Part shown: piece by piece, positions 1 through 64,000 of the stretch
Position numbering within the stretch: the stretch's first letter is position 1
Layout of the letters: the number at the start of each line of letters is the position of its first letter
Source: Candidatus Dojkabacteria bacterium
GTDB lineage: Bacteria > Patescibacteriota > Dojkabacteria > SC72
Direction of reading: 5' to 3'
DNA: 64,000 bases
Assembly (NCBI GenBank): GCA_016182915.1
Contig: JACPFP010000002.1
Coordinates: 230,244 to 294,243 of the forward strand
Notes under the pieces: model-generated
The model's database searches: none
The model's input: the letters and a program-made list of their open reading frames with translations, nothing else
What the model was told of the DNA's origin: nothing
Made by a program: the position numbers and the translations under genes

Positions 1-306
1 TACAGAGGATATAACCTCAAAACCAACCGCAATTAATACAGTTAAAACCCTTAGCCTTAAAGTTAAGTAAACAATGAAGTCAAAAAGAAATTTAAAGGGA
101 TTAGTTTTTCCAACAAGCTGAGAACCAAGTTTAGAAAACCAATGTTGTACCCTCGCAACAAATTTGTGAAAAACAGACCTATCATCATCCGTAAAAACGT
201 CAGTGTCCTGGTAAAGGTTATCCCCTTCCATCTCAAGTGTTTTTGCAAGATTTCTGAAACTAATACCACTCACACTTTGTAACGATTCGTCATCGTTTCT
301 TTTCAT
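1..306 (-). CDS. hypothetical protein, 3'-truncated by window edge. It starts at the ATG at 306 on the minus strand and stays open to position 1.
   Basis: I translated the minus strand from 306 by hand. There is no stop through position 1: MKRNDDESLQSVSGISFRNLAKTLEMEGDNLYQDTD...FLFDFIVYLT. It lies 20 nt downstream of the rho stop. The track ORF 63..269 is in another frame and is fully overlapped. Confidence 0.3.
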   Translation of the reverse strand, partial: MKRNDDESLQSVSGISFRNLAKTLEMEGDNLYQDTDVFTDDDRSVFHKFVARVQHWFSKLGSQLVGKTNPFKFLFDFIVYLTLRLRVLTVLIAVGFEVISSV

Positions 307-326
307 AGTTCCTTATTATACCAGAT

Positions 327-1583
327 TTAGGCCTCGTGCAACTTGGCTAGGAATTCCTCATTGTTTTTCGTCTTCTTCATCTGACTTACAAGGACCTCTG
401 CAGGATTCTCATTTGAGTCCAATAGCTCAAGCATTCTTCTAATTCTCCATGACTGATTTAGAACTTCTTTTGAAAGAAGGTTCTCTTCATTTCTGGTACC
501 TGAACTTACAACGTCAATAGCTGGGTAGATTCTTCTGTTTGCAAGCTTTCTATCTAAATGGAGTTCCATGTTACCTGTACCTTTGAATTCTTCATAAACA
601 AGGTCATCCATCCTACTTCCAGTATCAACAAGTGCAGTTGCAATTATTGTTAGGCTACCACCCTCTTCGAAATTTCGTGCAGCACCAAAGAACTTTTTAG
701 GTGGATATAGTGCAACTGGGTCGAAACCTCCAGAAAGGGTCTTTCCTGAAGTTGGCATAGTAATGTTATAGGCACGCGCAAGACGTGTAATACTATCCAT
801 TAGTATAACAACATCCTCGCCCCACTCTACCATTCTCTTTGCTTTTTCGAGGGCCATTTCAGCAACTCTACAGTTATGCTCAGGGATTTCATCGAAGTTT
901 GAGGCAAATACCTCACCCTTAACGCTTCTTTGCATATCTGTAACCTCTTCAGGTCTCTCACCAACAAGCACAACAATAATCTTTGCTTCTTTATGATTCT
1001 TTGCAATACCATCAGCAATTGATTTCATTAACCATGTTTTTCCTGCTTTTGGAGGAGAAACAATCATAGATCTCTGACCAAAACCAATTGGAGAAAGTAG
1101 ATCGATGATCCTCGTAGATATAACATCAGACTCAGTTTCAAGCTTAATCTGTCTTTCAGGGAATATAGGGGTTAACCTATGAAAGAAAGGTCTAGAAGCT
1201 GCATCCCCTGCTGGTCTACCATAAACGGTATCAACCCTTAAGAGGCTTAAGTACTTCTCCTTATCCTTGGGTAACCTTGCAGGTCCTGTTACAACATCTC
1301 CAGATCTTAAACTAAACTTCTTAATCTGAGATCCAGATATATAGACATCATTCTCACCAGGTAGAACTCCATCGGTTCTTAATACCCCGTGTGAACCGTC
1401 ATTCATAACCTCGAGAATTCCTTCAACAGGAATAAAGCCTTCTTTCTCTGAAGACCTTTTAAGTATTTCAATGATTAAATCACGCTTAGGTAGCTCCATG
1501 AAGTCTTTCATGTCTAACTCTTTGGCGTGAACGCGCAAATCAGCAATTGTCTTGCTCTCTAAAACTTTGATAGTTGATTCCAT
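327..1583 (-). CDS. rho: transcription termination factor Rho
   Basis: 418 aa. N-terminal Rho_N-like region, then an RNA-binding and RecA-like ATPase domain with P-loop PPKAGKT, and the C-terminal conserved motifs typical of Rho. Confidence 0.9.
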
Positions 1584-2143
1584 AATAAATAAGGGGAAAA
1601 TTTAAAGAAAATTAAACGAATAATATAGATATTTGGCAAATATAATTAAGTATATGAAAGAGAAATAAATATGTCAAATAGAAAGGGTTGGGATCGGTAC
1701 TGCCCCGACCGACCCCGATCTTTTAGTACTCATATACGAAAAAATCGAAGTGCAAATTCTGCATCCATCCCCTTTTCCGAGGGCCCAGTAAATGGGGATA
1801 CCATAACCAAACCCTGGGAAAAAGGGACATTAAATCAAAGAATTTTCCATTTGCCCAGCAATGTTTCCCATCCCAGACAAAGGGAGAATCCTTTGATATC
1901 CACACCTCATTATTAAACAACTGTACATTATAGCCCATACATAAATAGTATGTCAACCTATAACACTTATACACATCAAGTAGGAGAAGTATACTTAAAT
2001 ATAGAATATGCAATTGCTTACGTCAACGGGTATTTGAGGCCTATATTAAGAACTCCCTTCTAGCGACCTCTCCTTATGTTACGATTATGTTTTACGTATA
2101 ACTATGTTACGTAAGTAGTGGGTAGATGTTGATAAAAAAATAT

Positions 2144-3487
2144 CTAAAGACTCGATATATCTCGAAGAAGCTTAGTCTCCAAGGAAGTTTTCAGCTTTGA
2201 GACTTTTGGCAGTACCACAAGTGAATATCCCAACCTTTTTGACTCTTTTAGTACCATTTCAGCTGCAAAGCCGCCTCTAACCTCACCCGTCAAACCAACC
2301 TCTCCCCAGTAAACTGTATCATTCTTGAGGACCTTTTCGTTCACAGCAGATTTGATTGCAGCGCATACCGCAAGATCAATCGTTGGATTATCAATATTAA
2401 TTCCACCTACAATATTTACAAAGACGTCCTTATCCCCCAAAAATACCTTACCACGCTTTGTAAGTACCGCACACAACATATCTAATCTTGGCTTCTTTAT
2501 ACCATTTGCCACCCTCCTTAATGGACCTGATTCCATACCTCTTTCATTGACTAAGGCCTGCACTTCAACAAAAACGACTCTTGATCCTTGCATAACAGCA
2601 CCAATTGCACTTCCAGACATTCCACCCTCACCTTCAAGAAATAGTTTCGATGAGTTTGCGACTTCACTTAATCCTGTTTCATTCATTTCGAAAACTCCTA
2701 TCTCATTTGTAGAACCAAACCTGTTTTTTATAGACCTTAAAACCCTAAAGGAGTTAAATTCTCCACCTTCAAAGTGTAATACGGTATCAACAACATGTTC
2801 CAGAACTTTTGGTCCTGCGATACTCCCTTCTTTATTTATCTGGCCCACAACAACTATTGGTACACCAGTACTTTTTGCCAATCTTGTAAGGAGGGCTCCA
2901 CAAACCCTAACCTGCCCAATACTACCAGCGGAGCTCCTAACAACCTCTGACTCAAGAGATTGAATTGAATCCACTATAACAAACGAAGGCTCCTGACTGC
3001 TGATCAATTCGGCAATCCCTTCAAGGGAAGTTTCATCTGAGAGAAGGAGATTTTCACTATAGGTAGAATTATTACCCACCCTAGATATCCTAGAGTAAAT
3101 CTGAGATATTGATTCCTCTCCTGATATATATAAAACCTTATTATCAGCAGATACTTTCAATGCAATTTGTAAAAGAATGGTAGATTTACCAATTCCTGGT
3201 TCCCCTGCTACCAATGTAATACTCCCAGGAACCATACCACCTCCCATAACCCTATCAAATTCAACAAATCCCGACGATATCCTCGTCATAGTGGTTTGTT
3301 TCTTCTTGGAAAGATTTGATATGGATATAACATTAGGCGCTCCCCTCTTCTTACCGCTTCCTTTCGAGGTTTTTGAACCGACTTTCTGATCCAAAGCTTC
3401 TGCAAGACTATCCCACTGCCCGCAAGCAGAACACTTTCCCGACCATTTCGGGAACTCACCTCCACAGTTTGTGCAGTAGTAGTTCAT
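2144..3487 (-). CDS. radA: DNA repair protein RadA/Sms
   Basis: N-terminal C4 zinc finger (CTNCGGEF...CSACGQW), Walker A GEPGIGKST, KNRFG motif, and a C-terminal Lon-like domain. Sits immediately downstream of clpC as in Firmicutes. Confidence 0.9.
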   Translation of the reverse strand: MNYYCTNCGGEFPKWSGKCSACGQWDSLAEALDQKVGSKTSKGSGKKRGAPNVISISNLSKKKQTTMTRISSGFVEFDRVMGGGMVPGSITLVAGEPGIGKSTILLQIALKVSADNKVLYISGEESISQIYSRISRVGNNSTYSENLLLSDETSLEGIAELISSQEPSFVIVDSIQSLESEVVRSSAGSIGQVRVCGALLTRLAKSTGVPIVVVGQINKEGSIAGPKVLEHVVDTVLHFEGGEFNSFRVLRSIKNRFGSTNEIGVFEMNETGLSEVANSSKLFLEGEGGMSGSAIGAVMQGSRVVFVEVQALVNERGMESGPLRRVANGIKKPRLDMLCAVLTKRGKVFLGDKDVFVNIVGGINIDNPTIDLAVCAAIKSAVNEKVLKNDTVYWGEVGLTGEVRGGFAAEMVLKESKRLGYSLVVLPKVSKLKTSLETKLLRDISSL

Positions 3488-5985
3488 TAGTTGGAAACTA
3501 TAATTTTGTGATCCTTGAGTGTCAGAGAGAGACTATTAACCTTCCCTTTCACATTACTCTCAGTATCGTGTGAAAGAATATAGTTGGCAATTACGTTCTC
3601 AACTGTATCTTGAATCATCCTTCTTAAAGGCCTTGCCCCATACTCTTCACTAAAGCCCTCACTAACAATAAAGGTCTTCACCTTGCTATCTATGGTAACT
3701 TTAATACCTTGATTCTTCAACCTATCGTTTAACTCGTTAATTAATAGTTCTACAATCTTTGAGGCATCATCCCTCGTTAAGGCTCTGAATATAACAATAT
3801 CATCTAGCCTGTTTATTAATTCAGGTCTTAATGTATCCCTAAGCTCTTTCATCAAGGTTTCTTTCATAGATTCATATGCTTTTTCGAGATTTTCTGTTTC
3901 TACTTTCTCTTCACGGTTTCTAATGAACCCAAGGACCTTATCTTTTCTTATCTCTTCAGCTCCTATATTTGAGGTTAGGATAATCACGGTATTTTTGAAG
4001 TTCACCTTCCTACCTTTTCCATCTGTTAAATGACCATATTCAAGTATCTGTAAAAGGATATTTAATACGTCTGGATGGGCCTTTTCTATCTCGTCAAAGA
4101 GAATTACGGAGTGTGGGTGCTGTCTAATTCTCTCAGTTAACTGACCGCCTTCTCGATATCCGACATAACCAGGAGGAGATCCAATCAGCTTGGAGACACT
4201 ATGCATTTCCATCATCTCGCTCATATCAATCTGCATTAGTCGATCTTCATCGCCGAATAATTCATGGGTCAAAACCTTGGCAAGTTCTGTCTTTCCTACA
4301 CCCGTTGGGCCAAGAAAAAGGAATGATGCCCATGGCCTTCCTTCATCTGAGATTCCAGTTCGTGCTCTTTTTATAGCGCTAGAGACGGCCTCTACCGCCT
4401 CATTCTGACCAACAACCTTTCGATCTAAGCTCTTATTTAAGTTTAAAAGGGAAGACTTCTCGTTACCTCCCAACGTTGAAACTGGTATCCCTGTCCACTT
4501 TGAAACAACGTTTCTAATAGTGTTAACATCCACCTCATAATCATGGCTTTTCTGGCTTTTACTCCTGCTCGCTTCAAGACTTTTTACCTCTTTTTTGATA
4601 GCTAGCTCATCATTTTTCAGTTCAAGAGCCTCATCCATGAGACCACGTTTAATGTAATCTTCTTTCTCATCTTGAATATCCCTAAGCTCACCAAGAAGGG
4701 TGGATATTTGAGAGTACTCCTTCTCTACATCAAGCTTTCTTGTGGCACTCGCCTCATCCAATAGATCAATCGCTTTATCTGGAAGATACCTATCACTTAC
4801 ATATCTATCCGACAGGCGAACAGCTGTCTCAAAAGCTTCCTTGCCAATCCTTACATTGTGATGTTCCTCAAGGATAGGTTTTATCCGTTTTAAAATCCTA
4901 ATTGTATCCTCGACCGACATCTCATCTACCTGTACAACCTGAAATCTGCGAACCAAGGCATTATCTTCCTCCATATATTTTGTATATTCTGACATAGTTG
5001 TAGCTCCAATACACCTGAAATTCCCTCTTGTTAAAGCAGGTTTAAGAATTCCCGCAAGATCGGAAGGCATTCCAGGAATACCTGAATTCAAAACGTTATG
5101 AATCTCATCAATGAAAAGAATTATATCCGGGGAAGCCGTGACCTCCCTGATTACAGCCATCATTTTTTCCTCAACATCTCCTCGCATCTTGCTTCCGGCA
5201 ATGATACTAGAGACATCAAGAAGAATAATTCTGCTATCTCTGAGGGAATTAGTAACATCGCCATTCGCAACTCTCTGAGCTAAAGCTTCTACCAAAGCAG
5301 TCTTTCCAACTCCGGCTTCTCCAACTATTAATGGGTTGTTTTTCTTTCTTCTGGAAAGGATATTTATGATCTTATCCAGTTCCGCATCCCTACCGATAAT
5401 TGGATCAAGTTCCCCATCCTTGGCCTCTTTAACAAGGTCTCTTCCATAGACAGCTAGAGCAGACTGCTCTATATGCATACTCATCCCTTCTGGGTTTGAA
5501 AGTATTCCAGCTGGATATGTAGCGAAGTTTAAAAGGGCCTCTTCAAAGCTCTCATAGTCTAATCCCTGCTTATATATAATCTTCGTATCAGGACTTTTAT
5601 CATCCTTTAAAATTGAGAGAAGGATATGCTCAGTTCCTACATAAACGTGAGACATCTTATTCGCAAGGGCATATGCCCCTCTTATAACTTTATTTGACTC
5701 ACTTGAGAGTGTAATATTTATCTCTGAGAACTTCTCAATACTAAGCCCTGTTACGGCTCCACCAACAATAGATTCGACTATAACATTAACATCAAATCCC
5801 ATCGTCTTTACGGTTCTCGAAGCAAGAGATTTAGAATTCAAGATTAAACCAACAAATATATGTATAGGTTTTACATCTTCCGAACCCATTGATTTAGAAA
5901 TTTCCAGGGCAATTCTCAATGAAGTCTTTGCGTTCTCGCTTAATTTTGAGAGTACAGAAGAATCTTTTTTCTGCATAGGAAACAA
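3487..5985 (-). CDS. clpC: Clp/Hsp100 ATPase, ClpC-like: two AAA+ modules with a short middle domain
   Basis: 832 aa. Clp N-domain repeats, AAA-1 Walker A GEAGVGKT, AAA-2 Walker A GPTGVGKT, a short linker between AAA modules (ClpC-like rather than ClpB-like), and an LGF loop resembling a ClpP-docking motif. Confidence 0.8.
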   Translation of the reverse strand: MFPMQKKDSSVLSKLSENAKTSLRIALEISKSMGSEDVKPIHIFVGLILNSKSLASRTVKTMGFDVNVIVESIVGGAVTGLSIEKFSEINITLSSESNKVIRGAYALANKMSHVYVGTEHILLSILKDDKSPDTKIIYKQGLDYESFEEALLNFATYPAGILSNPEGMSMHIEQSALAVYGRDLVKEAKDGELDPIIGRDAELDKIINILSRRKKNNPLIVGEAGVGKTALVEALAQRVANGDVTNSLRDSRIILLDVSSIIAGSKMRGDVEEKMMAVIREVTASPDIILFIDEIHNVLNSGIPGMPSDLAGILKPALTRGNFRCIGATTMSEYTKYMEEDNALVRRFQVVQVDEMSVEDTIRILKRIKPILEEHHNVRIGKEAFETAVRLSDRYVSDRYLPDKAIDLLDEASATRKLDVEKEYSQISTLLGELRDIQDEKEDYIKRGLMDEALELKNDELAIKKEVKSLEASRSKSQKSHDYEVDVNTIRNVVSKWTGIPVSTLGGNEKSSLLNLNKSLDRKVVGQNEAVEAVSSAIKRARTGISDEGRPWASFLFLGPTGVGKTELAKVLTHELFGDEDRLMQIDMSEMMEMHSVSKLIGSPPGYVGYREGGQLTERIRQHPHSVILFDEIEKAHPDVLNILLQILEYGHLTDGKGRKVNFKNTVIILTSNIGAEEIRKDKVLGFIRNREEKVETENLEKAYESMKETLMKELRDTLRPELINRLDDIVIFRALTRDDASKIVELLINELNDRLKNQGIKVTIDSKVKTFIVSEGFSEEYGARPLRRMIQDTVENVIANYILSHDTESNVKGKVNSLSLTLKDHKIIVSN

Positions 5986-6032
5986 CCAATATAATTAACT
6001 AGGAAATTATATCACGAGAGTTCCCAAGGAGA

Positions 6033-7421
6033 TTACTCCTGTGGGACCTCCTGTGCGATAGCTTCGTTAACAGCAGCTTCCAGCTCTTGCTTAGAGAGTT
6101 TCTTAGAAGCCTTCTTAGTTGTATCTTTCTCTGAAACAGCCTTAAGACTCAATCCTAAGTGTCTTTCAGTTGATGAGATAGAAAGGATCTTAACTTTAAC
6201 CTTATCCCCTTCCTTAACAATATCTGAAGGATCTTTAACAAGTTTATCTGACATCTCTGAGATATGTACAAGACCATTTAATCCATTTCCAACTCTTACA
6301 AATGCTCCATAAGGAACAACTTTCTGAATCTCACCATCAACAATATCACCAAGTTGGTACTTGGAAATTGCCTCTGACCATGGATCTTTCTGAAGTCTCT
6401 TGACACTGTATGCAACTCTCTTTCCACCATCAAATATTCCTATAACCATTACATCAACAAGTGATCCTGGTTGATATAGAACTCCAACATCCTCAACCTT
6501 ATCCCATGACAATTCTGAGAGGTGAACAAGACCTTCAAGGCCTGCAGCATTAACAAAAATTCCAAATGGTGCAATACCACTGACGGTTCCGTGTAACACA
6601 TCTCCCTCTTTAACCTTTCTTAATGTCTCATCTCTCTGCTCAATATCTCTGGCCTGGGTAACCATCTTCTCGGAGAGGATAACTCTGTTCTTCTCTCTGT
6701 CTAACTCAATAATCTTGGCATTAATTGCCTGACCGATTAATGATGTAAGTCTCTTCTGAACTTTAGCTGAAATATCTTTACCAACGGTTCTAACACCACT
6801 TGCATATACTCTAGACGCATCAAGTTGGGATGTTGGGATGAATCCACGAACATCTTTACCTAATTCAACTATAAGGCCACCGTTATTTGATTCCACAACT
6901 GTAGCTTCAACAACATCATTCTTAAGTTTAGCCTCTTCAAGTTTAAGCCAGATTCCAGCCTGCTTAGTTCTTCTAATAGAGAGAACTAACTGACCCTGAT
7001 CATCTTCTGGTTTAACAACATAGACAAGCATTGTATCCCCAACCTTTACAGTTGAAAGATCAAAACCATCTGCTTTCAATTCTCTTCCTGCAACAATACC
7101 CTCTGACTTATATCCGACATCAATAACCAACATTCCAGACCTTACATCCATAACAACACCTTCAACAATATCGCCCTTGGAAAGGTTCTTTAGCTGGTGA
7201 GAACTATCTGTAATGTATGACTCCAATCTAGAGTATAGGGCATCGGAATCTGTAGAGAGTGGTTTTACAGCTTTAGGTGTAACAGGAGCTTTTACTGCCT
7301 TTGGTTTCTCAACCTTAGGTGTGACAACCTTCTTCGTAGTAGTCTTTGTAACTTTCTTAGCTACTTTAGACTTTGTTTTAACTTCTTTTTCCATAACTTT
7401 AATTAATATCTCTACTCCCAC
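6033..7421 (-). CDS. rpsA: 30S ribosomal protein S1, reduced form with about four S1 domains and a Lys-rich N-terminal tail
   Basis: Repeated S1-domain signatures (GxV..V...G.FV....GL.GL.H.SE). The N-terminal ~60 aa are K/T/V-rich and low-complexity. Confidence 0.8.
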   Translation of the reverse strand: MGVEILIKVMEKEVKTKSKVAKKVTKTTTKKVVTPKVEKPKAVKAPVTPKAVKPLSTDSDALYSRLESYITDSSHQLKNLSKGDIVEGVVMDVRSGMLVIDVGYKSEGIVAGRELKADGFDLSTVKVGDTMLVYVVKPEDDQGQLVLSIRRTKQAGIWLKLEEAKLKNDVVEATVVESNNGGLIVELGKDVRGFIPTSQLDASRVYASGVRTVGKDISAKVQKRLTSLIGQAINAKIIELDREKNRVILSEKMVTQARDIEQRDETLRKVKEGDVLHGTVSGIAPFGIFVNAAGLEGLVHLSELSWDKVEDVGVLYQPGSLVDVMVIGIFDGGKRVAYSVKRLQKDPWSEAISKYQLGDIVDGEIQKVVPYGAFVRVGNGLNGLVHISEMSDKLVKDPSDIVKEGDKVKVKILSISSTERHLGLSLKAVSEKDTTKKASKKLSKQELEAAVNEAIAQEVPQE

Positions 7422-7538
7422 GGAAAGAGTTTCAATATATTTATATTCAAATATTATTTACCCGTGCAAAGGCGATTATAGCAGATAAAAAGGCTTCAGG
7501 CTACCCTCAAACAACAGTATCACAATATTATAATCTTC

Positions 7539-8117
7539 CTACCTATTTTCAAGAATAAATTTCAATAGGACTCCTAAACTTCTATCTTCCTTGAAACCAC
7601 CCTTAAGACAGATATCCATAGCTTCATCAAACGTAAACCACTCAACGCGAATATCTTCCCCAACTTCTAATTTCTGCCCATCGTTCAATTCTACATAATC
7701 GGTAGCTATAAAATAGTAGAGATCCCACTCTACTGTAGCTCCATTCTTAGAGGTATGGTAGTGAGTAACGGCTTTAACTTCAATTCCGGCCTCTTGAGCG
7801 GCTTCAGCTTCAACAGCGTCCTTTGCCACAGAGAGAATATCTTTTCCACTATTAAGAAACTCTACGTATTGAGTTAGGGTATCAAATACCTTTCCACCTG
7901 GTAATCTGTAATCCCAATCATTCATCTCTCTTCTAAATTCTTTCGTAAGGAGAATTCTTTTATCCTTTGATAACACAATTAGCCTAGTACCCGGAGACCT
8001 TCTCGCCCACTCAAAAGTAACTTGTTTGTCCCCTATCTTCATATCCTGCTGTACGACCTCCAGAATCTTTCCTTTGTACATAGACTCAATATCTGAGACC
8101 GGTATTGGCTTAGACAT
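7539..8117 (-). CDS. Nudix-family hydrolase-like protein with a degenerate Nudix box
   Basis: LPGGKVF...EAEAAQEAGIEV resembles the Nudix fold and box but carries an insertion. 192 aa, similar in size to ADP-ribose pyrophosphatases. Confidence 0.45.
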   Translation of the reverse strand: MSKPIPVSDIESMYKGKILEVVQQDMKIGDKQVTFEWARRSPGTRLIVLSKDKRILLTKEFRREMNDWDYRLPGGKVFDTLTQYVEFLNSGKDILSVAKDAVEAEAAQEAGIEVKAVTHYHTSKNGATVEWDLYYFIATDYVELNDGQKLEVGEDIRVEWFTFDEAMDICLKGGFKEDRSLGVLLKFILENR

Positions 8118-8156
8118 ATTATTATAACAATAATTTATATACCCCCGTAGGTATAT

Positions 8157-8807
8157 TTATTCCCCTACGGGTAACGTTTTGCAGTAACTACACGTATCTC
8201 TAAATACGCACTTTGTAGAATTCATATTCGCCCTGCAAATATACCTACCATAGAGTACAAAGTACCTATTAATCTTCCACCAATCTACTTTTGGGTAGAT
8301 CTTTTCTAAATCTTTTGCAATTTTATCTGGATCTTTATGTTTTGTTAGTCCTAATCTTTGAGATACTCTAGCTACGTGTGTATCAACTGCAATACCTTCA
8401 TTCTTTATATATAGATCATTTAAGAAAACATTTGCGGTCTTATTCCCTACCCCAGGTAACTTTATGAGTTCCTTTGTTGTAACTGGAACTAGAGAATTAT
8501 ACTCTTCAACAAGTATTCTAGAGAGTTCGATTATATGCTTCGCTTTTGTTTTGAAGTAGTTAACATACCTTATTATATTTTCAACGTCATTTAGGGTGGC
8601 TTTAGACATCAGCAGGGGAGTTGGATATTTCTTAAAAAGAGCAGGTGTAACAGAATTAACTCCTTTATCTGTAGTTTGAGCAGAGAGTACAATACATATT
8701 AGAAATTGAAATGGTGTATCCCAGTTTACCAGCTCGCTTTGAGCATTAGGAAAGAGAGATTCCATTTTGGAGAGGATTATATCTGGTTTCATCCTTAAAT
8801 CTATCAA
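8157..8807 (-). CDS. nth: endonuclease III (DNA glycosylase/AP lyase)
   Basis: HhH-GPD motif (LPGVGNKTANV), catalytic Lys/Asp context, and a C-terminal 4Fe-4S cysteine cluster CRANMNSTKCVFRDTCSYC. Confidence 0.85.
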   Translation of the reverse strand: MIDLRMKPDIILSKMESLFPNAQSELVNWDTPFQFLICIVLSAQTTDKGVNSVTPALFKKYPTPLLMSKATLNDVENIIRYVNYFKTKAKHIIELSRILVEEYNSLVPVTTKELIKLPGVGNKTANVFLNDLYIKNEGIAVDTHVARVSQRLGLTKHKDPDKIAKDLEKIYPKVDWWKINRYFVLYGRYICRANMNSTKCVFRDTCSYCKTLPVGE

Positions 8808-8827
8808 TAAGAATTCTTAATGTCTAA

Positions 8828-10189
8828 CTACTTGTTTTCGTCACCATATAACAATTCCTTTAGTCGTGGGACTAAAGCATCCTTTGAAAATATCTCATCT
8901 CTCTCTGAATCATAGGTGTTAATGGCATCAACATTTGGAAGAACCCCAGCAAGTATCCTGTACATAGTAGCCCTTCTTACGTATATACCAAACTCAGCAT
9001 TATCGAATTCATCATGACCTTCTCGCCCTTCTGTCGCTCTGGCATAGGCAATTGATACAGGAGTATCTATAACTGCTATCTTATATGGGTTAAGAAAAAA
9101 GTCTCGGATAAACTCATCAACTGCCTCACCGAATTTAACTGGACGATCTACATACGCAATATTTGTAAGACTTGATCTGTCCAATACAATGTTTTGAAAT
9201 ATGGTAAAAGGTTCAAATTTAGAATTAAGGTATGTGAAGATACTTCTGATAAAACGATACGCCATGATGGTTAAGTCTCCTTTCAAAGCGCTCTTCCTTG
9301 AGGCATTAAATACTTCCAACTCCAACCCATAATCAATATAATCACTGTATCCTTCAAAAAACTTTTTCATTTTAGGGTCGTTTGGATGAGCAATAGGTAA
9401 TACAACTCTTCCTAATTTATCTAATAAAGATGTTTTTCCAGACCCATCTATCCCACATACAGCACAAAGTGAGTGCTCACCTCTTGGTTGATACTTAGTC
9501 CTATATTCACCACTTCCTGTCGGTTCAAAGTGCTTCCAGGATAATACTTTACTCATCTCATCGTAATGCATTCTTATATTTCCTATTAATGGATCTATAC
9601 CCAGCTTCACTAGTTTTTCTCCTAACTCTTTGTGGAATAAGTTAGTACGGTTATCGTCATCAATTATATAGTCGTACATTTGCTTCGAGAAGTTCCGATA
9701 ATTCAACTTATCATAGTGATTAGGTCCAAAGTGCAACATAGATAGGTGCGCATTAAGGTTTGTACCTATTTGAACCAATAAATCTGCGTCGTCATGGTAT
9801 TGCCTGTTCTCTTCTAATGTTTTCCATATTGAAAACCCAAGAAAAGTATCAACACTCGTTGTAATTTGCTTCTCAAGTGTGAAGTGGTTCTCGTACTTTG
9901 AGTCCTTACTCATGTCAACGCCGAAATAGTTTCTCCACATATCAGTATCTTCAACTACACCAAAATCACCTGTGTGCTCCTTAAGTACAGAAATTACATC
10001 CTCCTGAAAGTTGACATTAAAAGTATTTAGATAATTTAAAAATGCCTCTGCTACGGCTTTGGTTGTGGGGGTGTACGGATCTTCAAATTCCGGCCTCCCT
10101 AATGGTACTCTTCCAAATCCCCACTCACTAGTTTTACCCGTGGTGCAGCGAATAATCGTACTTTCTAAAATGGAAGTCTTAACTGCCAT
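8828..10189 (-). CDS. fusion protein: unknown ~240-aa N-terminal domain plus a C-terminal deoxynucleoside/thymidylate-kinase-like P-loop kinase
   Basis: The C-terminal half has P-loop CGIDGSGKTS, an LDRS (DRx) motif and a lid-region R/E pattern typical of the dNK/dCK/TMPK family. I do not recognise the N-terminal 240 aa. Confidence 0.5.
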   Translation of the reverse strand: MAVKTSILESTIIRCTTGKTSEWGFGRVPLGRPEFEDPYTPTTKAVAEAFLNYLNTFNVNFQEDVISVLKEHTGDFGVVEDTDMWRNYFGVDMSKDSKYENHFTLEKQITTSVDTFLGFSIWKTLEENRQYHDDADLLVQIGTNLNAHLSMLHFGPNHYDKLNYRNFSKQMYDYIIDDDNRTNLFHKELGEKLVKLGIDPLIGNIRMHYDEMSKVLSWKHFEPTGSGEYRTKYQPRGEHSLCAVCGIDGSGKTSLLDKLGRVVLPIAHPNDPKMKKFFEGYSDYIDYGLELEVFNASRKSALKGDLTIMAYRFIRSIFTYLNSKFEPFTIFQNIVLDRSSLTNIAYVDRPVKFGEAVDEFIRDFFLNPYKIAVIDTPVSIAYARATEGREGHDEFDNAEFGIYVRRATMYRILAGVLPNVDAINTYDSERDEIFSKDALVPRLKELLYGDENK

Positions 10190-10344
10190 ATTATTATAAT
10201 TAGCTAAATATTGGCAGTATTTACATACGGATTATACCATTGATAAAGAAAAATCGGCATATGCCAGAGTGGAATATAAACATTCTTAACTCTGGTATAC
10301 CAATAAGTTTAACGATTACAGTTATAAAAGTCTTATACATATTT

Positions 10345-10372
10345 CCAACAAAAACCCACTATTTCTAGTGGG
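10345..10372 (-). terminator. intrinsic terminator at the end of the rRNA operon, downstream of 5S
   Basis: On the minus strand, a 7-bp stem CCCACTA/TAGTGGG with a 4-nt loop is followed by a U-rich tract (TTTTTGTTGG). Confidence 0.55.
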
Positions 10373-10388
10373 TTAGTTTGAATTCTTA

Positions 10389-10508
10389 GTCCTGGCAATG
10401 ACCTATCTTCCCAGGACCTTTCGGTCCAAGTATTTTCGGCGCTGGAGCATTTTACTTCTGAGTTCGGGATGGGGTCAGGTAGTTCCACTCCGCTACAATT
10501 GCCAGGCA
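10389..10508 (-). rRNA. rrf: 5S ribosomal RNA
   Basis: The reverse complement reads TGCCTGGCAATTGTAGCGGAGTGGAAC...CCGAACTCAGAAGT...GCCAGG, matching the 5S consensus. Confidence 0.85.
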
Positions 10509-10637
10509 CAAATAATCCTCAGAATTACTTATGCCTGACAACCTCTATTTCTAGAGACATCAGGACTTAAATTCATAAAGAGCTAGAGAATGCTTACGCA
10601 CTCAAAACTGAATAGAAAATGAATATTTCAAAAAGTT

Positions 10638-13760
<3,123 letters not shown>

Positions 13761-13833
13761 GAAATTGAATTCATTTCTATTCAGTTTTTAATGTGCAAAC
13801 TAATTCTCAGTATTTCTATTTCTAGAAGTACTT

Positions 13834-13909
13834 TGGTGGAGCTGGGTGGACTCGAACCACCTACCTTTTCATTGCAAATGAAATGTTCTACCAGGTGAAC
13901 TACAGCCCC
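13834..13909 (-). tRNA. tRNA-Ala (anticodon UGC), CCA encoded
   Basis: Cloverleaf folded by hand from the reverse complement GGGGCTGTAGTTCACCTGGTAGAAC...TTTGCAA loop...TTCGAGTCC...CTCCACCA. Located in the 16S-23S spacer. Confidence 0.85.
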
Positions 13910-13928
13910 AAAGCAAAATTAGTATTAA

Positions 13929-14005
13929 TGGTGGGCGTACCAAGAATCGAACTTGGGACCTCAGTCTTATCAGGACTGCGCTCTAACCGACTGAGCTATA
14001 CGCCC
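13929..14005 (-). tRNA. tRNA-Ile (anticodon GAU), CCA encoded
   Basis: The reverse complement GGGCGTATAGCTCAGTCGGTTAGAGCGCAGTCCTGATAAGACTG...TTCGATTC...CGCCCACCA is a canonical spacer tRNA-Ile. Confidence 0.85.
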
Positions 14006-14109
14006 TTATACTCGGGCGCCAGGTCTGAGCACGATCGCCCATTCACCAAAAATTAAAGAGCGTTTTCTCATTGAAAACTAAAAAGTGGCAGGAAGTTTGG
14101 GTTCTCCTT

Positions 14110-15657
<1,548 letters not shown>

Positions 15658-16030
15658 TTTTGCTACTAAAAGACACTGCTGCCTTTTAACTATCTTCGCA
15701 ACTTGATAGATTTTATGAATTGTTGGACTATTGCACTTTGCATATTATGCACAAAAAACAAGAAGTCCAAGTTTATTACTTACTTTGACTTCCTGCCACT
15801 CTTTAATTTTCAACGAGCAAGACAAGTTGAACTCGCTAACAAACCTTTTTACATATATTTACAAATCTTTTGCTGGAATTCATTAGAGATATCTCTAAGA
15901 GGAATCCGATCCACAAACTTTCCCGAACTTGTGTAAGGCGATTATATAAGATGGGAACAGGAAATGCAAGACCTTTTGGCATAAAAATATCGAGAATATG
16001 GGCATATATAAAAGTGAACCTAAAAACGGC

Positions 16031-17821
16031 CTATTGACGGCCTTTTACCATACTATAAAGTTCATCTACGGTTGTAACATCTTCAGGATTTTTATCCCGA
16101 TCGAACTCAATTAACCTCGGAAATCTTAGAGACAACCCTCTTGCAACTGCCTCTCCAGACCTATTTATACTAATTTCGTCTGCGTCGACTGTAATTACAA
16201 CCTTTGGGATGGTATACACGTCCGGCTTAAGGATATCCTCAACTACTACACCCTTCGGACACTCATTACTCTTAAATGTATCAAGCCTTTCCTTTATAGT
16301 TCCAAATTGCACATCAGTAATTCCAGTCCCAACCTTAGTTACAGACTCAAATCTTTCAAGCTCTGGATTATATACCCCCCCGAGTATCGCCCCAATCCCA
16401 AATTTAGATCTCTTCCCTGAACCGTAGTAATATCCTAAAACAACTAGATCTACAGTATCAATCATTGATGAATCTACACTCTTTTTGACCTTAATCCATT
16501 CAAAATTTCGAACTCCAGGTGAGTAGCTACCATCAAGATCTTTAATAATAATACCCTCAAGGCCCATATCCACGTACTTATTGAATATCGGCCTAACCTC
16601 TTCAGTCTTAGAGAGGAAATCACATGGGGAAAGCTGTAAGCCATCATTAAAACCTTTAGACAGGGTGATGAGGGCTTCAAACCTATCCCTTGTCGCAACC
16701 TCAAGCAACGATCTATCATTAAGATGCATAATATCGAAGATAAAGGCATTAACAGGAACGATCTCCTTCCTCTCCTCCACTCCATACTTCCTTCTTCTTG
16801 TCATTGTATCCTGATACGACAAAAACCTCTTTGCTTCTGCATTAAAACCAACTATTTCAGAGTCCAAAATGAACGAATCCTCCTTTATCTTACTTGCTGC
16901 CATTACAATCTCAGGGAACATATCCGTAATATCTTCAAGGTTCCTTGTAAAGAGCCTTATCTCAGACTGCGACTCTGTGTTAAACATATCCATATTACTT
17001 TCAACCCTCTTCCTTCCATACCATATCCTCTGAGCCACTCCTTTATGCTGATTCGAAATTTTATGAATCTGGCATCGAAGTCCATCATACTTTGGCTGAA
17101 CGAGGAAGGAACCTTTGAACCTTGTACTAAGTTCATCAAAGTTTTTAACCCGTTCAACTAATCTAGACATTATTGGAACCCCTGGTAATGGGCGTACACT
17201 TTTTATAGACGTTTGCGCATCTTTACCCTTAATCAAACTCCCTATGTACCCAACATCTGCAGAGGAACCATATGCTCTATCAAGCTCGCTTCTAAAGCCT
17301 TTTCCGCCCAAAATATAGGTAGAGAAGGCATCTAAAAGAGTCCTAGTACTACATCCCAGTCTTAAACTTCCAAGAATTATTCGTGTAAAGTACTTGGCTT
17401 CAACGGGTGAAAGCCTCTTTATAGTACTTAGAAAAAGAGCAGATTTAAGTTCTACAGAGCCCTTTCCTTGAGCATTAACAAATTCCCAGAGGATTGAATA
17501 TACCTCTTGTAGGGACAGCTTATCTGTTTTTTCTGTAACAAGTTTCTCAACAACAAGACCAAGATCACCTGAGACACTTCGCTGAGAAAGAACTTCTTCA
17601 CCGTAAACAGCTTTAAGACTGTTAAGAAGGCCTTTCTCAGAGAGGTTGAATTCTGCCGGTACAAACATAGGAGCAACTCTCCCCTGCACAAGATACGAGA
17701 ATATCTGTAGATCTATTGCATCTAAAAGCTTAATAGCTTCAACAAGAAGTGCGGACATCTCATTTCTTGAGGATGTAGTCTCTAAATTTTGAAATATTTT
17801 AGATACTTCTAAAAATGTCAT
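16031..17821 (-). CDS. ATP-dependent DNA ligase (archaeal/eukaryotic Lig-type) with an N-terminal DNA-binding domain
   Basis: Adenylation motif I KYDGLR (the lysine in PKYDGLRCQI), 596 aa, and a C-terminal OB-fold region. Overlaps the upstream small gene by 4 nt (operon). Confidence 0.8.
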   Translation of the reverse strand: MTFLEVSKIFQNLETTSSRNEMSALLVEAIKLLDAIDLQIFSYLVQGRVAPMFVPAEFNLSEKGLLNSLKAVYGEEVLSQRSVSGDLGLVVEKLVTEKTDKLSLQEVYSILWEFVNAQGKGSVELKSALFLSTIKRLSPVEAKYFTRIILGSLRLGCSTRTLLDAFSTYILGGKGFRSELDRAYGSSADVGYIGSLIKGKDAQTSIKSVRPLPGVPIMSRLVERVKNFDELSTRFKGSFLVQPKYDGLRCQIHKISNQHKGVAQRIWYGRKRVESNMDMFNTESQSEIRLFTRNLEDITDMFPEIVMAASKIKEDSFILDSEIVGFNAEAKRFLSYQDTMTRRRKYGVEERKEIVPVNAFIFDIMHLNDRSLLEVATRDRFEALITLSKGFNDGLQLSPCDFLSKTEEVRPIFNKYVDMGLEGIIIKDLDGSYSPGVRNFEWIKVKKSVDSSMIDTVDLVVLGYYYGSGKRSKFGIGAILGGVYNPELERFESVTKVGTGITDVQFGTIKERLDTFKSNECPKGVVVEDILKPDVYTIPKVVITVDADEISINRSGEAVARGLSLRFPRLIEFDRDKNPEDVTTVDELYSMVKGRQ

Positions 17822-18207
17822 TTCTTTGAATAGTATTTAGAAGATTTTGTACTACCTGACTTAGATATAAGTCCTAGAGAGATCATATGGTTTAAGTCGC
17901 GTCTTAAGGTACGATCTGTAGTGTTTCTAACAACTTTCAGCATATCAGTTGTTGTTATACCATCACCTTTAGTTATTAGGGAGAGAATCTTACTCTGGCG
18001 CCCGTTTAGATCTTTATTTCCCTTCACTACATCCTTTTTAACCGTTTTTCTCTTAACGAGCTTCGTAACAACCTTTGGCATATCCTCTTCGAGCTCAGGC
18101 TCTACCTCCCCCCTCTTCTTCCTGTTGGAAAGGTATAGGTATAGACCGACACCAAGTAGTCCAAGAACAAGTAATCCATTACCACCTGACTCCTTCTTCT
18201 TCTCCAT
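17818..18207 (-). CDS. small membrane-anchored winged-helix (DeoR-like HTH) protein
   Basis: N-terminal TM segment (LLVLGLLGVGLYLYL), a K-rich linker, then the HTH-like GRQSKILSLITKGDGITTTDMLKVVRNTTDRTLRRDLNHMISLGLI. Translationally coupled between polA and the ligase. Confidence 0.4.
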   Translation of the reverse strand: MEKKKESGGNGLLVLGLLGVGLYLYLSNRKKRGEVEPELEEDMPKVVTKLVKRKTVKKDVVKGNKDLNGRQSKILSLITKGDGITTTDMLKVVRNTTDRTLRRDLNHMISLGLISKSGSTKSSKYYSKK

Positions 18208-18208
18208 C

Positions 18209-20896
18209 CTATTTCAACATACTAATATTATTACCTTCAGAGATATGTACGTCTAAAGGCACACTTAATTGTACAGCATTAACCATTATATCTCTAACTT
18301 CATCGGCAAACTTCTTTGATAAATCGGCACTAACTTCAAATATGAACTCATCGTGAACCTGCAAAAGTAGATAGGCCTTCTCTAAGTACTTCTCCTCTAT
18401 AAGTTTGTCGATTTTAATCATAGCAATCTTCATAATATCTGCCTCACCACCCTGAATTGGCATATTAACAGCCTCCCTTAAAGCTGCATTTCTGACATTG
18501 AAATTGCGAGATGTTAATCCCCCTATGAACCGAGTTCTTCCAAACATTGACTGAACATAACCATACATTGCCGCATTAGCAGAAGCCACGTCAATATATT
18601 TTTTCACACCACTATATGTCTCAAAGTATTCAACAATATATTTCTGAGCTATATCCCTATCTACATTCATCATACTGGAGAGGCCAAACTGAGTCTGACC
18701 GAAAAGGATAGCGAAATTAATAGTTTTCCCAAGACTTCTCTCCTGAGATGTAACATCCTTCTCCTCTTTTTTAAGTATCCTTGCCGCAGTGGATCTATGA
18801 ATATCTCTATCCTTTCTAAAGTCCTCCATTAGCACCTTGTCTTGGGATATATCTGCCATAACCCTGAATTCAATCTGGGAGTAGTCTGCGCCTACAAAGA
18901 TAAATCCTTTACGCGGGATAAAGGCCTTACGAATAGCCTCTCCCCACTCTCCTCTAACTGGAATATTTTGCATATTAGGATTGACAGAGGCAAAACGGCC
19001 GGAAGATGCCCCCATCTGCTTAAAATCGGTATGAATCTCATCAACCCCATTACTCTTAACCAACTCCAAATATGGCAATACATAAGTATTCAGCACCTTT
19101 GAGAGTTCCCTATACTTGAGAATCTTCTCTATCGCAGGATGCGCATCTTTCATCTGCAAAAGCACCTCTTCTTTTGTTGAGCGTGACCTACGTTTTCCTA
19201 AAGTATCGGGAATTCCCAATTCGTTATATATAACGCCCGAAAGCTGTTTAGGTGAGTTCAGGTTTACCTCATGCCCAATATCTTTATATATATCTTCTCT
19301 AACATCATTAATTAACTCCTTTATCTTCTCACTCAAATCCGACAATTCCTCTCTATCGACCGCAATACCTCTTTTTTCCATTTTAGAAAGGATTACAGAT
19401 ACAGGCATTTCGATATTTCTAATTACATCATATACATCATTCACCTTAACTTTTAATGATTTTGAGGCCTTTTCTAATGACCCAACAACATATTTAGACA
19501 GCTCAATCTCCCCAACTTTCTTCTTAATGGCAGGAACGAGATTAAGAAGTGCTTCACCAATCCTTCCATAATCCAAAGGCGAAGATTTAAATGAAAGGTA
19601 GTCAAAAAGGACGGTCTCTAATGAATAGTCTTTACTTCCAGAGGATGTATTGTATGAAAGAAGCTGTAAATCAACAAAATTCAGTTCATGAAGTTTTTCA
19701 ATAAGTTTTACTCCTAATTGTGAAACCCCTTCCTCCCACCCCCAGAAATAGGTTTCACAGGCACCTATCCTATCTACACTAGTTGCGAGGAAGTTATCCA
19801 CAAAAATCTTGTTCACAAAAAGTTCTCCAGAGTTATCCACAACCGAAACTAGGAGGTATTCCTTATCGATAGGCAACAGTACCAGTCGAATTGCCTTTTC
19901 TAGCAACTTTTCTAATGATTCGATCTCCCTCACTACCCTTCCCGCCTCTACTTCCTTTGTACTATTGAACATATCTAACTGAGGCTCGAAAGTTTCTAGT
20001 CCATTTATAGACTTTGGTATCTTAGCGATGAGAGACCTAAATTCAAACTTTCTGAAAACGTCCAGAAGCTCCTGCTCATTAAAATCAAGCAATAGGCAGT
20101 CTTCTAATTGAAGAGAAATATCGACATCCCTTTTGATTGTGGCAAGGTCCTTGCTGAAGTATGCCTGCTCTACACCCTCTGTTAGTTTCTTCTGATATCT
20201 AGGCTCAACCTCATTAATATTTTTATAGAGGTTATCTAAAGAACCATATTTCATAAGCAGGCCAAGAGCCGTTTTATCCCCCACTCCCTTCACTCCAGGG
20301 ATATTGTCTGAAGCATCCCCTACAATAGCTTTATAATCCGTCACCTGCTCGGGATAGTATCCGTAGCGTTCTACAACTTTCTCCCTATCATGCACAATAA
20401 TGTTGCCAAAGGAGCTCCCAGGAAGGCATACATATATATTCTTATCTACTAGCTGCAATAGATCCCTATCCCCGGTTATGATATACATATCCAAGTTAGC
20501 TGATGCCCACCTTCCACCATTCACCCAAGCACTCAGTGTCCCAAGAAGATCATCTGCTTCAAAACCGTCTCGTTCTATATATGGGATATTAAAAGCATTT
20601 AAGACCTCTTTAACAAGCGGAAATTGAGCATTCAAGGACTCATCCGTTGGCTTACGATGTGCTTTATAATCTGTGAACTGTGTGTGCCGAAAGGTCTTCG
20701 CACCTGTATCAAATGTACATACTACATATTTAGGATCAAACTGCTTAAGAGCCTGCAGAAGCATCGTTGTGAAGCCATATACCGCGTTGTCTTGAATTCC
20801 AGATGTAGTTGTAAGGGAGGAAGGGTATGCGTGGAACGCTCTATGAACTATAGCATTACCATCAATTGCGATTAGTAGGTCTTTTTTATCAGTCAT
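18209..20896 (-). CDS. polA: DNA polymerase I
   Basis: 895 aa. N-terminal 5'-3' exonuclease/FEN domain, a central domain, and C-terminal polymerase family A motifs (DYSQIEFRV, motif A; QVHDEF, motif C). Confidence 0.9.
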   Translation of the reverse strand: MTDKKDLLIAIDGNAIVHRAFHAYPSSLTTTSGIQDNAVYGFTTMLLQALKQFDPKYVVCTFDTGAKTFRHTQFTDYKAHRKPTDESLNAQFPLVKEVLNAFNIPYIERDGFEADDLLGTLSAWVNGGRWASANLDMYIITGDRDLLQLVDKNIYVCLPGSSFGNIIVHDREKVVERYGYYPEQVTDYKAIVGDASDNIPGVKGVGDKTALGLLMKYGSLDNLYKNINEVEPRYQKKLTEGVEQAYFSKDLATIKRDVDISLQLEDCLLLDFNEQELLDVFRKFEFRSLIAKIPKSINGLETFEPQLDMFNSTKEVEAGRVVREIESLEKLLEKAIRLVLLPIDKEYLLVSVVDNSGELFVNKIFVDNFLATSVDRIGACETYFWGWEEGVSQLGVKLIEKLHELNFVDLQLLSYNTSSGSKDYSLETVLFDYLSFKSSPLDYGRIGEALLNLVPAIKKKVGEIELSKYVVGSLEKASKSLKVKVNDVYDVIRNIEMPVSVILSKMEKRGIAVDREELSDLSEKIKELINDVREDIYKDIGHEVNLNSPKQLSGVIYNELGIPDTLGKRRSRSTKEEVLLQMKDAHPAIEKILKYRELSKVLNTYVLPYLELVKSNGVDEIHTDFKQMGASSGRFASVNPNMQNIPVRGEWGEAIRKAFIPRKGFIFVGADYSQIEFRVMADISQDKVLMEDFRKDRDIHRSTAARILKKEEKDVTSQERSLGKTINFAILFGQTQFGLSSMMNVDRDIAQKYIVEYFETYSGVKKYIDVASANAAMYGYVQSMFGRTRFIGGLTSRNFNVRNAALREAVNMPIQGGEADIMKIAMIKIDKLIEEKYLEKAYLLLQVHDEFIFEVSADLSKKFADEVRDIMVNAVQLSVPLDVHISEGNNISMLK

Positions 20897-20941
20897 GCCC
20901 TATTATATCCTAAAGTGCAGACTAATTACCAAGAGAATCTT

Positions 20942-22819
20942 CTATTCAAAAATAGCATTAAACTCATCTTTTCCTACCTCTTCCTGTGCTAGCAGCATAG
21001 TTACAAGCTTCTCAACCTTATCTTTATTATCTTTAAGAATCTTACGGGCAGAAGCCATAGCGTTTTCCATAATCCCCTTTATTTCAGCATCTATCAATTC
21101 TGAGGTTTTTTCACTGTAGTCTCTACCCCCACCATATGAATAACCAAGATGAGTTGTTTCCTCTGCATCCCCATACTGTACAAACCCTAGTTTATCGCTC
21201 ATCCCCCACTGTCTAACCATCATTTTTGCAATTCTTGTCGCAGACTTTATATCCCCAGATGCCCCGGAGCTAATATCCCCAACAAACAACTCCTCAGCAA
21301 TACGACCTCCAACAGCAGTCTGAATACTTGCAAGAAGTTTACCTTTTGTTTCAAGGCTTCTATCATCTTCAGGAATAAATACAGTAACACCACCAGAACC
21401 GCCCCTAGAAACCATAGATACCAATTCTACAGGCGAAGAATCTTTTGTAAATTTGGCCACTACTGCGTGCCCCGCCTCATGGTATGCAACTACTTTCAAG
21501 TCCTCATCAACCCTCTTTCCTTTCTTCTGTCTACCAAACCCAACCTTCAAATATGACTGCATTAGATCGTCCTGAGATATTACCTTACGTCCTGAAACGG
21601 CAGCCATAATAGCGGCTTCATTTAGAACGTTCTCAAGGTCAGCCCCAGAATATCCGATTGTTTTCTTTGAGAGAGTTTCTAATTTAACATCATCACCAAA
21701 CTTTTTCCCCTTAGCATGAACTTTCAGTATAGCCAATCTCTCATTGTAGTCTGGAAGATATAGCGTTACAGTACGGTCAAATCTTCCAGGCCTTAGAATT
21801 GCAGGATCAAGTACATCAGGCCTGTTTGTAGCGGCAATAACTATAACATTCTCTCTCTCTTCTAAGCCATCCATCTCAACAAGAATCTGGTTAAGGGTCT
21901 GCTCACCAGCACCAGAGTGAAGAACGGTACCTCTCTTCTTTGCAACAGCATCTATCTCATCTATAAAAATGATGGAAGGCGAAGACCTTTTTGCCTTTAA
22001 GAAAAGGTCTCTAACTCTAGAAGCACCTGCTCCAACAAGCATCTCTTCAAATTCCGATCCAGAGGTATGAAAGAATGGTACCCCAGCTTCCCCAGCAACA
22101 GCCTTCGCAAGAAGTGTTTTACCAGTTCCAGGCGCTCCCGCAAGAAGAACTCCTCTAGGAATTCTAGCGCCTATTTCAGTATATTTCTTAGGATTCTTTA
22201 GGAAGTCTACAATCTCTATTAACTCCTCTTTAACCTCTTCAATCCCTGCAACACTATCAAATGTAATCCCGGTCTTCTTACCAAAAAGCATTCTCGCCTT
22301 ACTCTGACCAAAATCCATTAATCTACCACCTTGGGAGTTCATACCCTTGATAAGGTTGTACATAAGGACAAGACCAAGGGCGAGAAGTACTAGCCAAACA
22401 ATATCTGTAATTGAAATACCAACTGCTGGCTGGTAGAAATCATTCTTTAAAGATTTAATATCAACTCCTGCATCAGAAAGCGTTGAGTAGAAGTCAGTTC
22501 CTGGAGGAACGAGGGCAAACTTCCTGCTTAATGACCTTACCTCTTTGCCATCTACCTTCTCTGTTTTCTGTTGTTCAATTATTACAATATTATCTTTAAG
22601 GATTAATTTTTTATACTCCCCTTTAGAAATACTATTCACAACATTACTTAGAGAGACCTCTCTACCCTTAGTTTGAGCATTAAGAAGGAAACTCCAGGCA
22701 GAAAATAGGACAATGGTAAGGAGAATACTCCCTACTATCCCCCACATATTTACCTTAACAATCTTTGTTGGAAGTTTTCTTATATCAGCTCTTTTCTCCA
22801 CATTTTCATTTGCACCCAT
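20942..22819 (-). CDS. ftsH: ATP-dependent zinc metalloprotease FtsH
   Basis: N-terminal TM helices, AAA module ([13 protein letters not shown]), and M41 peptidase HEAGHAVV. Confidence 0.9.
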
Positions 22820-22859
22820 TTGAATATTTCTTAACCTAAATTTAATAGTTTCTTTAATA

Positions 22860-22933
22860 TGGTGACGACTGGAATCGAACCAGTGACCTTGGGTTTATGA
22901 ATCCCATGCTCTAACCGACTGAGCTACGTCACC
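22860..22933 (-). tRNA. tRNA-Met (elongator, anticodon CAU), no encoded CCA
   Basis: The reverse complement GGTGACGTAGCTCAGTCGGTTAGAGCA...TTCATAA loop...GGTTCGATTCC...GTCACCA has a G1-C72 pair and resembles elongator Met rather than initiator. Confidence 0.7.
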
Positions 22934-22992
22934 ACATATAACCTAAATACCACATAATTATACATTAGGAGAAGAGAGAATCAAAATAATCC

Positions 22993-23556
22993 TTAGTTTG
23001 AAACTCTTCCTGTGTACGTACCAGTATCAGTATTGATAATCACCACATCACCCTGTTTAACAAACATAGGTACATTTACTTTATACCCTGTCTCTAAAAC
23101 AACCTCTTTAAGAGCATTTGTTGCTGTATTTCCTTTAACCGCATCACTAGCTTCTATGACAGTTAACTCAACAGATCCTTTTCTTCTTATATCAATAACT
23201 TTTCCATCAACAAGAAGTACGAGAGTCTTCTCCCCTTCTTTTAAATACTGCTTGTAGTCAGATATCGCCGTAATTGGAACCTCAACCGTTTCAAAGGAGG
23301 TTGTATCCATGAAATAGGCATTTATATTATCCGCATATAGATATTGAACCTCTTTCGTCTCCGTTTCCACCTCTTCTACCCTAGTTCCAGATTTAACAGT
23401 GATCTCCTGGTTATTCCCAGACTCTACACCTTTGAGTTTCAAAATAATGAGACCACCCTGTCTTCCCTGGGTTTTAAGCTGCCTATCTAAAACAAAATAT
23501 ATTTTACCGTCAATTCTAAGATATGAGTTTTTTCTTGGCGAATCTGTTAGTGCCAT
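22993..23556 (-). CDS. efp: translation elongation factor P
   Basis: MALTD...YLRIDGKIYFV...KLKGVESG...QYLY...FMD..TFE and a C-terminal VNVPMFVKQGDVVIINTDTGTYTGR. The track ORF start at 23613 would overlap tRNA-fMet, so I chose the internal Met at 23556. Confidence 0.8.
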   Translation of the reverse strand: MALTDSPRKNSYLRIDGKIYFVLDRQLKTQGRQGGLIILKLKGVESGNNQEITVKSGTRVEEVETETKEVQYLYADNINAYFMDTTSFETVEVPITAISDYKQYLKEGEKTLVLLVDGKVIDIRRKGSVELTVIEASDAVKGNTATNALKEVVLETGYKVNVPMFVKQGDVVIINTDTGTYTGRVSN

Positions 23557-23586
23557 AAAATAGTTAAACAAAAAGTTAATGAGATT

Positions 23587-23661
23587 TGGTTGCGGGGGTT
23601 GGACTCGAACCAACGGCCTTCAGGTTATGAGCCTGACGAGCTGCCTCTGCTCTACCCCGCG
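23587..23661 (-). tRNA. initiator tRNA-fMet (anticodon CAU)
   Basis: The reverse complement CGCGGGGTAGAGCAG...TCAGGCTCATAACCTGA...GGTTCGAGTCCAACCCCCGCAACCA shows a C1xA72 mismatch and an anticodon stem close to E. coli tRNA-fMet. End coordinates are accurate to about +/-2 nt. Confidence 0.75.
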
Positions 23662-23731
23662 TTAGCAAAGGCCATTATAGACGAAGGGAGGCAGAAAATC
23701 AATCTACATAACTTGATTATGGGAACTTAGA

Positions 23732-24184
23732 CTAGTTATATCCCGTTAGGAATTTAGCCCACTGAACATAGACTGGATCAGGAGTCTCACTCTCCTTTGT
23801 TGCCAGTATCCTATCTACTTCTTCGCTTCCAATACTAATAGACTCGTCAGGGATTACAAATACCGTTTCATCCTTCTTTGCTAGGTTTAACCTATCTCTA
23901 GACTCCGTTTCAATATAGTCTGCTGTCTCGACCTCTTCTCTGCTAAGGATTAGGGAGATATTCTTCAACCTTAATCCGTCAACCTCTACCTCTGCCTGTT
24001 TTAAAATAGCAATTTTCTTTACAGTTAGGTCTGCAGATTTAGCAATGTTATACATAAGAAAGAGAGAAAGAACTAGAAGTAAAGCATTACCTATTTTAAT
24101 AAAGAAAGACCTTCTCCCTTGCCCATCAATATCTTTAGGCTTATTCAACACTTTAAAAAGAATCTTTTTGCTATTATCATCCAT
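23732..24184 (-). CDS. small bitopic membrane protein, possibly FtsL/DivIC/FtsB-like
   Basis: One TM helix (ALLLVLSLFLMYNI) followed by a short coiled-coil-like region and an acidic tail. The assignment rests on architecture only. Confidence 0.3.
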   Translation of the reverse strand: MDDNSKKILFKVLNKPKDIDGQGRRSFFIKIGNALLLVLSLFLMYNIAKSADLTVKKIAILKQAEVEVDGLRLKNISLILSREEVETADYIETESRDRLNLAKKDETVFVIPDESISIGSEEVDRILATKESETPDPVYVQWAKFLTGYN

Positions 24185-24310
24185 ATATTTAGCTTATCAA
24201 ACTCAAAATATTTATCAACCCCTTGATAGACATTATTGACCCCTATATGAGCCAGTGTTATAATCCCTATAGTAGTGCCCCAAAGGATACGTAAATTTAG
24301 AGACACACGA

Positions 24311-25201
24311 ATGAATGCAGTCAAAAACAATGAATTCTCACAGCTTCACAAAGCCTTCACAGACGAATTAAGACAGAAGAGCAGATCTGAATCTACAGTC
24401 ATAGCATATGCTAAAGACATAGAACAACTTCTCAACTTCTTTACATCTAGAGGTTTAGATTCTATTAAGAAGTCTGGTATTGAGGACTTAGAGTCATATA
24501 AAGCGTATCTACAAGGCAATAACTACACTCCTAAGAGTATCTCAAGAAAGATAAACAGTACAAGAACATTCTTTAGATTCCTTCTAGAATCAAGCATTAT
24601 TCAGGAGAACCCTTCAGACAAACTCTCACACCCTAAGTTTGAAATAAAACCACCTAGAGTTCTAACAGAGATGGAATATAGAGCGCTTAGAGATGTAAGT
24701 AGGGTTGATATAAGACTATATTCAATCATTGAACTCCTTTTACAGACAGGAATTAGAATCGGTGAGTTAGCGGCTTTAACTCTAGAAGATGTAAGAACCT
24801 CAGCAGATAGCAAGATTCCATACCTATACATTAAAGCTGCAGGGAGCCACCCAGCAAGAAAAGTTCCTCTAAATAAGTCCGCAGCAGCAGCAATAGAAGA
24901 ATATAAGAGGATTAGACCAGAAAGTGAAGACGAGACCCTATTTATAACCAAAAATGGTAGACCTCTTCTTGTTAGAAACATTAGAACAACAATAGATAAG
25001 GCATTTGAGAAGTCAGGAATTAAGAATGCGAAGGTAAATGACCTAAGAAATACATTTATTGCTCATCATCTAGCTAACGGAGTATCACTTGTAACCGTTT
25101 CTAAGCTCGTTGGACACAAGAGACTCTCTACAACAGAGAAATACCTAAATCTTCTTAATAATAAGCAGGAAGACCAGGAAAAGGACCTCAAGGAGCTTTA
25201 G
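24311..25201 (+). CDS. tyrosine site-specific recombinase, XerC/XerD-like (alternative start at 24275)
   Basis: N-terminal SAM-like core-binding domain and a C-terminal catalytic domain with conserved R...H..R and LGH...T.KYL (catalytic Tyr context). Confidence 0.75.
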   Translation: MNAVKNNEFSQLHKAFTDELRQKSRSESTVIAYAKDIEQLLNFFTSRGLDSIKKSGIEDLESYKAYLQGNNYTPKSISRKINSTRTFFRFLLESSIIQENPSDKLSHPKFEIKPPRVLTEMEYRALRDVSRVDIRLYSIIELLLQTGIRIGELAALTLEDVRTSADSKIPYLYIKAAGSHPARKVPLNKSAAAAIEEYKRIRPESEDETLFITKNGRPLLVRNIRTTIDKAFEKSGIKNAKVNDLRNTFIAHHLANGVSLVTVSKLVGHKRLSTTEKYLNLLNNKQEDQEKDLKEL

Positions 25202-26106
25202 TATTGGTATATAATTAGAGTCTTCTCTTTATCAACCCAATTTTCACCTTTAAACCTCTCTCTAACTTTTACGTTCATCTCATGTGAGAAATCAAATGTG
25301 GGTTTATAGTTATCCAACATCCATTTAGTAATTTCATCATTATCAAGGATTGGGATCATTCCATCCGTAAATAAGAGGATTCGATCCCCTGCCTCCAGAT
25401 CGACGACATGACTTTGAAAGAACTGTGTTGCCCTCTTATCACCATTAAAAATGCCAAATCCCACTTTATTTCCGGCTTCATCTTTCACATTAGGATTATT
25501 TCTTAAGACTGTACACCAGTAAATCTCCCAGTCGTGTTCAGTAATCACTTTTTTTCTTATATCATCAGGTATCTGAGCTAGGAAGATATCCTTTCCAATA
25601 AGGGTATTAGCATGCTTAAGAGCCTTCATAATCTGATACTTCATGGGATTTACTTGTTCTAACGATCCCTTGCGTAAAACATTTACATAGCAATCTTCTA
25701 ACCCACCATAGTACAATTTACCTTCAAAAATAAAGGCTCCAAATCCTACTGTTTCAGGAGTGTCGTAATTTAGGGGGTCGACAGGGTCCCTATCAAGTTT
25801 ACCGTTGAAACTGGCAATATCCTGATTTATCTTCTCAAGTATCTCGTTTACAGTTCCCTCTCCCACCTTTTTCTCAAAAATATACTCTTTAGCGTACTTA
25901 ATAAAGCCAGCACAGAATATCTCTGCCACCTCACTCTCATAGTCTTCAAAAGGAAATGTTCTTACCGCTCTAGTATGCCCTCTTAACACACCATCTGCCA
26001 CGGCAAAGATATGTAAGTCACTGTCAATGGCCCATGCGTCCCCGCTTGGAAGAAAAGATGCTTCATTTGAGGGGTTATCATGATATACAAAAATTCCTTT
26101 ATTCAT
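25198..26106 (-). CDS. PP2C/SpoIIE-like protein phosphatase (tentative)
   Basis: The motifs FAVADGV and RILLFTDGMIP resemble PP2C metal-binding motifs (xxDGHGG and xxSDGL). Confidence 0.4.
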   Translation of the reverse strand: MNKGIFVYHDNPSNEASFLPSGDAWAIDSDLHIFAVADGVLRGHTRAVRTFPFEDYESEVAEIFCAGFIKYAKEYIFEKKVGEGTVNEILEKINQDIASFNGKLDRDPVDPLNYDTPETVGFGAFIFEGKLYYGGLEDCYVNVLRKGSLEQVNPMKYQIMKALKHANTLIGKDIFLAQIPDDIRKKVITEHDWEIYWCTVLRNNPNVKDEAGNKVGFGIFNGDKRATQFFQSHVVDLEAGDRILLFTDGMIPILDNDEITKWMLDNYKPTFDFSHEMNVKVRERFKGENWVDKEKTLIIYQY

Positions 26107-26116
26107 TGTCTATGTT

Positions 26117-26527
26117 TTACTTAGAAATACCAAGCCCTACCCTGCTACGCCTAGCTTCTGCTTGAATCCAGTAATCTGAAATTCCATCCCCTATTTCAAG
26201 TAGGGTTTGAGCAAAAAGAGTCTCAGGGTGAGATTCAAGGAACGCTATATGAAGGAGCATTGCAATATTGCGCCTAGTGATATCACTTAACCCGCTAAGG
26301 TAGGCTTTAACTAATTCCTCTGCAGGGATCATATTCTGAGCAGGACTAACCTTAAGAGCCTCGACATGTAAACAGACTCTATCCTCAGTTTCTCCACTAT
26401 GTTTCGAAAAAGAAACTGCATTAGTAACAGCTGCACCTGTTTTCATCCCAACAGTTACTCGGCCACTTGCTTCATCATCCCAGCAGACAAACCCTCCATC
26501 ACTAATCTCTGCAAAAGTATCTGGCAT
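26117..26527 (-). CDS. hypothetical protein (136 aa)
   Basis: ORF packed between tRNA-Ile(UAU) and the PP2C-like gene. I recognise no motif. Confidence 0.35.
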   Translation of the reverse strand: MPDTFAEISDGGFVCWDDEASGRVTVGMKTGAAVTNAVSFSKHSGETEDRVCLHVEALKVSPAQNMIPAEELVKAYLSGLSDITRRNIAMLLHIAFLESHPETLFAQTLLEIGDGISDYWIQAEARRSRVGLGISK

Positions 26528-26548
26528 ATTTATATTTAATAATTACAA

Positions 26549-26625
26549 TGGTGGGGGTGGGCGGACTCGAACCGCCGACATCGGCTTTATAAGAACCGCG
26601 CTCTAACCACCTGAGCTACACCCCC
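26549..26625 (-). tRNA. tRNA-Ile with anticodon UAU (decodes AUA)
   Basis: The reverse complement is GGGGGTGTAGCTCAGGTGGTTAGAGCGCGGTTCTTATAAAGCCGATGTCGGCGGTTCGAGTCCGCCCACCCCCACCA. The D-arm is identical to classic tRNA-Ile. The anticodon loop is CTTATAA, so positions 34-36 are TAT. Confidence 0.75.
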
Positions 26626-26692
26626 AGATATGCGTATTCTATCAGAAGTGCAGCAATTTTTCACTATTCTAAAGATATTTTCTACAGAAATA

Positions 26693-29233
26693 CTACCTAA
26701 GAGTCAGAGGAGGTGTTCCACTCTGGTTATCAGCCAAAGAACCCTCTGTAACAGCCAATCCTGCTCTTTGATTTATCTCCTGTTCAACAACATTCACATC
26801 TCTACCATATTTCAGCCTCGACAACTCCCTAATCTTTTGGGACATCTCTTTATTTACTGGAAGGTCAAAACCAGATTCAGGATAGCTGGGACCGTAGGAA
26901 GAGTCCAAAGAGAAAGGAGCTGGATATTTACCCCCTGAGATAAGCTTCACATACCAATGTAGGTTGGCCTGATTCATAATATCGTTCGCCGTAAAGACAG
27001 GATCAAACTGTGACTCCAAGAATTTAGCATCTTCGGGACCGGTTCTTGCTATGAGAAGTGTACCAACATTTCCGAAGATAGAGTTCTTGATATGCTCCTC
27101 CATCTGCGCAATATACTGGTTCGCGACAGTGAGGTTAAGACGGTATTTTCTTGCCTCAGAAAGAATAGAAGCAAATTCTTCTGTAGCGAAGTTCTGAAAC
27201 TCATCTACATAAAAGAAGAAATCCTTTCTCTCTTCTTCAGGAATATCCTCACGGCTCAAGGCAGCAGCAACAAGCTTAGGAATGAGGATTGTCCCGAGGA
27301 ACTGCATGTTTTCCTCCCCTACCAGACCCTTAGAAAGATTTACTATCAATATCTTCTTATTATCCATAACTTCCCTCATGTTGAATGAAGATTGAGATTG
27401 CCCAATAATATTCCTAACGGCAAGGTTGGTTACAAACCTATCGAACTTTGAGGTTAGATAGCCGAGAGTCTCTGATTTATGAAAATCACTTGTTTTTGCA
27501 ATTTGGTCCGTCCAAAACCTCTTAACCATGTCATCCTTAATCAGTGGAATCCACTTCTCATCAACCCACTTCTGATCTGTAATAATCCTTAATACCTCAA
27601 CAAGGGTGGAACCTTTCTCAGACATGGCGGTAAGCATTGCATTACGAACCGTTCTTTCAAGGATAGGGCCAACAATACCCTGGTTATGGGGATCGAAGAT
27701 CTTCTTAAGAAGACCTATAAACCCGTTTACAATTCTATGCTTATCCTGCTCGTCCGAAAACTCCATCATGTTAAAACCGAAAGGCCTTTGATTATCGGAT
27801 ACATCGAAATATATAACATCCTCAGCTCTTTCATGAGGGATACGATCAAGGACCATCTGAGCAGTCTGTCCGTGAGGATCAATGAAACAAACTCCATCGC
27901 CGTTATATATATCTTGAAGGATCATCCTTACAAGAAGCCATGACTTACCTGAACCTGTCTGTCCTAATACATAGGCATGTCTTCTTCTATCGTCTCTTTG
28001 GAAACATATTCTCTTTCTATTGCCTCTAAAAACATTATCACCTAACCATATAGTGTCCTTAGAGTTTACATCTGAACTAATCCAGTTTGCAGCTGGTGCC
28101 TCTTTAGCAAGAAGCCAGTTAATATTAGGTGTTGTGATCTCTTTATTTGGAAGGTGAAAGAGACTCGCAAGCTCATCGATATTTAGGATAGATCCGCTCT
28201 TTAAAGGCATTCTTCTATAGATAACATCATTCATGAAATCCCTACCCTTGAGCTTGTTCAACTTCTCTTTTTTAAATTCATTAATACCTGGATTGGAGAA
28301 CTGATCAAAAGCACCTACGATATTATTTAGATGCATATTAGCCAAATCTGAGTCCGAAGCAGATGTAACTATACGAATAGCGGTCCTAAACCCTATCTTA
28401 GACGTTTTCTTGCTTATTGCTTGCAACTGTTCCTGACTTACACTAATTCTCTTCTTCTCTGGGTCGGAGTTCGATTCTTCAACCTTCTGTACAAACTTCC
28501 TACCGTTTTTCTGCCATTTACTCCCCGCAGGAGAGATAACCAACTGGATAAGGGCACCTTCTCCATCCTCCATTTTACTTAAGGTACTCAAAATATTTGA
28601 GAGAGGATCTCCAGAAAAGTCTTCCGCTACTTTAACCGGATAGTATGGCTCATCTGTCTGGACCAGGCTTGCATATGCAACCTTGGAATTCTCACCGAAG
28701 ATATTATATTCATCCGTCCTTATAATTTCAGCCTCCTGATAGGAGCCTAATATCTGTTTCTCAACTAGGTCAGCTAGTTTCTTAGGAGCATATACATAGA
28801 ATCGAATCTCACCCGGAAGCCCAACCATCTCAAAACTAATACTATTTCCAACGGTCAGATATTTTTGAATACCCTTCCCTGCGCCACCGATTCCATATAG
28901 GTTCGCAAACATCTTTTCCGCGACTCCAACCTCTAACTCATTCCCCCTGGGGGCTCTAACCTCAATTAATACTCCAAGTTTGCTTTTTTCATCCCTGTCT
29001 TTTCTTTTTAAAATATTTGAATAGTAGTAGAGGGCGCCAATAATTCCTCCAATAAGGAGGGAAATTAGAAGAACCCACATAAAGACAGATACAAATGTGA
29101 TATTAGAACCATCCGTCTCCCCAAGAGAATCCTGTGGATAGACCACATTCTCCCCTGGTGTTACATCACCAGGTTGTATAGGGCCAATAGTCTGAGAGTA
29201 AACAAGATTAGTATAATCTAGAGCAGTTCGCAT
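26693..29233 (-). CDS. membrane-anchored P-loop ATPase of the HerA/FtsK/VirB4/VirD4 (AAA_10/TraG-D_C-like) superfamily
   Basis: 846 aa. A single N-terminal TM helix, a ~350-aa non-ATPase region, Walker A LGQTGSGKS, then DPHGQ, Walker B FFFYVDEFQNF, and an ARKYRLNLTVANQ motif typical of HerA/VirB4/FtsK-type translocases. Confidence 0.65.
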   Translation of the reverse strand: MRTALDYTNLVYSQTIGPIQPGDVTPGENVVYPQDSLGETDGSNITFVSVFMWVLLISLLIGGIIGALYYYSNILKRKDRDEKSKLGVLIEVRAPRGNELEVGVAEKMFANLYGIGGAGKGIQKYLTVGNSISFEMVGLPGEIRFYVYAPKKLADLVEKQILGSYQEAEIIRTDEYNIFGENSKVAYASLVQTDEPYYPVKVAEDFSGDPLSNILSTLSKMEDGEGALIQLVISPAGSKWQKNGRKFVQKVEESNSDPEKKRISVSQEQLQAISKKTSKIGFRTAIRIVTSASDSDLANMHLNNIVGAFDQFSNPGINEFKKEKLNKLKGRDFMNDVIYRRMPLKSGSILNIDELASLFHLPNKEITTPNINWLLAKEAPAANWISSDVNSKDTIWLGDNVFRGNRKRICFQRDDRRRHAYVLGQTGSGKSWLLVRMILQDIYNGDGVCFIDPHGQTAQMVLDRIPHERAEDVIYFDVSDNQRPFGFNMMEFSDEQDKHRIVNGFIGLLKKIFDPHNQGIVGPILERTVRNAMLTAMSEKGSTLVEVLRIITDQKWVDEKWIPLIKDDMVKRFWTDQIAKTSDFHKSETLGYLTSKFDRFVTNLAVRNIIGQSQSSFNMREVMDNKKILIVNLSKGLVGEENMQFLGTILIPKLVAAALSREDIPEEERKDFFFYVDEFQNFATEEFASILSEARKYRLNLTVANQYIAQMEEHIKNSIFGNVGTLLIARTGPEDAKFLESQFDPVFTANDIMNQANLHWYVKLISGGKYPAPFSLDSSYGPSYPESGFDLPVNKEMSQKIRELSRLKYGRDVNVVEQEINQRAGLAVTEGSLADNQSGTPPLTLR

Positions 29234-29286
29234 AGAGTATCGATTAGATTTATTGATAAAAGGATATCACAAAAAACGTACTCTTT

Positions 29287-29889
29287 CTATTCTCCGAAGA
29301 TAGCAAAGATCTTCTTAATAAGAGTTGCAGCCCATGTTCGACCGTCGTTAATATCTCCCTGCTCAGAAATATTACTTGCGTCATTGGTAAGGGCATCATC
29401 TACCTGATAACCAAATAGCTTGAAAGTTTGGGTATTAGCAGTGGTTGCATTCTCCTCTTCAACACGAGATTTCTCCTCTGCACTAAGTTTATTGCCATCC
29501 TCAACCCCACTTTCAGTAAGTTTAATCTCATTCTCTTTCACAGTCTCAACCAGAGTTGCAAACTCCTCACTCTCCTTACTTGCATTAACCTGCTCCTCAA
29601 CCTTTGGAGCATCAACTAAAGGTGCAGATGAAACCTCGGAAGATACCTCCAGGGAAGGTAGCTCATCTAAAGACTCAACAGGCTGTTCTGCAGTTGGCTG
29701 ATTGGAATTATATTTTTCTAATATACCATTCTGCCTAAGTATCTCTTTTTTCTGATCTAAGGATAGTGTTGACCATACTGAGTCGGGAATTAGTCCAACG
29801 AGCTCGGTAGGTAAAGTGCGAATCCAGCCTGCATTTTCTAAGGCCGCACTCTTTGTTTCTAGGTTGTTTACTACAGGGGTATCTTGCAT
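29287..29889 (-). CDS. hypothetical acidic protein (200 aa)
   Basis: Low-complexity, E/S-rich middle region with no recognisable motif. Tightly packed between smpB and the ATPase. Confidence 0.35.
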   Translation of the reverse strand: MQDTPVVNNLETKSAALENAGWIRTLPTELVGLIPDSVWSTLSLDQKKEILRQNGILEKYNSNQPTAEQPVESLDELPSLEVSSEVSSAPLVDAPKVEEQVNASKESEEFATLVETVKENEIKLTESGVEDGNKLSAEEKSRVEEENATTANTQTFKLFGYQVDDALTNDASNISEQGDINDGRTWAATLIKKIFAIFGE

Positions 29890-29894
29890 ACCGA

Positions 29895-30338
29895 CTATTT
29901 TACCATATACTTTAATCTGTCTCTATGAAGCTCCCGATCCAGTTGTCTCTCCTTCTCTGTATTTCTCTTCTCCCTATCCTTCTTTCCCCTTCCTATACCA
30001 ACTAACACTTTTGCTTTTCCATGTGAAAAATACATCTTTAGGGGTACTAGGGTTCCTCCCCACTGCTTCGATTTACTATTTAACTGATAGAGTTCCTTTG
30101 TGTGCACAAGCAGTTTACGGGTTCTCTTGGCGTCATACTTAGGATCATTACTGAATTTGAACTTAGCAATATCTGCATTAACAAGCCATAGTTCGGAGCC
30201 AATAACTTTCACAAAAGAATCCTTTAAATCCACTCTATTATCCCTAATTGACTTGACCTCTGCTCCAGTTAGAACAATACCCGCCTCAAGGGTATCTTTG
30301 ATATCATAATTGAATTTTGCTTTTCTGTTATCAACCAT
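29895..30338 (-). CDS. smpB: SsrA-binding protein SmpB
   Basis: Whole-length match to SmpB: KFNYDI...LEAGIVLTGAEVKS...ELWL...I..F.......YD..R.RKLL.HK.E. Confidence 0.9.
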   Translation of the reverse strand: MVDNRKAKFNYDIKDTLEAGIVLTGAEVKSIRDNRVDLKDSFVKVIGSELWLVNADIAKFKFSNDPKYDAKRTRKLLVHTKELYQLNSKSKQWGGTLVPLKMYFSHGKAKVLVGIGRGKKDREKRNTEKERQLDRELHRDRLKYMVK

Positions 30339-30353
30339 GCCGGAATTATACCA

Positions 30354-32693
30354 TTACTTTTGAATAACGACTCTCCTGATAACGGTTCCATCCAAAATAT
30401 ACATATATCTCTCCTGATAGTCGGTAACTAGGTCCTGAACATCTTTAAAAACATCATCCCTATCTCCCTGATAGCGATACTCATTAACACGAAGGAGTTC
30501 ATTTGGATGTCTCGAATCCCCGATTGCCTCCTTAGGCTTCTCGAAAGATATGATTCTTGGAGAATCTCCACCTTCAAATATATACATAAGGTTATCCAAA
30601 GTTCCTCCTGTATGTCCTGCACTTGCACCACCTACAGCATTCAAACCCTCTGCACTAAGTGGGAGTTTTTGAGGATTATCTCCTGCGGAGTATCTTTCCA
30701 CCTCATTATCAACTCCCGTTACTACATAAATAGCAATATCACCGAAGAAATCTCTAGCTGAGTCAAAAGTTTCAGAACTTATATGGGCAAAAGGTAGTGT
30801 GTATCCGTTACCTGTGAAGTTTGATCTATATATTGCCTTGTTTGTGGGACTTAATAGGTATACATGATCATTCGGTGTGAATACCGCAAACTCGGAGACA
30901 TCATTAATTCCAAGGTCATCTGCCCCAAGTCCAGTAAGAGACTCAAAGTCCAGGTTTCCCAACTTACTATCAAACTGTGATCTGATCACTCCTGAAATTT
31001 CATCAAAGACATAAACACCATGAGTACCTATATCAATATATTTGGGTGACTTCACCAATCCCCTCTTGTCAGGAATCTTAACTGCACTCTTATCGAAAAT
31101 ATTTATTCTATATACAGCTTTCAATCCATTATCAACCACAAAGAGGGACTCATTCTGATAGTCGTCCTTGTAGACAGTCATATCCGTAGGCTGAGATTTC
31201 GACTCACCCTTTTTATCAAACTCAATACGTGTACTTAAAAATATCTCCAGGTTACCATTTTCTTCAGAAACCCAAACTCTCTTTGCAACTCTATCATCAA
31301 TTTTCCCTAACGATTCCTTAAGATCTGAGAGTTTCTTTTGGTCATCAAAGGATAACTTTTTACCCTCTACTTTTTGTAACTCTGCTGTCGCCTGTGTAAG
31401 GTAGCCGGAAGCCTGCTCTGTGTCACCCGGAAGATATGACTCAGCCTGTTTAATATAGTTCTCTACAACATCAAATACCTCAGCGGCAACTCTATGAAGC
31501 TCTCTAGCCTCTTTTGCTTTAATACTGAGCTGGATTCCCCCTAGAAGCGCTATCACGAGAAGCACCCCTAAAATCAAGGTTCCAAACCTCTTCCCTCGCA
31601 CTGAAGACTCTCTGTATCCATCAATTTTCATTCCGTACGCGGAACTACCTTTAGAGAGCCTCATTGCAGATAACTTTGACTTTATCCTTTTATACCAAAC
31701 TTGCCTACCATATTTATCATCTACAAATCCCCAGAAGGATCCTCCGAACTTGTGTAGAATCTTCTCTAACCTACTACTTAAAGGCATCATGAAGTTTGAA
31801 AGTTTATTCCATATCTCTAACCATGCGCTTTTTATCTTACCGGTCGTGCTGTTAAACCATATTACAAAAGTTGCCCACTTCTCTTTGAAAGTACTCTTCC
31901 GTACCTCAGATTCAATTTCTTTATTCTCAGGAACAGAAGGAACTTCCTCTGGTGGTTGAATTATTTCATACTCCTTATGAATAAGCTCTGTTGCTTGAGA
32001 CGTTACCTCAGAATCATACCCAGGTTCAGGATCTAAAGGGGCCTCTTCAATCTCTTCTATATCTTCAAAATCCTCTCCAATCTCCGACCTTGAAAGGAGG
32101 AGAACCCCTTGCCCTTTTTTCAAGGTATCATTTATCTCTAACAAGACTGATGATAGTTCGTCGCCCTTCATTCGTAGAAGAGTCTCACTGAATAGCATTG
32201 GAGAAGATATTATCAGGATGTCTTCCTGGCCCAATGCAAAACTTAATGCCATTACTTTATTCTTCTTTAGTACCTCAGACACATTAACGATATCTCCCTC
32301 CTTATGTACAAAGATCTCCTGTTCTCCAAAAACTCCTAAGAATGCGGTAGCTTCTTTTATCACCACTATGGCAAAACTTATATCAATTCCACCCTCCTCT
32401 ACCTCTTTATCGTTTTTCAACATTTCAAGAAGCTTCTTTGAACCTGCCGATATAGATTCTTTGACAGAATCAATAATAGAGCCCGATGAACCTGAGTACG
32501 TTTCAAGGATTGCATCCCAGACAAACTTAGATGCACGACTGGCATACCCTTCTGGGGTTTTAGAGACTGTAATTAGTGCATACATCTCTCCAACAGAGTT
32601 CCCTCCGTAATTTTCAGGAGTATATTTATAAACACTCGTTATAGACTGAGTATCTACCTCTTGTGAGATATATCTCTTTACAAAGATGGGCAT
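30354..32693 (-). CDS. large bitopic membrane protein: ~370-aa cytoplasmic N-terminal region, one TM, ~400-aa extracytoplasmic C-terminal domain
   Basis: A single central TM helix (TLILGVLLVIALLGGIQLSI). An acidic linker precedes it. The C-terminal half is rich in predicted beta strands. No catalytic motif recognised. Confidence 0.45.
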   Translation of the reverse strand: MPIFVKRYISQEVDTQSITSVYKYTPENYGGNSVGEMYALITVSKTPEGYASRASKFVWDAILETYSGSSGSIIDSVKESISAGSKKLLEMLKNDKEVEEGGIDISFAIVVIKEATAFLGVFGEQEIFVHKEGDIVNVSEVLKKNKVMALSFALGQEDILIISSPMLFSETLLRMKGDELSSVLLEINDTLKKGQGVLLLSRSEIGEDFEDIEEIEEAPLDPEPGYDSEVTSQATELIHKEYEIIQPPEEVPSVPENKEIESEVRKSTFKEKWATFVIWFNSTTGKIKSAWLEIWNKLSNFMMPLSSRLEKILHKFGGSFWGFVDDKYGRQVWYKRIKSKLSAMRLSKGSSAYGMKIDGYRESSVRGKRFGTLILGVLLVIALLGGIQLSIKAKEARELHRVAAEVFDVVENYIKQAESYLPGDTEQASGYLTQATAELQKVEGKKLSFDDQKKLSDLKESLGKIDDRVAKRVWVSEENGNLEIFLSTRIEFDKKGESKSQPTDMTVYKDDYQNESLFVVDNGLKAVYRINIFDKSAVKIPDKRGLVKSPKYIDIGTHGVYVFDEISGVIRSQFDSKLGNLDFESLTGLGADDLGINDVSEFAVFTPNDHVYLLSPTNKAIYRSNFTGNGYTLPFAHISSETFDSARDFFGDIAIYVVTGVDNEVERYSAGDNPQKLPLSAEGLNAVGGASAGHTGGTLDNLMYIFEGGDSPRIISFEKPKEAIGDSRHPNELLRVNEYRYQGDRDDVFKDVQDLVTDYQERYMYILDGTVIRRVVIQK

Positions 32694-32694
32694 T

Positions 32695-32946
32695 TTAACC
32701 TACAAGAATTAATATTACACAGAAAAGACTCCCTACAACCGCAACAAGAAGGTGTAGATATGATGCAAAAAGAACCTTTTTATTCGATGAGCTTTTAACT
32801 GTGTCATTTAAAATTCTCACTCTAATGGTGAGAAGGAGGGAGTATATTACATAGCCAAAAATTACAACTAGGAAGAGAAGTTTGAAGATACCTCCTGTAC
32901 TCTGAAACGTGAAATTGATTGTGTTTATTCCTTCTAAAAAGTCCAT
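32695..32946 (-). CDS. small two-TM membrane protein
   Basis: 83 aa with two hydrophobic helices. Start and stop are coupled to flanking genes (32946 is shared with the upstream bPH gene). Confidence 0.35.
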   Translation of the reverse strand: MDFLEGINTINFTFQSTGGIFKLLFLVVIFGYVIYSLLLTIRVRILNDTVKSSSNKKVLFASYLHLLVAVVGSLFCVILILVG

Positions 32947-33563
32947 TATATGTGTCCTTTCTTTTTCATTTCAAGTAAGTCGAGGAGAGTATCCTGTATA
33001 TCCCTTGGCCTTGGTACACCTGTAAATTCAAACTCCGGCTTTGAACCCGCGGTCTGGATATATACATCTCCATAGTCAAAAATACTACTTAATACTCCAG
33101 CAGGTGAATGCGATACATCCTCAATTTTATCCAAGTGGGCTTCTGAGAATCTATGAAAAAGAATATTATTAAAATCTACATCAACTATCCTGATATCCGT
33201 AATTATATTTACGGAATAGTACCATTTAAAATATGTATCACATGCTACAGTAAATGCCAGTAGAAGAAACAACAACCCAACTCCAAAGTTATATATAGGA
33301 CTGAAATCTCCTGTACCGCTGAATGCAGCAAAGAAGAGAAGTGGAGTTAAGAGAAGTCCGATAATAGCTAGATACCTTGGGATGAAAACTGCAGGGTGCT
33401 TCCTAACAATCAATACTACACTCTCTCCTTTATCCTGACCACTAAACGAAACAGTATCAGGAAACACACAGAAACTACCTGTGTTGTTTATAGAGTCAAC
33501 AGGAGACAGCTTTACTAGAAAAGACTTTTTCCCTTTTAAAAACTTTTTAGGTATTTTTCTCAT
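32946..33563 (-). CDS. membrane protein with a bacterial PH (bPH_2, YdbS/YdbT-like) domain
   Basis: Two N-terminal TM helices, then a ~90-aa domain with a bPH_2-like pattern (...YSVNIITDIRIVDVDF...GDVYIQTAG). Confidence 0.5.
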   Translation of the reverse strand: MRKIPKKFLKGKKSFLVKLSPVDSINNTGSFCVFPDTVSFSGQDKGESVVLIVRKHPAVFIPRYLAIIGLLLTPLLFFAAFSGTGDFSPIYNFGVGLLFLLLAFTVACDTYFKWYYSVNIITDIRIVDVDFNNILFHRFSEAHLDKIEDVSHSPAGVLSSIFDYGDVYIQTAGSKPEFEFTGVPRPRDIQDTLLDLLEMKKKGHI

Positions 33564-33674
33564 ACTAGTTCAAGATAACATAAATACAGTACTAGGACAA
33601 GAATAATTAGGTTGCATATCTTAATAGTAGTGATATACTTTTTAACATAATAATTTTATATATAAGACACTCAA

Positions 33675-34106
33675 ATGCTAGATGTACAAGAAAAAAGACG
33701 AATCACTGATGCCCTCGTACACCTCACAGATAGTCATACCACAGAACCTCTATCTTTAGGCGAAGACGAAGAGATATCAGGCCTTAAAATATCAAACTTC
33801 AGACAAGGGTTTGAGTCAGCAACATCAGAAAGTATCACTATACTTATGGAACTAATAGTGGAAGGTGGTAGCCAAGAGAGGCAGTATGCTGAGGAAAAGG
33901 ACTTACAAAGACTATGCGGGTTTATATGTGGGCTAAGATTTAGAGGAAATACCTATTTGGCAGACGAAATTTGGGGAAGGCTCAATCAAAGCGGAGCACT
34001 TGACGCTGATCAGGACGCAGCCGAAGCAAGTGTAGTTCAAATAGTGTTCGAGGAATATTTACAAGAGCAAGGAATACTGGCTAAAGAAGTCTGCAATCTT
34101 TGGTAA
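33675..34106 (+). CDS. hypothetical acidic protein (143 aa). This is the only plus-strand gene in this block.
   Basis: The ORF is convergent with the SpoIID-like gene. No motif recognised. Confidence 0.3.
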   Translation: MLDVQEKRRITDALVHLTDSHTTEPLSLGEDEEISGLKISNFRQGFESATSESITILMELIVEGGSQERQYAEEKDLQRLCGFICGLRFRGNTYLADEIWGRLNQSGALDADQDAAEASVVQIVFEEYLQEQGILAKEVCNLW

Positions 34107-34109
34107 TCA

Positions 34110-36002
34110 CTATTTCTTCTCTATATTTATAAAGGTAACGTTATTACCCTGAGGTGGAATCTGTAAATATCCAGGTGCTCTTAAGTTGTAGACCGCTTCA
34201 AAACTGGCTCCTGGAATAGTTATAGTTCCCCTATTTGTACTGAACAGAATCGATGAAGTCTGACCCTGACTAGAGAACGACGATACCACCGAGTACACCT
34301 CTTTAACTGGATTGTTAAGTAATCCAGCCATCTGATCCTTATTGTACGGATTACCTGCAATTCCAGAGATAGGGCAATCAGAAATTGTAACAGGGAGGAT
34401 TCTTGAATAATCTACACTACCTTTTAAACCACTCCCCTCGTTCACCAACCATACATTGATAATATCCGCCATTTCTTTATTTGATAGATAGTTTCTCCCC
34501 TTGTTATCGATATTAGTTACGTCCTTCTTTGAAGAGTTACAGACCCCACCATTAAGAAGATTATACCAAGTTTTATAGAACCAAGGGCTATTTCCATATT
34601 TGGATCCTTCATACGCATTCTCCGTCCAACTTCCGCTCCCACCCTGCTTATTCGTAGTATCCCATCCTGAGGTATTTAAATATCCTCCAGAGGTTGAAGA
34701 AAATTGGAAATTACCTGTTCCGCCACTCAGAACCCACTTACTCGTATAGTCCACAGCTTGCTGCCATGCACTCGCATTTTTCTCCTTTTTTACCACCTGA
34801 CAGCTCTGACTCGGACAGATATATACATGACCATTACATTTTGCACTGTGTGTTTGAATATATCTAAGGGCGTAGCTTCTTGCAGAGACAACCTGTGCTC
34901 TCAAGACCGCAGTTGGCCAGCTACTTGGAACCTCGTAGAGCCTCTTGAGATACTCATCTACAGTAAAAGCCTGACAATTAAAGGCCTGCCCGTATTCATT
35001 TGTACCGTTTACATAGATTAATGATGGTACCGCATAGCTTTTATTCAAAGTCTCAGTGCCATAGTAAGCCTTGAGGATTTGTTCCGCACTCTGCCCTGCC
35101 TTCGCCCGACCATATGCTCCATACTGGCTCATACCGTTTCTATGGGTATAGGCACCCAGGGAAAATACTGCAAAGCTACCCGATTTCGCATTTGATACAA
35201 AGCCTGTCTTTGAGGAAAGGTTCTCAACGCTACCAGGTACATCTCCAACTCCAATAATCCCTCCCGATGCCTTTGCTAGAAGTATCGCCTCCTGTAGCTT
35301 TGAAATTTCCCCTTTTAGTGACGATATATCACTTCCCAGCCTCGAAGAAAGACTCTTTTTTGATGCCGCCTGAGAAGCCAAAGCGACTTTCTGTGATATG
35401 AGAGACTCTTTAGACTTCTCTAATCCCTCCTTTTCCTCTTCTAAGGACCCTTTCTCTCTCTCAACTTCAAGTTTCTCCTGTTTGAGTTGAGCAAAATTCT
35501 GAGAAAGAAGCTTTAATTTACCTACATAGCCAAATCCACTTAATTTCCGAAGAAATAGACCACGCAGAAGATCATCAGCACTTCTATTCGCAAAAAGGTA
35601 CTCTATGAATCCGAAGCGTGAAGATTTGTATAAGTTGGAAGCAATATCATCCAGAGCTTTCTGTTCCTTCTCCAGCTCACTCTGTTTTTGATTGATTACC
35701 TTCTCTTTCTGCTTAATCTCGTTAGATGCAGACTTTATATAGGTATCAATCTTATCAACCTGAGCACTCATCAGTTCTATCTTCTCATCAATACTCACAC
35801 TGCTCTTGTTAATTTCCTCTATCTCCCTCTTTATTTTATCCAAAGTACTCTCTTTCTCTTTAATCTCCTGGTTCTTCTTCTCTACCTCACTCTCTAAGTC
35901 ACCAACATCCTGTGAAAAAGCAGGGAGAGTGAAAAAGACCAAGGCATATACAACGAAGAGGAGAGAAAAAAGGATAATTTTTGGGGCATTTCTAAATTCC
36001 AT
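34110..36002 (-). CDS. secreted or membrane-anchored coiled-coil protein with a SpoIID/LytB-type peptidoglycan lytic domain
   Basis: N-terminal signal/TM, then ~250 aa of heptad-rich E/K coiled coil. The SpoIID/LytB signatures follow: GMSQYGAYGRA, and AVLRAQVVSARSYAL...CNGHVYICPSQSCQVV. An unknown ~200-aa C-terminal domain completes the protein. Confidence 0.65.
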   Translation of the reverse strand: MEFRNAPKIILFSLLFVVYALVFFTLPAFSQDVGDLESEVEKKNQEIKEKESTLDKIKREIEEINKSSVSIDEKIELMSAQVDKIDTYIKSASNEIKQKEKVINQKQSELEKEQKALDDIASNLYKSSRFGFIEYLFANRSADDLLRGLFLRKLSGFGYVGKLKLLSQNFAQLKQEKLEVEREKGSLEEEKEGLEKSKESLISQKVALASQAASKKSLSSRLGSDISSLKGEISKLQEAILLAKASGGIIGVGDVPGSVENLSSKTGFVSNAKSGSFAVFSLGAYTHRNGMSQYGAYGRAKAGQSAEQILKAYYGTETLNKSYAVPSLIYVNGTNEYGQAFNCQAFTVDEYLKRLYEVPSSWPTAVLRAQVVSARSYALRYIQTHSAKCNGHVYICPSQSCQVVKKEKNASAWQQAVDYTSKWVLSGGTGNFQFSSTSGGYLNTSGWDTTNKQGGSGSWTENAYEGSKYGNSPWFYKTWYNLLNGGVCNSSKKDVTNIDNKGRNYLSNKEMADIINVWLVNEGSGLKGSVDYSRILPVTISDCPISGIAGNPYNKDQMAGLLNNPVKEVYSVVSSFSSQGQTSSILFSTNRGTITIPGASFEAVYNLRAPGYLQIPPQGNNVTFINIEKK

Positions 36003-36026
36003 ACCCTATTATACAGAAAGAGTGAA

Positions 36027-36350
36027 TTAGTTTCCTATGAAGTCCAGAACTCCTTTTAGAATTGCTCTGAAAAGGAAGAGAAATACCAAACCAACAATTG
36101 CCCATGTTAGAGTTCCTTGAGCCTGTTTTAATTTTCCAGGATCACCAGACGATAGCATCCACATATATCCACCGTACACAATCATGATTAAAGAGATTAG
36201 GCCACCAATTGGAAGGATAAGCTCGGAAACACTATCAACAATCCCACCAATCTCCTCTAATCTTGGAGGAGCGGCAGCAAGTACCTTTCGGGGAAGAAGA
36301 GCCATTACAGCCAGAGAGAGAGAGGTTAATGCGGTTTTAATTTTTTTCAT
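36027..36350 (-). CDS. VirB2/TrbC-like two-helix pilin paralog A
   Basis: Signal peptide (MKKIKTALTSLSLAVMALLP...A), then hydrophobic helix 1 ending YGGYMWMLSSGDPGKLKQAQ, then hydrophobic helix 2. Confidence 0.5.
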   Translation of the reverse strand: MKKIKTALTSLSLAVMALLPRKVLAAAPPRLEEIGGIVDSVSELILPIGGLISLIMIVYGGYMWMLSSGDPGKLKQAQGTLTWAIVGLVFLFLFRAILKGVLDFIGN

Positions 36351-36352
36351 AT

Positions 36353-36625
36353 TTATAGTTTTCCTAGTACATTATCTAATATAAATCTGACAATTAGAGG
36401 AGAGATAAAGACAACTATCAAACCTACCAAAGTATAAATAATACTTTTTTGGGCCTTCTCTGCCTTTCCACTATCCCCTGCTGAAAGTATATACTGAAAA
36501 CCTGAAAAAACCAATGAACCAACTGCAATGAGAGCCGAAATAGCAATAATGAGATTAATGGTACCTTGAACCATTTCTATGAGAGAGCTATAACCTGTAC
36601 TATTTATAATAGATATATCGAACAT
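36353..36625 (-). CDS. VirB2/TrbC-like two-helix pilin paralog B
   Basis: Shares the family core with the other four: ...VFSGFQYILSAGDSGKAEKAQKS..., then a second hydrophobic helix. Confidence 0.5.
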   Translation of the reverse strand: MFDISIINSTGYSSLIEMVQGTINLIIAISALIAVGSLVFSGFQYILSAGDSGKAEKAQKSIIYTLVGLIVVFISPLIVRFILDNVLGKL

Positions 36626-36682
36626 AAGGTACGAGATAATATAAAAAAGGCAGGAGCGAACTCCTGCCTTCCAAAGTCTTAA

Positions 36683-37051
36683 TTAAGCTTTCAAAAGCTC
36701 CTTAAGGACGAAGTTTACAATCAATACTGATATGAAACAAATAACCAAACCAATGATTGCATAAGTAATACCTTTTGTAGCTTTCTCAATCTTTCCATCA
36801 TCACCAGATGCAACGATATACTGGATACCACTGTATACAAGAACACCAACAGAGATAAGTGCGGCAAGAGCAATAATCAAGTTCAATGCATTCTGAATGA
36901 ATCCGATTAAATTTCCACCACTGGTAGAACCATTAACTCCCCCGATAAAATCACCTGCACTAGCTGCAAGAGTGGCTGAAGCAAAATACAAAGCAGATCC
37001 AAGTGATGCTGCGTATGTCCCGACCTTCGCGATTACATTACTAACTTTCAT
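36683..37051 (-). CDS. VirB2/TrbC-like two-helix pilin paralog C
   Basis: Core ...VYSGIQYIVASGDDGKIEKATKG... flanked by two hydrophobic helices. Longer Gly/Ser-rich N-terminal region. Confidence 0.5.
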   Translation of the reverse strand: MKVSNVIAKVGTYAASLGSALYFASATLAASAGDFIGGVNGSTSGGNLIGFIQNALNLIIALAALISVGVLVYSGIQYIVASGDDGKIEKATKGITYAIIGLVICFISVLIVNFVLKELLKA

Positions 37052-37142
37052 TGTTATTTAAGAGTAATTAAATTAATAGCTTATAACTACGGACATTATA
37101 TTATATGTGAAATCAATCTGCAATAGGATAAACACCAAATAT

Positions 37143-37478
37143 CTATCTTAAGAACTCAGTAATTAAGAACATTACAATCATGCGTGCTAAAAAGACTATT
37201 ATCATTCCAACAATTGAATTAGTTATAATACTTTGCGCCTGTTCTATCTTATCTCCGTCTCCTGCAGCGGTAATCATTGTAATACCTCCATATACAAGTA
37301 AAGCAACTAGAACCAACGCAGACAGGTTTACAGCACCATTAACGAGTTCAGTAGCCTTACCAACGGCTCCCCCAACAGTAGTAAAGGAATCACTTCCCCA
37401 AGGATTGGAAATTCCAAACCAGCTCGCAAACATATATCCTTTTTCTTTAACCTTCTCACTAATCTTTTTTAGATTCAT
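37143..37478 (-). CDS. VirB2/TrbC-like two-helix pilin paralog D
   Basis: Core ...VYGGITMITAAGDGDKIEQAQS... flanked by two hydrophobic helices. Confidence 0.5.
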   Translation of the reverse strand: MNLKKISEKVKEKGYMFASWFGISNPWGSDSFTTVGGAVGKATELVNGAVNLSALVLVALLVYGGITMITAAGDGDKIEQAQSIITNSIVGMIIVFLARMIVMFLITEFLR

Positions 37479-37496
37479 ATGTATTTATAAAATAGT

Positions 37497-37850
37497 TTAA
37501 GGATTTATCCCAGGGATATTTAACGTGTTCTTTATAAGAAGCAAGATAGCAACAGAAAGAGCAATTAACGCAAACCCTATCACTGCGTTAGTAACCACCT
37601 CCCTAGCCTCTTGCAATTTTTCTGGGTCGCCTTGGCTTGTAATCATGTTATAGCCAGCATAAGCAAAAAGTCCAATTGCGCTTAATACACCAACAGGGAT
37701 AGATAATTGGACAAGCGCATTTACTAGTGAAGGGATATCCTGTGAGTTAACTACATCAGTTACATTACCAGATATCGCATTACTCAAAGCATCTGCATAT
37801 GCTGGAGTTGAAATTGCATGAAAGAATTTTTCTAAAAGACTCTGTATCAT
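37497..37850 (-). CDS. VirB2/TrbC-like two-helix pilin paralog E
   Basis: Probable signal peptide (..STPAYA|D), core ...AYAGYNMITSQGDPEKLQEAREV..., then a second hydrophobic helix. Confidence 0.5.
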   Translation of the reverse strand: MIQSLLEKFFHAISTPAYADALSNAISGNVTDVVNSQDIPSLVNALVQLSIPVGVLSAIGLFAYAGYNMITSQGDPEKLQEAREVVTNAVIGFALIALSVAILLLIKNTLNIPGINP

Positions 37851-37868
37851 ATATGTTGGAATTATACA

Positions 37869-40856
37869 CTACAAAATAGCCTCTTCACAAACGTCTTGAT
37901 AGTTGCAATACATACAGTTGTGGGAACGAGGGATTGTGAAATCACCAGCTCTAATTTTCCCTACGATATTCTCTATCTTCTTAATAACATTCTTTTTTCT
38001 CCTATCTGTTACACTAATCTCTACCTTTTTACTATGCTCAACATAGATATACGAGGCTTTATCAACCTTAACACCCCACAAAGCTTCTGCCACGAGAGCG
38101 TAGAATACTAACTGCCACTGAGTATTAGCGTCCTTCTGAGACTTTGCCTTCCCTGTCTTGTAATCAATAATCTCCACATGTTTAACTCCGTCCTTAATCC
38201 CAAGAAGGTCCACCCTATCGACCTTTCCTAATACTCTAAAATCACTCATAGAGTACTTAAACGATTTTTCAAGAAATAGAGTTCTCTCTGTTCCCGTATG
38301 AAAGCTTTCAAAGTACCTCTCTAAAGCCTTCTTTCCAAACTCAAACCTCTTCTTCTCATGAGCCTTCGATTCATAGCCCTCAGGTTGCCAGAATGTTTCA
38401 TAAAGGTCCAGCAAGTCCTTCTTTCCAGGCTTATCTACAAATCCTTCAAGCCCTTCATTTGCAACAGCAAGCTTCTCATAGAAAGTTCTGAGTACATTAT
38501 GAACCGTGTTACCAAATGAAAGAGCTGCGTTTGTTGGGAGAGGAATTTTTAATACGTAGCTATACTTATACTGACGAGGACACATCTCATATGAAGCGAT
38601 TTGGGAGTAACTAAATTGATTCTTAAGCTCTACCCCCACCTTTTTGTAATCTATGATATCCGAGTTATCTAACCTCTGGAAAACCTGGAAGTCAACGGAA
38701 TCTTCTGTATCCTTAATACTCTTTAGGTCTTCATTTACATCTCTTCCCAAAACCTCATTCAAAAATCCACTTACCTTTCTAATCCGGCCAGCCCCGCTAT
38801 ACGACTTAGCCACACTCAAGAAAAGTTTCTCCTTTGCCCTCGTAACACCTACATAGAAAAGCCTCCTCTCCTCGTGTAAGTGTTCATTTACCTCTTCACC
38901 ACTTGGTAGGACCTCTTTTATCAGGTCGTTGGGTATAGCAAGTTTGTCATACTTCGCCCTGGTTGGAAATCTATCCTCAACGAGGTTAACAATGAAAACG
39001 ACAGGAAACTCTAAACCCTTAGATCCATGTACTGTTGAAATATTAACACCTTCAAAATCAGCGACTGCTTCACCATTTGTACTAGGGTTCTCCCCAATTT
39101 CAAGACTGTAGTCTAAATAATCAAGATACTCATAGATGGTTGCTCCGACATTGCTTTTTTCAAATTCCTTAAGCATCTCAAAATACTTCCTAATATTCTC
39201 AACTTTGAAGATATCTTTCTGATTATCTTCTTTGATAATATTGTCTTTCCAACCGCTTTTATCGAAAAATTCGTAGAGAATATGACCCACACCTTTACCC
39301 TCTTTAACCAACTCGAACCCTCTTCTCAGAAGTTTAACAATATTACTTATCGCTGTTAATGCCGTATTATTGAGTCTCTTCTTTAGTTGAGAAACTTCCT
39401 CTTCCTTCTCAACTATCTTCTCAAAAAGTTCAAATAGAGGTATATGAGTCTTCCTGGAATACCTCATCAGTTCAACCACCTCTCGTGCTTCGAAGCCCCA
39501 AACCTTCATACTTAAGATATTAAACATAGAAACCCCATGGTCGTAGTCTGAAAGAAGCCTTAGATATGAAATTAGAACTTTAATCTCATCAGTATTGTAT
39601 AATCCCTTCGCGCCTCCAAATCTGTATGGAATTCCCCTGTACCTAAGGGCCTGAATAAAGTCCTCGCTCTGAGTATGAGCTCTAACAAGGATAGCCATAT
39701 CGGAGTATGTATACTTCTTTTCAACCTCTACCATCTCACTTATAAGTTTTGCAATCTGATCTGCTTCATTTGATCCGGTATTTGAGAGGATTAGTTTAAC
39801 CGCATCTTTTTCGTCTTTCTCGTAATCAGCCCTTGCAATCAGCCGCTTACTCGTTTGCTCCGTTACCTCAAGTCTATACGGATTATTGTTCTGTATTAGC
39901 CTGTATGCACAATCTAGTATCTCCTGTTTAGAGCGGTAGTTTTCAGTCAGAACAATTCGCTTTGCGGTTGAGTACACATCTTTAAACTGGATTATGTTTG
40001 AGATAGCTGCGCCACGAAACTTATAGATGGATTGATCATCATCCCCAACCACTGTAATATTCGCCGATTTACTCTCTTTCTCACTAATATCTTTCGGATC
40101 TTTACCTGTTGCCAGCATGTTCACAAGTACGTTCTGGGTATAGTTTGTATCCTGATACTCGTCTACAAGGATATATTTAAATTTCTCATGATACTTCTTA
40201 AGGATATTAGGTCTGTCTCTAAAAAGTTTGATTACAGTATTTATTAGATCTCCAAAGTCCAATCGAGATTCCTTTAATTTTAACTCTGTGAAGAATTTGT
40301 ATGCGTTAGCTAGTTCAACCATCTGTTTTTTATCCAATCCTTTTGTATCATCATCTTCCTTAATCCCATTTGCATACTTGATATAGTCCTCCGGGGTTAC
40401 ATCCTCATCTTGAAGTCTGGAAAAGTGGCTGAGGATTTGGGATATAAAACCGCTTGGGTTGCCAAGGGGGCGGAAAATATCTAATGGCATCTCGAATATA
40501 TGTTTACGAAAGAGCATATATGCTTCAACCTCAGTCATTAGTTTGTAGTTGGGATTGAGTCCAAGAAAAATACTCTCCTGTCTTAGAATCCTATCGCAAA
40601 AGGAGTGGAAGGTTGATATCCACACCTCTTCGTATCCGTATGGCATAGCCACATCTACTCTTTCTAGCATCTCTTTTGATGCCTTTTCAGTGAATGTTAG
40701 GGCCAATATCTCAGATGGTTTAGCCCATCCTTTGTTTACAATATTGAGTATTCTCTGGGTTATAACTGCTGTCTTTCCCGTGCCGGCTCCAGCAATTATA
40801 AGAAGTGGCCCAGATTTATGATTAACGGCTTCAAGTTGAGATTTATTAAGATCCAT
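37869..40856 (-). CDS. UvrD/PcrA-like SF1 helicase fused to a C-terminal Cas4/AddB-type PD-(D/E)xK nuclease with an Fe-S cluster
   Basis: N-terminal helicase motif I AGAGTGKT, then the UvrD motifs DEYQDT and the VGDDDQSIY region. The C-terminal ~250 aa have an N-terminal Cys (CPRQYKY), an exonuclease core (EIIDYKTGK), and a C-terminal CMYCNYQDVC triad typical of 4Fe-4S RecB-family nucleases. Confidence 0.8.
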   Translation of the reverse strand: MDLNKSQLEAVNHKSGPLLIIAGAGTGKTAVITQRILNIVNKGWAKPSEILALTFTEKASKEMLERVDVAMPYGYEEVWISTFHSFCDRILRQESIFLGLNPNYKLMTEVEAYMLFRKHIFEMPLDIFRPLGNPSGFISQILSHFSRLQDEDVTPEDYIKYANGIKEDDDTKGLDKKQMVELANAYKFFTELKLKESRLDFGDLINTVIKLFRDRPNILKKYHEKFKYILVDEYQDTNYTQNVLVNMLATGKDPKDISEKESKSANITVVGDDDQSIYKFRGAAISNIIQFKDVYSTAKRIVLTENYRSKQEILDCAYRLIQNNNPYRLEVTEQTSKRLIARADYEKDEKDAVKLILSNTGSNEADQIAKLISEMVEVEKKYTYSDMAILVRAHTQSEDFIQALRYRGIPYRFGGAKGLYNTDEIKVLISYLRLLSDYDHGVSMFNILSMKVWGFEAREVVELMRYSRKTHIPLFELFEKIVEKEEEVSQLKKRLNNTALTAISNIVKLLRRGFELVKEGKGVGHILYEFFDKSGWKDNIIKEDNQKDIFKVENIRKYFEMLKEFEKSNVGATIYEYLDYLDYSLEIGENPSTNGEAVADFEGVNISTVHGSKGLEFPVVFIVNLVEDRFPTRAKYDKLAIPNDLIKEVLPSGEEVNEHLHEERRLFYVGVTRAKEKLFLSVAKSYSGAGRIRKVSGFLNEVLGRDVNEDLKSIKDTEDSVDFQVFQRLDNSDIIDYKKVGVELKNQFSYSQIASYEMCPRQYKYSYVLKIPLPTNAALSFGNTVHNVLRTFYEKLAVANEGLEGFVDKPGKKDLLDLYETFWQPEGYESKAHEKKRFEFGKKALERYFESFHTGTERTLFLEKSFKYSMSDFRVLGKVDRVDLLGIKDGVKHVEIIDYKTGKAKSQKDANTQWQLVFYALVAEALWGVKVDKASYIYVEHSKKVEISVTDRRKKNVIKKIENIVGKIRAGDFTIPRSHNCMYCNYQDVCEEAIL

Positions 40857-40887
40857 GCCCCATTATACAACAGTGTGAATATGAGGA

Positions 40888-41190
40888 CTATTTAACAATA
40901 CTGTTTAACCAACTTTCAAAATCGCTGTTTATTTTATCTACCCCTAACTGACCTATAAAGTTATCATAGTTGATTTCGCGTTTAATGACATCTTTAACCG
41001 CGTCGTACTTACCTTCCTTAGTCTTTACAATTAGAACCACTTCAGGTTCTTCAGTGACCTTTCCTTCATATTTATATATACATGTAATTGGAAAAAAATT
41101 AACACAGTTCGCGAGGTTTAAATCTAGAAGCTTCATACCGATTCTTTTGGCTTCGTCATTATTATTTAAAGTAATGTATATAATATTCAT
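40888..41190 (-). CDS. cutA: CutA1 divalent-cation tolerance protein
   Basis: 100 aa with the CutA pattern ...A.....L...LANCVNFFP.I.CIY.YEGKV.EE.EVVLIVKT.... Confidence 0.7.
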   Translation of the reverse strand: MNIIYITLNNNDEAKRIGMKLLDLNLANCVNFFPITCIYKYEGKVTEEPEVVLIVKTKEGKYDAVKDVIKREINYDNFIGQLGVDKINSDFESWLNSIVK

Positions 41191-41244
41191 GGATATTTCC
41201 GATTAAATTAGCAATTAATATTAGCTTGAACTTCACCTGCGAGT

Positions 41245-41547
41245 CTAGTACTCACTTTTATAGACCTTACTTCCTCCTGAGTGACCACCGATAGTTAAAA
41301 CGATTATCATTTTAGATTTTCCACTAAAGTTCCATAGTATGCGGAGATCCCCCGTAACTTTGGACGCATACACAATACCGAAAAGATGTGAGTTTACTTT
41401 ATGTGTGTTAAGAGACTCTGCAAATGGATCCAGGGATAGTATTTCAATAACTTTCTTAACTTTAATTACTAAATGAGAGTTTCCTTTAGATACCTTATGA
41501 AGTTTTCTAACATAATATGTAGTTTGATCAATGTGGTATCTATTCAT
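41245..41547 (-). CDS. type II toxin, RelE/ParE superfamily
   Basis: 100 aa. Pattern ...VKKVIEILSLDPF...HKV.SHLFGIVY..KV.GDLRILWNF...KMIIVLTIGGH resembles RelE/StbE. Overlaps the upstream antitoxin gene by 8 nt. Confidence 0.55.
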   Translation of the reverse strand: MNRYHIDQTTYYVRKLHKVSKGNSHLVIKVKKVIEILSLDPFAESLNTHKVNSHLFGIVYASKVTGDLRILWNFSGKSKMIIVLTIGGHSGGSKVYKSEY

Positions 41548-41842
41548 CCTTTTTTACACTATCAGCAAGATTCAGATAGAAATCGTCAATATCTTTTTTA
41601 GTTTTAAGTGTTATATAGTTTCCCTTCCTATAATCCTCAAGTGCTTTCCCTACCTCCTTCTCTGTCTCCTCATCCAGGATCTCATACTCATCCGTCTCTA
41701 TATCCTTAATCGCCAGATGTCTAAGGTACTCAGCAAAGGAAACCCCAAATCTTTTAGCCTTGCCTTCAATTAATTTCGCAAGTCTACCTGGGAAAACCAT
41801 CTGTTTTACAATTTTATCCTGCATACCCATTAGTATATTCAT
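41540..41842 (-). CDS. ribbon-helix-helix (CopG/RelB/ParD-like) antitoxin
   Basis: 100 aa. N-terminal ...FPGRLAKLIEGKAKRFGVSFAEYLRHLAIKDIE fits an RHH fold. Acidic C-terminal tail. Encoded immediately upstream of, and overlapping, the toxin. Confidence 0.5.
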   Translation of the reverse strand: MNILMGMQDKIVKQMVFPGRLAKLIEGKAKRFGVSFAEYLRHLAIKDIETDEYEILDEETEKEVGKALEDYRKGNYITLKTKKDIDDFYLNLADSVKKDE

Positions 41843-41979
41843 AATAGTTTATTACTATATTATATAGATACTAAATCACAGGTTCAATACACACGTACTA
41901 TAGATATTGTACCAGAGGATAATTACAAAATTATAACAAAAGATGAGATTTACTATACTAAGCAAACATATTCCAGGAT

Positions 41980-42681
41980 TTAATACCCCTCGGCTATTCC
42001 ATCATTTTCAACATAGATGAGTGGAGGAACCTCCATTGATTCAGGGAGTACAAGGTCGTCGTATAAATCCTCTTTCATAGCCTCATCCTTTGTTAGCCAG
42101 AAGTTCTCTTGAACATCTGTTTTGGATATAAAACTACCTTCAAAATCCATAACAAGAAATGTAAAGAACATCACATCCTGTATATACTCTCCATCCTCTC
42201 TCCTTCTCATCTTTCTATATACTTTTTCAAGCTGGAATGATTTTGCAGTTAAACCTGTCTCCTCGAATAGCTCTCTTTTTGCCGTATCCTCAAGGCTCTC
42301 ACCAAATCTGATTTTCCCTGTAAGTCTCCCAACCTTACCAAGATATGGTTGTATCAACCTCTTTGAAAGCAGAAATTCTATTTTCCCCTCTTTATTCTTC
42401 CTCACGCATCTTAGAACAACCCCGACCTTCGGCTGCCTTTCAACAATCTCCATTGAGTCATCCAACCTGTTCATATACTCCTTCCCCAGGTCTGTTAGTG
42501 TATACAGGGTTTCAACCTTGTGAACGAAACCAAAGCTTACAATCTGTTTGAGATGGTAGTTAACGTGTTCACTCTCAAGTCCCTCAATAATCAGTTGGTT
42601 AAATTTCAACCCTTTACTTCTAACTAACTTCTTAAGTATCTCTATCTGATATCTGTGTAGTTTGATGTTTATATCGCCCAT
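41980..42681 (-). CDS. winged-HTH domain fused to a Nudix hydrolase domain
   Basis: N-terminal wHTH-like region (...LKFNQLIIEGLESEHVNYHLKQIVSFGFVHKV). C-terminal Nudix box GKIRFGESLEDTAKRELFEETGL. Confidence 0.6.
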   Translation of the reverse strand: MGDINIKLHRYQIEILKKLVRSKGLKFNQLIIEGLESEHVNYHLKQIVSFGFVHKVETLYTLTDLGKEYMNRLDDSMEIVERQPKVGVVLRCVRKNKEGKIEFLLSKRLIQPYLGKVGRLTGKIRFGESLEDTAKRELFEETGLTAKSFQLEKVYRKMRRREDGEYIQDVMFFTFLVMDFEGSFISKTDVQENFWLTKDEAMKEDLYDDLVLPESMEVPPLIYVENDGIAEGY

Positions 42682-42847
42682 TTATATTAAAGGTTATATT
42701 TTAATATCTAATTATCTTTATATATCACTGGGCAATCAAGTGAAAAAGTTTTTAGTAGTACCTTTACCCTATTATACAGAATTAAATGTACTGACAAAGC
42801 GTAACTATAGGGTGTATAATTCTTACACTAATATCAGAAATATAAAT

Positions 42848-43360
42848 ATGACTCAGGCACCTATTCCCGCAACAGAGCTTTCTTTAGAAAAGAGACTCTC
42901 TATAGCAGAAAGTACTATCAACTCTATGATCGAAAGTAAAATATGGGGAGAGTTTGGAGATTTATTTCTTCCTAAATACCTTGAAGGAATGAATGACCCT
43001 AGAAATACAGTAACCGAAAGCTGGAATAATCCATACTCTTTAGGATTCCTTACCAGAATTGCACTTGTAAAAGGCAACACTATGGAATTTGATCCAATCG
43101 AAGCTAGGATGATGCTTGAGGAACCGTTCAAAACCTCAATTAAACTTCTCGAAAAGGCATTGGTACTAGAAGGAGCTCTCTCTGTTGAAGATTACCTAAT
43201 CTTATATTCTGACATGGGCGAAGAGGGCAACATTCCAATGTTATATGAAGATTTCCTTACAATTAGAGATTGCCGAACAGAAGCGACTTCAATACCCTTA
43301 AGCAACCCATATGTAACCGCCAATACTCCAGTGAAGACAGAGAAGCGGTTTCCTTTTTAA
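42848..43360 (+). CDS. hypothetical protein (170 aa from Met at 42848; the track ORF begins at 42662)
   Basis: The N-terminal part of the track ORF is low-complexity and overlaps the divergent gene's start region. MTQAPIP... is the first plausible start. Confidence 0.35.
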   Translation: MTQAPIPATELSLEKRLSIAESTINSMIESKIWGEFGDLFLPKYLEGMNDPRNTVTESWNNPYSLGFLTRIALVKGNTMEFDPIEARMMLEEPFKTSIKLLEKALVLEGALSVEDYLILYSDMGEEGNIPMLYEDFLTIRDCRTEATSIPLSNPYVTANTPVKTEKRFPF

Positions 43361-44217
43361 AGAAGATAGCTCTTTAAGGTAGCAATCTCTTCTCCCATTG
43401 TAGTATCAGATTTTAAAGCTGGGGTCTCTAGAATGAAAGGGATATCCTTAAGTTTAGGATGGTTTATAAGAGCCCTCATGGCTTCTTCCCCTATCTTCCC
43501 CTTCCCAATGTTCTCATGCCTATCTCTATGTGAGTTAAATGCCATCATAGAGTCATTTAAGTGAAAACATTTAATGTTTTCCAATCCAAGGATACTATCC
43601 ACTTTTTTAACAATACCCTCTAAATCTGTAGTCCAATCATATCCAGAAACAAACATATGTTGAGTATCAAGAACATATCCAACCCTCTTCTTATCCTCAA
43701 CCCCATCTCTCATCGCAGCAAGTTCCTCTAATGTATCACCCATAATTGCTCCTGCTCCCGCTGATGATTCTAGAAGAAGCATCGAGTTGCCTGGAACCTG
43801 TTCTAGTATCCAGTTAAGGCCGTACGAAATTCTTTTTATACCCTCTTCAGGGGTTAAATCCTTCGCAGAACCTGGGTGAAAGGTTACACCTAGTACGTCA
43901 AGATCCTCACACCTTTTCATAACTTCCTCAGCATACTTAAGGTATGTAACAAGGGACATCTTACCTAGATGGAACATCTGCTTATCCTGCCTTGCCAGGT
44001 TTATAAGGTAGATGCAGTGCATAAGAAGTTTCTTCACCCCACTACCCTTCTGCTCTTTTGCAAAAGCCTCTACCTGCTCCATAGGAACATCCTTAAGTGC
44101 CCATCTCATTGGAGCCGTTGGCATTGTCTGAATGCTGTTAATACCATATTTAACGGCCTGCTTTATTGCGTTCTCATGTCCTCCTGCTGATGTAACGTGT
44201 GCACCAAAATATCTCAT
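43357..44217 (-). CDS. nfo: endonuclease IV (AP endonuclease, TIM-barrel)
   Basis: MRYFGAHVTSAGG...NAIKQA...G...IQ start and conserved His/Glu/Asp metal ligands through the length (...FHLND..., ...HIG.GKIG...). Confidence 0.8.
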   Translation of the reverse strand: MRYFGAHVTSAGGHENAIKQAVKYGINSIQTMPTAPMRWALKDVPMEQVEAFAKEQKGSGVKKLLMHCIYLINLARQDKQMFHLGKMSLVTYLKYAEEVMKRCEDLDVLGVTFHPGSAKDLTPEEGIKRISYGLNWILEQVPGNSMLLLESSAGAGAIMGDTLEELAAMRDGVEDKKRVGYVLDTQHMFVSGYDWTTDLEGIVKKVDSILGLENIKCFHLNDSMMAFNSHRDRHENIGKGKIGEEAMRALINHPKLKDIPFILETPALKSDTTMGEEIATLKSYLL

Positions 44218-44221
44218 CTTT

Positions 44222-44836
44222 CTATGTTTTCAATTTAGATATAAATGAAATCAAATAATCTGACGGGTGTAACTTTCTATGCCAGAAGATTATATTCATT
44301 GTATTAATCTTAAAAGCTAGCCCTAAAAGAGGAAACTTTTCAGCGTGAAAACTCCTATTTAGTCTATCACTACTCATTGCTTCTATATTGTCTGCTTCAA
44401 TGAGGATTTGAATTAAAGGTGCATATGTTTTGGAAAAAAGGAAGTATAGAAGAAAATGGTTGTGGTAACGGACCGCAGCACAGAGGGAATCGAGTCGTTT
44501 AGGAGATAGGTAGCTCTTAAGTTCATTTCTCACAATCTTTTCTGACTCATACCCTTCTAAAAAGAAGGCTCTAAGGGTAGTTTTCTTCATTCTAGCCTTA
44601 TATGTATCATGCCACCATGAAGCAAGTGAAACCAGTTTCACATCAGTATCATCGTGTATAAGACCTTTCTCCTTCATCTCTTTGAATATCTCTAAAGCAT
44701 GCTTCTCTACGTTCTCTGCATGTTCGTAATCATGTCCCCTATTTATGGAGTTTTTCATCCATATCTTTCCAAGTTCAATTGCTTCATTCTCCTTCATAGT
44801 AAATAATATCATTATAATGTTGATAATAAAATCCAT
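44222..44836 (-). CDS. HD-domain phosphohydrolase
   Basis: H...HD (ENVEKHA...WWHDTYK) and downstream D motifs. Confidence 0.55.
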   Translation of the reverse strand: MDFIINIIMILFTMKENEAIELGKIWMKNSINRGHDYEHAENVEKHALEIFKEMKEKGLIHDDTDVKLVSLASWWHDTYKARMKKTTLRAFFLEGYESEKIVRNELKSYLSPKRLDSLCAAVRYHNHFLLYFLFSKTYAPLIQILIEADNIEAMSSDRLNRSFHAEKFPLLGLAFKINTMNIIFWHRKLHPSDYLISFISKLKT

Positions 44837-44860
44837 TGTAGATATAATTCTTTCAGTATG

Positions 44861-44973
<113 letters not shown>

Positions 44974-44982
44974 CCAAAACCA

Positions 44983-45672
44983 CTAAGTAAGATTCTGCTT
45001 ATATTCTTCAATATTCTGAGGAAGATTTTTAACACTTTTGCCCTTCAAATACTCTTTTAGAGTATTTCCAAACCTATCATTAATCCAATAATCGGGTATA
45101 TATAAAGAACATATCCAATCAACTAATTGTTCCGTTTCGTCATGGGACAGTTTATATTTACTCACAATCTCTTCACCAATTCCAATATGTACCATTTCAT
45201 GGATTAATGCTGTAGAAGCATTTCTAACAAGAGTATCGCCGACATCATCTATAACTAGCAAAATGGATCCCGTCTTTTCATTACAGTTTCCACCTACTCC
45301 GTACTTTGTAATGCTGATTTCATAAGTTGGAAATATTTTGAATCCCCAATTCAAACAATCAGAAACTATTTTTGAAAAAGCAGGATAAACATTTTTTATT
45401 TCATTCTCGAGTTTATTCTCACCTAAGTTATATGATATTGGGTTGTATATTTCATTTGAAAAAATAGAGGAAAGTTTATTTTTAATTCCTTTGGGAAAAC
45501 TTGGCGACATTACAGCAACTTCCATAAAGCGAACATCTTTAGGTAATATTGGATAATAACCATGTTCTCGATAGAAAGGCAGGCGAGAAATAACATTCCA
45601 AAGGTTAGAATACTCGATCTCTGGAGAAGTCGGCTTAATTTTAAGTTCAAATATCATATCTTGATTATACAC
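44983..45672 (-). CDS. HExxH zinc-metallopeptidase-like protein (SprT/ImmA-like motif), enclosed by the att-like repeats
   Basis: 229 aa with ...ALIHEMVHIGIGEE.... This is the only gene between the two direct repeats. Confidence 0.4.
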   Translation of the reverse strand: MYNQDMIFELKIKPTSPEIEYSNLWNVISRLPFYREHGYYPILPKDVRFMEVAVMSPSFPKGIKNKLSSIFSNEIYNPISYNLGENKLENEIKNVYPAFSKIVSDCLNWGFKIFPTYEISITKYGVGGNCNEKTGSILLVIDDVGDTLVRNASTALIHEMVHIGIGEEIVSKYKLSHDETEQLVDWICSLYIPDYWINDRFGNTLKEYLKGKSVKNLPQNIEEYKQNLT

Positions 45673-45745
45673 CTTTATACGGTCTCTTTTGTCTCACCTT
45701 AAGTATAATAATGTTGGGATATTGGGTTCAAGACCCGTATGTTCC

Positions 45746-45773
45746 GCCATATGTTCACGGTAGCGACAAGAAT
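45746..45773 (+). repeat. direct repeat copy 2 (att-like), preceded by a degenerate tRNA T-arm-like fragment
   Basis: CCGCCATATGTTCACGGTAGCGACAAGA. The 25 nt upstream (GGGTTCAAGACCCGTATGTT) resemble a tRNA T-stem/loop plus acceptor remnant. Confidence 0.7.
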
Positions 45774-45840
45774 ACTCCCTCCGTTGTATAATGACCACAG
45801 ATTATTACTTCTAACCTCAATTAGAGATAACATTAACAAA

Positions 45841-46287
45841 ATGTATAGACTAGCAAAAGGAAAAGCATTTTTAATCGCAGTTAAAGCTCTCATAACCAAT
45901 TCAAAAGATGAATTATTATTATTAAAAGTACATACAGGGCTACGCGACTCAGAGAAGTGGGATTTACCAGGAGGGCTAATGGAATTCGAAGATACTGTCA
46001 AAAGCAGAGTGAAACAGGAAGTCTTTGAAGAAACCGGACTTACTCTAGATAATTGGAAGTTAGCCAATGTTTCAGAAACTATATTTGAGAACTTCAAGTT
46101 TGAAGAGGATGATGTAAGAGATGTAAGGGTTGTTGTAATAGGATTTACAACAAAATTAGAAGATGAAGACATTCAAATTAATCTTTCTGAGGAACATGAG
46201 GATTATATTTGGTGTGATAGAAAGCAACTAAAGGAATATATACTTTCTAAACCAACCAAAGCGATAATAGGCGAAGAGCCTACCTAG
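45841..46287 (+). CDS. Nudix hydrolase (track ORF starts at 45739 and overlaps the repeat; internal Met chosen)
   Basis: Nudix box GGLMEFEDTVKSRVKQEVFEETGL. Confidence 0.6.
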   Translation: MYRLAKGKAFLIAVKALITNSKDELLLLKVHTGLRDSEKWDLPGGLMEFEDTVKSRVKQEVFEETGLTLDNWKLANVSETIFENFKFEEDDVRDVRVVVIGFTTKLEDEDIQINLSEEHEDYIWCDRKQLKEYILSKPTKAIIGEEPT

Positions 46288-46318
46288 ATAGAGGTATCTC
46301 ACCCTCAAAACATCCAAC

Positions 46319-47164
46319 TTATATCTTCACCGCTTTATCCAATACAGCCCCCGCACCCTTTAACAAGGCATAGGTTACCTTATCCATCTTTGTGCCATCA
46401 AAGATTGCCTCTTCAACATCACAGTGACGGAAAAACACATTACGCAAAACTGAATTTTTAAATGTTGTCTTATTAAAAGAAGAATGACTAAAAGTCACAC
46501 CTTCAAATTCTTCGTTATCAAATGACATTCCATCTAAGTCTGAGTTAATAAACTCTGTCACGTTAAAAATTGTATTTTGAAATGTAGCATCATGTAGCGC
46601 TGAAGCATTAAACTTTGCTCCAGTTAGATTAGCTTCGCTAAAGTTCACATTGGTTAAATCACTCGCGGCGAAGCGAGCCTTAGACAGATCTGCCTTCACA
46701 AATGACGCTCCCCCTACTGCAGAAGCTCGAAAAGTCGAATTAGTTAGGTTGGATCCATTAAATACAGTTCCAATTAGTGAGCTGTAGCTAAAATCTTCAT
46801 CAGATAGGTCAGAATCACTAAGATCAGCATCGTTTAAAACAGTAGATGCAAATCTAGAAAACCCCATCAGCACTTTTGCCTGTTTAACAGTATTCTTTAA
46901 CACTCCCCGCAGACCAGTTTCCTCTACTGGCTTTGGCTTATCACTCTTCTCAGTATGAGGGACTTGCTCCATAATCTCTTCTACATCGCCAAACGAGTCA
47001 ACAGCAGACTGATATGCTTCTTCATCACTCTTCCCTTCTTTCTTTAAATCTTTATATTTTTCAAGAAGGTTAGCAAGTAATTCTTTCGTGACATCAGCTC
47101 GGGCAGGAAAACTTCCGTAAGGAGCAAAGGCACTATCTAAAAACTGTTGTAATTTCTTTTCCAT
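46319..47164 (-). CDS. pentapeptide-repeat protein
   Basis: About 35 tandem A(D/N)LxX pentapeptides in the C-terminal 180 aa, with a non-repeat ~100-aa N-terminus. Confidence 0.75.
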   Translation of the reverse strand: MEKKLQQFLDSAFAPYGSFPARADVTKELLANLLEKYKDLKKEGKSDEEAYQSAVDSFGDVEEIMEQVPHTEKSDKPKPVEETGLRGVLKNTVKQAKVLMGFSRFASTVLNDADLSDSDLSDEDFSYSSLIGTVFNGSNLTNSTFRASAVGGASFVKADLSKARFAASDLTNVNFSEANLTGAKFNASALHDATFQNTIFNVTEFINSDLDGMSFDNEEFEGVTFSHSSFNKTTFKNSVLRNVFFRHCDVEEAIFDGTKMDKVTYALLKGAGAVLDKAVKI

Positions 47165-47172
47165 TACTTAAT

Positions 47173-47556
47173 TTATAATAATTTATCTAAAATATGCTTC
47201 GCAAAAATCCAATTCTGCTTGTTGCTCTTATACAATTCACGACCGCTTTCCGTAATATGATAGTACCTTCGCCTACTCCCTTGAGTTTCATCTCCCCAAT
47301 AGGAGGTAATATATTTATCATTTTCTAGGCGCTTTAGACTTGAATACATGGTAGCCTCCTTTAATTCATACTGTCGTTCAGAAAGTTCAAATACAAGCTT
47401 GGTAATTTCATAGCCATACTTATCGCTCTCGATCAAGAGTCCGAGAATAATAGTATCTGTATGTCCACGAAGTAAGTCTGCCGATATCTTTTTATATTCC
47501 ATAGCTGCATTGTATATCATACTACTATGACTGTCAAGGTATATAGCTTCCGACAC
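47173..47556 (-). CDS. PadR-family transcriptional regulator
   Basis: PadR wHTH signature: LRGHTDTIILGLLIESDKYGYEI...E.S.....MYSSLKRLENDKYITSYW. Confidence 0.75.
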   Translation of the reverse strand: MSEAIYLDSHSSMIYNAAMEYKKISADLLRGHTDTIILGLLIESDKYGYEITKLVFELSERQYELKEATMYSSLKRLENDKYITSYWGDETQGSRRRYYHITESGRELYKSNKQNWIFAKHILDKLL

Positions 47557-47607
47557 AAAGTATTAGACACTAACTAAAAGGAGGGAATCCTCTTATATAA
47601 ACGAGTT

Positions 47608-48999
47608 CTACATATCAGCCCTCTCAAAATGATAAGGTCCGATTTCACATCCACTATAGTCAGTTGAAAAAGTCACCTCCTCTCCATAAAAAGAGGTTTT
47701 AGCTCCAAAAACCACTTTATACTTTCCCTTATTTACAGACTCTGCAATAATTGGATTAGAAAAAAACGAGGTTAGATTCTCTCGAAGAAAAATAACTCGT
47801 TCTCTTTGAATAATCGCTATCAGATTAAGAATCCGACTTTTGTATTTAACAATCTTCCCCACTTCTAAACGATTTTGCAATCCATGAAAAAGAAATAAGG
47901 CAGAAATTAAGGAAGTATGTAACTGATGAATAGGAATTGCAGAACAGTTAATAAAAGTTGTTATTGAAATATCTAGTTCTGGAACGTAAGTAGCCTTAGA
48001 AGTATACCCCCAAACTTCACCTTGATGGTCGTAAATCTTTAACCCATTAAAATCCCAGGAAGAGATCCCAAGTTCCCAATTTGGTTCAGGATGGCGATTA
48101 ACAAAGTATTTATCTTTAGAGATTATTTTCCCCCACTTTTTAATGTAAATTTTCAATAGTTTCTCTACATCTTTTATCTCCGCCTGCCAACCCACACTAC
48201 CTACCATTCCTTTATAGTCTTCAAATTTAACCTTATCCCTCCTCCTATTTTCATAATTAAAGTTTGTATAACCGTCATAAATCCCTATAGGAAGGTTGAA
48301 TTCAAACTCTTTACCTCCTAATAATTTCGGAATGCAATCATTAATAAAGTCTGTATACTTTTGGGAGGTTACCTTTTCAAGGATAAGTCTTAGAAGTTCA
48401 AACCCGATATTTGAGTACCCCCAATCACAGTCACGCAAATCTGAAACATTCAGAAAATAGTTCATCAATTCTTTATCATCGGGATACTCATTATTTGAAG
48501 TTGCCCCCCACGGCCCTTCCCTCCTCAATCCCGAAGTATGGTTTGCCAATTTAAAGAGTCTGATACTTCCAACTGGGCAATTTTTGAACTCAGGGAGGTA
48601 CTCTGACACCTTCGCCTCAAGATTAATTCTATTTTCACGAACTAGGAGAAGAAGGACGTATGTGAGCAACACCTTTGATATTGAACCTAGTCTTAAAGTC
48701 TTTTCTTCTACACTCATCTCACCATACCGAGAGTCTACCAAAACAACATCCCCTTGCGTTATCAGAGTTCTCGCCCCAGGAGCGAAGTTTTTTACATACC
48801 AATCTTTTAAATATAGATTAAGAGTTGATATGAATTCCTCTTTAGACAGAATATTGTTTATATCATAAAGTCCCTCCATTCCGCGATTATACGGTAGAAA
48901 GGAGTTACAGACAACATATAATGAACAATATTTCATAATTACATCCATGAATACCGCAATATTATTTTCCCATGGATTCGGAATTAGATTTGTTTTCAC
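47608..48999 (-). CDS. serine hydrolase of the beta-lactamase/transpeptidase fold (start uncertain)
   Basis: SxxK motif (SISK) about 105 aa in, with downstream Y.N-like and KTG-like elements. The first ~18 codons overlap a duplicated 46-bp segment, so the true start may be an internal Met. Confidence 0.6.
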   Translation of the reverse strand: MKTNLIPNPWENNIAVFMDVIMKYCSLYVVCNSFLPYNRGMEGLYDINNILSKEEFISTLNLYLKDWYVKNFAPGARTLITQGDVVLVDSRYGEMSVEEKTLRLGSISKVLLTYVLLLLVRENRINLEAKVSEYLPEFKNCPVGSIRLFKLANHTSGLRREGPWGATSNNEYPDDKELMNYFLNVSDLRDCDWGYSNIGFELLRLILEKVTSQKYTDFINDCIPKLLGGKEFEFNLPIGIYDGYTNFNYENRRRDKVKFEDYKGMVGSVGWQAEIKDVEKLLKIYIKKWGKIISKDKYFVNRHPEPNWELGISSWDFNGLKIYDHQGEVWGYTSKATYVPELDISITTFINCSAIPIHQLHTSLISALFLFHGLQNRLEVGKIVKYKSRILNLIAIIQRERVIFLRENLTSFFSNPIIAESVNKGKYKVVFGAKTSFYGEEVTFSTDYSGCEIGPYHFERADM

Positions 49000-49050
49000 T
49001 ATAAAACAGAACTACAATATATAGGGCTAATATTTTAACAAGCTATTCAT

Positions 49051-49407
49051 ATGGAGAAAGGATATAAAATAATACAGGTAGTTGGAACGATTATTGGAAT
49101 AATCTTAATTCCATACTTAATTGGATTAGGTATGAACTTCCAGAAAAGCAGAGCGGAGAAATACCCATGGTCTGGGAGCTTTTTCAATAGGACATACTCA
49201 GAAGCAAACCAACTAACGGATTCAAAAAGAAATAAATTCAAGACAGTTAATGAGTGCCAGACTTGGGCAAAAGAGAAAGCTGAGTGGTACGACTTAAAAG
49301 AAGGAGAATGGGATTATGAATGTGGTAAGAACTGTGAATATAAAGATCAGGGAATTACAGGAGGAAAGCGCATTGAGACGTTCGAATGTGAAGAGATCAC
49401 TCAATAA
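49051..49407 (+). CDS. small membrane-anchored Cys-containing protein
   Basis: N-terminal TM (IIQVVGTIIGIILIPYLIGL), then a ~80-aa domain with four Cys (CQTW...CGKNC...CEE). Confidence 0.35.
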   Translation: MEKGYKIIQVVGTIIGIILIPYLIGLGMNFQKSRAEKYPWSGSFFNRTYSEANQLTDSKRNKFKTVNECQTWAKEKAEWYDLKEGEWDYECGKNCEYKDQGITGGKRIETFECEEITQ

Positions 49408-49480
49408 CTTTTCTTCATCAGTAGTACGACTATAGTAACATATAGTTGCAACCATCTACCACTACGTAGTATAATCAAAT

Positions 49481-50257
49481 ATGAATATTAAGAATTCACT
49501 TGAAAACTTGGGATTGTCACAAAATGAGATTTCAATTTACCTCTACCTACTCTCAAAGGGAGAAAGCTTAGGTAATCAGATTCGTAAGGACAATCAATTA
49601 GACAAATCTACCTCGTATAAAGCAATCACACAATTACTTAGAAAGGGCCTTATAACAAGTTCAGGAGACTCAAGAAATCAAAAATTCAAAGTCGCTCCAA
49701 AAGATGTAATGTTAAAACTCTTTGATAAACAGAAAGCAGAGATTGATGACTCAAAAAGTATCTTCTTAAACGCATTTGCGGATCTAGAGAAATATTCAGC
49801 AGACTACTATCAAAATGAAAATGTGAAGATATTTGTGGGTAGTGATGCATATACAAGATATCACAAGGAGATACTACGAGAGGAGATAGAGACAATTAGG
49901 ACAATAACTTCTTCAGAGACCGCTAAAAAACTCGCCGGAGGAACAGGTAACCTTAAAGAGGGAAACGAATGGTTTATTAAAGAGAGAGTATCTAGAGATA
50001 TAAATGTTAAAGTCCTTTACGATATAAGTGCTATTCCAGATGAGTATGATGTAAGCAACATACCTTTACTCAAAGAATGCAGAAGGTACTCCCAAAAGCT
50101 CAACTTAGAGTCTATGATGTCTACCTTCGGAGATAGAGTTGGTTTTGCAACAATCAAAGAAGGAAAGTTTTGGGCCTTAATAATCAAGGATCAGTTAATT
50201 GTAGACTTGCTAAACAGCCTCTTCGAATCTATTTGGATAATTTCCACAAAATCTTAA
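49481..50257 (+). CDS. TrmB-like HTH transcriptional regulator (tentative)
   Basis: N-terminal LENLGLSQNEISIYLYLLSKGESLGNQI...KSTSYKAITQLLRKGLI resembles a TrmB-family wHTH. Confidence 0.45.
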   Translation: MNIKNSLENLGLSQNEISIYLYLLSKGESLGNQIRKDNQLDKSTSYKAITQLLRKGLITSSGDSRNQKFKVAPKDVMLKLFDKQKAEIDDSKSIFLNAFADLEKYSADYYQNENVKIFVGSDAYTRYHKEILREEIETIRTITSSETAKKLAGGTGNLKEGNEWFIKERVSRDINVKVLYDISAIPDEYDVSNIPLLKECRRYSQKLNLESMMSTFGDRVGFATIKEGKFWALIIKDQLIVDLLNSLFESIWIISTKS

Positions 50258-50260
50258 ACT

Positions 50261-51109
50261 ATGAATAGTTCAATACCAGAAATAAAAGCATTTGGGAAAG
50301 ATAGACTTTTGAAGTTAGGAATTGGGACCTGGGGTATAGGTGGATATATGACCAAGACCCCCTACTCCGATTATGTTAACGAGATTGCTCAAATTAAGTA
50401 TCAGATAAACAAGGGATTAACTTTATTAGATTGCTGGATAGCCCAAGGCGAAGGTGGATCACTAGAACTAATACGCCAATCAATTGAAGAGTTTGACAGG
50501 AAAAGCCTCACGCTGTTATGTAAGTTCGACATTCATAAATACAAAGATATTAATGAGTTAGAAGAGGTCTTTAATAAGTACTTGAAACAACTAAATATCA
50601 GGTACATAGATGTATTTCAAATTCATAAACCTGATTTTAAAAACATTTCAGAGAAAGAGCTTGAGAAGTTCTTAAAGAGAAAGATCGCAGAAGGAAAAGT
50701 AATCAAATTTGCAGTATCGAATGCAAATATAGAAAGCATTAAAAATATACAGAAGAAGATTGATATTCCAATTGAGGCAAATGAGATTCTATACAATATT
50801 TTCAATCGCGAATACGAGCACGATGGTACTATTGAGTACTGTGTCAAAAATGGAATAAAGATACTCGCTTACAGACCAATAAATAGAGGAATGGCAAATA
50901 TTGCGCATGCGAATACGGAGTTTGCTAACCTAGTACTTAAATATGGTGTAACTCCAAGTCAGTTAGCATTAAACTGGTTACTACAGAAAAAGAATGTTAT
51001 GGCTCTTATAAAGAGTTCAAATAGAGCCCACATTAATGAGAACCTTGATTGCATGTCTATCGAGCTTTCTAAGGACGATATCAAAATTCTTGATAACTGG
51101 AGTTTATAG
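50261..51109 (+). CDS. aldo/keto reductase
   Basis: AKR blocks: LGIGTWGIG, YIDVFQIHKPD, AVSNAN, ...GIKILAYRPI..., and a C-terminal SQLALNWLLQ...IKSSNRAHINEN. Confidence 0.7.
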   Translation: MNSSIPEIKAFGKDRLLKLGIGTWGIGGYMTKTPYSDYVNEIAQIKYQINKGLTLLDCWIAQGEGGSLELIRQSIEEFDRKSLTLLCKFDIHKYKDINELEEVFNKYLKQLNIRYIDVFQIHKPDFKNISEKELEKFLKRKIAEGKVIKFAVSNANIESIKNIQKKIDIPIEANEILYNIFNREYEHDGTIEYCVKNGIKILAYRPINRGMANIAHANTEFANLVLKYGVTPSQLALNWLLQKKNVMALIKSSNRAHINENLDCMSIELSKDDIKILDNWSL

Positions 51110-51149
51110 TTTCTATTCTTCACAAAGGTTGATATGTTACAATTCATCC

Positions 51150-51818
51150 ATGAATACAGCAATACTATTCTCTCATGGATTCGGAATTAGGAAAGACAAC
51201 CTGGGGCTATTTATCTTCCTTTCTGAAAAGTTGCAAAGATTAGGATATATAACCGTACTCTTCGACTACTACGAATATAACGAAGAAACTAAAGAGGTAT
51301 ACACCATTCCATTCTCAAAACACGCTGAAATCCTCCAAGCCCAGATTGAGAAAGTTAAAAAAGAATATCCAGGAAAAGATATTAAAATAGTTGCTCAATC
51401 CCAGGGTTGTATTATTCCAACCCTCTGTGATATGACAGGTATCTCCCAGGTAATTGGAATATCCCCCTTCTTCTTAACAGATAGAAATTCGATATTGGAA
51501 AGATACAATGCAAGACCAGATAGTACGACAGACTTTTCTAGTATCTCGAGAAGAAAACACTCCGACGGAAAGATAACTGTTATTCCACCTGAATACTGGA
51601 CAGAACGATTTAATACTAATCAATACGATTTATACAATAAACTTGCACAGAAGACCTCCCTAACTCTAATCTATGGGAACAAAGACAATCTTGCTACCTC
51701 CGCAGATATAAAAAACATTAGAAATACAAAGATTATAGAAACAGAATCAGACCACGACTTTACAGGAGAGAACAAAGAGATCCTTTACGAAATTCTCCTC
51801 AAGGAGATTAAGAATTAG
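51150..51818 (+). CDS. alpha/beta-fold hydrolase (internal Met chosen; the track ORF starts at 51036 inside the upstream gene)
   Basis: HGFG oxyanion-hole-like motif near the N-terminus, a nucleophile elbow AQSQG, and downstream D/H candidates. Confidence 0.5.
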   Translation: MNTAILFSHGFGIRKDNLGLFIFLSEKLQRLGYITVLFDYYEYNEETKEVYTIPFSKHAEILQAQIEKVKKEYPGKDIKIVAQSQGCIIPTLCDMTGISQVIGISPFFLTDRNSILERYNARPDSTTDFSSISRRKHSDGKITVIPPEYWTERFNTNQYDLYNKLAQKTSLTLIYGNKDNLATSADIKNIRNTKIIETESDHDFTGENKEILYEILLKEIKN

Positions 51819-52719
51819 AGGGATCAATCTCCTTTCTCACACTCCAATACTCTCTCCATACTTCAAATCCAAGCTTCCTATAGAAATCAACAGCATACGT
51901 CCAACCAATCCATACATATTTAATACCTTGCTCTTTGATTTTTTGAGTTCCCCAGGCCTTCATAGCTAAACCAATACCCTTCCCCCTATGCTTCTCTGAA
52001 ACTCCTAACGCCGCCCCACCGCCAACACTACCCTCAAAGAGAAGTTTCCAATTACACTCACCCATCCATAATTCACTAATCCCAACTATTTCATCTTCAA
52101 TGCTAGCGTAGAAAACCTCACTAAATCTTTCCTCTTCCATATCAGATCTATAATACTCATACCAGTTAGGAAAGTTTTCTTTAGTAAACTCTACAATCTT
52201 TTCAGCAACTTCTCTTGTAGACATAGCTATTTTAACACCCTTCTCCTCCATCATCTCTAAAATACCAGCAGGCAAATTCCAATTTGTAATATCCTGATAC
52301 ATATCAATAAGGCCTTTATCAGTGACCTCGAATCCAAGCTCTTTGAAAAATCCTTCCACATTTAAATTTTTAGGGAGACCAGGAAAGATATATGAACCCG
52401 CTCCTGCTCCAAACAGAACCTCTTTTACACCTTTCCCCCTAAAGTGCTCCTGAGCTTGCTTTAATAATTTACTCCCAATTCCATTGTTCCTATGGTTTTT
52501 ACCTACGAAAAGAAAGCATATTACCCCTTTACTCTCTCGAACCTTTATTGATATGTAACCAGCAAGATCATCTCCAACATATTCCTTAAAAACCTTAGTC
52601 TCATTATTGATATCGTTCTTATGTTTCCCTGTAACTATATTTAAGAATGGCTCCTTGTTAATTGGCCAAAGTTTATACTCTTCCGAATTTCTATATATTT
52701 CGTATAGTTGATTATCCAT
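51808..52719 (-). CDS. tandem GNAT N-acetyltransferase (two GNAT domains)
   Basis: Two acetyl-CoA-binding motifs: HRNNGIGSKLLKQA and HRGKGIGLAMKAW. Confidence 0.65.
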   Translation of the reverse strand: MDNQLYEIYRNSEEYKLWPINKEPFLNIVTGKHKNDINNETKVFKEYVGDDLAGYISIKVRESKGVICFLFVGKNHRNNGIGSKLLKQAQEHFRGKGVKEVLFGAGAGSYIFPGLPKNLNVEGFFKELGFEVTDKGLIDMYQDITNWNLPAGILEMMEEKGVKIAMSTREVAEKIVEFTKENFPNWYEYYRSDMEEERFSEVFYASIEDEIVGISELWMGECNWKLLFEGSVGGGAALGVSEKHRGKGIGLAMKAWGTQKIKEQGIKYVWIGWTYAVDFYRKLGFEVWREYWSVRKEIDPSNS

Positions 52720-52796
52720 CTCCCAAGTTTATCCCAAATATTGTTACATTGTAAGCTAGAGAAAGGGAATCACAGCTCCTTCTTTTAGGAATAACC

Positions 52797-52825
52797 TTGC
52801 TAATAAGCCTCTTTTACGCTATAAT
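52797..52825 (+). promoter_or_regulatory. near-consensus sigma70-type promoter: TTGCTA, 17 nt, TATAAT
   Basis: -35 at 52797-52802, 17-nt spacer, -10 at 52820-52825. Predicted TSS at about 52832. Confidence 0.5.
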
Positions 52826-52986
52826 CCCCCTGAGTTAATACTCAAATAGATATATATTTATAAAAATGCGTAGATTTGCATTAAACACAATGAAGAACTT
52901 AGTAGTAACACCTTGCTATGAAGGTGCGAATTTCATTGTGGCTTATCTATTGTCTTAACAAATATCCCTTTAAGCGAAACTAGATA

Positions 52987-53008
52987 AGCCTCCATCGGAG
53001 GCTTTTTT
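52987..53008 (+). terminator. intrinsic terminator
   Basis: AAGCCTCC-ATC-GGAGGCTT stem-loop followed by TTTTTT. Confidence 0.6.
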
Positions 53009-53096
53009 CATTAATTGCAAGTTGGAGGTTTTTCCAGGTTCACATTCACTTAGTGAGAGCCTGATGCCAGCTTGCACATTAAAAAAGGAGATAAAG

Positions 53097-53750
53097 ATGT
53101 TCGGAAAAGCTATGTCCATAAGGGGAAAAGCTGGGTTAATCCAGCTGAAGCCGTTCGCTAAAGAGGAGATCGCCTGCGCGAGAGTTTGCGGTATGTTCAG
53201 TGACCACGAGGTTACCCGCTATACCCTCATGCAGCACTCCCCTTCCATATCCGACGAAGAGAAGTTCTGGGAAAGGACCAGTGAGGATAAAGATTCGAGA
53301 GTTTGGGGTGTATACCTCGATGAAAGCCCCCTCATAGGGATAACCTCAATCAGGATAGATATACCCAATCATATGGGCTCAACCGGCTTTATGCTCTACG
53401 ATAAGAGTTTCTGGAGAAAAGGCATTGCCTCAACAAGCCATTTAGCCAGAACCCATTACGCCGTGGAGTTTCTAGACCTGAAGTCGATTACGAGTGGAGT
53501 TATATCCCCCAATACCGGCTCACGAAAAGCCCTTCAAAGTGTCGGATACTTCATAACGGGATATAAGTTGGGTCAACTATACCGAAATGGAGTCTACAGA
53601 CATCATGTCGATCTACAATGGATCCGTCCCGGATATGAGAACCTGATCCTCGCAGACGGAATCCCAGAAGAACTATCTTCCAGAGCAAAGGAAGCTATCC
53701 TAACCGCCGAAAAAGCTCTCCAAAGAGCCAAAGTTGAAGTGAAATTCTAA
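53097..53750 (+). CDS. GNAT N-acetyltransferase (RimJ/RimL-like)
   Basis: SD AAGGAG 8 nt upstream of the ATG at 53097. Motif NTGSRKALQSVGY. Confidence 0.65.
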   Translation: MFGKAMSIRGKAGLIQLKPFAKEEIACARVCGMFSDHEVTRYTLMQHSPSISDEEKFWERTSEDKDSRVWGVYLDESPLIGITSIRIDIPNHMGSTGFMLYDKSFWRKGIASTSHLARTHYAVEFLDLKSITSGVISPNTGSRKALQSVGYFITGYKLGQLYRNGVYRHHVDLQWIRPGYENLILADGIPEELSSRAKEAILTAEKALQRAKVEVKF

Positions 53751-53843
53751 ATTCAGTTGCAAGCTGGCGCAAGAGCCCTAGGTATAAAAAATACTTAGGG
53801 CTTTTTTCTTTTAAGGAATATCCATATCTTTCTACAAAGAAAT

Positions 53844-54776
53844 GTGAAAAAATCAGTTATGGAACTATCAAATGAGCTCACCGCACTATACAGACATTGG
53901 GAAAAACACATTAATAATAGAAACGAGGATAGGAAGGTGATATTAAACAGAGATGTATACGAGAGAATAGTTAAGTTTGCCAATGAAAGAATGACTATTT
54001 ATGAGAGGAAAATCAAAGGAGATCTTCCTCCATTCAGTACCGATAAGATACTCTGTAACTATAGATTTTGTAATATCTATAGAGAATTAGACAGACAAAC
54101 AATTGCATTCCATAGGCTTCTGAAACCATACGAAAATAACTTTTCCCTCTGGCTTCTCAATATGCTCTTCTGCCGTTTTATATGCAATCCAGGAACAATA
54201 TCGAAGGTTGGACTCCTAAACTTTGAAAGGAGCAACAACATTAAGGTATTTAAAAAGCTCTCCTCCCTATCCTCTCCTAAATATGGAGTCGCCTACATAT
54301 TTCCCATAAGTACAATACAAAAATCCAAATACAATACCCGTGAGAAATTCTTCTGTTACTACCTCCCCACCGTAATAAAAGAGATTGCAAAGGAGATTGA
54401 AGCCTTCGAGAGCATTTCAGTTACAGAGGCTTTAGAAAGACTCCTCCCTATCTTTGGCTTCAACTTTAAGTTCCATTTTACAGAACTCCTAATCGACACG
54501 GCATACCAGTACCCAGATAAAATAGATCTATTTAAGAGGTTCCCAATTGGCCCAGGCTCCCTCCCTACAATGAACCTCCTCAACCCTACTCAATCCCCAG
54601 AGGAGGTGTGCATGAGCCTTGCTTCCACACATCCTAACAAGTTTAACTACCTAACAATCAACGGTAAAAAGATTCCCCTTAGTGCAGAGAACTGGGAAGG
54701 GATAGGGTGTGAATTTAGAAAATATACAAACCTAAACAAGGGAGATGGAAGGAAGCGACTGTATATAAATAAGTGA
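53844..54776 (+). CDS. hypothetical protein (310 aa) with conserved-looking NYRFCNIYRELDRQT and GPGS blocks
   Basis: Long ORF with coding-like composition. No family confidently recognised. Confidence 0.45.
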   Translation: MKKSVMELSNELTALYRHWEKHINNRNEDRKVILNRDVYERIVKFANERMTIYERKIKGDLPPFSTDKILCNYRFCNIYRELDRQTIAFHRLLKPYENNFSLWLLNMLFCRFICNPGTISKVGLLNFERSNNIKVFKKLSSLSSPKYGVAYIFPISTIQKSKYNTREKFFCYYLPTVIKEIAKEIEAFESISVTEALERLLPIFGFNFKFHFTELLIDTAYQYPDKIDLFKRFPIGPGSLPTMNLLNPTQSPEEVCMSLASTHPNKFNYLTINGKKIPLSAENWEGIGCEFRKYTNLNKGDGRKRLYINK

Positions 54777-54788
54777 TATAATTCATAG

Positions 54789-55292
54789 ATGAAATTCATT
54801 ACCGCTAAGCAATACCAAACTATTAAAGATATCCCCAGATCCAGACTAACCGCCCGTTTTCTTGTCTACACAGGTGCGATTATTGAAAAAGGTGGAAAGG
54901 TCCTTTTGTGCAAGCCAATAAAATCCAAATACCCAGGATGGCAGTTACCAGGAGGAAAGGTCCTCTGGAGCGAAGATATCAGAGAGGCTGTATGTAGAGA
55001 GGTTCTAGAAGAAACGGGACTAACAGTTGAGTTACAAGGTCTCATAGGTATATTCGAGAGAAAAACGGAACCAGAAGACGAAGAGTTCCTACGGGTTATA
55101 TTTACAGCTTCCATCAAAGGAAAACCCATTAAAATTGAAGATCCTGAAATTGCAGAAATTAATTGGTTTGACCCTAAAGATATCCTCAATGAAAAAGTCC
55201 CTCTACAAACGAAACAGATGCTTAAAGAATTTGATCGATATGTTAAAGGAAAGAGTTTTCCACTCGAAGTAATTGATATATATACTTGGTAA
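54789..55292 (+). CDS. Nudix hydrolase
   Basis: Nudix box GGKVLWSEDIREAVCREVLEETGL. Confidence 0.7.
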   Translation: MKFITAKQYQTIKDIPRSRLTARFLVYTGAIIEKGGKVLLCKPIKSKYPGWQLPGGKVLWSEDIREAVCREVLEETGLTVELQGLIGIFERKTEPEDEEFLRVIFTASIKGKPIKIEDPEIAEINWFDPKDILNEKVPLQTKQMLKEFDRYVKGKSFPLEVIDIYTW

Positions 55293-56029
55293 AGATGAGA
55301 CCATATCTGAATAAATATAAGAAGAAAGAGCCTTTAACCATTGTCTGTATTGGCGATAGTACCACATCGCAAGAGTGGTGCCACCCAAACTGGGTTGATT
55401 GGATAAACTTTGTTTTCAGACAGGGAGAAGGAGAACTAGAGGGAGTTAAAAGAAAGGTTATCAACTCGGGAGGAGACGGACAAAATAATAGATATTTCAT
55501 AGAGAATTTCGAAGACACAATTGCTATGTATAAGCCCGACATAGTAGTAATGTCGCTTGGTTTTAATCATCTTGAAAAGATAGACAGATTCAGCGAATCT
55601 ACACTAGAATTAGTAAAAATGATTAAAGAGATCGGTAGTGAAGTAGTGCTTTGGTCAACATATGACACACCAAACCTCAAATACTCTGAAAAGTTGGGGC
55701 ACGCTAGTAATATATATCAAGAAGTAGCGAAAAGCCAAGACGCTATATTCGTCGATATATACTCCGAATTTAGAAGATACAACCTCCCTTCTCTCTTCAC
55801 TTTTGTACATCAATGGGACAACCCTGACTGGGGACTTAAACCAGGAGACATAGACTTCATACACTGCAATAAGATTGGAAATCAGGTAATAGCAGAAAAG
55901 ATTCTCAAAGAGGTATTCGAAACAGATCTTTCAATGACCAAGGAATGGGAGGCGGTTGGAGGAAGAATGGGAAATATGTTTCCAGTAGATCTTAATAACT
56001 ATTTATTAGAAAAACATAATGGAGAGTAA
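55286..56029 (+). CDS. SGNH/GDSL-family hydrolase
   Basis: Block I GDSTT, block II ...SLGFNH, block V DFIHCN. Confidence 0.65.
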   Translation: MVKMRPYLNKYKKKEPLTIVCIGDSTTSQEWCHPNWVDWINFVFRQGEGELEGVKRKVINSGGDGQNNRYFIENFEDTIAMYKPDIVVMSLGFNHLEKIDRFSESTLELVKMIKEIGSEVVLWSTYDTPNLKYSEKLGHASNIYQEVAKSQDAIFVDIYSEFRRYNLPSLFTFVHQWDNPDWGLKPGDIDFIHCNKIGNQVIAEKILKEVFETDLSMTKEWEAVGGRMGNMFPVDLNNYLLEKHNGE

Positions 56030-56486
56030 CATAACAGAATCAATAGAATCAATCCTCAAATCAACTTCTCTTCTTTCTATGGCAACTGTAAACGGAAAGA
56101 AAGCACACATAAATACTGCCTTTTTCGCCTATGATGAGAACTTTTACATCTATTTCCTTTCAGACTCTAAATCTCAACATATTAAAAATATTAAAAACAA
56201 CAACTCAGTTGCAGTTACAGTCTATACAAGCAACCAAACGCTAGCGGATAAACTTAAAGGAATACAGATATTCGGTACCTGCAAACAAGCAAACGGGAAA
56301 ACACTCCTGAATGCCTTTCTGGCATATTCCAAAAGGCACTCAATTTTTAGAAAGGAGATTAAAAAGCCTATTGACCTTAAGCTTTGGGGTTCCAAACTAT
56401 ACTGTATTAAACCAGAATATTTTAAAATACTTGATGAAAAAGTCTTTGGTGTAGGAAAGTGGGTAGAAGTTAAAGCAGTTCGCTAA
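56019..56486 (+). CDS. PNPOx-like FMN-binding split-barrel protein (general-stress-protein-26-like), tentative
   Basis: Size and N-terminal [22 protein letters not shown]...YIYFLSD pattern. Confidence 0.45.
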
Positions 56487-57162
56487 AACTATCAATAGTA
56501 TGTTCGTGTTTAGATTTGAGCTCCTGGTTGTGCCCCTTCGTTATAACAACGATATAGTCCATTCCTGTGTTAACCGCGCTTTCTACCCCCGTTGGAGAGT
56601 CCTCAAATATAACAGTCTCCCCGCCTGTTCCACCGAGTAAATTTAGTGCTTTCAAAAAGATATCTGGAGCAGGTTTAGTATTCACAACATCTTCTACATA
56701 GACAACGGCATCGAAGTATTTAATCAAACCTGTCTGTTCCAAAATATACTGAGCAAACTCCCTACCATTAGATGTTCCCACCGCCATTTTCCTACCCTCA
56801 CTCTTCATCTTTTCAAGAAATTCGACCAATCCTTCTTTAATCTTAACCACTTCATTAAATCGTGTATGTAAAGCCTCTCTTTTCTTTGCTCTATACCTAT
56901 TCCTTGCCTCCTCTGCATTATAGTTGCTTCCAATTGATTCTAAATATTTAGTAAACCCGCTTATAGAACCGCTCCCTGCAAAATACTTCATATATTCATT
57001 ATATGTAAGCTCTCTATTAAGAATCTCCTTAACCGTATCTCTAAAACTTGTGTAATTTAGATTTTCCAAATCAACAATAGTACCATCAAGGTCAAAAAGG
57101 AGATATTTCTTATTCATCAAAACCTCCTTTACGCTAATCGACATAGATAAATATTGAAACAT
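56470..57162 (-). CDS. HAD-superfamily hydrolase (beta-phosphoglucomutase-like subfamily)
   Basis: Motif [12 protein letters not shown], motif II VGTSNG, motif [12 protein letters not shown]. Confidence 0.7.
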
Positions 57163-57177
57163 TATTTAGTGGGTATC

Positions 57178-60100
57178 CTACTTTTTCCTTACTACAATAT
57201 TTTTAGTTATAGTTTTTTCTCCCTTTGCCGTGATATTAACAACACTAGATCCCCCCTCAAACTTCATCGCTTTATAATCGCTGGAGATAACAACAAGTTC
57301 GTATGCTCCGGGATATATTACAAACCTATACTTTCCATTCTTATCTGTAATACGCTTCGATACAAACCTATCAAACTTCATCTCTTTAATAGCAATCTCT
57401 ACATTCTCAATCGGTTTTCCCTTGATATCCGTAACAATTCCATATGATGCTTCCTCACCAAACATAGATTTATAGAGCATGTAGAAGGCCGGAATATAGA
57501 ACGCTATTACAATCCAATTAGTGAGAGATGGGAACTTTACAACGGTATATACACCAAGAATTATTCCACCCACGAAGATTACTGCGTGGAGCATTTTAAG
57601 AATAAGGTTTATACTAGTTCTTGCAGATACGGAAAGGGCTTTGAATCTATCAACTTTAGTTGGATCGATAGGGATAAGTACCCGAACCTCTTCCCTCTTA
57701 CTTAGGCTGAACAACTCACCTTTGTAGATAGGTTCAAGAGGATAATCAACTACACCCTTAACAATTTCTGTTGGATACTTAAATCCGCCTTTTTTAACAA
57801 GTAATTTATATTTTCCTTTCGGGAGTTCAACATTGAAAGATCCGTATACATCTGTTACATCTGTCCACACAAGCTTATCGTTAACATCATATATTCTGAC
57901 TATTGCTCTTGAAACTGGTTCTTTTGTAACCGAGTCATATACATATCCATATGGTTTACCTTTCTTTCTAAAGCCAAGAAGAGAAAGCATACTTAAAAAT
58001 AGTTGCGTTAAGAAGTATGGGACAGAACTAAATCCTCCACCGATAGCTGCTAGTCCAACTGTGACCGTTGCCGCAGTGGCCGTAGTTGTAACAGCTGTTA
58101 ACTGAGGTTCTGGAAGGTCCCCGACAACACTATTATCTATAGCTATCTTAACGCCATCAATAGCTTCTGTTGCATTAGTTTCTGCAACCGTTGTTAATAC
58201 AGTGTTAACAACATCATTCACAACTTTAATTGGTGTATTTATAACAACAGGGGGAGTGATTGGTTCTTCTTCCTCTTTTTCAGGATCTTCAACGGTAGGT
58301 TCTTTCACCTCGCCTCCTGTATCAACGGTTTCACCTAATCCTCCCGTTCCTGTTAAACCTGAGACAACCCAATAGCTAACACCATCAATTACTGAAGTAG
58401 ACACTGTAACCAATGACCCATCAATATCAATAGTCTGAGGATATGGACCAGCAAATACCACACTACCTGCACAATCACTATTTACTTCATCTATTGATTC
58501 CGCTTTTGTACACAATTTAAACCGATTACTCTCCTCCTTTGGAACATACATAGTATAGGTTCCCTTTAATCCTGCAGTTTCAGGGAGTTTAACAACAACT
58601 TTGCTACCCTCAGCCACGATAACAGCCGAACTCCAGTCTCTATTCTGTGTAAACTCAATCGGGACATCTGCAACAATTGTGTTGTTTCTAAGAACTCTAA
58701 CCTCCTGTACACCCCTCTGACCTCCTAAATCAGTACTTGGATCTACATTCAGACTGCTCTTTAGCCTGAGAAGTACTCCAACAGGAATATTCTCTATAAT
58801 TGCATTTGTACCATATTGAGTTCTTGCCCCCAAACCTGTAACAATTCCTGCCCCATTTCTTGCATTAATTCGGAAGGAGTAGTCTGAAACTGGTGCTAAA
58901 CCGCTTAACAGAACCCCTATATTCCCACCGAATTCTGAATATGTTCCCCAAACAGGTTCTGTTGTTAGAAGACCTGTTCTGAAATCTACAAATCTTCCTT
59001 GAGACTCCTCATATATAGAGTACTGAACACTTGAATCATTAGCGTTTCTAAATATTCTTAGGGTTAAAGACCTCAAAGTTACAGTATTAATACTCTCAAC
59101 TCCAGGAATGCTGGCTAATGTGTACGAAACAAAGCTTGAGGAGGTACCAGATTCAAGAAGATTACCATTTCTAGATTTAGCAATAAATTCATGCCTGGCT
59201 CCTGGAACAAGTCCGTTTATTGTCATACCATTGAGACCTCCGAAATCAGCAAATTTACCCCACTTAACATCAGATACTAGAGTTCCTGTTCTAGGATCTA
59301 CAGACTTTCCACTTACAATATCCATTATACTGTAGTCCGTATTCGCAGGATTCTGGTTTGCACTAACCTTTATAAGGAGAGAGGTTGGAGTATTAAGAGT
59401 AACTCCAACTCTTCCTGGAGTATTTGAAAGAGTATAAATCTTAGAACTTGGAGATGGCGTAGACTCTACATTCTGTCCATTACGGGATATTGTATGGAAT
59501 TCATACTCTGTATTTATTCCCAAACCACTTATACTAAAACCTGTTCCCCTCCCCCAATTAGTATACGTTCCCCAAACAGCATCCGTCTCCCATAAACCAT
59601 TTGTGTAGTTAAAATATTTAGAAGTTGTGACATCCTTGAAAGCAAAGGTTGTAACCTCTGGATTACCTCCATTATCAATTACAACCTTAATTCTAGATTC
59701 TGAAAGAGGAGTTAGAGCCGGCGAAGAGGTCTGAACGGAAAGGGTATAAATAGTCACAATATCTGATGTAGAAGTAATCACGTCTTCACCATCTCTAGCA
59801 ACAACTGCAAATTGATACTCTGCATTAGCAAAGAGTTCAGAGACAAAGAAACCAGAGGCCCCTCCTAATTCATCTAACGTATACCAGGAATCTGCAGAGA
59901 GAAGACGCCCTCTTCCTGACCTAAAATCTCCAACTTTCAATCCTGAAATGACCTCCCTCACTTGGTATTGAGTATTTGATGGATTACCGCTAGCGTTTAC
60001 AACAAGCTTTATAGCCGTTGAACTAGACGCCTCAGAGCTTGAGAACTGTGGTGTGGCAGCAGGCGTATATTTGGAAGCCGTTGAACTGTAATCTCCCCTC

Positions 60101-63100
60101 CCCGTTGCATTATAGGCAGCAACCTTTCTTGTATACAGAGTATTTGGGGTCATACCATATTCAATACATGAGGTAAGCGCAGTTCCTAAACACTCAGCAA
60201 CCTGTACTCCATTGGTATCATAGACCCGGTATCCCTGTTCATTTGTTTCATTATCTGTAAAGACCCATCTGATAGAGGTCTCGGACAACCTAATAGGAGT
60301 TCCTATAGTAGGGGCATTTAAAGAGGTACTTACATTTGAGCCTACGCTGAAGGAGGTTTCTATATTGTCAGCATTTCTTGCTTTTGCAACAAACTCATAA
60401 GTAGTTCCAGATTCTAAACCTGATATCGTATATCCGTTATCTCCTCCCCATTGCGCATATGTCCCCCAGACAGGAGTATCACTATCATTACCTGTATTAT
60501 AGTCAACATATTTGGATTTAGTTGAATTATATAAGGCAAGTTGGGTTGAAATTGGATTTCCATTCAGGTCTAAAACGGCCTTAAGCGAACTCACACTTAT
60601 ATCTGAAACTTCAACGCTCCCTGGAACATTTGCAAGGGTATATTTAGCCAGCCCAACAGAGAAGCTCGTATTTATATCATCATTATTTTTGGCTATTGTG
60701 GAGAATGTATATTCACTATTTGGTGAAAGTCCAACAACACCAAACCCAGTTACGCTTCCCCATTGTGCGTATGTGGCCCAGCTTGGCGAAGCCTGAAGTA
60801 CTCCAGTACTATTGTTTACATACAATCCAGAGGTATTTTCTCTCACTGCAAATTGTGTATAGACAGGATTACTAGAAGATCCGACAACAATGACGAGAAC
60901 AGTTGATGAGCTAGGTGAAAGTGAGACAACAGTTGGGGCATTGGCATAAGTATATCCTGAAACGGAAGTTGAAAATGCAGTTTCAATATCATTAGCATTC
61001 CTTGCTTTAACATCGAAAGTGTATTGAGTATTGGCAAGGAGACCATTAACGGTAACTCCACTTGCCCCGCCATATTGGGCATACGTACTCCAAACTGCAG
61101 TATCCGAAAGGGTATTAGTCGCCTCATCTATGAACTTTCCACTGTTAACTTCACGAACGGCATATGTAGTTGTAGAAGGATTGCCTCCTGTACCTAGGGT
61201 AACGTTAACACCGGTACTAGATACTCCCTCCGCAGAAACAACAGAAGGGACAACGGCATGCGTATAAACACTATATGTTCCACTATATGCGGTTTCAACA
61301 GCCTCACTGTTCCTTGCCTTCACCTTGAATATATATTCAGTGTTTGGGTCAAGATTATTTACATCAAAATCAACACCTGTATCAACATACTCAAACCATG
61401 TTGGAGTTGAAATAAGTTCTCCTGTTGTTTGAGAGTAGTATTTCCCAGTACCCTCTTCAAAAATACTAATTTCTGTTCCTCCTGGGTTGCCATTCATGGT
61501 AACCCCAAAAGAAACTCTACCTTGGGTTCCAGAAAGATTGGTTAAAGAAGGAATGGCTGCACGAGTCGTTTCAGATTGAGTCCCGCTAAATACACTATCA
61601 ACATTAGCATTATATGCCTTTACCTTTCTTGTATATGTAGTATTAGGAGAGAGACCCGTTTCATCACAAAAAGTAATATCAGGGGTCGCACATGTAATTA
61701 GAAGACTTCCACTTGAATCATATACTTTAAATCCACTTTCATTAACCCCACCATCCGTAAAATTCCAACGAATTGAACTTGAACTTAATGCCTGTCCGGA
61801 GACCAATATTGGAGTAGAAAGAAGGGTATAAATTTCGGTGGAACCACTATATGCGGTTGTAACGTCTTCAGAATTCTTAGCTCTAACGGCAAGTATATGC
61901 TGCGAACCCTCTGTTAATCCAGACACTAGAACCCCACCCCCTTGCGTCCAGGTGTCATAGTCAGCCCAAACCTCTGACAAACCAATGCTGCCATCAACAT
62001 TACTTATAAACTCATTGGCTCCATACTTTACAGAATACAAAACAGAACTTGGATTACTATTTAGATTTTGATTTAGAGAAACTCTAAACGTATGTTCTGT
62101 GATCTCGCTGGCAACAGGATCCAAAGGAGCATTTGCAAGAGTATAACCAGATACTGGATCCGTAGAAGAAGTCTCGACTCCCTCACCATTTCTAACTTTC
62201 ACAGTAAATGAATATTGAATATTTGGAGACATGCCGGAAAGGACTACCTGATCTGAGGCAGTCCATATATCTCCAATACTACATCCAGTAGTACAGATCA
62301 CGTGAATTGCACCTTGATCGGCTCCAAGATTAGGAACATTTGTAACAGAAACTGTGAAGGAGGTTGAGGTTGGATTTACAATAGAGACGGTAGGAAAAAG
62401 AGCTAGGGTATATTTAGACACAGAGTCGGAATCTAGGGTCTCAACACCGTCTCCATTTCTAGCTTTTACCACAAACGTATACTGAGTGTTGTTTGTAAGT
62501 GACGTTGCAGTTGCCGTTGTTGCAGGATTCCATACATTCAATCCCGAATCACAAGAGGCAGACGTGCAATCAAAGTATAATGCAGAGAGTCCTACTCCTA
62601 AATTAGAAACTCCTGCGGCATTCAGCCCAATACTAGTCGTCGCTACAGTGGTGGTAGAGATTGTAGGCGTATTTATAAGTGTATACCTACTAGTCAGGCT
62701 TGATGCCTGGCTATCACCATTAGCATTGTATGCAATTATAGCCCTTGTATATTGAGTATTGGCAGAAAGCCCTGTTTCATCACAATATGTAAGATCTGCA
62801 CTTGCACACGTAGCCTTTACAACCCCTAATTCGTCTACAACCTTAAACCCTGTTTCATTAGTAGCATTGTCTACGAAATTCCACCTTATAGAGCTTGTTG
62901 TTAACGCCTGAGCAGCAACGGATGTAGGTGCAGCAGGAGCGTTAGACTGCTCATTTGATAGTGAAAAAGAGATAGAATCTCCAGCGTTGTTATTCTTCTT
63001 AATAAAATAGGAGTTGAGATATGAAGGGAGGTTTGACGCAGAAGCCGTTGTCGTAGTCAAAGTATGATTGTGTGTATACCCAGCTAAAGTACCTGCTGGA

Positions 63101-64000
63101 ACAGTATTTCTTGGAAATCTCCCTCCAGAATAGGTATCTAAGGTAATTGTTATCGAATGTGTATGAGTTGTTGCCCCACCAGTAGAACCATATGTAGAAG
63201 CTCCACGTGGATAGTTAGAATCTAAAGCTGAAAATCTTGTCCAACCAAGCGGAGGGACCACTGTGCTCGCTACAATTCCATTAACAGGGACAACACCTGA
63301 AGCGTTAATACTTCCATAGATCATATTCAAATATGGGGGAGTATTCGTACCACTTCCGGTAGTTCCACCCAATGAAGTATGTCCATGTGCCCACGCAGCA
63401 GATCCACCACCGTCTGCCCCCGCCGCACACTGTTCAGCGGATCCCCCTGTAGCATATCCTCCCGTGAAAGGATGGGTATGGGTAGTACTTCCTCCTGTTC
63501 CCCCATATGTAGCAGATCCCCTAGGGAATTTCGAATCAAGAGCAGTGAACCTTGTCCAACCAGTAGGGACTGTAGCATCAAACCATACTATATTACCTGT
63601 GTTTACAGTCAAGCTCGGGCTTTGGCAAAAGACCATATCTAAATATGGTGGTAGTGTAGAAGCATTACTGACATCCGCTTTCGTTCCAGTATGCCCCCCT
63701 GGCGACGACATGGTTAAATCACAGGCTCCGTTCGTAGTTGAGGTTGAGGATGATCCTCCCGAAGTTCCAGATACTTGACCGTGATTATGAACATCAGTAC
63801 CACCAGTTGTACCATAACCATTTGCACCTCTTATGAACTTACCATCAAAACTTGTAGCCCTAGTCCACCCTGCCCCACAGGCCACATTATTAAGTACAAT
63901 AAAGTTTCCACTCCATGCCTGCTGTGCACTGACGGCAGCCCCATTACCATAGTAAAAATATATAGTTTTACTTCCAACTGGGACCGAGGGGATTCTTACC
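57178..64000 (-). CDS. giant cell-surface protein, 5'-truncated by the window edge (>2,270 aa): phage-tail-collar-like repeats, many FN3-like repeats, C-terminal TM segments and CarboxypepD_reg-like domains
   Basis: The frame stays open upstream of the track start (GTG at 63885) to the window edge. The N-terminal region has at least three repeats of ...P.GWTRF.ALDS.FPRG..TYG.TGG.TTHTH. The middle has about ten repeats of ...SIRWNF.D...NE.G(F/Y).V.D..G.....C.......C.E.GL.PNT.YTR.V.AYNA.GDS. The C-terminus has hydrophobic segments and two VYD..T..P...A.V....../NGKYRF... beta-sandwich-like modules. Confidence 0.75.
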   Translation of the reverse strand, partial: VRIPSVPVGSKTIYFYYGNGAAVSAQQAWSGNFIVLNNVACGAGWTRATSFDGKFIRGANGYGTTGGTDVHNHGQVSGTSGGSSSTSTTNGACDLTMSSPGGHTGTKADVSNASTLPPYLDMVFCQSPSLTVNTGNIVWFDATVPTGWTRFTALDSKFPRGSATYGGTGGSTTHTHPFTGGYATGGSAEQCAAGADGGGSAAWAHGHTSLGGTTGSGTNTPPYLNMIYGSINASGVVPVNGIVASTVVPPLGWTRFSALDSNYPRGASTYGSTGGATTHTHSITITLDTYSGGRFPRNTVPAGTLAGYTHNHTLTTTTASASNLPSYLNSYFIKKNNNAGDSISFSLSNEQSNAPAAPTSVAAQALTTSSIRWNFVDNATNETGFKVVDELGVVKATCASADLTYCDETGLSANTQYTRAIIAYNANGDSQASSLTSRYTLINTPTISTTTVATTSIGLNAAGVSNLGVGLSALYFDCTSASCDSGLNVWNPATTATATSLTNNTQYTFVVKARNGDGVETLDSDSVSKYTLALFPTVSIVNPTSTSFTVSVTNVPNLGADQGAIHVICTTGCSIGDIWTASDQVVLSGMSPNIQYSFTVKVRNGEGVETSSTDPVSGYTLANAPLDPVASEITEHTFRVSLNQNLNSNPSSVLYSVKYGANEFISNVDGSIGLSEVWADYDTWTQGGGVLVSGLTEGSQHILAVRAKNSEDVTTAYSGSTEIYTLLSTPILVSGQALSSSSIRWNFTDGGVNESGFKVYDSSGSLLITCATPDITFCDETGLSPNTTYTRKVKAYNANVDSVFSGTQSETTRAAIPSLTNLSGTQGRVSFGVTMNGNPGGTEISIFEEGTGKYYSQTTGELISTPTWFEYVDTGVDFDVNNLDPNTEYIFKVKARNSEAVETAYSGTYSVYTHAVVPSVVSAEGVSSTGVNVTLGTGGNPSTTTYAVREVNSGKFIDEATNTLSDTAVWSTYAQYGGASGVTVNGLLANTQYTFDVKARNANDIETAFSTSVSGYTYANAPTVVSLSPSSSTVLVIVVGSSSNPVYTQFAVRENTSGLYVNNSTGVLQASPSWATYAQWGSVTGFGVVGLSPNSEYTFSTIAKNNDDINTSFSVGLAKYTLANVPGSVEVSDISVSSLKAVLDLNGNPISTQLALYNSTKSKYVDYNTGNDSDTPVWGTYAQWGGDNGYTISGLESGTTYEFVAKARNADNIETSFSVGSNVSTSLNAPTIGTPIRLSETSIRWVFTDNETNEQGYRVYDTNGVQVAECLGTALTSCIEYGMTPNTLYTRKVAAYNATGRGDYSSTASKYTPAATPQFSSSEASSSTAIKLVVNASGNPSNTQYQVREVISGLKVGDFRSGRGRLLSADSWYTLDELGGASGFFVSELFANAEYQFAVVARDGEDVITSTSDIVTIYTLSVQTSSPALTPLSESRIKVVIDNGGNPEVTTFAFKDVTTSKYFNYTNGLWETDAVWGTYTNWGRGTGFSISGLGINTEYEFHTISRNGQNVESTPSPSSKIYTLSNTPGRVGVTLNTPTSLLIKVSANQNPANTDYSIMDIVSGKSVDPRTGTLVSDVKWGKFADFGGLNGMTINGLVPGARHEFIAKSRNGNLLESGTSSSFVSYTLASIPGVESINTVTLRSLTLRIFRNANDSSVQYSIYEESQGRFVDFRTGLLTTEPVWGTYSEFGGNIGVLLSGLAPVSDYSFRINARNGAGIVTGLGARTQYGTNAIIENIPVGVLLRLKSSLNVDPSTDLGGQRGVQEVRVLRNNTIVADVPIEFTQNRDWSSAVIVAEGSKVVVKLPETAGLKGTYTMYVPKEESNRFKLCTKAESIDEVNSDCAGSVVFAGPYPQTIDIDGSLVTVSTSVIDGVSYWVVSGLTGTGGLGETVDTGGEVKEPTVEDPEKEEEEPITPPVVINTPIKVVNDVVNTVLTTVAETNATEAIDGVKIAIDNSVVGDLPEPQLTAVTTTATAATVTVGLAAIGGGFSSVPYFLTQLFLSMLSLLGFRKKGKPYGYVYDSVTKEPVSRAIVRIYDVNDKLVWTDVTDVYGSFNVELPKGKYKLLVKKGGFKYPTEIVKGVVDYPLEPIYKGELFSLSKREEVRVLIPIDPTKVDRFKALSVSARTSINLILKMLHAVIFVGGIILGVYTVVKFPSLTNWIVIAFYIPAFYMLYKSMFGEEASYGIVTDIKGKPIENVEIAIKEMKFDRFVSKRITDKNGKYRFVIYPGAYELVVISSDYKAMKFEGGSSVVNITAKGEKTITKNIVVRKK

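Follow-up and report, generated by a model that had tools for sequence, protein, structure and literature searches.

The tRNA-Ile(UAU) gene

The gene described here lies at positions 26549..26625 on the minus strand of the window, the 64-kb stretch of DNA that was analysed as a whole. It is 77 nt long, carries an encoded CCA end and specifies a tRNA-Ile with the anticodon UAU (TAT in the DNA). ARAGORN finds six tRNA genes in the 64-kb window, and the one that it places at 26549-26625 (minus strand) is called as a tRNA-Ile with the anticodon tat. The Rfam tRNA model (RF00005) matches 26552-26625 on the same strand with 67.5 bits, compared with a gathering score of 29 (E=1.5e-12). By these two calls the boundaries and the TAT anticodon in the original prediction, which had been made from the letters of the sequence, are exact, and the strand is minus. 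The same prediction had proposed a run of a tRNA caller as a check; ARAGORN, applied to the 64-kb window, returned the same anticodon and the isotype Ile.

Read 5' to 3' on the minus strand, the gene is GGGGGTGTAGCTCAGGTGGTTAGAGCGCGGTTCTTATAAAGCCGATGTCGGCGGTTCGAGTCCGCCCACCCCCACCA. The cloverleaf is comprised of the acceptor stem GGGGGUG/CACCCCC, the D stem GCUC/GAGC, the anticodon stem CGGUU/AGCCG with the seven-nucleotide loop CUUAUAA (C32 U33 U34 A35 U36 A37 A38), a variable loop of 5 nt and the T stem GGCGG/CCGCC, followed by the discriminator A73 and the gene-encoded CCA. All 21 of the 21 cloverleaf pairs are formed, and the gene is continuous over its 77 nt, with no intron. The wobble base is a T in the DNA, here and in all Dojkabacteria relatives, and there is no C34 that could be a substrate of TilS. 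The single-sequence minimum free energy (MFE) fold recovers the acceptor and D stems and not the other two arms. MFE folds of tRNAs commonly miss arms, and such a result carries no weight against a model-based call. The cloverleaf is accepted because of the covariance model and the compensatory changes in homologues, not because of the MFE fold.

The tRNA has A73, A37, A38, U12-A23 and G3-C70, all of them features of the Ile type, and the canonical cloverleaf with tRNA-Ile features that had been predicted is thus borne out. The identity elements of the E. coli isoleucyl-tRNA synthetase (IleRS) are A73, A37/A38, U12-A23, C29-G41 and C4-G69. Pair 29-41 of the tRNA-Ile(UAU) is G-C, as it is in the organism's own tRNA-Ile(GAU), and pair 4-69 is G-C, not C-G. 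C4-G69 is also the majority state of the UAU tRNA family, as counted in the intact homologues among the matches listed. Since G4-C69 stands in place of this pair, the local IleRS may read the acceptor stem in a different way from the E. coli enzyme.

A promoter-like site (-35 GTGAAA, 17-nt spacer, extended -10 TG-n-TAGAAT) was located by a consensus scan at 26636..26664 on the minus strand; its end is about 10 nt upstream of the 5' end of the tRNA. The site is only suggestive because matches of this kind are as frequent in shuffled sequence: their count in the region equals the shuffle expectation, and the match at the tRNA-Ile(UAU) is no better than chance. As judged from its sequence and its setting, the gene is a genuine, functional-looking and chromosomally inherited tRNA-Ile gene with a UAU anticodon.

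Neighbouring genes and tRNAs

The conserved upstream neighbour of the tRNA-Ile(UAU) gene is a gene for a DUF8128 / VirD4-TraD-like ATPase (26693..29233, minus strand; Pfam PF26449, weak NCBIfam TraD/VirD4 matches, exact match to MBI2356714.1). The two genes are adjacent in many CPR loci, in which the ATPase has 37-66% amino acid identity. A XerC/D-type tyrosine recombinase, recognised by NCBIfam, is encoded at 24275..25201 on the plus strand and is found in the same position in relatives with 70-77% amino acid identity. It is followed at 23732..24184 (minus strand) by a DivIC-like gene, a septum formation initiator with a weak match to Pfam PF04977, the counterparts of which in relatives are unmarked by Pfam. 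This gene is immediately upstream of an initiator tRNA-fMet (CAU) gene at 23587..23661 on the minus strand.

The two CAU tRNAs of the window, one of the initiator type and one of the Met type, were both identified by ARAGORN and Rfam and are both conserved in relatives. The tRNA-fMet has the acceptor CGCGGGG...CCCCGCA with a C1xA72 mismatch. The second, an elongator-type tRNA-Met (22860..22933, minus strand), is located directly upstream of ftsH. Its acceptor pairs include U3-A70, G4-C69 and A5-U68, its CCA is not encoded, and by the 3-70 criterion described below it is Met-like and not Ile2-like. The ftsH gene itself (20942..22819, minus strand) matches NCBIfam TIGR01241 with 673 bits and is identical to MBI2356708.1 of Candidatus Dojkabacteria. 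Both MBI2356708.1 and MBI2356714.1 are encoded in a metagenome-assembled genome of this group (candidate division WS6), which consists of uncultivated, ultra-small bacteria of the Patescibacteria or Candidate Phyla Radiation (CPR).

The rRNA operon is complete in the window, and its 16S-23S spacer holds a tRNA-Ile(GAU) gene at 13929..14005 on the minus strand (ARAGORN, Rfam) together with a tRNA-Ala(UGC) gene. The tRNA-Ile(GAU) and the tRNA-Ile(UAU) both have G3-C70, U12-A23, G29-C41, A37, A38 and A73. The window further contains many open reading frames (ORFs) with no family match, four T4SS-pilin paralogues and an ATP-dependent DNA ligase. GC content and skew are unremarkable around the tRNA-Ile(UAU) gene. 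The same stretch is also present on a Logan contig of run SRR12113422, and for the 2235-aa protein at the end of the window an exact look-up found no record.

Conservation of the locus in Dojkabacteria

The genes around the tRNA recur in a set order: smpB, a hypothetical gene, the DUF8128 ATPase, tRNA-Ile(UAU), (hypothetical genes), xer, the DivIC-like gene, tRNA-fMet, efp, tRNA-Met, ftsH, polA, DNA ligase and the rRNA operon. This order is kept in WS6 GW2011_GWF2_39_15 (L204, L205), the FtsH of which is 82% identical to that of the window, and in a Dojkabacteria contig (L206) with an FtsH identity of 68%. It is likewise kept in three metagenome-assembled genomes (MAGs) that represent their species, and in part in four further loci.

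The anticodon arm, GCGCGGUUCUUAUAAAGCCG, is identical in the Dojkabacteria relatives. Their acceptor stems differ by paired changes, the versions found being GGGGGUG/CACCCCC, GGGAAUA/UAUUCCC and GGGAGUA/UACUCCC. To judge by gene order and by these sequences, the tRNA-Ile(UAU) gene and its neighbourhood are conserved across Dojkabacteria and have been vertically inherited.

Distribution of tRNA-Ile(UAU) among bacteria

The spread of such genes was examined with the strict pattern AGCTCAGNNGGTTAGAGCNNNNNNCTTATAA in one genome per GTDB species, which gave at least 120 loci. Genes similar to tRNA-Ile(UAU) are therefore carried by at least 120 species-representative genomes. Among the matches listed, 69 are labelled CPR; they include Saccharibacteria, Peribacteria, Dojkabacteria, Parcubacteria, Magasanikbacteria, Komeilibacteria, Shapirobacteria, SR1 and others. 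The matches listed also contain 14 bins labelled "Gammaproteobacteria", of which at least L006 has CPR synteny, as well as 11 Ignavibacteria, two Dormibacterota, two Bifidobacterium, Similichlamydia, a few Firmicutes and Bacteroidota, and two DPANN archaea. In the 112 intact homologues among the matches listed, C32, A37, A38 and A73 are invariant and all stems vary in a compensatory fashion. Two apparent introns in bacterial genes were discarded: the pattern match in L072 is a 5' fragment that adjoins an intact tRNA-Ile(UAU), and the match in L040 likewise adjoins an intact tRNA.

In 2013, the known tilS-less bacteria with a tRNA-Ile(TAT) amounted to nine species in three clades, and a few other bacteria had both the tRNA and tilS (Taniguchi 2013, PMC3575796). 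The original prediction, in which a genomic tRNA-Ile(UAU) is confined to a handful of known lineages, is out of date on this point: such a tRNA is present in at least 120 species-representative genomes, with 69 labelled CPR among the matches listed. A tRNA-Ile(UAU) as a kind was already known, and the gene of the window is an ordinary member of a CPR-wide pattern. In the literature library searched, no paper was found in which lysidine, TilS or a UAU tRNA-Ile is connected with the CPR (Patescibacteria).

Use of the AUA codon

The 51 ORFs counted in the window contain 431 AUA codons in 17,882 codons, or 24.1 per 1000. AUA accounts for 33% of the Ile codons and is present in all 51 of the 51 ORFs. 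This codon count had been named among the checks of the prediction, and it shows AUA to be in very frequent use. For comparison, the values quoted by a 2025 survey (PMC12514573) are 4.9 per 1000 codons in E. coli and 39 in Borrelia. In UAU-bearing loci the excess of AUA over the GC-matched expectation is 4.5 points (p=0.076). The use of AUA is mainly driven by GC content, and its excess in UAU-bearing lineages is not significant.

TGA stops are found in only two of the 51 window ORFs. Recoding of TGA was considered and rejected: both stops terminate real genes, and no frame reads through them.

The lysidine system

In many bacteria, tilS is the gene immediately upstream of ftsH. In the window and in the Dojkabacteria-like loci, this slot holds tRNA-Met and efp. 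No PP-loop ORF occurs within 10 kb upstream of ftsH in the window or in any Dojkabacteria-like locus, and none occurs upstream of ftsH in the 16 UAU-bearing loci that include this gene. A TilS (PF01171) match was not found among the scanned ORFs of the 64-kb window, and the SGGxDS PP-loop motif was not found in the window ORFs of at least 80 amino acids. As a control for the linkage of tilS and ftsH, 80 unrelated ftsH loci were taken from a metagenome scan with the window FtsH (generic bacteria, 41-53% identity). A same-strand PP-loop ORF lies upstream of ftsH in 36 of these 80 loci. The TilS-like ORFs of the control loci are not obviously CPR.

The arrangement with tilS is known from the cultivated saccharibacterium Southlakia epibionticum ML1, in which tilS (SEML1_0730) is essential by Tn-seq and abuts ftsH (SEML1_0729) (PMC10633639 supplements). 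Three "tRNA-Met" (CAU) genes are found within about 8 kb, one of them right after the DivIC gene, and the genome has a single annotated tRNA-Ile (PMC10633639). Southlakia, with its essential tilS, belongs to the CPR, and loss of the enzyme is therefore not general in the radiation.

A tRNA-Ile2 with a CAU anticodon can be told from the methionine tRNAs by positions 3 and 70: G3, A3, C70 or T70 denotes tRNA-Ile(CAT), and Met and fMet tRNAs have C3-G70 (Silva 2006, PMC1635315). The 37 CAU tRNAs in the UAU-bearing loci were numbered by T-loop anchoring and classed by this discriminator. The Ile2-type signature is present in none of them (0/37); they are either initiators (CGCGGGG or UGCGGGG) or Met-like (C3-G70 or U3-A70). 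In the control loci, one of eight CAU tRNAs is Ile2-like. A trio of two CAU tRNAs and one UAU tRNA, sometimes in tight tandem, recurs in eight loci of other CPR bacteria. The lack of Ile2-like CAU tRNAs in the UAU-bearing loci, the lack of tilS at ftsH and the recurring trio are indirect indications that tRNA-Ile2(CAU) was supplanted by the UAU tRNA. We think it likely that tilS and tRNA-Ile2 are absent from the genome as a whole.

An IleRS gene was found neither in the 64-kb window nor in the fetched loci. Synthetase genes that adjoin some of the UAU tRNAs were considered as candidates for IleRS and rejected; the large class I enzymes encoded in nine loci are ValRS or LeuRS.

The UAU tRNA could also be a redundant decoder, which would supplement a lysidine-based reading of AUA by a tilS and a tRNA-Ile2(CAU) situated elsewhere in the genome. 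Such a state has been proposed as a transition for Lactobacillus casei, Cyanothece and Ferrimonas, and these three as well as L. plantarum do have both tilS and tRNA-Ile(UAU) (PMC3575796). The essential tilS of Southlakia, itself a CPR bacterium, and the size of the 64-kb window, which is about one fifth of the source contig, also leave room for a second system. However, the known cases of coexistence are sporadic, whereas a whole class of bacteria with small genomes has conserved the UAU tRNA. No tilS was found in the window or in the conserved slot upstream of ftsH in any Dojkabacteria-like locus, none of the 37 CAU tRNAs near UAU tRNAs is Ile2-like, and a frequency of 24 AUA codons per 1000 is too high for a marginal decoder. 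We therefore regard redundancy as unlikely and favour replacement of tRNA-Ile2(CAU) by the UAU tRNA.

Mobile elements and the meaning of AUA

The genes that flank the tRNA region, the Xer-type recombinase (24275-25201) and the VirD4-like ATPase (26693-29233), are of kinds that could point to a mobile element or a phage. The tRNA might then have been brought in by such an element, or serve as its att site, and would lie outside the core translation set; one contig of IMG/VR (L202) has a tRNA with the same anticodon arm. Against this, relatives with FtsH identities as low as 62-68% keep recombinase, ATPase and tRNA in the same order between the housekeeping genes smpB, efp, ftsH and polA, the single match in the viral collection is on a giant-virus MAG bin, and both GC content and skew are inconspicuous at the locus. 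A direct or att-like repeat of the 3' end of the tRNA-Ile(UAU) was not found within positions 20000-34000 (14 kb). Since the recombinase and the ATPase belong to the conserved core and the 3' end of the tRNA is not repeated within these 14 kb, the involvement of a mobile element was rejected as very improbable. By its conserved position, the XerC/D-type gene is best described as a core gene of the neighbourhood and not as a marker of an integrated element.

The meaning of AUA was examined with eight conserved window proteins, which were aligned to their homologues in the fetched loci, and the residues opposite the window codons were tallied. Opposite AUA, the homologues have Ile in 58% of cases, Leu in 14%, Val in 13% and Met in 2%, and the homologue codons at these positions are mostly ATC or ATT. 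Opposite ATT, Ile is found in 42%, and opposite ATG, Met is found in 34%. The profile of AUA is Ile-like, and AUA is therefore a frequent Ile codon that has not been reassigned. That AUA has another meaning (Met, for example, as in many mitochondria), or that some amino acid besides Ile is attached to the UAU tRNA, is barely credible: the amino acid is not determined by a UAU anticodon by itself and this tRNA is without the C4-G69 pair on which E. coli IleRS relies, but the alignment profile, on which the rejection is based, resembles those of ATT and ATC and not that of ATG, and A73, A37, A38, U12-A23 and G3-C70 are common to the UAU tRNA and the organism's own tRNA-Ile(GAU). The prediction had expected the gene to be informative about lineage and decoding strategy, and so it is: the organism is a Candidatus Dojkabacteria bacterium of the CPR that uses AUA as an Ile codon at 24 per 1000.

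Comparison with known AUA decoding systems

The adaptation of IleRS expected with a UAU tRNA of the Mycoplasma mobile type is either Arg or Lys in place of the Trp of the Zn-binding domain or an IleRS of eukaryote type. In M. mobile, U34 is unmodified, a Trp of IleRS is changed to Arg and AUG is rejected by the ribosome (PMC3575796). The tilS-less Bifidobacterium and Neorickettsia belong to the same class (Taniguchi 2013, PMC3575796). The tRNA-Ile2(UAU) of M. mobile resembles the gene of the window in that it is intron-free, has the anticodon UAU, A37 and A73, and reads AUA, as is proposed for the window gene. In the visible context of the window gene no tilS was found either, and the two Bifidobacterium tRNAs (L073, L094) were retrieved by the same search pattern. 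The two cases differ in distribution and in demand: the M. mobile type is found in isolated species, whereas the type in the window has been kept throughout a CPR class and is also seen in many CPR lineages outside it, and AUA is a major codon in the organism of the window.

The canonical system of tRNA-Ile2(CAU) and TilS, as found in Southlakia, shares with the window the reading of AUA as Ile, AUN-box tRNAs that are grouped close to DivIC and ftsH, and G3-C70. The pairing of DivIC with a tRNA in Southlakia (SEML1_0740/0739) is the same as that of the DivIC-like gene with tRNA-fMet in the window. In contrast, the encoded wobble base is C in the canonical tRNA-Ile2 and T in the window gene, tilS abuts ftsH in Southlakia and is missing upstream of ftsH in the window, and the three CAU tRNAs of Southlakia correspond to two CAU tRNAs and one UAU tRNA in the neighbourhood described here.

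The replacement of lysidine-dependent decoding by a UAU tRNA-Ile has a precedent in a suppressor that bypasses tilS in B. subtilis, in which tRNA-Ile1 is changed from GAU to UAU; this mutant demonstrates that a UAU tRNA-Ile can take over the decoding of AUA (Fabret 2011, Koehrer 2014, PMC3919564). The suppressor arose in the laboratory by mutation of the gene for the major tRNA-Ile1, whereas the window gene is separate and anciently conserved, and the tRNA-Ile(GAU) of the rRNA operon is still intact.

The tRNA-Ile(UAU) of eukaryotes and DPANN archaea has the same anticodon and codon as the window gene. The genes of the two DPANN archaea (L093, L105) contain introns, their Rfam matches spanning 140 and 121 nt, whereas the window gene is intron-free. 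The bacterial-type D arm and the encoded CCA of the window gene also set it apart from the eukaryotic/archaeal type, which is recognised by an intron on the 3' side of the anticodon and by a CCA that is not encoded. In eukaryotic tRNA-Ile(UAU), the anticodon is pseudouridine-A-pseudouridine.

Proposed decoding mechanism

The evidence as a whole makes it quite probable that the gene encodes a functional tRNA-Ile(UAU) that is the AUA reader of this Candidatus Dojkabacteria bacterium and that it has probably replaced the lysidine system. The lineage is a probable large-scale case of the lysidine-free decoding of AUA first described in Mycoplasma mobile.

The pathway may be envisaged as follows. 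The tRNA is perhaps transcribed from its own promoter-like site, a step to which the consensus match upstream of the gene gives slight support, and it would mature with the CCA that is read directly from the genome. IleRS would charge it through A35, U36, A37 (presumably as t6A), A38 and A73. On the ribosome, U34 would pair with the third-position A of AUA. AUU and AUC would be left to the tRNA-Ile(GAU) of the rRNA operon, and AUG to the neighbouring elongator and initiator CAU tRNAs. Misreading of AUG by U34 might be avoided by competition from tRNA-Met, by an adaptation of the ribosome or of IleRS, or by a modification of U34.

The last of these concerns the mechanism and not the identity of the gene. 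U34 could carry a modification that restricts it to A, such as the pseudouridine of eukaryotic tRNA-Ile(UAU) or some other U34 derivative. A plain U34 is expected to wobble onto AUG, which in M. mobile requires a ribosomal adaptation (PMC3575796), and accuracy matters in an organism with 24 AUA codons per 1000. M. mobile, however, is the sole characterised bacterial case and has an unmodified U34; no gene for a U34-modifying enzyme was found in the 64-kb window, and CPR genomes are reduced. A modified U34 is thus a possibility that we hold tentatively, with the balance somewhat against it.

Implications

Keeping AUA distinct from AUG is one of the classic puzzles of the genetic code. Lysidine has been regarded as the almost universal solution in bacteria, and TilS counts as an essential enzyme that nearly all bacteria have and as a phylogenetic marker. 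The recurrence of the UAU tRNA raises a broader reading, to which we give an even chance: whole CPR classes, Dojkabacteria and many others, would have given up TilS and lysidine, with tRNA-Ile(UAU) replacing tRNA-Ile2(CAU) beside tRNA-fMet and tRNA-Met, and others, such as Southlakia, have kept an essential TilS. If this is true, these bacteria would constitute by far the largest lysidine-free bacterial clade, and AUG would be guarded from misreading by as yet unrecognised adaptations, be it in IleRS, in the ribosome or in the chemistry of U34. It would also bear on the proposal that a UAU tRNA was the ancestral reader of AUA (Taniguchi 2013, PMC3575796).

The finding affects annotation and estimates of genome completeness that use tilS as a marker, and it offers the tRNA-Ile(UAU) as a simple signature of the lineage. 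It also directs attention to adaptations of IleRS, of the ribosome or of tRNA modification in those CPR bacteria that can be cultivated. Since the UAU tRNA is conserved in a CPR class and recurs in the radiation, and since its codon is present in every gene counted, decoding of AUA without lysidine may be widespread over much of bacterial diversity and not a curiosity of a few parasites.

Other genes of the window

The conserved DUF8128/VirD4-TraD-like ATPase is encoded at 26693-29233 (-) and four tandem T4SS-pilin paralogues (PF18895) at 36027-37850 (-); both are probably components of the type IV secretion system that PMC12102498 describes for Patescibacteria. An ATP-dependent DNA ligase of the archaeal/eukaryote type is encoded at 16031-17821 (-), shortly downstream of polA, with one small ORF between the two genes. 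The order of polA and the ligase is kept in Dojkabacteria relatives (L204, L206 and L207).

The window is otherwise minus-strand, except for a block of plus-strand genes at 49000-56500. The block encodes Nudix, GNAT and aldo-keto reductase proteins and, at 53844-54776 (+), a protein with a 5-hmdU DNA kinase helical domain (PF18723), which is typical of phage thymidine hypermodification. The GC skew is weaker across the block, and this region may therefore be an acquired island. A 2235-aa ORF is found at 57178-63885 (-); no exact copy of its product was found in the assembly index.

Stop codons, 23S rRNA and elongator tRNA-Met

In a tally of 51 ORFs of the window, TAA is used as the stop 26 times, TAG 23 times and TGA only twice, at the ends of the ORFs at 17818-18207 (-) and 53844-54776 (+). 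Recoding of TGA in the window was ruled out, because no read-through frame was found past either of the two TGA stops. Both look genuine, and the rarity of TGA is thus a strong bias rather than recoding.

Insertions are often reported in the rRNAs of CPR bacteria. The 23S rRNA of the window (10626-13762 (-)) matches the model over 3137 nt versus 2925 model positions, which implies about 200 nt of insertions. The Dojkabacteria elongator tRNA-Met (22860-22933 (-) in the window) has U32, a U3-A70 pair and, at the base of its anticodon stem, a mismatch of A31 and A39; these features are shared by L204, L206 and three MAGs with the window's gene order (L013, L029 and L098). In the window its CCA is not encoded, whereas CCA is encoded in the genes for tRNA-Ile(UAU), tRNA-Ile(GAU), tRNA-Ala and tRNA-fMet, the 3' ends of which were read.

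Other loci with a UAU tRNA

At least 14 MAGs among the matches listed are labelled Gammaproteobacteria. One of them, L006, has the CPR-type synteny of DUF8128 ATPase, xer and the trio of two CAU tRNAs and one UAU tRNA. The title is probably wrong for this locus and for the other 'uncultured Gammaproteobacteria' loci among L012-L120. The valS gene is situated within a few kb of tRNA-Ile(UAU) in seven loci (L024, L038, L048, L081, L115, L118 and L120), one titled Falkowbacteria and six with doubtful or uninformative titles, and leuS is near it in two Dormibacterota loci (L010 and L031).

An IMG/VR contig, L202, from the giant-virus MAG bin GVMAG-M-3300020194-44 carries a tRNA-Ile(UAU) at 1901-1976 (-), which adjoins tRNA-Arg(UCU) and has an anticodon arm identical to that of the Dojkabacteria gene. 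This could be either a mis-binned CPR contig or a tRNA carried by a virus.

In two loci, an intact tRNA gene is preceded, at a distance of about 80-100 nt, by a 5' fragment of a tRNA-Ile(UAU) that comprises the D arm and the anticodon loop: L072 (fragment 5140-5170 (-), intact tRNA-Ile(UAU) 4985-5059 (-)) and L040 (fragment 2236-2266 (+)). These fragments look like partial duplications, not introns. Introns are present in the UAU-pattern genes of two DPANN archaeal MAGs (Nanoanaerosalina and Aenigmarchaeota), L093 (2873-3012 (+), 140 nt) and L105 (7850-7970 (-), 121 nt), so that ultra-small archaea, too, may have a UAU reader for AUA.

Follow-up and report, generated by a model that had tools for sequence, protein, structure and literature searches.

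Few machineries have a demonstrated essential role in the epibiotic lifestyle of Patescibacteria, and the T4SS is one of them. Patescibacteria T4SS with essential VirB2-like pilin arrays are already published (PMC10633639; PMC12102498; review PMC12857230). A survey (PMC12102498) counted 441 VirB2 arrays of 2-11 genes each, with a mean identity of ~25%, and found VirB6 to be scarce in Microgenomatia. VirD4-like ATPases are usually encoded far from virB4 in Patescibacteria (PMC10633639; PMC12102498), with 148 of 5,713 VirD4-like genes located near it in the survey (PMC12102498). In S. epibionticum the MPF-FATA-derived system (SEML1_0006-0019) has its pilin array inside the virB4 cluster, together with PrgI, VirB6 and lysozyme/CHAP hydrolases.

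Here we describe a locus of Candidatus Dojkabacteria (WS6), a CPR lineage, within a 64-kb stretch of DNA (the window). It resembles the Patescibacteria T4SS in its tandem divergent PF18895 pilins, its monoderm and chromosomal setting, a VirD4-like ATPase away from virB4 and the absence of a relaxase, here as read across the 64-kb window. Unlike in S. epibionticum, virB4, virB3 and virB6 are absent within these 64 kb, and a SpoIID module follows the array. The locus encodes five VirB2-like pilins and an ATPase resembling coupling proteins, all of the known Patescibacteria T4SS repertoire, amid genes for the cell wall, DNA repair and ribosome rescue. We do not regard it as a new secretion machine working without VirB4. 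The original prediction of an undescribed apparatus was preceded by the published systems, which have both pilin arrays and distant VirD4-like ATPases (PMC10633639; PMC12102498; PMC12857230), and a new apparatus without VirB4, as first claimed, would leave current views unchanged.

Gene content and order of the locus

Features are given with window coordinates and strand, from the helicase gene to the downstream neighbours of the ATPase.

37869-40856, minus: fusion of a PcrA/UvrD-type SF1 helicase with a PD-(D/E)XK (Cas4-like) nuclease, 995 aa
37861-37890, minus: promoter-like element TTGTGA-18-TATAAT, located inside the helicase gene at its 3' end and shortly before pilin 1
37497-37850, minus: VirB2-like pilin 1, 117 aa (PF18895 T4SS_pilin, 31.5 bits)
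37143-37478, minus: VirB2-like pilin 2, 111 aa (PF18895, 38.2 bits)
36683-37051, minus: VirB2-like pilin 3, 122 aa (PF18895, 47.3 bits)
36645-36672, minus: terminator-like hairpin with a 12-bp stem and a T run, directly after pilin 3
36353-36625, minus: VirB2-like pilin 4, 90 aa, without N-terminal leader (PF18895, 43.0 bits)
36027-36350, minus: VirB2-like pilin 5, 107 aa, with a signal-peptide-like N-terminus (PF18895, 45.7 bits)
34110-36002, minus: coiled-coil SpoIID/LytB protein, 630 aa, secreted or anchored (PF08486)
33675-34106, plus: opposite-strand ORF, 143 aa, in a variable spot between the SpoIID and bPH-like genes
32946-33563, minus: 205-aa membrane protein bearing a bPH-like domain at its C-terminus (bPH_2 20.8 bits, missing the cut-off of 22)
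32695-32946, minus: DUF5657 two-TM protein, 83 aa (PF18901, 1.8e-13)
30354-32693, minus: bitopic protein, 779 aa, no Pfam family (AF2 model, pLDDT 75)
29895-30338, minus: SmpB (tmRNA-binding protein), housekeeping (PF01668, 6.8e-49)
29287-29889, minus: acidic protein, 200 aa, lineage-specific small partner directly upstream of the ATPase
26693-29233, minus: membrane-anchored DUF8128 + T4CP-like P-loop ATPase, 846 aa (Pfam)
24275-25201, plus: XerC-type tyrosine recombinase, given for context only, conserved on the downstream side of the ATPase gene
23732-24184, minus: DivIC (Pfam DivIC), conserved downstream neighbour of the ATPase

All genes listed earlier for 26693-40856 exist on the minus strand with the coordinates and domains then given, and their interleaving with smpB is confirmed. 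Two ORFs come in addition, the acidic protein at 29287-29889 and the plus-strand ORF at 33675-34106. The latter has no Pfam, NCBIfam or PHROG match and no homologue in any of the 82 loci compared, hence it is not conserved.

The gene order is kept across Dojkabacteria in nine loci (L001-L003, L016, L084-L088), where the units are packed tightly with gaps of 1-57 bp; this packing is also compatible with real functional coupling. Outside Dojkabacteria the order breaks into separate units, namely the pilin array, the envelope module and the ATPase cassette. Synteny of the locus does not imply a shared function, since SmpB and the helicase-nuclease are embedded in it and the flanking housekeeping region is equally syntenic in Dojkabacteria. 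We favour, with moderate confidence, the view that this class-conserved stretch holds separable units side by side: pilin array, envelope module, ATPase cassette and housekeeping genes. It builds on the domains and folds identified here, on the synteny patterns, and on the homology of the ATPase with coupling proteins from plasmids. Adjoining units would probably be co-transcribed, as is common in reduced genomes.

The Pfam scan of the window took in most other sizeable ORFs, of ~100 aa and longer. Among these, no VirB4, VirB6, VirB8-10, relaxase or prepilin peptidase was found, and nothing in the 64-kb window matched PrgI, VirB3, TrbL or VirB6. The reported lack of these components holds within 64 kb and is a statement about the window, not the genome. 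In its Dojkabacteria entries, Table S1 of the survey gives VirB4 as ‘Yes’ for both assemblies examined (PMC12102498).

Pilin array and envelope module

All five pilins lie above the PF18895 gathering score of 26.6 bits (31.5-47.3 bits). Pilin 5 also passes PF04956 TrbC/VirB2 (29.9 vs 27.9 bits), and NCBI names its relatives ‘pilin’ or ‘Mbov_0395 family pilin-like conjugal transfer protein’; pilin 3 matches the NCBIfam model of that name at 2.9e-7, under the cut-off. In the alignment two hydrophobic helices flank a conserved S-x-GD-x-x-K loop, with N-terminal extensions in four of the five proteins (pilin 4 is the exception) and 20-31% identity of pilins 2-5 to pilin 1 as the reference. Judged by sequence, the five ORFs are VirB2/TrbC-type pilins, and the architecture of two helices with a short polar loop fits this assignment.

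Pilin HMM matches are confined to Dojkabacteria loci, and an array at this position occurs in Dojkabacteria only. The retrieved homologues all map to this same Dojkabacteria locus, with no second pilin locus beside virB4 among them. L001 (4202-4231) and L002 (5655-5684) carry the promoter-like motif in the corresponding place; its match to the consensus suggests that 37861-37890 may act as a promoter. The hairpin keeps its position in L001 (5419-5444) and L002 (6822-6849) with a different stem sequence, so that promoter-like and terminator-like elements around pilins 1-3 are conserved in three genomes.

We suggest that the five proteins serve as pilus subunits of the known Patescibacteria (MPF-FATA-derived) T4SS. 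They would first enter the membrane, from which a platform of the VirB4/VirB3/VirB6 type, its genes most likely located in another part of the genome, would pull them out and polymerise them; we infer this co-operation with a distant VirB4. Several pilin paralogues might provide surface variation for host-cell contact. The locus is a Dojkabacteria example of a pilin array detached from virB4 and fixed beside a SpoIID-type wall enzyme.

The SpoIID protein has an N-terminal coiled coil and matches PF08486 at 2e-10 (41.6 bits vs the cut-off of 23) and TIGR02669 with 71 bits, under the cut-off of 83.3. We regard this 630-aa protein as a candidate peptidoglycan glycan-strand cleaving enzyme. The bPH-like homologues adjoin SpoIID in every case, in Dojkabacteria and Levybacteria alike, and the Levybacteria counterpart of the two-TM protein (L008:16713-16952) matches DUF5657 too (1.3e-8). 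A VirB3/PrgI identity of the DUF5657 protein was considered and rejected, with no PrgI/VirB3 match in Pfam or NCBIfam.

In the model of the 779-aa protein, a cytoplasmic PP2C-like domain (residues ~1-205) is followed by a low-confidence linker, a TM helix near 370-395, a helical stalk and an extracytoplasmic 6-bladed NHL-like beta-propeller (472-779). Foldseek against PDB retrieves tPphA, PstP and PppA for the former domain (~1e-7) and NHL/Pizza propellers for the latter (6e-9); a Pfam PP2C match is absent. This cytoplasmic PP2C fold, single TM helix and extracytoplasmic domain are the layout of PstP-type membrane PP2C phosphatases, but here the outside part is an NHL-like 6-bladed propeller and the metal-binding aspartates are not conserved. 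D158 is the sole acidic residue among the invariant or nearly invariant columns of residues 1-205 in 15 homologues. Given the aspartates, the domain is probably an inactive pseudophosphatase. Full-length homologues are found in Dojkabacteria only, and the propeller is homologous to a 588-aa protein of Levybacteria (hhalign probability 82%, E 1e-5). The fold of the 779-aa protein, PP2C-like plus beta-propeller and not of a VirB type, led us to reject a role as a VirB8- or VirB10-like scaffold.

We suggest that the envelope module most likely remodels peptidoglycan. It may thereby make an opening for the pilus, but pilins are not always found with it. We give somewhat less than an even chance to the alternative that the SpoIID, bPH-like, DUF5657 and propeller genes form a general module of cell-wall growth or division unconnected with the pilus, in which an EnvC- or PcsB-like coiled-coil hydrolase would be under membrane control. 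The coiled-coil-plus-hydrolase layout resembles that of division hydrolase regulators, the block occurs without pilins in Levybacteria (L005, L008, L020), and L087 and L088 have a DAGK gene that separates SpoIID from pilin 5. Against this, the SpoIID gene comes immediately after the pilin array, both here, where 24 bp lie between them, and in the other array-bearing Dojkabacteria loci, and non-VirB1 hydrolases may serve Patescibacteria T4SS according to the survey (PMC12102498).

Small partner and coupling-protein-like ATPase

The ATPase, encoded ~7 kb from the pilin array, passes the Pfam gathering scores of T4SS-DNA_transf, TrwB_AAD_bind, TraG-D_C and DUF87. The T4CP architecture is present: an N-terminal membrane anchor formed by a single hydrophobic helix, a nucleotide-binding domain with Walker A (GQTGSGKS) and Walker B (YVDEFQ), and an inserted all-alpha domain. 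NCBIfam T4CP equivalogs all score far under their cut-offs (e.g. CD1115, 46.8 vs 250 bits).

VirB4 profiles do not recover it. CagE_TrbE_VirB is absent, AAA_10 stays sub-threshold (12.9 vs 27.5 bits), the NCBIfam VirB4 models CD1110 and VirB4_plasma reach 29 vs 325 and 17.9 vs 590 bits, and BLASTP against a plasmid AAA_10 VirB4 gives E 0.46. Foldseek ranks full-length VirB4 (TrwK, 1e-16) above TrwB (4e-13), so the ATPase could be VirB4-like in layout. Its global TM-score to VirB4 (TrwK of R388; T. pseudethanolicus 4ag5) is 0.29 and it has its own N-terminal TM helix. With hhalign the ATPase profile gives 8.7% for pCF10 PrgJ (VirB4) and 5.8% for PcfC (VirD4), both low and not discriminating. 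Against PDB sequences, only the P-loop region of DotL, TrwB and HerA was matched, and the DUF8128 domain matched nothing in this profile search.

The ATPase shares with FtsK/SpoIIIE the P-loop superfamily, the membrane anchor and the nearness to XerC and DivIC. The FtsK_SpoIIIE combination of motor, alpha and gamma domains was not found in it, and its ATPase domain is much closer to the VirB4-CTD and TrwB than to FtsK.

The nearest relatives outside CPR point to conjugation. Residues 132-812 share 24% identity (BLASTP 4e-39) with a DUF87 protein of the B. subtilis plasmid NRS6107_2 (NZ_OX419568.1), which adjoins a replication-relaxation protein and lies upstream of TcpE and an AAA_10 VirB4. 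A haloarchaeal plasmid block contains a PF18895 pilin and two ATPases of the DUF8128/T4CP-like kind. The homology to such plasmid T4CPs spans most of the DUF8128 N-terminal domain, Walker A/B and the all-alpha insertion, and they likewise match TrwB_AAD_bind and DUF87 (B. subtilis) or TraG-D_C (haloarchaeal ‘TraM recognition domain’ proteins). However, the plasmid proteins adjoin a relaxase-type protein and VirB4/TcpE, whereas the CPR ATPase is chromosomal and vertically inherited, with a lineage-specific small partner, housekeeping neighbours and no relaxase.

The ATPase recurs in 82 CPR loci, beside XerC/DivIC, DnaX, GyrB and RNR; no relaxase and no VirB4-like large ORF with a Walker A motif is found nearby in these loci. 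The comparison highlights a conserved two-gene cassette of small protein and DUF8128/T4CP-like ATPase in many CPR lineages. In 62 loci the ATPase is preceded, at a distance of no more than 400 bp, by a short ORF on the same strand (<330 aa, in most cases 100-200 aa), and a C-terminal W-[LA]-A...K-K amphipathic motif is common to many of the Dojkabacteria and Microgenomatia small partners. The acidic 200-aa protein itself matches no Pfam, NCBIfam or PHROG family. In Dojkabacteria and Microgenomatia, 22 loci have a XerC-family gene (with Phage_integrase domains in L001/L002) and 14 have DivIC; both invariably lie on the downstream side of the ATPase. IMG/VR viral contigs, scanned with the ATPase, gave no match.

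The Saccharibacteria counterpart of partner and ATPase, inferred by synteny, is SEML1_0141/0142 of S. epibionticum, a pair essential by Tn-seq, outside the counted T4SS cluster and not discussed since. By synteny the cassette corresponds to an essential, unstudied gene pair in the sole genetically tractable species, which makes it a concrete experimental target.

Roles considered for the ATPase and the locus

We suggest that the ATPase goes back to a coupling protein from the conjugation systems of monoderms and archaea and was passed on vertically across CPR. It would act as a hexamer, as expected by analogy with TrwB/VirB4, and most likely serves the T4SS, or a T4SS-derived function, as the translocase ATPase that recruits substrates. 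More speculatively, and in our estimate rather doubtful in this strong form, partner and ATPase may constitute an ancient, vertically inherited CPR-wide machine, being either the overlooked coupling/motor ATPase that serves the T4SS or else a new, essential translocase of the membrane outside secretion. If the former is the case, the Dojkabacteria pilins, SpoIID module and cassette would form a functional supra-operon for host contact or transfer.

It is unlikely, in our view, that the ATPase and its partner were exapted to non-secretion housekeeping, for example as a membrane-anchored DNA translocase for chromosome handling, division or uptake of host nucleic acids, with the nearness to pilins an accident of gene order. 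Such a role would agree with the recurrent neighbours XerC/DivIC, DnaX (14 loci), GyrB and RNR, although housekeeping neighbours are weak evidence in tiny genomes. The unusually strong conservation (the 119 best relatives share 60-88% identity, and representatives farther away ~50% within the ATPase domain), the full-length relatives in large Bacillus phages and the exclusion of the essential SEML1_0141/0142 from the counted T4SS cluster also speak for it. In the survey, VirD4-like ATPases are present in 2,918 genomes vs 2,417 with VirB4 (PMC12102498), which together with the replication and division neighbours hints at a role outside the T4SS. On the other hand, the nearest non-CPR relatives are located in conjugation operons. 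Replacement of FtsK was rejected, as S. epibionticum retains an essential FtsK of the canonical type (SEML1_0096) and structurally the ATPase fits FtsK less well.

Least probable, and very unlikely, is that the genes of 26693-40856 form one self-contained, non-canonical pilus or translocation apparatus without VirB4, with the ATPase powering assembly and transfer and SpoIID as the wall hydrolase: strict co-linearity and tight spacing in the nine Dojkabacteria loci and the analogous pairing on the haloarchaeal plasmid favour it, but its parts separate outside Dojkabacteria, the two Dojkabacteria assemblies examined in the survey table carry VirB4 (PMC12102498), housekeeping genes share the equally syntenic block, the 779-aa protein has no VirB-like fold, and the ATPase sequence matches T4CP families and a plasmid protein in T4CP position, not VirB4. 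Pilins, SpoIID module and ATPase are not co-conserved beyond Dojkabacteria, a pattern that the original prediction had itself named as evidence against a single functional set.

In the reading that we favour, UvrD-nuclease and SmpB would be unrelated to the other units. The helicase-nuclease, proposed earlier as the DNA-processing part of the apparatus, is a repair/recombination enzyme with a housekeeping function; its gene adjoins the pilin array without belonging to it. It matches UvrD-helicase (1e-72), UvrD_C (2e-52), PDDEXK_1 (2e-36) and Cas_Cas4 (4e-10) in Pfam and pcrA (4e-132) and cas4 (4e-21) in NCBIfam. In Dojkabacteria its gene lies downstream of an AP endonuclease gene, and a homologue occurs without pilins in a Microgenomatia locus (L017).

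Gene content of the region and known Patescibacteria systems

We consider it probable that the region at 26693–40856 brings together units of four kinds: a pilin array, an envelope module, an ATPase cassette and housekeeping genes, the latter including UvrD-nuclease and SmpB. In the original prediction the same genes could be a dispersed, undescribed pilus or DNA-translocation apparatus without VirB4 and VirB6. Its gene list is confirmed by the ORFs and their Pfam and NCBIfam domains, with a small addition (a 200-aa ORF, absent from that list) and a small correction (the bPH assignment is weak).

Genes of the region in 5′ to 3′ order
first, minus strand: UvrD/PcrA helicase fused to a PD-(D/E)XK, Cas4-like nuclease, 995 aa (Pfam, NCBIfam)
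after the helicase-nuclease, minus strand: five small ORFs, each above the gathering score of PF18895 (T4SS_pilin)
after the pilins, minus strand: coiled-coil SpoIID protein, 630 aa (Pfam; the NCBIfam match is below its cut-off)
after SpoIID, minus strand: membrane protein, 205 aa, sub-threshold bPH_2 match
after the bPH-like gene, minus strand: DUF5657 protein with two TM helices, 83 aa (Pfam)
after the DUF5657 gene, minus strand: 779-aa protein without any Pfam family
after the 779-aa gene, minus strand: SmpB (Pfam)
29287–29889, minus strand: acidic 200-aa protein, directly upstream of the ATPase
26693–29233, minus strand, last: membrane-anchored P-loop ATPase, 846 aa, above the Pfam cut-offs of T4SS-DNA_transf, TrwB_AAD_bind, TraG-D_C and DUF87

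The Pfam scans, which covered most of the remaining ORFs of appreciable size in the window, return housekeeping or miscellaneous proteins (Rho, RadA, ClpB-type, S1, rRNA operon, DNA ligase, PolA, FtsH, EF-P, DivIC, XerC, AP endonuclease and others) and no VirB4, VirB6, VirB8–10 or relaxase, so the predicted absence of these components is borne out for the 64-kb window. Both Dojkabacteria assemblies looked up in Table S1 of a Patescibacteria survey are marked VirB4 ‘Yes’ (n = 2; Quinonero-Coronel et al. 2025, PMC12102498). Hence, the lack of VirB4 characterises the window but probably does not extend to the genome.

Nor is a pilin-array T4SS of Patescibacteria undescribed. The essential T4SS of Southlakia epibionticum resembles Gram-positive conjugation systems but includes a series of pilins that is itself essential (Wang et al. 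2023, PMC10633639). The survey of 3,035 genomes reports VirB4 in 2,417 of them, 441 arrays of 2–11 VirB2-like pilins with ~25% mean identity, 5,713 VirD4-like ATPases in 2,918 genomes, only 148 being near virB4, and almost no relaxases (PMC12102498). Patescibacteria T4SS are also summarised in a 2025 review (PMC12857230).

The ATPase and its small partner

Precomputed annotations assign PF26449 (DUF8128) to the N-terminal half of the ATPase. The protein is 60–88% identical among its best 119 database relatives, a conservation far above that of its neighbours, and its relatives number 20,752 among 50%-identity representatives. Full-length TrwK/VirB4 ranks first in Foldseek (E 1e-16, ~890 columns), but with a TM-score of 0.29, and is followed by TrwB (E 4e-13, target TM-score 0.68). 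The best PDB sequence matches are DotL and TrwB, and the best-matching NCBIfam models, below their cut-offs, are VirD4-like CD1115 and TraD. At the sequence level, the identity of a coupling protein rather than of VirB4 is favoured.

The plasmid relatives are found in operons of conjugation type. In BLASTP, residues 132–812 match a DUF87 protein of the B. subtilis plasmid NRS6107_2 (E 4e-39), the alignment spanning most of the DUF8128 region; the VirB4 of this plasmid matches at E 0.46. Directly downstream of the DUF87 gene (NZ_OX419568.1, locus L090, 6111–8852) comes that of a replication-relaxation protein, and TcpE and an AAA_10 VirB4 are encoded a few genes further on. Haloarchaeal megaplasmids encode relatives spanning 75–88% of the ATPase length. 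In the one block inspected, on Halorussus plasmid NZ_CP096663.1 (locus L091), the gene of a PF18895 pilin precedes two such ATPase genes by a few genes:

1263–1604: pilin
5508–8786: ‘TraM recognition domain’ ATPase
9899–12922: ‘TraM recognition domain’ ATPase

Given these relatives and the sequence evidence, the ATPase can best be seen as derived from the coupling protein of conjugation systems of monoderms and archaea (MPF-FATA-type). Large Bacillus phages also carry the two-domain ATPase family (phage G gp156, JN638751.1; CampHawk; SPO1-like phages; 0305phi8-36), with 20–24% identity over residues 131–829 and a phrog_5156 match at E 1e-89.

The scan of GTDB (one genome per species) with the ATPase profile gave 80 loci from across the CPR, covering Dojkabacteria, many Microgenomatia, WWE3, ABY1 groups, Paceibacteria groups, Berkelbacteria, Doudnabacteria and Saccharibacteria-type contigs. 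Each of the loci compared, 82 in all, holds the ATPase, and in 62 a short same-strand ORF (<330 aa, mostly 100–200 aa) lies ≤400 bp upstream of it. These small ORFs form lineage-specific families; an amphipathic motif, W-[LA]-A...K-K, recurs at the C terminus of many of those from Dojkabacteria and Microgenomatia. No further large Walker-A ORF of VirB4-like appearance is present in the retrieved loci. Some CPR genomes (L045, L060, L065, L077) have two ATPase paralogues, either side by side or separated by a few genes, which agrees with the survey figure of about two VirD4-like genes per genome. Clearly CPR-type loci are found in many TPA ‘binchicken’ MAG records (L005, L009, L012, L016 and others) with titles such as ‘uncultured Gammaproteobacteria’, ‘Candidatus Saccharibacteria’ and even ‘Bathyarchaeia’; the organism names there are unreliable.

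The other recurrent neighbours of the ATPase are housekeeping genes, namely XerC (22 loci), DivIC (14), DnaX (14), GyrB, ribonucleotide reductase with NrdR, CysS and CorA. We regard a housekeeping, non-secretion role of the ATPase as unlikely, though worth keeping in mind. The XerC and DivIC neighbours suggest that the ATPase could replace FtsK, an idea argued against by the canonical and essential FtsK of S. epibionticum, SEML1_0096 (supplementary tables of PMC10633639).

The same tables list a VirB4-like protein, SEML1_0008, and two T4CP-like ATPases, the non-essential SEML1_0293 (921 aa) and the essential SEML1_0142 (1,019 aa). SEML1_0142 is preceded by SEML1_0141, an essential 139-aa hypothetical protein, and then come two minus-strand genes and gyrB. 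Three Saccharibacteria-type loci (L051, L068, L070) have this context, with the small ORF, the ATPase, a 189-aa minus-strand gene and a PKD-domain minus-strand gene; GyrB is next in two of them (L051, L068), whereas L070 stops short of that point. In L049 and L080 these gene families recur, but in another orientation. A rough neighbour-joining tree places the Saccharibacteria-type ATPases in the main taxonomy-tracking clade, where the window ATPase also falls; a clade of its own is formed by the full-length second copies of L045, L065 and L077. From the shared context and this placement, the window cassette likely corresponds, though this is not proven, to the essential SEML1_0141/0142 pair, with SEML1_0141 inferred by synteny to be the Saccharibacteria counterpart of the small upstream ORF. 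The main text of PMC10633639 does not mention the pair. The t4cp homologue of S. epibionticum is stated to be non-essential (PMC12102498), which SEML1_0293 would fit.

Conservation of the gene set and the pilin array

Nine loci from different Dojkabacteria species (L001–L003, L016, L084–L088) keep the gene order: AP endonuclease, UvrD-nuclease, 2–5 pilins, SpoIID, bPH-like, DUF5657-like, a ~740–780-aa protein, SmpB, small ORF, ATPase, XerC (opposite strand) and DivIC. The housekeeping flanks EF-P and FtsH are as syntenic as the studied genes, thus the conserved order by itself is no proof of shared function. A diacylglycerol kinase gene lies between the fifth pilin and SpoIID in L087 (10324–10713) and L088 (6001–6390), so this junction is not inviolable.

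Outside Dojkabacteria the gene set splits, as is evidenced by searches of the CPR loci with the window proteins and with a pilin HMM, and by a clustering of every neighbouring gene. In the retrieved loci pilins are near the ATPase in Dojkabacteria only, and the divergent Dojkabacteria locus L006 has the ATPase without pilins nearby. The block of SpoIID, bPH-like, DUF5657 and large membrane protein genes also occurs in Levybacteria (L005, L008, L020), downstream of the ATPase and without pilins. The co-occurrence of pilins, SpoIID and ATPase thus holds in the nine Dojkabacteria loci and fails beyond them, an outcome that the original prediction itself had named as speaking against a single apparatus; this weakens that reading, and a self-contained apparatus without VirB4 appears very improbable.

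The pilins are 20–31% identical to pilin 1 and have in common two hydrophobic helices flanking a conserved S-x-GD-x-x-K loop; the fifth also exceeds the PF04956 (TrbC/VirB2) cut-off. Two signals, which are consensus matches and not proof, accompany the array:

37861–37890, minus strand: promoter-like TTGTGA-18-TATAAT, within the 3′ end of the helicase gene, directly before pilin 1
36645–36672, minus strand: strong terminator-like hairpin after pilin 3

The position of the promoter-like element is kept in three Dojkabacteria genomes including the window (L001 4202–4231, L002 5655–5684), and so is that of the hairpin (L001 5419–5444, L002 6822–6849), the stem sequences of which differ among genomes. 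The signals and their conserved positions suggest that pilins 1–3 are expressed strongly as a separate unit, that transcription reads through into pilins 4–5 and SpoIID, that expression differs within the array, and that the helicase-nuclease has no functional tie to the pilins.

Putative envelope module and proposed roles

The 779-aa protein matches HYV12_01560 of Candidatus Dojkabacteria (WS6), encoded on a 315,585-bp contig, at 100% identity; across the species of the nine loci its identity is 34–56%. Its AF2 model (pLDDT 75) has a PP2C-like domain at the N terminus and a six-bladed NHL-like beta-propeller at the C terminus; between them lie, in this order, a low-confidence linker, a TM helix and a helical stalk. 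The propeller is also present in the Levybacteria 588-aa protein. Foldseek matches the model to PP2C phosphatases (tPphA, PstP, PppA, SpoIIE) and NHL/Pizza propellers and reveals no likeness to VirB6, VirB8 or VirB10. The PP2C-like domain is probably catalytically dead, as only a single acidic residue within it is nearly invariant among 15 homologues. A 302-aa PP2C_2/SpoIIE-like protein is encoded downstream of the ATPase at 25198–26106 (minus strand), ≤7 kb from the 779-aa gene (30354–32693, minus strand) with its degenerate domain; no partner kinase for the two is seen in the window.

We suggest that the pilin array is part of the known Patescibacteria T4SS, most probably working with VirB4, VirB3 and VirB6 encoded elsewhere. 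SpoIID, the bPH-like and DUF5657 proteins and the propeller protein would form an envelope or peptidoglycan module, which may help pilus passage and exists independently. The cassette of small partner and ATPase would be a coupling-protein-derived motor, found across the CPR. Two features deserve attention: the linkage of pilin array and SpoIID, specific to Dojkabacteria, and the conserved, probably essential ATPase cassette.

Three further stretches of the window are of note. At 57178–63885 (minus strand), a giant ORF of 2,235 aa contains fibronectin type III repeats and may encode a surface adhesin; its start codon may differ, since an exactly matching gene product is absent from the records. 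Between AP endonuclease and the helicase-nuclease, 40888–42681 holds genes additional to those of L001 and L002: CutA1, an overlapping pair of 100-aa ORFs (toxin-antitoxin-like) and a NUDIX protein that has a DUF7347 region at its N terminus. The ORF at 53844–54776 (plus strand), amid NUDIX and GNAT genes, has the helical domain of 5-hmdU DNA kinase (PF18723, 1.7e-20), normally a phage DNA-hypermodification enzyme.

Follow-up and report, generated by a model that had tools for sequence, protein, structure and literature searches.

Five tandem T4SS pilin-like genes, each conserved by position, in a Candidatus Dojkabacteria genome

The Array and Its Family Assignment

The DNA analysed, a 64-kb stretch referred to here as the window, belongs to a MAG of Candidatus Dojkabacteria (WS6), an ultra-small bacterium of the CPR/Patescibacteria. 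Positions 36027 to 37850 are occupied by five consecutive small genes encoding proteins of 90–122 aa. An earlier sequence-only reading had reported an array of this span and these gene sizes, and the open reading frames match it exactly. The genes, with their scores against Pfam profiles, are:

37497–37850, minus strand: p1, 117 aa; PF18895, 31.5 bits
37143–37478, minus strand: p2, 111 aa; PF18895, 38.2 bits
36683–37051, minus strand: p3, 122 aa; PF18895, 47.3 bits
36353–36625, minus strand: p4, 90 aa; PF18895, 43.0 bits
36027–36350, minus strand: p5, 107 aa; PF18895, 45.7 bits, and PF04956, 29.9 bits

The NCBI tags of the five Candidatus Dojkabacteria proteins are HYV12_01585-01605. A five-protein HMM run against the window's 365 stop-to-stop ORFs (50 aa or longer) detected no sixth copy, the next best E-value being 0.48.

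All five proteins exceed the gathering threshold of PF18895 (T4SS_pilin) in a Pfam search, with 31.5–47.3 bits against 26.6, and the same family matches all 116 members of the homologue set. The TrbC/VirB2 family, PF04956, has a gathering threshold of 27.9 bits, which among the five is passed by p5 alone; p5 orthologues likewise lie above it. Scores of p1, p3, and p4 against PF04956 fall below the cut-off at 12–14 bits, and p2 has no match. For none of the five did the Pfam search return the N_methyl, Flp, ComGC, or VirB3 families at E ≤ 1, and the five sequences lack a prepilin motif of the G|F(T/S)L(I/L)E type (class III signal peptide). The identification of p1–p5 as diverged VirB2/TrbC-type T4SS pilin-like proteins, distinct from type IV pilins, is supported at the level of sequence. 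The sequence-only reading had drawn this same distinction, and it holds on the PF18895 scores of all five, on the lack of N_methyl, Flp, and ComGC matches, and on the hairpin topology described below. The profile test proposed beforehand for a VirB2/TrbC identity came out positive, with five of five proteins passing PF18895 and p5 also passing PF04956.

Within the homologue set, PF04956 is matched by 42 of 116 proteins at E ≤ 0.01, and DctQ is matched by 44 at the same level. The sub-threshold TrbC similarity of p1–p4 is of the same weak order as these spurious matches to membrane proteins of the DctQ type.

A Shared Hairpin Core with Divergent Termini

Alignment of the array proteins places six identical residues in all five, namely Gly60, Gly68, Asp69, Lys72, Ala76, and Gly86 (p5 numbering). 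Across the 116 homologues, Gly60, Gly68, Lys72, and Gly86 are invariant, and Asp69 and Ala76 nearly so. The core motif given in the sequence-only reading was nearly right; the exact pattern in the array is [YF]-[AGS]-G-x-x-[MYW]-[IM]-x-[SA]-x-G-D-x-x-K-x-x-x-A.

The two-hydrophobic-helix architecture ascribed to these proteins is borne out by two Kyte-Doolittle hydrophobic segments in each of the five, with the G-D-x-x-K loop joining the helices. AlphaFold2 predicts a helical hairpin for p5 (residues 30–65 and 70–105) and for p3 (residues 47–79 and 84–118), both with pLDDT above 90. Fold searches with the hairpin models returned generic helical hairpins only, with no pilin near the top; a helical hairpin is too simple a fold for such a search to discriminate. 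Profiles of the family alignment and of the p5 clade gave chance-level matches only among PDB sequences, with no solved relative.

The generic character of the hairpin, along with weak sub-threshold matches of several members to DctQ, cytochrome bd subunit II, and LrgB-type proteins, could be taken to mean that p1–p5 have nothing to do with pilins and match the pilin models by hydrophobic composition alone, as small membrane proteins of, for example, a holin-like, bacteriocin-immunity, or transporter-accessory kind might. Such a coincidence is highly improbable, as the five proteins and all 116 homologues lie above the curated PF18895 threshold, composition cannot explain the invariant polar G-D-x-x-K-x-x-x-A loop motif, and the PF18895 family is reported inside the T4SS cluster of S. 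epibionticum (PMC10633639).

The N-termini were assessed heuristically. The cleavable-looking segment that had been attributed to every copy is clear in p5, which has an apparent classical cleavable signal peptide (KKIK..., a hydrophobic core, and VLA|AAPP), and plausible in p3. The N-termini of p1 and p2 are atypical, and p4, like its orthologues, is leaderless.

Conservation of Each Copy across Related Genomes

In four further loci, an equivalent array comes after the same helicase gene, with five genes in L002, L005, and L009 and four in L004, which gives copy numbers of 5, 5, 5, 5, and 4 over five genomes. The tree contains one clade per array position. Orthologues are 55–69% identical on average, against a paralogue mean of 28% and maximum of 49%, and the flanking helicase is 44–75% identical among these genomes. 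In comparison with L002 and L005, the orthologues are 68–88% identical, which is comparable to the flanking helicase (75%). Because most comparisons show saturation at synonymous sites, a contrast of pN and pS is used instead of dN/dS ratios; pN is 0.09–0.34 in the orthologue comparisons against a saturated pS of 0.6–0.8. As judged from these substitutions, selection on the array genes is purifying. A repeat search within the array gave only short chance matches, so the copies are no longer recognizable as repeats and the duplications are too old to be detected in the DNA.

Each copy has features of its own. The short N-terminus of p1 carries AYA|DA, and its C-tail, NTLNIPG(I/L/V)(N/Q)P, is specific to this paralogue and kept in all of its orthologues, which have a mean identity of 69% (L002, L003, L004, L005, and L009). 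The p2 orthologues form their own clade in the tree, and the N-terminal signature of p2 is (A/T)SWFGISNP(W/F)GSDSFTT. In p3, the nearest of the five to the family consensus, a putative leader is followed by a Gly/Ser-rich linker and the hairpin; p3-type proteins make up 76 of the 120 best database matches, an excess that may reflect bias of the query profile. The tree and identity matrix place p4 as sister to p3, at 49% identity, and p4 is missing from locus L004; in phylogenetic terms, p4 is a younger duplicate of p3. Following its apparent signal peptide, p5 has the motif AAPP(R/K)L(D/E)EIGG, which is conserved in the orthologue alignment.

The virB2 families of Anaplasma, Ehrlichia, and Bartonella are interpreted as antigenic or host-range variation. 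For the present array, the corresponding idea is that a single exposed subunit comes in five interchangeable forms, expressed one at a time or in shifting ratios, by which the cell would suit itself to different host strains or escape host or phage recognition. A variation role has been suggested for Patescibacteria arrays (PMC12102498), as has been proposed in Bartonella and Anaplasma for their virB2 paralogues. The paralogues studied here do diverge most strongly where exposure is expected, with 15% identity in the N-termini and 18% in the C-tails. Within orthologue groups, however, these “variable” termini are conserved, at 53% for the N-termini and 75% for the C-tails. Every copy retains its positional orthologues even among genomes whose flanking helicases are only 44–75% identical, selection is purifying with a rate of change resembling that of a housekeeping neighbor, copy number is nearly constant, and neither repeats or invertible elements nor traces of gene conversion are present in the array DNA. 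A device for variation is therefore quite unlikely. The Anaplasma, Ehrlichia, and Bartonella families, cited as examples of tandem amplification in PMC12102498, resemble the array in consisting of diverged tandem virB2-type genes in a host-dependent bacterium with a reduced genome, but the stable positional orthologues and purifying selection found here point to fixed roles.

Positional orthology, purifying selection, and copy-specific conserved termini together favor fixed, non-redundant subunits over a variation cassette. Two functional ideas had been offered in the sequence-only reading; that of a heteropolymer, taken here as fixed, distinct subunits that may also have specialized roles, is favored, and that of a varying exposed appendage is disfavored by the positional orthologues and the purifying selection.

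Promoter-Like and Terminator-Like Signals

Three candidate regulatory signals lie on the coding strand of the array:

37861–37890, minus strand: promoter-like site before p1, TTGTGA-18-TATAAT; best site of the promoter scan, with 10 of 12 consensus matches (a consensus match only)
37095–37123, minus strand: promoter-like site in the 91-nt p2–p3 spacer, TTGCAG-17-TATAAT; read from the sequence, with a putative function
36645–36672, minus strand: intrinsic-terminator-like hairpin and T-run directly after p3; 12-bp stem with 6 G-C pairs

Upstream of p1, TAGTGTATAAT is kept in all five genomes. A distance of 10 nt separates the end of the −10 box from the ATG, and the p1 mRNA may therefore be nearly leaderless. 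The box before p3, TAATATAAT, is kept in four of the five genomes, and L009 has TAATAAAT with one base missing. The −35 box of p3 has three of six matches, and the site in the p2–p3 spacer was not among the results of the promoter scan.

The hairpin after p3 folds with a dG of −19 kcal/mol (z = −3.7 against shuffle controls). Hairpins of −19 to −22 kcal/mol occur at the same place in L002, L004, L005, and L009 with differing stem sequences, and z ranges from −2.9 to −4.4 over the five genomes. Stem length varies among the five terminator regions, so that MAFFT did not align the stems in register, and conservation of the terminator is accordingly judged from five separate folds with shuffle controls.

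Because a conserved promoter-like box and a terminator-like hairpin bracket p3, this protein may be the major subunit. The signals behind that role are all of the consensus type. Separate promoter-like sites and an internal terminator could also allow differential expression, which would fit alternating versions of one subunit.

Genomic Neighborhood

The array is part of a conserved block that comprises the helicase, the pilins, a SpoIID protein, a bPH protein, DUF5657, a 779-aa protein, SmpB, a 200-aa protein, and a T4CP. Two members bear on the function of the array:

34110–36002, minus strand: SpoIID-domain protein, 630 aa, with a membrane anchor or signal, a coiled coil, and PF08486 SpoIID
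26693–29233, minus strand: VirD4/T4CP-like ATPase, 846 aa, with T4SS-DNA_transf, TrwB_AAD_bind, and TraG-D_C; VirD4-like CD1115

The 630-aa protein is also the immediate downstream neighbor of the array in L002, L004, L005, and L009. It scores 71 bits against TIGR02669 SpoIID/LytB, below the cut-off of 83.3, and is a candidate partner in cell-wall remodeling. The 846-aa ATPase, ~7 kb downstream of the array, is the sole T4SS-type ATPase in the window and is 74–87% identical in related loci; its only matches among PDB sequences are DotL and TrwB. ATPases of the VirD4/T4CP class are described as rarely linked to virB4 and as dispensable in S. epibionticum (PMC12102498). The other block proteins of 779, 200, 205 (bPH), and 83 aa (DUF5657) matched no T4SS-related family or PDB entry.

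The 846-aa ATPase was considered as the missing VirB4 and rejected, since its best matches are coupling proteins of the VirD4/TraD/TrwB/DotL type.

No ORF of the 64-kb window matched the VirB4, VirB3, or VirB6 families, and the connection of the array to a T4SS is consequently drawn from family membership and analogy.

Comparison with Known Systems

The five-gene array is a further example of the Patescibacteria arrays described in 2023–2025 and not a new kind of system. A survey by Quinonero-Coronel and colleagues reports 441 arrays of 2–11 VirB2-like genes in 383 Patescibacteria assemblies (Quinonero-Coronel et al. 2025, PMC12102498), with Dojkabacteria barely represented (at least 5 entries in its Table S1). 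Five copies in a row, which the sequence-only reading had called unusual, are so among conjugative systems, though not in Patescibacteria by this count (PMC12102498). The accompanying guess of an organism living attached to other cells fits the source, a member of the CPR/Patescibacteria. In Southlakia epibionticum, an essential pilin series lies within the T4SS cluster SEML1_0006-0019 (Wang et al. 2023, PMC10633639), and this essential cluster is reported to contain six such pilins (PMC10633639, PMC12857230).

As those arrays are described in PMC12102498 and PMC10633639, the present one resembles them in being chromosomal, in the same phylum, and without a relaxase nearby, and in its tandem PF18895 genes with or without PF04956, five in number and so within the range of 2–11. 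Identity within the array is similar as well (mean 28% and maximum 49%, against 25% and 54% in the survey, PMC12102498). The differences are that no virB4 lies within 27 kb or more on either side and that the array here shares a conserved block with the genes of a SpoIID-domain protein and a T4CP-like ATPase. Most of the array-bearing Patescibacteria genomes in the survey carry VirB4, including two Dojkabacteria entries of Table S1 (PMC12102498), and a published figure gives PF18895 genes near virB4 in 1,135 of 1,948 assemblies. Relative to the accounts in PMC12102498 and PMC10633639, the positional orthology, the purifying selection, and the promoter/terminator bracket around p3 appear to be new.

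With the diderm VirB2/TrbC/TraA pilins (PF04956), the array proteins share their small size, an apparent leader in some copies, and a pair of hydrophobic helices with a short polar loop that carries a conserved basic residue, and p5 passes the TrbC profile. Unlike those pilins, p1–p4 fall below the TrbC threshold and no array protein matches any solved pilin in sequence; there are five paralogues rather than one, the host is monoderm, and virB3, virB4, and virB5 are not adjacent.

A relative is found in NF045849, the Mbov_0395 family pilin-like conjugal transfer protein of Mycoplasma ICEs, whose equivalog cut-off is 40 bits. With 26.1–33.5 bits, p1, p3, p4, and p5 score below it, and p2 has no match. 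In these four of the five array proteins and in 114 of the 116 homologues, the match spans almost all 80 positions of the profile; all 114 have E ≤ 1e-3, and the best E-value is 2.3e-12. By profile score, p1, p3, p4, and p5 are relatives of NF045849 and not members. The NF045849 protein comes from a monoderm (MPF-FATA-type) system, a class related to the VirB4 of Patescibacteria. Unlike the array, the ICE has a single gene beside VirB6 and VirB4, and its hosts are wall-less.

To our knowledge, no filament built of PF18895 proteins has ever been observed. The proteins could instead be small integral-membrane parts of a monoderm T4SS translocon or another envelope complex that never leave the membrane, similar to the VirB3-like hairpin proteins of Mycoplasma ICEs. 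The NF045849 match is more consistent than the TrbC match, p4 is leaderless, Mycoplasmas have neither a wall nor a known conjugative pilus and their small ICE proteins are called VirB3-like (PMC12857230), and Gram-positive T4SSs are mostly without pili (PMC12102498, PMC10633639). Against this, p1–p5 have no VirB3 family match at E ≤ 1, VirB3/PrgI homologues in Patescibacteria are detected separately, and p5 and its orthologues lie above the TrbC/VirB2 threshold. For a translocon, moreover, a single subunit of this sort is usually enough, whereas five are conserved here. A purely membrane-bound role is thus unlikely.

A Proposed Filament or Conduit

The reading that best accommodates these observations, with a probability of about 0.55, is that p1–p5 are five anciently diverged, individually conserved PF18895 members that serve as fixed, non-redundant filament or conduit subunits of a chromosomal, non-conjugative T4SS-like apparatus typical of Patescibacteria. 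Each protein would insert into the cytoplasmic membrane as a helical hairpin, in p5 and probably p3 after cleavage by signal peptidase. The invariant G-D-x-x-K loop would connect the two helices, with the N- and C-termini that distinguish the paralogues facing outward. By analogy with VirB2/TraA, the pilins would be extracted from the membrane, presumably by a VirB4-type ATPase encoded elsewhere in the genome, and may then polymerize into a wall-spanning filament or conduit aimed at the host cell. Given the promoter-like box in front of it and the terminator-like hairpin that follows, p3 would probably be the abundant major subunit, and p1, p2, p4, and p5 may be lower-abundance or specialized subunits, for example, for initiation, tip, or adaptor functions. 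The adjacent SpoIID-domain protein may open the peptidoglycan.

A more specific form of this proposal is offered tentatively. The five paralogues would be obligatory blocks of one heteromeric, wall-spanning filament of a monoderm T4SS, with p3 as the major subunit and the other four, as minor, initiator, or tip subunits, taking the place of the missing VirB5. The promoter and terminator around p3 would control the stoichiometry, and the family would derive from a monoderm hairpin protein (MPF-FATA, Mycoplasma-ICE-like) rather than being borrowed from diderm T4SSs.

Stable, individually conserved paralogues in Dojkabacteria, one of them with distinct regulatory signals, argue for a multi-subunit structure over a variation cassette. 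Such a structure predicts that p3 is far more abundant than the others and that all five are required. The similarity to the Mycoplasma ICE protein bears on a question raised in the 2025 survey, namely whether the pilins were acquired together with the monoderm-type machinery or recruited from another source (PMC12102498).

The five genes and their family

Five consecutive minus-strand ORFs of 90-122 aa occupy 36027-37850, matching in position, size and number the five tandem VirB2/TrbC-like pilin genes proposed by a model's sequence-only reading.

37850-37497, minus strand: p1, 117-aa ORF, first in transcription order
37478-37143, minus strand: p2, 111-aa ORF
37051-36683, minus strand: p3, 122-aa ORF
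36625-36353, minus strand: p4, 90-aa ORF
36350-36027, minus strand: p5, 107-aa ORF, last in transcription order

The motif given in that reading is also essentially correct. The five proteins align over a common core in which G60, G68, D69, K72, A76, and G86 are invariant (p5 numbering; alignment of five), with pairwise identities of 21-49%. A DNA-level search of the array no longer detects them as repeats, and an HMM built from p1-p5 found no sixth copy among the window's 365 long ORFs. Each has an identical counterpart at NCBI among HYV12_01585 to HYV12_01605, which belong to a Candidatus Dojkabacteria MAG and are annotated "hypothetical protein"; the same stretch also turns up in a Logan assembly of SRR12113422.

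Membership of p1-p5 in the PF18895 family ("T4SS_pilin") is near certain; all five score above the curated threshold (31.5-47.3 bits vs 26.6). Since p5 also passes that of PF04956 ("TrbC/VirB2 pilin"; 29.9 vs 27.9 bits), and none of the five matches the type IV pilin, Flp, ComGC, or VirB3 families of Pfam even at E<=1, the proposed VirB2/TrbC-type identity is supported over a type IV pilin. Searching a database with the p1-p5 alignment gave 492 relatives (E<=1e-5), and every one of the best 120 carries PF18895. Among 116 homologues scanned, PF18895 is matched by all and TrbC by 42 (E<=0.01); because 44 of the 116 also match DctQ weakly, the TrbC signal of the less typical copies is little above compositional noise. 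The cleavable-looking N-terminal segment ascribed to all copies is, by heuristics, borne out in part: p5 has a clear classical signal peptide (cut between VLA and AAPP) and p3 a plausible one, while p1 and p2 have atypical N-termini and p4, like its orthologues, is without a leader.

Conservation across related genomes

Related genomes were found by searching with the helicase that neighbours the array. These are WS6 GW2011_GWF2_39_15 (L002), UBA2022 (L003), DTUPAT1 (L004), and two MAGs that their submitters assigned to Saccharibacteria (L005, L009); the helicases of these genomes share 44-75% identity with the window's. The helicase is immediately followed by five pilin genes in L002, L005, and L009, and by four in L004; L003 ends at a contig edge. 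A neighbour-joining tree resolves five clades, each corresponding to one array position, with p4, the copy missing from L004, sister to p3. Mean identity is 55-69% between orthologues (same-position copies) versus 28% between paralogues. Values of pN (0.09-0.34) lie far under the saturated pS (0.6-0.8), and orthologue identities to L002 and L005 (68-88%) are similar to that of the housekeeping helicase (75%).

Variation of an exposed appendage had been suggested for the array. The termini do differ strongly between paralogues, being their most divergent regions (N-terminus 15%, C-tail 18% identity), but the same termini are conserved within orthologue groups (53% and 75%). Orthologue-conserved segments include the p1 C-tail NTLNIPG(I/L/V)(N/Q)P, WFGISNPWGSDSFTT in p2, and AAPPRL-EIGG in p5. 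Judged by these comparisons, the pattern fits putative subunits that subfunctionalised long ago rather than a variation cassette with fast turnover, and it qualifies the idea of adaptation to different host strains, for this class at least.

Both L005 and L009 have the gene block of the Dojkabacteria type under the record title "uncultured Candidatus Saccharibacteria bacterium", and in L005 the helicase shows 75% identity to that of the window; the taxonomy given by the submitters may be mistaken.

Putative regulatory layout and the proposed role of p3

Three putative regulatory elements, predicted from sequence, lie in or next to the array.

37890-37861, minus strand: promoter-like TTGTGA-18-TATAAT before p1, the region's best-scoring site
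37123-37095, minus strand: promoter-like TTGCAG-17-TATAAT in the 91-nt p2-p3 spacer, read from the sequence
36672-36645, minus strand: 12-bp G+C-rich hairpin with T-run directly 3' of p3, from a sequence scan

The -10 box before p1 ends 10 nt before the ATG and is kept in all five genomes (the window's, L002, L004, L005, L009). Four of the five share the spacer box TAATATAAT; L009, lacking one base, has TAATAAAT. The hairpin behind p3 occurs at the same position in all five with different stems (-19 to -22 kcal/mol, z -2.9 to -4.4). The p3 type is nearest the family consensus and makes up 76 of the best 120 matches, a count that the query profile may bias. Flanked by a promoter-like box and a hairpin and close to the consensus, p3 is therefore the proposed major subunit, made in abundance; p4 and p5 would presumably be expressed by read-through.

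Within 36003-36026 and 37851-37866 (minus strand), TATAAT boxes lie only 6-10 nt 5' of the start codons of the SpoIID-domain gene and p1, respectively, and are kept in related loci. Because of this proximity, and because the pilin genes are almost without upstream Shine-Dalgarno sequences, leaderless or near-leaderless mRNAs are suggested.

Genomic surroundings

The window is chromosomal core, with Rho, RadA, ClpC, S1, an rRNA operon, ATP-dependent ligase, PolA, FtsH, EF-P, an XerC/D-like integrase, and SmpB. On one side of the array is a UvrD/PD-(D/E)XK helicase-nuclease, on the other a SpoIID-domain protein of 630 aa with a coiled coil. From the helicase, the block continues through the pilins, the SpoIID protein, a bPH-domain protein, DUF5657, a 779-aa membrane protein, SmpB, and a 200-aa protein to a coupling protein-type ATPase (T4CP).

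26693-29233, minus strand: T4CP-like ATPase, 846 aa, the only T4SS-type ATPase within the window

This order is kept in L002, L004, L005, and L009, and the ATPase is the block's most conserved protein (74-87% identity). Plain synteny is a possible explanation of the conserved block, because it also holds SmpB. The ATPase has an unusually long region before Walker A (~400 aa), with one transmembrane helix and an unassigned domain. Its identification as VirB4 was rejected, the matches being coupling proteins (VirD4/TraD/TrwB/DotL); no VirB4, VirB3, or VirB6 was found within the 64-kb window. Wall opening, the role of VirB1 in other systems, could reasonably fall to the SpoIID-domain protein. Other glycosidases may do this job in Patescibacteria, according to a 2025 survey (PMC12102498).

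The otherwise conserved block is broken by an acidic ORF of 143 aa on the other strand (33675-34106, plus strand). L002, L004, L005, and L009 show no counterpart of this ORF; it is without a Pfam match and is probably a strain-specific insertion.

Relation to described arrays and to monoderm ICEs

Four of the five array proteins and 114 of the 116 homologues match NCBIfam NF045849 ("Mbov_0395 family pilin-like conjugal transfer protein", from Mycoplasma ICEs). The matches extend over almost the entire profile (best E = 2.3e-12) but stay under the equivalog cut-off. This match suggests that the PF18895 family may have come with monoderm (MPF-FATA-like) machinery. The likeness also feeds a rival view, that the array proteins reside in the membrane as parts of a translocon, because mycoplasmas are not known to have a pilus. 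Small proteins of Mycoplasma ICEs, moreover, are described as VirB3-like (PMC12857230). As to monoderm origin, Patescibacteria VirB4 is related to such machinery, and the survey leaves the origin of the pilins open (PMC12102498).

That survey of 3,035 Patescibacteria genomes, which used PF18895 and PF04956 among its profiles, reports 441 VirB2 arrays with 2-11 genes each, spread over 383 assemblies, with identities of 25% on average and 54% at maximum; arrays are especially frequent in Microgenomatia and Saccharimonadia, and a pilin gene lies close to virB4 in 1,135 of 1,948 assemblies (PMC12102498). Its Table S1 lists a few Dojkabacteria genomes, at least two of these entries being marked VirB4-positive (PMC12102498). 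The window's array is a further member of this class. A predicted pilin series within the T4SS cluster of Southlakia epibionticum is reported as essential for epibiotic growth (PMC10633639), and the function of the apparatus has been described as completely unknown (PMC11665869).

The sequence-only observation is thus confirmed and its interpretation supported. The favoured reading, with an overall confidence of roughly 0.55, is that p1-p5 would build a T4SS-associated filament or conduit as five fixed subunits, p3 being the major one. T4SS association is likely; polymerisation and the major and minor roles are putative. The class is already published and the proteins are recognised by Pfam; the orthology and regulatory findings yield concrete predictions for the apparatus.

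Elsewhere in the window

The 23S rRNA match (10626-13762, minus strand) is 3,137 nt long and its model has 2,925 positions; the ~210 extra nt may be an insertion as reported for CPR rRNA genes. The 16S rRNA (14111-15655) is of normal length. Besides tRNA-Ile(GAU) (13929-14005), there is a tRNA-Ile(UAU) (26549-26625, minus strand), an uncommon bacterial means of reading AUA codons. A 310-aa protein (53844-54776, plus strand), with GNAT acetyltransferases in its neighbourhood, matches the 5-hmdU DNA kinase helical domain (PF18723, E = 1.7e-20), a family belonging to thymidine hypermodification pathways. A giant 2,235-aa ORF with fibronectin type III repeats (57178-63885, minus strand) may be an adhesin of the cell surface. 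Two overlapping 100-aa ORFs (41540-41842 and 41245-41547, minus strand) have a toxin-antitoxin-like arrangement; neither has a Pfam match at E<=0.001, and both are gene-called in the Logan contig too.

Follow-up and report, generated by a model that had tools for sequence, protein, structure and literature searches.

A probable ribosome-mediated attenuator upstream of a GNAT acetyltransferase gene in candidate-phyla bacteria, with a covarying helix that spans its terminator

Positions 52797–53008 of the 64-kb stretch of Candidatus Dojkabacteria DNA analysed here (the window) carry a promoter, a small open reading frame and an intrinsic terminator, and a gene for a GNAT N-acetyltransferase follows on the same strand. 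As judged from the sequence and its conservation, this unit is probably a cis-acting, ribosome-mediated transcription attenuator (leader-peptide, trp-type) of the downstream GNAT gene. The assignment follows from the position of the unit upstream of a gene led by a Shine-Dalgarno (SD) sequence, from a terminator arm that is shared with an antiterminator, and from a helix that spans the terminator. The terminated RNA of ~145–180 nt would then be a by-product of the attenuator.

The genomes of candidate-phyla bacteria (Patescibacteria) are tiny and encode few recognisable regulators, and hardly any regulatory RNA has been characterised in this group. The element described here spans at least two lineages (Dojkabacteria-type and Saccharibacteria-type), its 9–10-nt boxes are nearly unchanged between them, and it is absent from Rfam.

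Arrangement and conservation of the locus

The locus consists of the following.

51808–52719, minus strand: upstream GNAT gene, which diverges from the unit
52797–52825, plus strand: sigma-70-type promoter of the leader–GNAT unit, with -35 TTGCTA (52797–52802), a 17-nt spacer and -10 TATAAT (52820–52825)
52866–52958, plus strand: leader open reading frame (ORF), MRRFALNTMKNLVVTPCYEGANFIVAYLLS, 30 sense codons and TAA, without an SD
52986–53008, plus strand: intrinsic terminator, AAGCCUCC-AUC-GGAGGCUU, with its 5′ arm at 52986–52993 and a U6 tract at 53003–53008
53097–53750, plus strand: GNAT N-acetyltransferase gene, 217 aa, PF13302 (Acetyltransf_3), with SD AAGGAG at 53085–53090
53771–53805, plus strand: strong intrinsic terminator with a 15-pair stem, closing the leader–GNAT transcription unit

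The promoter (TTGCTA-17-TATAAT) gives a 10/12 match and is the top one of 16 promoter-like sites between positions 50000 and 56000. The terminator DNA displays a hairpin with an 8-bp GC-rich stem (AAGCCTCC-ATC-GGAGGCTT, 52986–53004) and a T6 tract extending to 53008. By itself, a consensus match of either type is not above chance: shuffled sequences give 16.0 +/- 5.0 promoter-like sites, and 4.3 +/- 1.8 terminator-like sites vs 6 in the scan. What makes the unit significant is its recurrence in 15 other loci, each with promoter, ORF, switching boxes and terminator in this order.

A preliminary description of this DNA had pointed to the sigma70-type promoter and to the hairpin with T6 terminator. 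Both are in the sequence, and their positions are conserved in relatives. The same description made conservation of the hexamers a test of the promoter, and promoter-like hexamers are found at the equivalent position in every other locus. Its placement of the unit in a divergent intergenic region between GNAT genes is correct for the upstream GNAT gene; the downstream one (53097–53750) shares the plus strand with the promoter–ORF–terminator unit. The scan of 50000–56000 shows no promoter-like site between the terminator and the GNAT start.

The leader is a single copy in the window and is present upstream of every GNAT homologue with enough upstream DNA. There are 16 distinct copies (two of them in locus L003), eight in Dojkabacteria-type and eight in Saccharibacteria-type loci, and the GNAT proteins behind them diverge to ~32% identity. 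The next same-strand gene encodes a PF13302 GNAT in 15 of the 16 copies. All 16 precede an SD-led gene, and no copy away from such a gene was found among the loci examined. Pfam and NCBIfam searches with the genes downstream of the second L003 copy (L003b) gave no matches; this copy implies that the predicted regulon reaches beyond GNAT genes. Two further loci (L002 and L013) are cut off, and the remaining part of each matches the post-terminator element described below. A scan of the genome collection with the GNAT protein yielded one locus, L002, which ends 45 nt upstream of the gene, and only the last part of the post-terminator element is usable there. More than 700 related GNAT acetyltransferases are found by homology; the statements on the leader refer to the study loci.

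The Rfam check proposed in the preliminary description was carried out with Rfam 15. No family matches the leader, whether in the whole window at the gathering threshold, in positions 52600–53200 at E ≤ 10, or in five related loci at E ≤ 0.05. Sub-threshold matches are to terminator-like fragments only (Phe_leader, ctRNA and similar) and lie far below threshold. A tRNA/tmRNA scan of the region gave nothing, the leader motif is absent from the viral contigs, and a literature search found no account of this leader element.

Antiterminator and terminator

The ORF 3′ end (GGCUUAUCU) is complementary to AGAUAAGCC, which overlaps the 5′ arm of the terminator. The segments concerned are the following.

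52940–52949, plus strand: A box, GGCUUAUCUA, the antiterminator 5′ arm, which encodes the last base of a Val codon and then Ala-Tyr-Leu
52970–52994, plus strand: B-ext, a conserved segment that includes both the B box and the terminator 5′ arm and whose partners A, C and D-ext are mutually exclusive
52981–52990, plus strand: B box, UAGAUAAGCC, the antiterminator 3′ arm, ~30 nt downstream of the A box

The A box is unchanged in 13 of 16 loci and reads GACUUAUCU in the other three. A:B is the consensus helix chosen by RNAalifold, with 94% of cells paired and one pair showing a GC to AU compensation. The terminator is conserved in all loci (95.8% of cells paired, one compensatory pair), and its hairpin alone gives -8.8 to -13.6 kcal/mol. 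The sequence AAGCC is common to the B box and the terminator stem. A:B and the terminator are an antiterminator/terminator pair, and the two helices are mutually exclusive.

A single nucleotide of B covaries with three partners, A, C and D. At column 55 of alignment A3 (window position 52989), a C to U change is matched by G to A changes in A and C in loci L017 and L018, and in L019 the change is accompanied by G to A in D as well.

Eleven leaders were folded. A:B forms if the RNA ends just after B, and at full length the terminator state has the lowest energy or comes within ~1.5 kcal/mol of the minimum. The 181-nt unit of the window folds better than all 200 of its shuffles (z = -4.05), and a second fold test gave z = -4.78. 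The invariant columns of the alignment are confined to the switching boxes A, B, C and D. Instead of covarying freely, the A and B boxes hardly vary, and an alternative cause of this could be that a protein or ligand recognises them.

Leader open reading frame

The preliminary description gave a 31-codon ORF at 52866–52961. The ORF is present, but it extends over 30 sense codons and a stop (52866–52958). That description also noted the lack of an SD before the ATG, which is confirmed, and proposed a comparison of ORF and RNA-structure conservation. In that comparison the frame is open in 16 of 16 loci, the peptide drifts and the helices covary. ORF length is 28–34 codons. In the first 11 loci there are no stop codons in frame 0, vs 14 in frame +1 and 26 in frame +2, and all gaps inside the ORF in a MAFFT alignment are multiples of three. 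Peptides of close relatives differ mostly by non-synonymous changes, which far outnumber synonymous ones, and there is no third-position bias. This suggests that it is translation that matters, and not the peptide as a product. The micro-ORF alternative of the preliminary description is right in so far as the ORF is conserved and very probably translated.

The predicted start of transcription is at ~52832, which would give a 5′UTR of ~33 nt in the window locus, whose -10 box and ATG are 40 nt apart. With such a 5′UTR and no SD, the efficiency of translation of the window ORF is uncertain. In nine of the 16 loci the -10 box of a -35/17/-10 promoter ends exactly 6 nt upstream of the ATG, and a TGn extension is present in five of these. 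This geometry predicts a leaderless mRNA starting at the AUG in these nine loci, which would explain why an SD is absent there; over all loci, leaderless or AU-rich initiation may account for its absence.

No tandem regulatory codons are seen: apart from the [A/T]-Y-L sequence that corresponds to the A box, the 16 peptides show neither repeats of any one amino acid nor its enrichment at a fixed position. Tandem codons for the sensed amino acid define the amino-acid-operon subclass and not attenuation as such. Cysteine is present in all eight Dojkabacteria-type peptides at no fixed position, and in one of the eight Saccharibacteria-type peptides (L008). SYQ and [FL]GG motifs are common to the Saccharibacteria-type peptides.

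In all 16 loci the ORF ends with [A/T]-Y-L, then 1–3 codons, then TAA. The leucine codon may be CUA, CUU or CUG, but leucine itself is never substituted. This constancy, the retention of the C-terminal motif, the TAA and the length of 28–34 codons while the rest of the peptide drifts, and the shared SYQ and [FL]GG motifs are properties that a nascent-peptide arrest sensor (TnaC/SpeFL/MAGDIS type) would have. In such a sensor, a ligand-induced stall at or near the stop codon would set the choice between terminator and antiterminator. Candidate ligands would be a polyamine or an antibiotic acetylated by the SpeG/RimJ-like GNAT, and spermidine N-acetyltransferases do occur among the nearest solved folds of the GNAT protein. 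However, the fold matches are to GNATs in general, at 12%–21% identity, and the A/T-Y-L codons are the A box, so that RNA pairing also explains their invariance. The sole change (Ala to Thr) is matched by compensating changes in B, C and D, and this shows that it is the pairing that is maintained. In addition, a stall at the stop codon would mask A and favor termination, which is the wrong direction for induction of a detoxifying enzyme. An arrest sensor appears distinctly unlikely.

Pairings upstream of the A box

Two pairings inside or upstream of the ORF adjoin or involve the A box.

52845–52852, plus strand: region 1, AAUAGAUA, complementary at 8 of 8 positions to UAUCUAUU (52944–52951) at the 3′ end of the A box
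52886–52940, plus strand: P3, a stem-loop inside the ORF adjoining the A box, CACAAUGAA (52886–52894) with UUCAUUGUG (52932–52940)
52909–52926, plus strand: inner hairpin of P3, CACCUU (52909–52914) with AAGGUG (52921–52926)

The pairing of region 1 with UAUCUAUU is present in the minimum-energy fold of the long transcript, and region 1 is a possible anti-antiterminator (a 1:2 pairing). The probability that A pairs with upstream sequence is moderately higher than in shuffles (mean 0.63 vs 0.40). It is clearly above shuffles in about five of 15 loci, and the register differs between the two groups.

P3 is predicted in every locus, each time with a different sequence. When each arm was tested against its own partner and those of other loci, the diagonal gave -9.7 vs -5.0 kcal/mol off the diagonal, and none of 20000 permutations was as good. 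P3 covaries. It is a candidate RNA-polymerase pause hairpin and may belong to the structure that a ribosome has to unfold.

P3 and its loops vary freely and have no conserved nucleotides. This bears on a translation-independent riboswitch or protein-binding leader, in which the A, B, C and D boxes would be an expression platform and the ORF incidental, since P3 and its loops would be the candidate aptamer region. The highly structured RNA (the two z values above), an architecture of terminator and antiterminator that is typical of riboswitches, A and B boxes as invariant as if specifically recognised, and a window ORF without an SD would all fit such a leader. On the other hand, the frame is open in 16 of 16 loci with indels in multiples of three, and nine loci keep the -10 box at exactly 6 nt from the ATG; neither property would have to be maintained in a non-coding aptamer. 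There is also no Rfam match even at E ≤ 10. A leader of this type is considered improbable.

A helix that spans the terminator

Downstream of the terminator there is a second conserved element.

53023–53047, plus strand: D-ext, complementary to B-ext and composed of the D box UGGAGGUUU, which repeats the terminator 3′ arm, and the 5′ arm of the next hairpin
53016–53076, plus strand: outer stem of the post-terminator hairpin, UGCAAGUUGG (53016–53025) with CCAGCUUGCA (53067–53076)
53035–53063, plus strand: inner stem of the same hairpin, CAGGUUC (53035–53041) with GAGCCUG (53057–53063)

The B-ext:D-ext helix has 25 pairs and bridges the terminator to the conserved element preceding the GNAT ribosome-binding site. 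It is 81% paired, vs 28%–45% in slid controls. In the first 11 loci, 19–24 of 27 ungapped positions pair, with a duplex energy of -19.5 to -30.6 kcal/mol. Nine pairs have changed on both sides, and none of 500 shuffles reaches the covariation score. Since this covarying helix joins both sides of the terminator, it can exist only in the read-through RNA, and selection therefore acts on read-through RNA. To our knowledge, a terminator-spanning helix that shares one strand with both antiterminator and terminator is found in no described attenuator.

The post-terminator hairpin competes with B-ext for D-ext. It is conserved in Dojkabacteria-type loci; Saccharibacteria-type loci have a shorter GGUCUC-loop-GAGACC hairpin. 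Sequestration of the GNAT SD, either by the A–B loop or by the post-terminator hairpin, was considered as a role of the D element and rejected: the complementarity of UAUCCCUUU and AAAGGAGAUA seen in the window is not conserved. Nor did the accessibility of the GNAT SD shift consistently between the A:B, terminator and B:D states in constrained partition-function folds.

These data also bear on the reading of the unit as an orphan or stand-alone sRNA, which the preliminary description had put forward as a candidate and which is not supported here: the unit is always found directly upstream of a same-strand, SD-led gene (a PF13302 GNAT in 15 of 16 cases), its terminator 5′ arm is common to a conserved antiterminator, and a covarying 25-pair helix spans the terminator. 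An independent gene for a trans-acting sRNA, a small protein or a bacteriocin/RiPP precursor, with the GNAT separately expressed or behind a leaky, stoichiometry-setting terminator, would fit the full promoter–ORF–terminator arrangement, the examples from other bacteria of leader peptides and terminated attenuator RNAs that can act in trans (PMC7968998, PMC7298713) and the acetylation of lasso peptides by one GNAT close by fold, but it is very improbable given the excess of non-synonymous changes between close relatives, unlike a functional peptide, the lack of a promoter-like site from the terminator to the GNAT start, the terminator nucleotides shared with the antiterminator, a covarying B-ext:D-ext helix that needs both sides of the terminator on one RNA, and the finding of one copy in the 64-kb window and none apart from a downstream SD-led gene.

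Proposed mechanism

From these features we infer that the leader ORF is translated and that the attenuator would switch in the following direction. Transcription would start from the promoter at 52797–52825, and the nascent RNA would carry the 30-codon ORF, whose final codons (Val-Ala-Tyr-Leu, the A box) are complementary to the B box. If a ribosome is at or near the UAA while the terminator is being made, A would be masked, B would pair with C, and transcription would stop at 53008. Without a ribosome, or with one that lags behind or has stalled in the first two thirds of the ORF, A would be free and would pair with B as B emerges; with A:B formed, no terminator could form and the polymerase would read into the GNAT gene. 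P3 probably has a pausing or synchronising role and also takes part in sequestering A.

As the leader lacks a run of codons for any single amino acid, the most likely signal is slowed or impaired translation in general, e.g. by a translation inhibitor or by starvation. The predicted link of ribosome status to GNAT expression is a testable hypothesis.

In the read-through RNA, the longer B-ext:D-ext helix could replace A:B. It might lock or reset the leader, form a processing site or a barrier to degradation, or bring the leader stop codon near the GNAT ribosome-binding site. A simple attenuation model does not account for the role of this helix, the best-supported one of the leader. The helix may point to further control once the polymerase has read through.

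An elaboration of the attenuator that would give the helix such a place is a two-stage relay present across candidate-phyla bacteria. A leaderless arrest peptide of ~30 aa, ending in [A/T]YL-x-stop, would sense a small molecule or translation inhibitor and set A:B vs B:C; B-ext:D-ext would then govern the read-through mRNA by processing, stability or coupling to GNAT translation. This relay is unlikely, but if true it would be the first dedicated ribosome-sensing regulon (“ribulon”) in Patescibacteria, and it would offer a handle on what epibionts sense from their hosts.

Comparison with known attenuators

The proposed attenuator resembles the E. coli trpL, hisL, pheL, thrL, leuL and ilv leaders in having a short leader ORF and an intrinsic terminator before a structural gene. 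As in the classical amino-acid attenuators, the antiterminator overlaps both the terminator 5′ arm and the ORF 3′ end, and a ribosome terminating at the stop codon would be in a position to mask the antiterminator arm; the hairpin inside the ORF could serve as a pause hairpin, like the trp 1:2 structure. It differs from them in that there is no run of codons for a single amino acid, the ORF has no SD or is predicted to be leaderless, a GNAT acetyltransferase gene takes the place of a biosynthetic operon as the target, the switching boxes hardly change over phylum-level distances, and an extra covarying helix leads from the B region past the terminator.

Leaderless leader-peptide attenuators have been proposed in other bacteria: 14 are predicted in Deinococcus deserti (PMC4007540), and in mycobacteria polycysteine leaderless short ORFs act as attenuators (10.1101/834739). 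In these, as proposed here, a short ORF is at the 5′ end of the transcript and ribosome position controls the downstream genes. However, the Deinococcus and mycobacterial ORFs are rich in the cognate amino acid, unlike the present leader, and the mycobacterial case acts on sequestration of a ribosome-binding site, not on an intrinsic terminator. Here, leaderless transcripts are predicted by promoter geometry in nine of 16 loci, whereas the window copy has a 5′UTR of ~33 nt.

Antibiotic-responsive attenuators, e.g. B. subtilis bmrB-bmrCD (PMC4191407), mef/mel(msrD) (PMC4335068, PMC10314930) and the tylosin-induced yxjB (PMC6851288), also lack amino-acid codon runs, and a ribosome slowed in the ORF sets the choice between terminator and antiterminator. 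The downstream gene of the present leader belongs to a superfamily that includes drug-modifying enzymes, a further likeness. Unlike in these attenuators, no known stalling motif was identified in the present leader, and its hosts are uncultivated or epibiotic candidate-phyla bacteria.

TnaC (PMC8429421) and SpeFL share with the present peptide conserved C-terminal residues beside the stop codon and a length of about that of the ribosome exit tunnel. They use Rho-dependent termination, whereas in the present leader the codons that are conserved fall on an RNA pairing box, and a ribosome stalled at the stop would promote termination, not prevent it.

The GNAT protein

The AlphaFold2 model of the GNAT protein has a pLDDT of 93. 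Its nearest solved folds are SpeG, RimJ, AAC(6′) and other GNATs at 12%–21% identity, spermidine N-acetyltransferases included, and one solved GNAT near the model is an enzyme that acetylates lasso peptides. With respect to substrate, sequence and fold yield generic similarity only (a weak PseH match below the cut-off, 1nsl, and the 12%–21% identity folds). Were a translation inhibitor, a polyamine or a ribosomal protein the substrate of the GNAT, the switch would serve as a sensor of translation stress in bacteria attached to hosts that produce antibiotics.

An in-frame, TTG-extended ORF at 53022–53750 was considered as a longer form of the GNAT and rejected, as stops are present in that frame in L007 and other loci. 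The leader ORF is missing from the annotation, and gene callers mishandle the locus, where the GNAT is either shortened to 185 aa or extended through the leader to 277 aa.

The leader and its gene

The unit at positions 52797–53008 (+ strand) lies ahead of a gene for a GNAT acetyltransferase, and its anatomy, as read from the sequence, matches a ribosome-mediated attenuator of the trp type.

Features of the leader and its surroundings (window positions, strand, feature)
51808–52719, −, upstream gene, transcribed away from the unit
52797–52825, +, promoter TTGCTA-17-TATAAT, score 10/12, the highest of 16 promoter-like sites in 50000–56000
52866–52958, +, leader ORF (ATG...TAA), 30 sense codons, between promoter and terminator
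52940–52949, +, A box GGCUUAUCUA, last codons of the leader ORF, complementary to B
52981–52990, +, B box UAGAUAAGCC, with AAGCC common to the terminator 5′ arm (52986–52993)
52986–53004, +, terminator hairpin AAGCCTCC-ATC-GGAGGCTT, followed by T6 to 53008
53085–53090, +, clear Shine-Dalgarno sequence of the GNAT gene, AAGGAG
53097–53750, +, GNAT acetyltransferase gene (ATG at 53097), 217 aa, PF13302, same strand as the unit
53771–53805, +, strong terminator after the GNAT gene

The promoter and the hairpin with its T6 tract are present as the preliminary description had them. The micro-ORF is also there, with no Shine-Dalgarno sequence before it, however it has 30 sense codons and ends at 52958, rather than 31 codons to 52961. 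Neither promoter-like sites (16 versus 16.0 in shuffles of this AT-rich DNA, positions 50000–56000) nor terminator-like sites (6 versus 4.3) are in excess. Such matches alone occur at shuffle frequency, so the argument has to come from structure and conservation. None of 200 dinucleotide shuffles folds as well as the predicted 181-nt RNA (z = −4.05). A search of the unit for Rfam families, which the preliminary description had proposed, and for tRNA and tmRNA gave no match.

Nine nucleotides of the promoter spacer (52803–52811, ATAAGCCTC) repeat the B box/terminator 5′ arm (52984–52992) exactly. This is probably chance; none is seen in the promoter spacers of other loci.

Related loci carrying the leader

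The comparison covered the DNA around GNAT homologues, and metagenome contigs were scanned for the two conserved boxes. The same leader is found in every locus with enough upstream sequence, giving 16 distinct copies, which are of Dojkabacteria type (window, L003a, L003b, L004, L006, L007, L012, L014) or Saccharibacteria type (L008–L011, L015, L017–L019). The GNATs of the Saccharibacteria-type loci show only 32%–33% identity to the window protein. A profile of the core region detects a single copy within the 64-kb window. The divergent GNAT gene of the window is outside the unit, because upstream neighbours vary between loci.

Locus L003 has a second full copy in the same organism (4200–4520, + strand; peptide MSNRCWSTIKRFSFRKINHLPYLSFVAYLSH, B box CAGAUAAGCC, and a D element, described below). 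It precedes open reading frames at 4519–4668 (49 aa) and 4806–5756 (316 aa) that are unrelated to GNAT and have no Pfam or NCBIfam match. The module is therefore not specific to a single gene and would control more than GNAT genes.

L003 also carries a T-box leader at 6206–6456 (+; 97 bits, above gathering), which shows that terminator/antiterminator control is in use among these bacteria. An odd feature is a tRNA-model match (6499–6581, +; 61 bits) that lies between the T-box and a class-I tRNA synthetase gene shortly downstream.

Terminator and antiterminator

The RNAalifold consensus helix is that between the A and B boxes. In an alignment of 15 sequences, pairing is 94% for A:B and 95.8% for the terminator; the two share B nucleotides and are mutually exclusive. 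The A and B boxes are nearly invariant, but one change occurs: L017 and L018 have A box GACUUAUCU, B box AGAUAAGUC and terminator AAGUCUCC/GGAGACUU. Thus one B nucleotide is compensated in both alternative partners, and in L019 the same B change is compensated in the third partner, D, as well.

Folding of the first 11 leaders gives A:B in 11/11 when the RNA is cut just after B. For the full-length RNA the terminator state is either the fold of lowest energy or within ~1.5 kcal/mol of it, and forcing the antiterminator state costs 0 to 6 kcal/mol relative to the minimum.

A further stem-loop within the ORF, P3 (window 52886–52894/52932–52940, with an inner hairpin), adjoins the A box in every locus with a different sequence in each. 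In a cross-pairing test its 3′ strands favour their own 5′ partners (−9.7 versus −5.0 kcal/mol; 0/20000 permutations as good). The classical 1:2 element, in which A pairs with more distant upstream sequence, is present but only moderately above shuffles (0.63 versus 0.40).

The leader open reading frame

An ATG-initiated frame of 28–34 codons reaches the conserved box in 16/16 loci and ends with [A/T]-Y-L, 1–3 further codons and TAA. In the first 11 loci this frame contains no stops, against 14 and 26 in the two remaining forward frames, and the reverse frames have 1–3 per sequence. All alignment gaps within the ORF are multiples of three. The differences between close relatives are chiefly non-synonymous and without third-position bias; L007 and L012, for example, are separated by 10 non-synonymous codon changes and 1 synonymous one. 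The peptide as a product is therefore not conserved; translatability and the C-terminal codons are what persists.

A ligand-dependent arrest peptide would explain why [A/T]YL-x-stop is invariant. These codons, however, are themselves the pairing box, their sole amino-acid change is compensated at the RNA level, and stalling at the stop would favour termination.

Nine loci have a -35/17/-10 promoter whose end lies exactly 6 nt upstream of the ATG, and five of these carry a TGn extension. This geometry predicts leaderless mRNAs starting with AUG, which would account for the missing Shine-Dalgarno sequence. The window and its nearest relatives have instead a predicted AU-rich 5′ UTR of ~22–34 nt. 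Deinococcus (PMC4007540) and mycobacteria (10.1101/834739) offer precedents for attenuation by leaderless leader peptides. The fixed 6-nt gap between -10 box and ATG, together with the conserved frame and in-frame indels, is hard to reconcile with a translation-independent riboswitch or protein-binding leader, for which a conserved unpaired core is also lacking.

At least one cysteine is found in each of the 8 Dojkabacteria-type leader peptides (~30 aa), never at a fixed position, and in only L008 of the 8 Saccharibacteria-type peptides. This may reflect UG-rich RNA stems.

A third helix across the terminator

In every locus the U-tract is followed by a D box, UGGAGGYU, a copy of the terminator 3′ arm, and then by a hairpin. 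D and the 5′ arm of this hairpin (53023–53047) are complementary to 25 nt that include B and the terminator 5′ arm (52970–52994). In the first 11 loci this B-ext:D-ext helix has 19–24 of 27 ungapped pairs (duplex −19.5 to −30.6 kcal/mol). On the alignment it is 81% paired versus 28%–45% with the partner slid, nine pairs are changed on both sides, and the covariation score is reached by 0/500 shuffles. The helix accounts for the invariant G and C immediately 5′ of the B box, which would otherwise be puzzling. As it is possible only in read-through RNA, it is independent evidence for a conditional terminator, and indicates that the leader and GNAT mRNA work as one molecule. Constrained folds show no consistent effect of the helix on accessibility of the GNAT ribosome-binding site.

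A reading as an independent sRNA, as proposed in the preliminary description, or as a small-protein gene conflicts with this helix spanning the terminator, with the fast evolution of the peptide, and with a scan that found no promoter-like site between 53008 and 53097; the terminated RNA could have a role in trans.

Proposed mechanism

Attenuation by a leader peptide is an established mode of regulation. The conserved, mutually exclusive and covarying elements, the conserved frame and the promoter geometry are seen in the sequences. That the leader ORF is translated, which way the switch responds, that polymerase pauses and what is sensed are inferred, and every functional statement on the leader is a prediction. 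A ribosome reaching the end of the ORF would mask the A box, and B would then pair with C, the terminator 3′ arm, resulting in termination. The stop codon is 13–19 nt after the first base of A, inside the ribosome footprint, and B begins at least 15 nt past the stop, outside it. Without a ribosome, or with one that lags or has stalled at an earlier codon, A would pair with B and polymerase would continue into the GNAT gene. P3 may be a pause hairpin keeping polymerase and ribosome in step.

Because the leader has no codon run for one amino acid, the likeliest input is translation slowing down in general, as under an inhibitor or starvation. The bmrCD, msrD/mef and yxjB leaders follow the same logic (PMC4191407, PMC4335068, PMC10314930, PMC6851288).

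The present leader is not in Rfam 15 and no description of it was found in searchable literature. It stands out in that its ORF is predicted to be leaderless at many of the loci, its switching boxes have stayed frozen between the Dojkabacteria-type and the Saccharibacteria-type loci, the terminator is bridged by a covarying helix, and the target is a GNAT without assigned function. The interest lies chiefly in regulatory RNA of candidate-phyla bacteria, which is nearly unexplored, and in the third helix.

The GNAT protein and neighbouring genes

The GNAT protein has 100% identity to an NCBI entry from Candidatus Dojkabacteria. A profile search yields 711 relatives at E ≤ 1e-20, the named ones being from Candidatus Saccharimonadales/Saccharibacteria. 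The structure model is confident (pLDDT 93); at 12%–21% identity, its matches to SpeG spermidine acetyltransferases, RimJ, a lasso-peptide acetyltransferase and AAC(6′)-Im are about equally good.

Public gene calls mis-handle this locus in the window and in L014. The NCBI protein for the window (P0001) has 185 aa from an internal ATG; the Shine-Dalgarno-led ATG gives 217 aa, as in all homologues. In L014 (440–1273) the called protein P0009 (277 aa) extends upstream through the terminator into the leader-ORF region. In L018 the leader ORF itself is annotated as a 52-aa gene.

The gene directly after the GNAT unit (53844–54776, +) matches Pfam HMUDK_hel (E = 1.7e-20), the helical domain of 5-hydroxymethyl-dU DNA kinase, which is known from phage thymidine-hypermodification pathways and is unexpected in a Dojkabacteria chromosome. 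Its neighbour (54789–55292, +) looks by eye like a NUDIX hydrolase.

Elsewhere in the window, the 23S rRNA gene (10626–13762, −) has 3137 nt versus 2925 nt in the model, with insertions; near model position 290, for example, ~70 nt stand in place of 3 in the model. A tRNA-Ile with anticodon TAT (26549–26625, −) is present besides the tRNA-Ile(GAT) of the rRNA operon.
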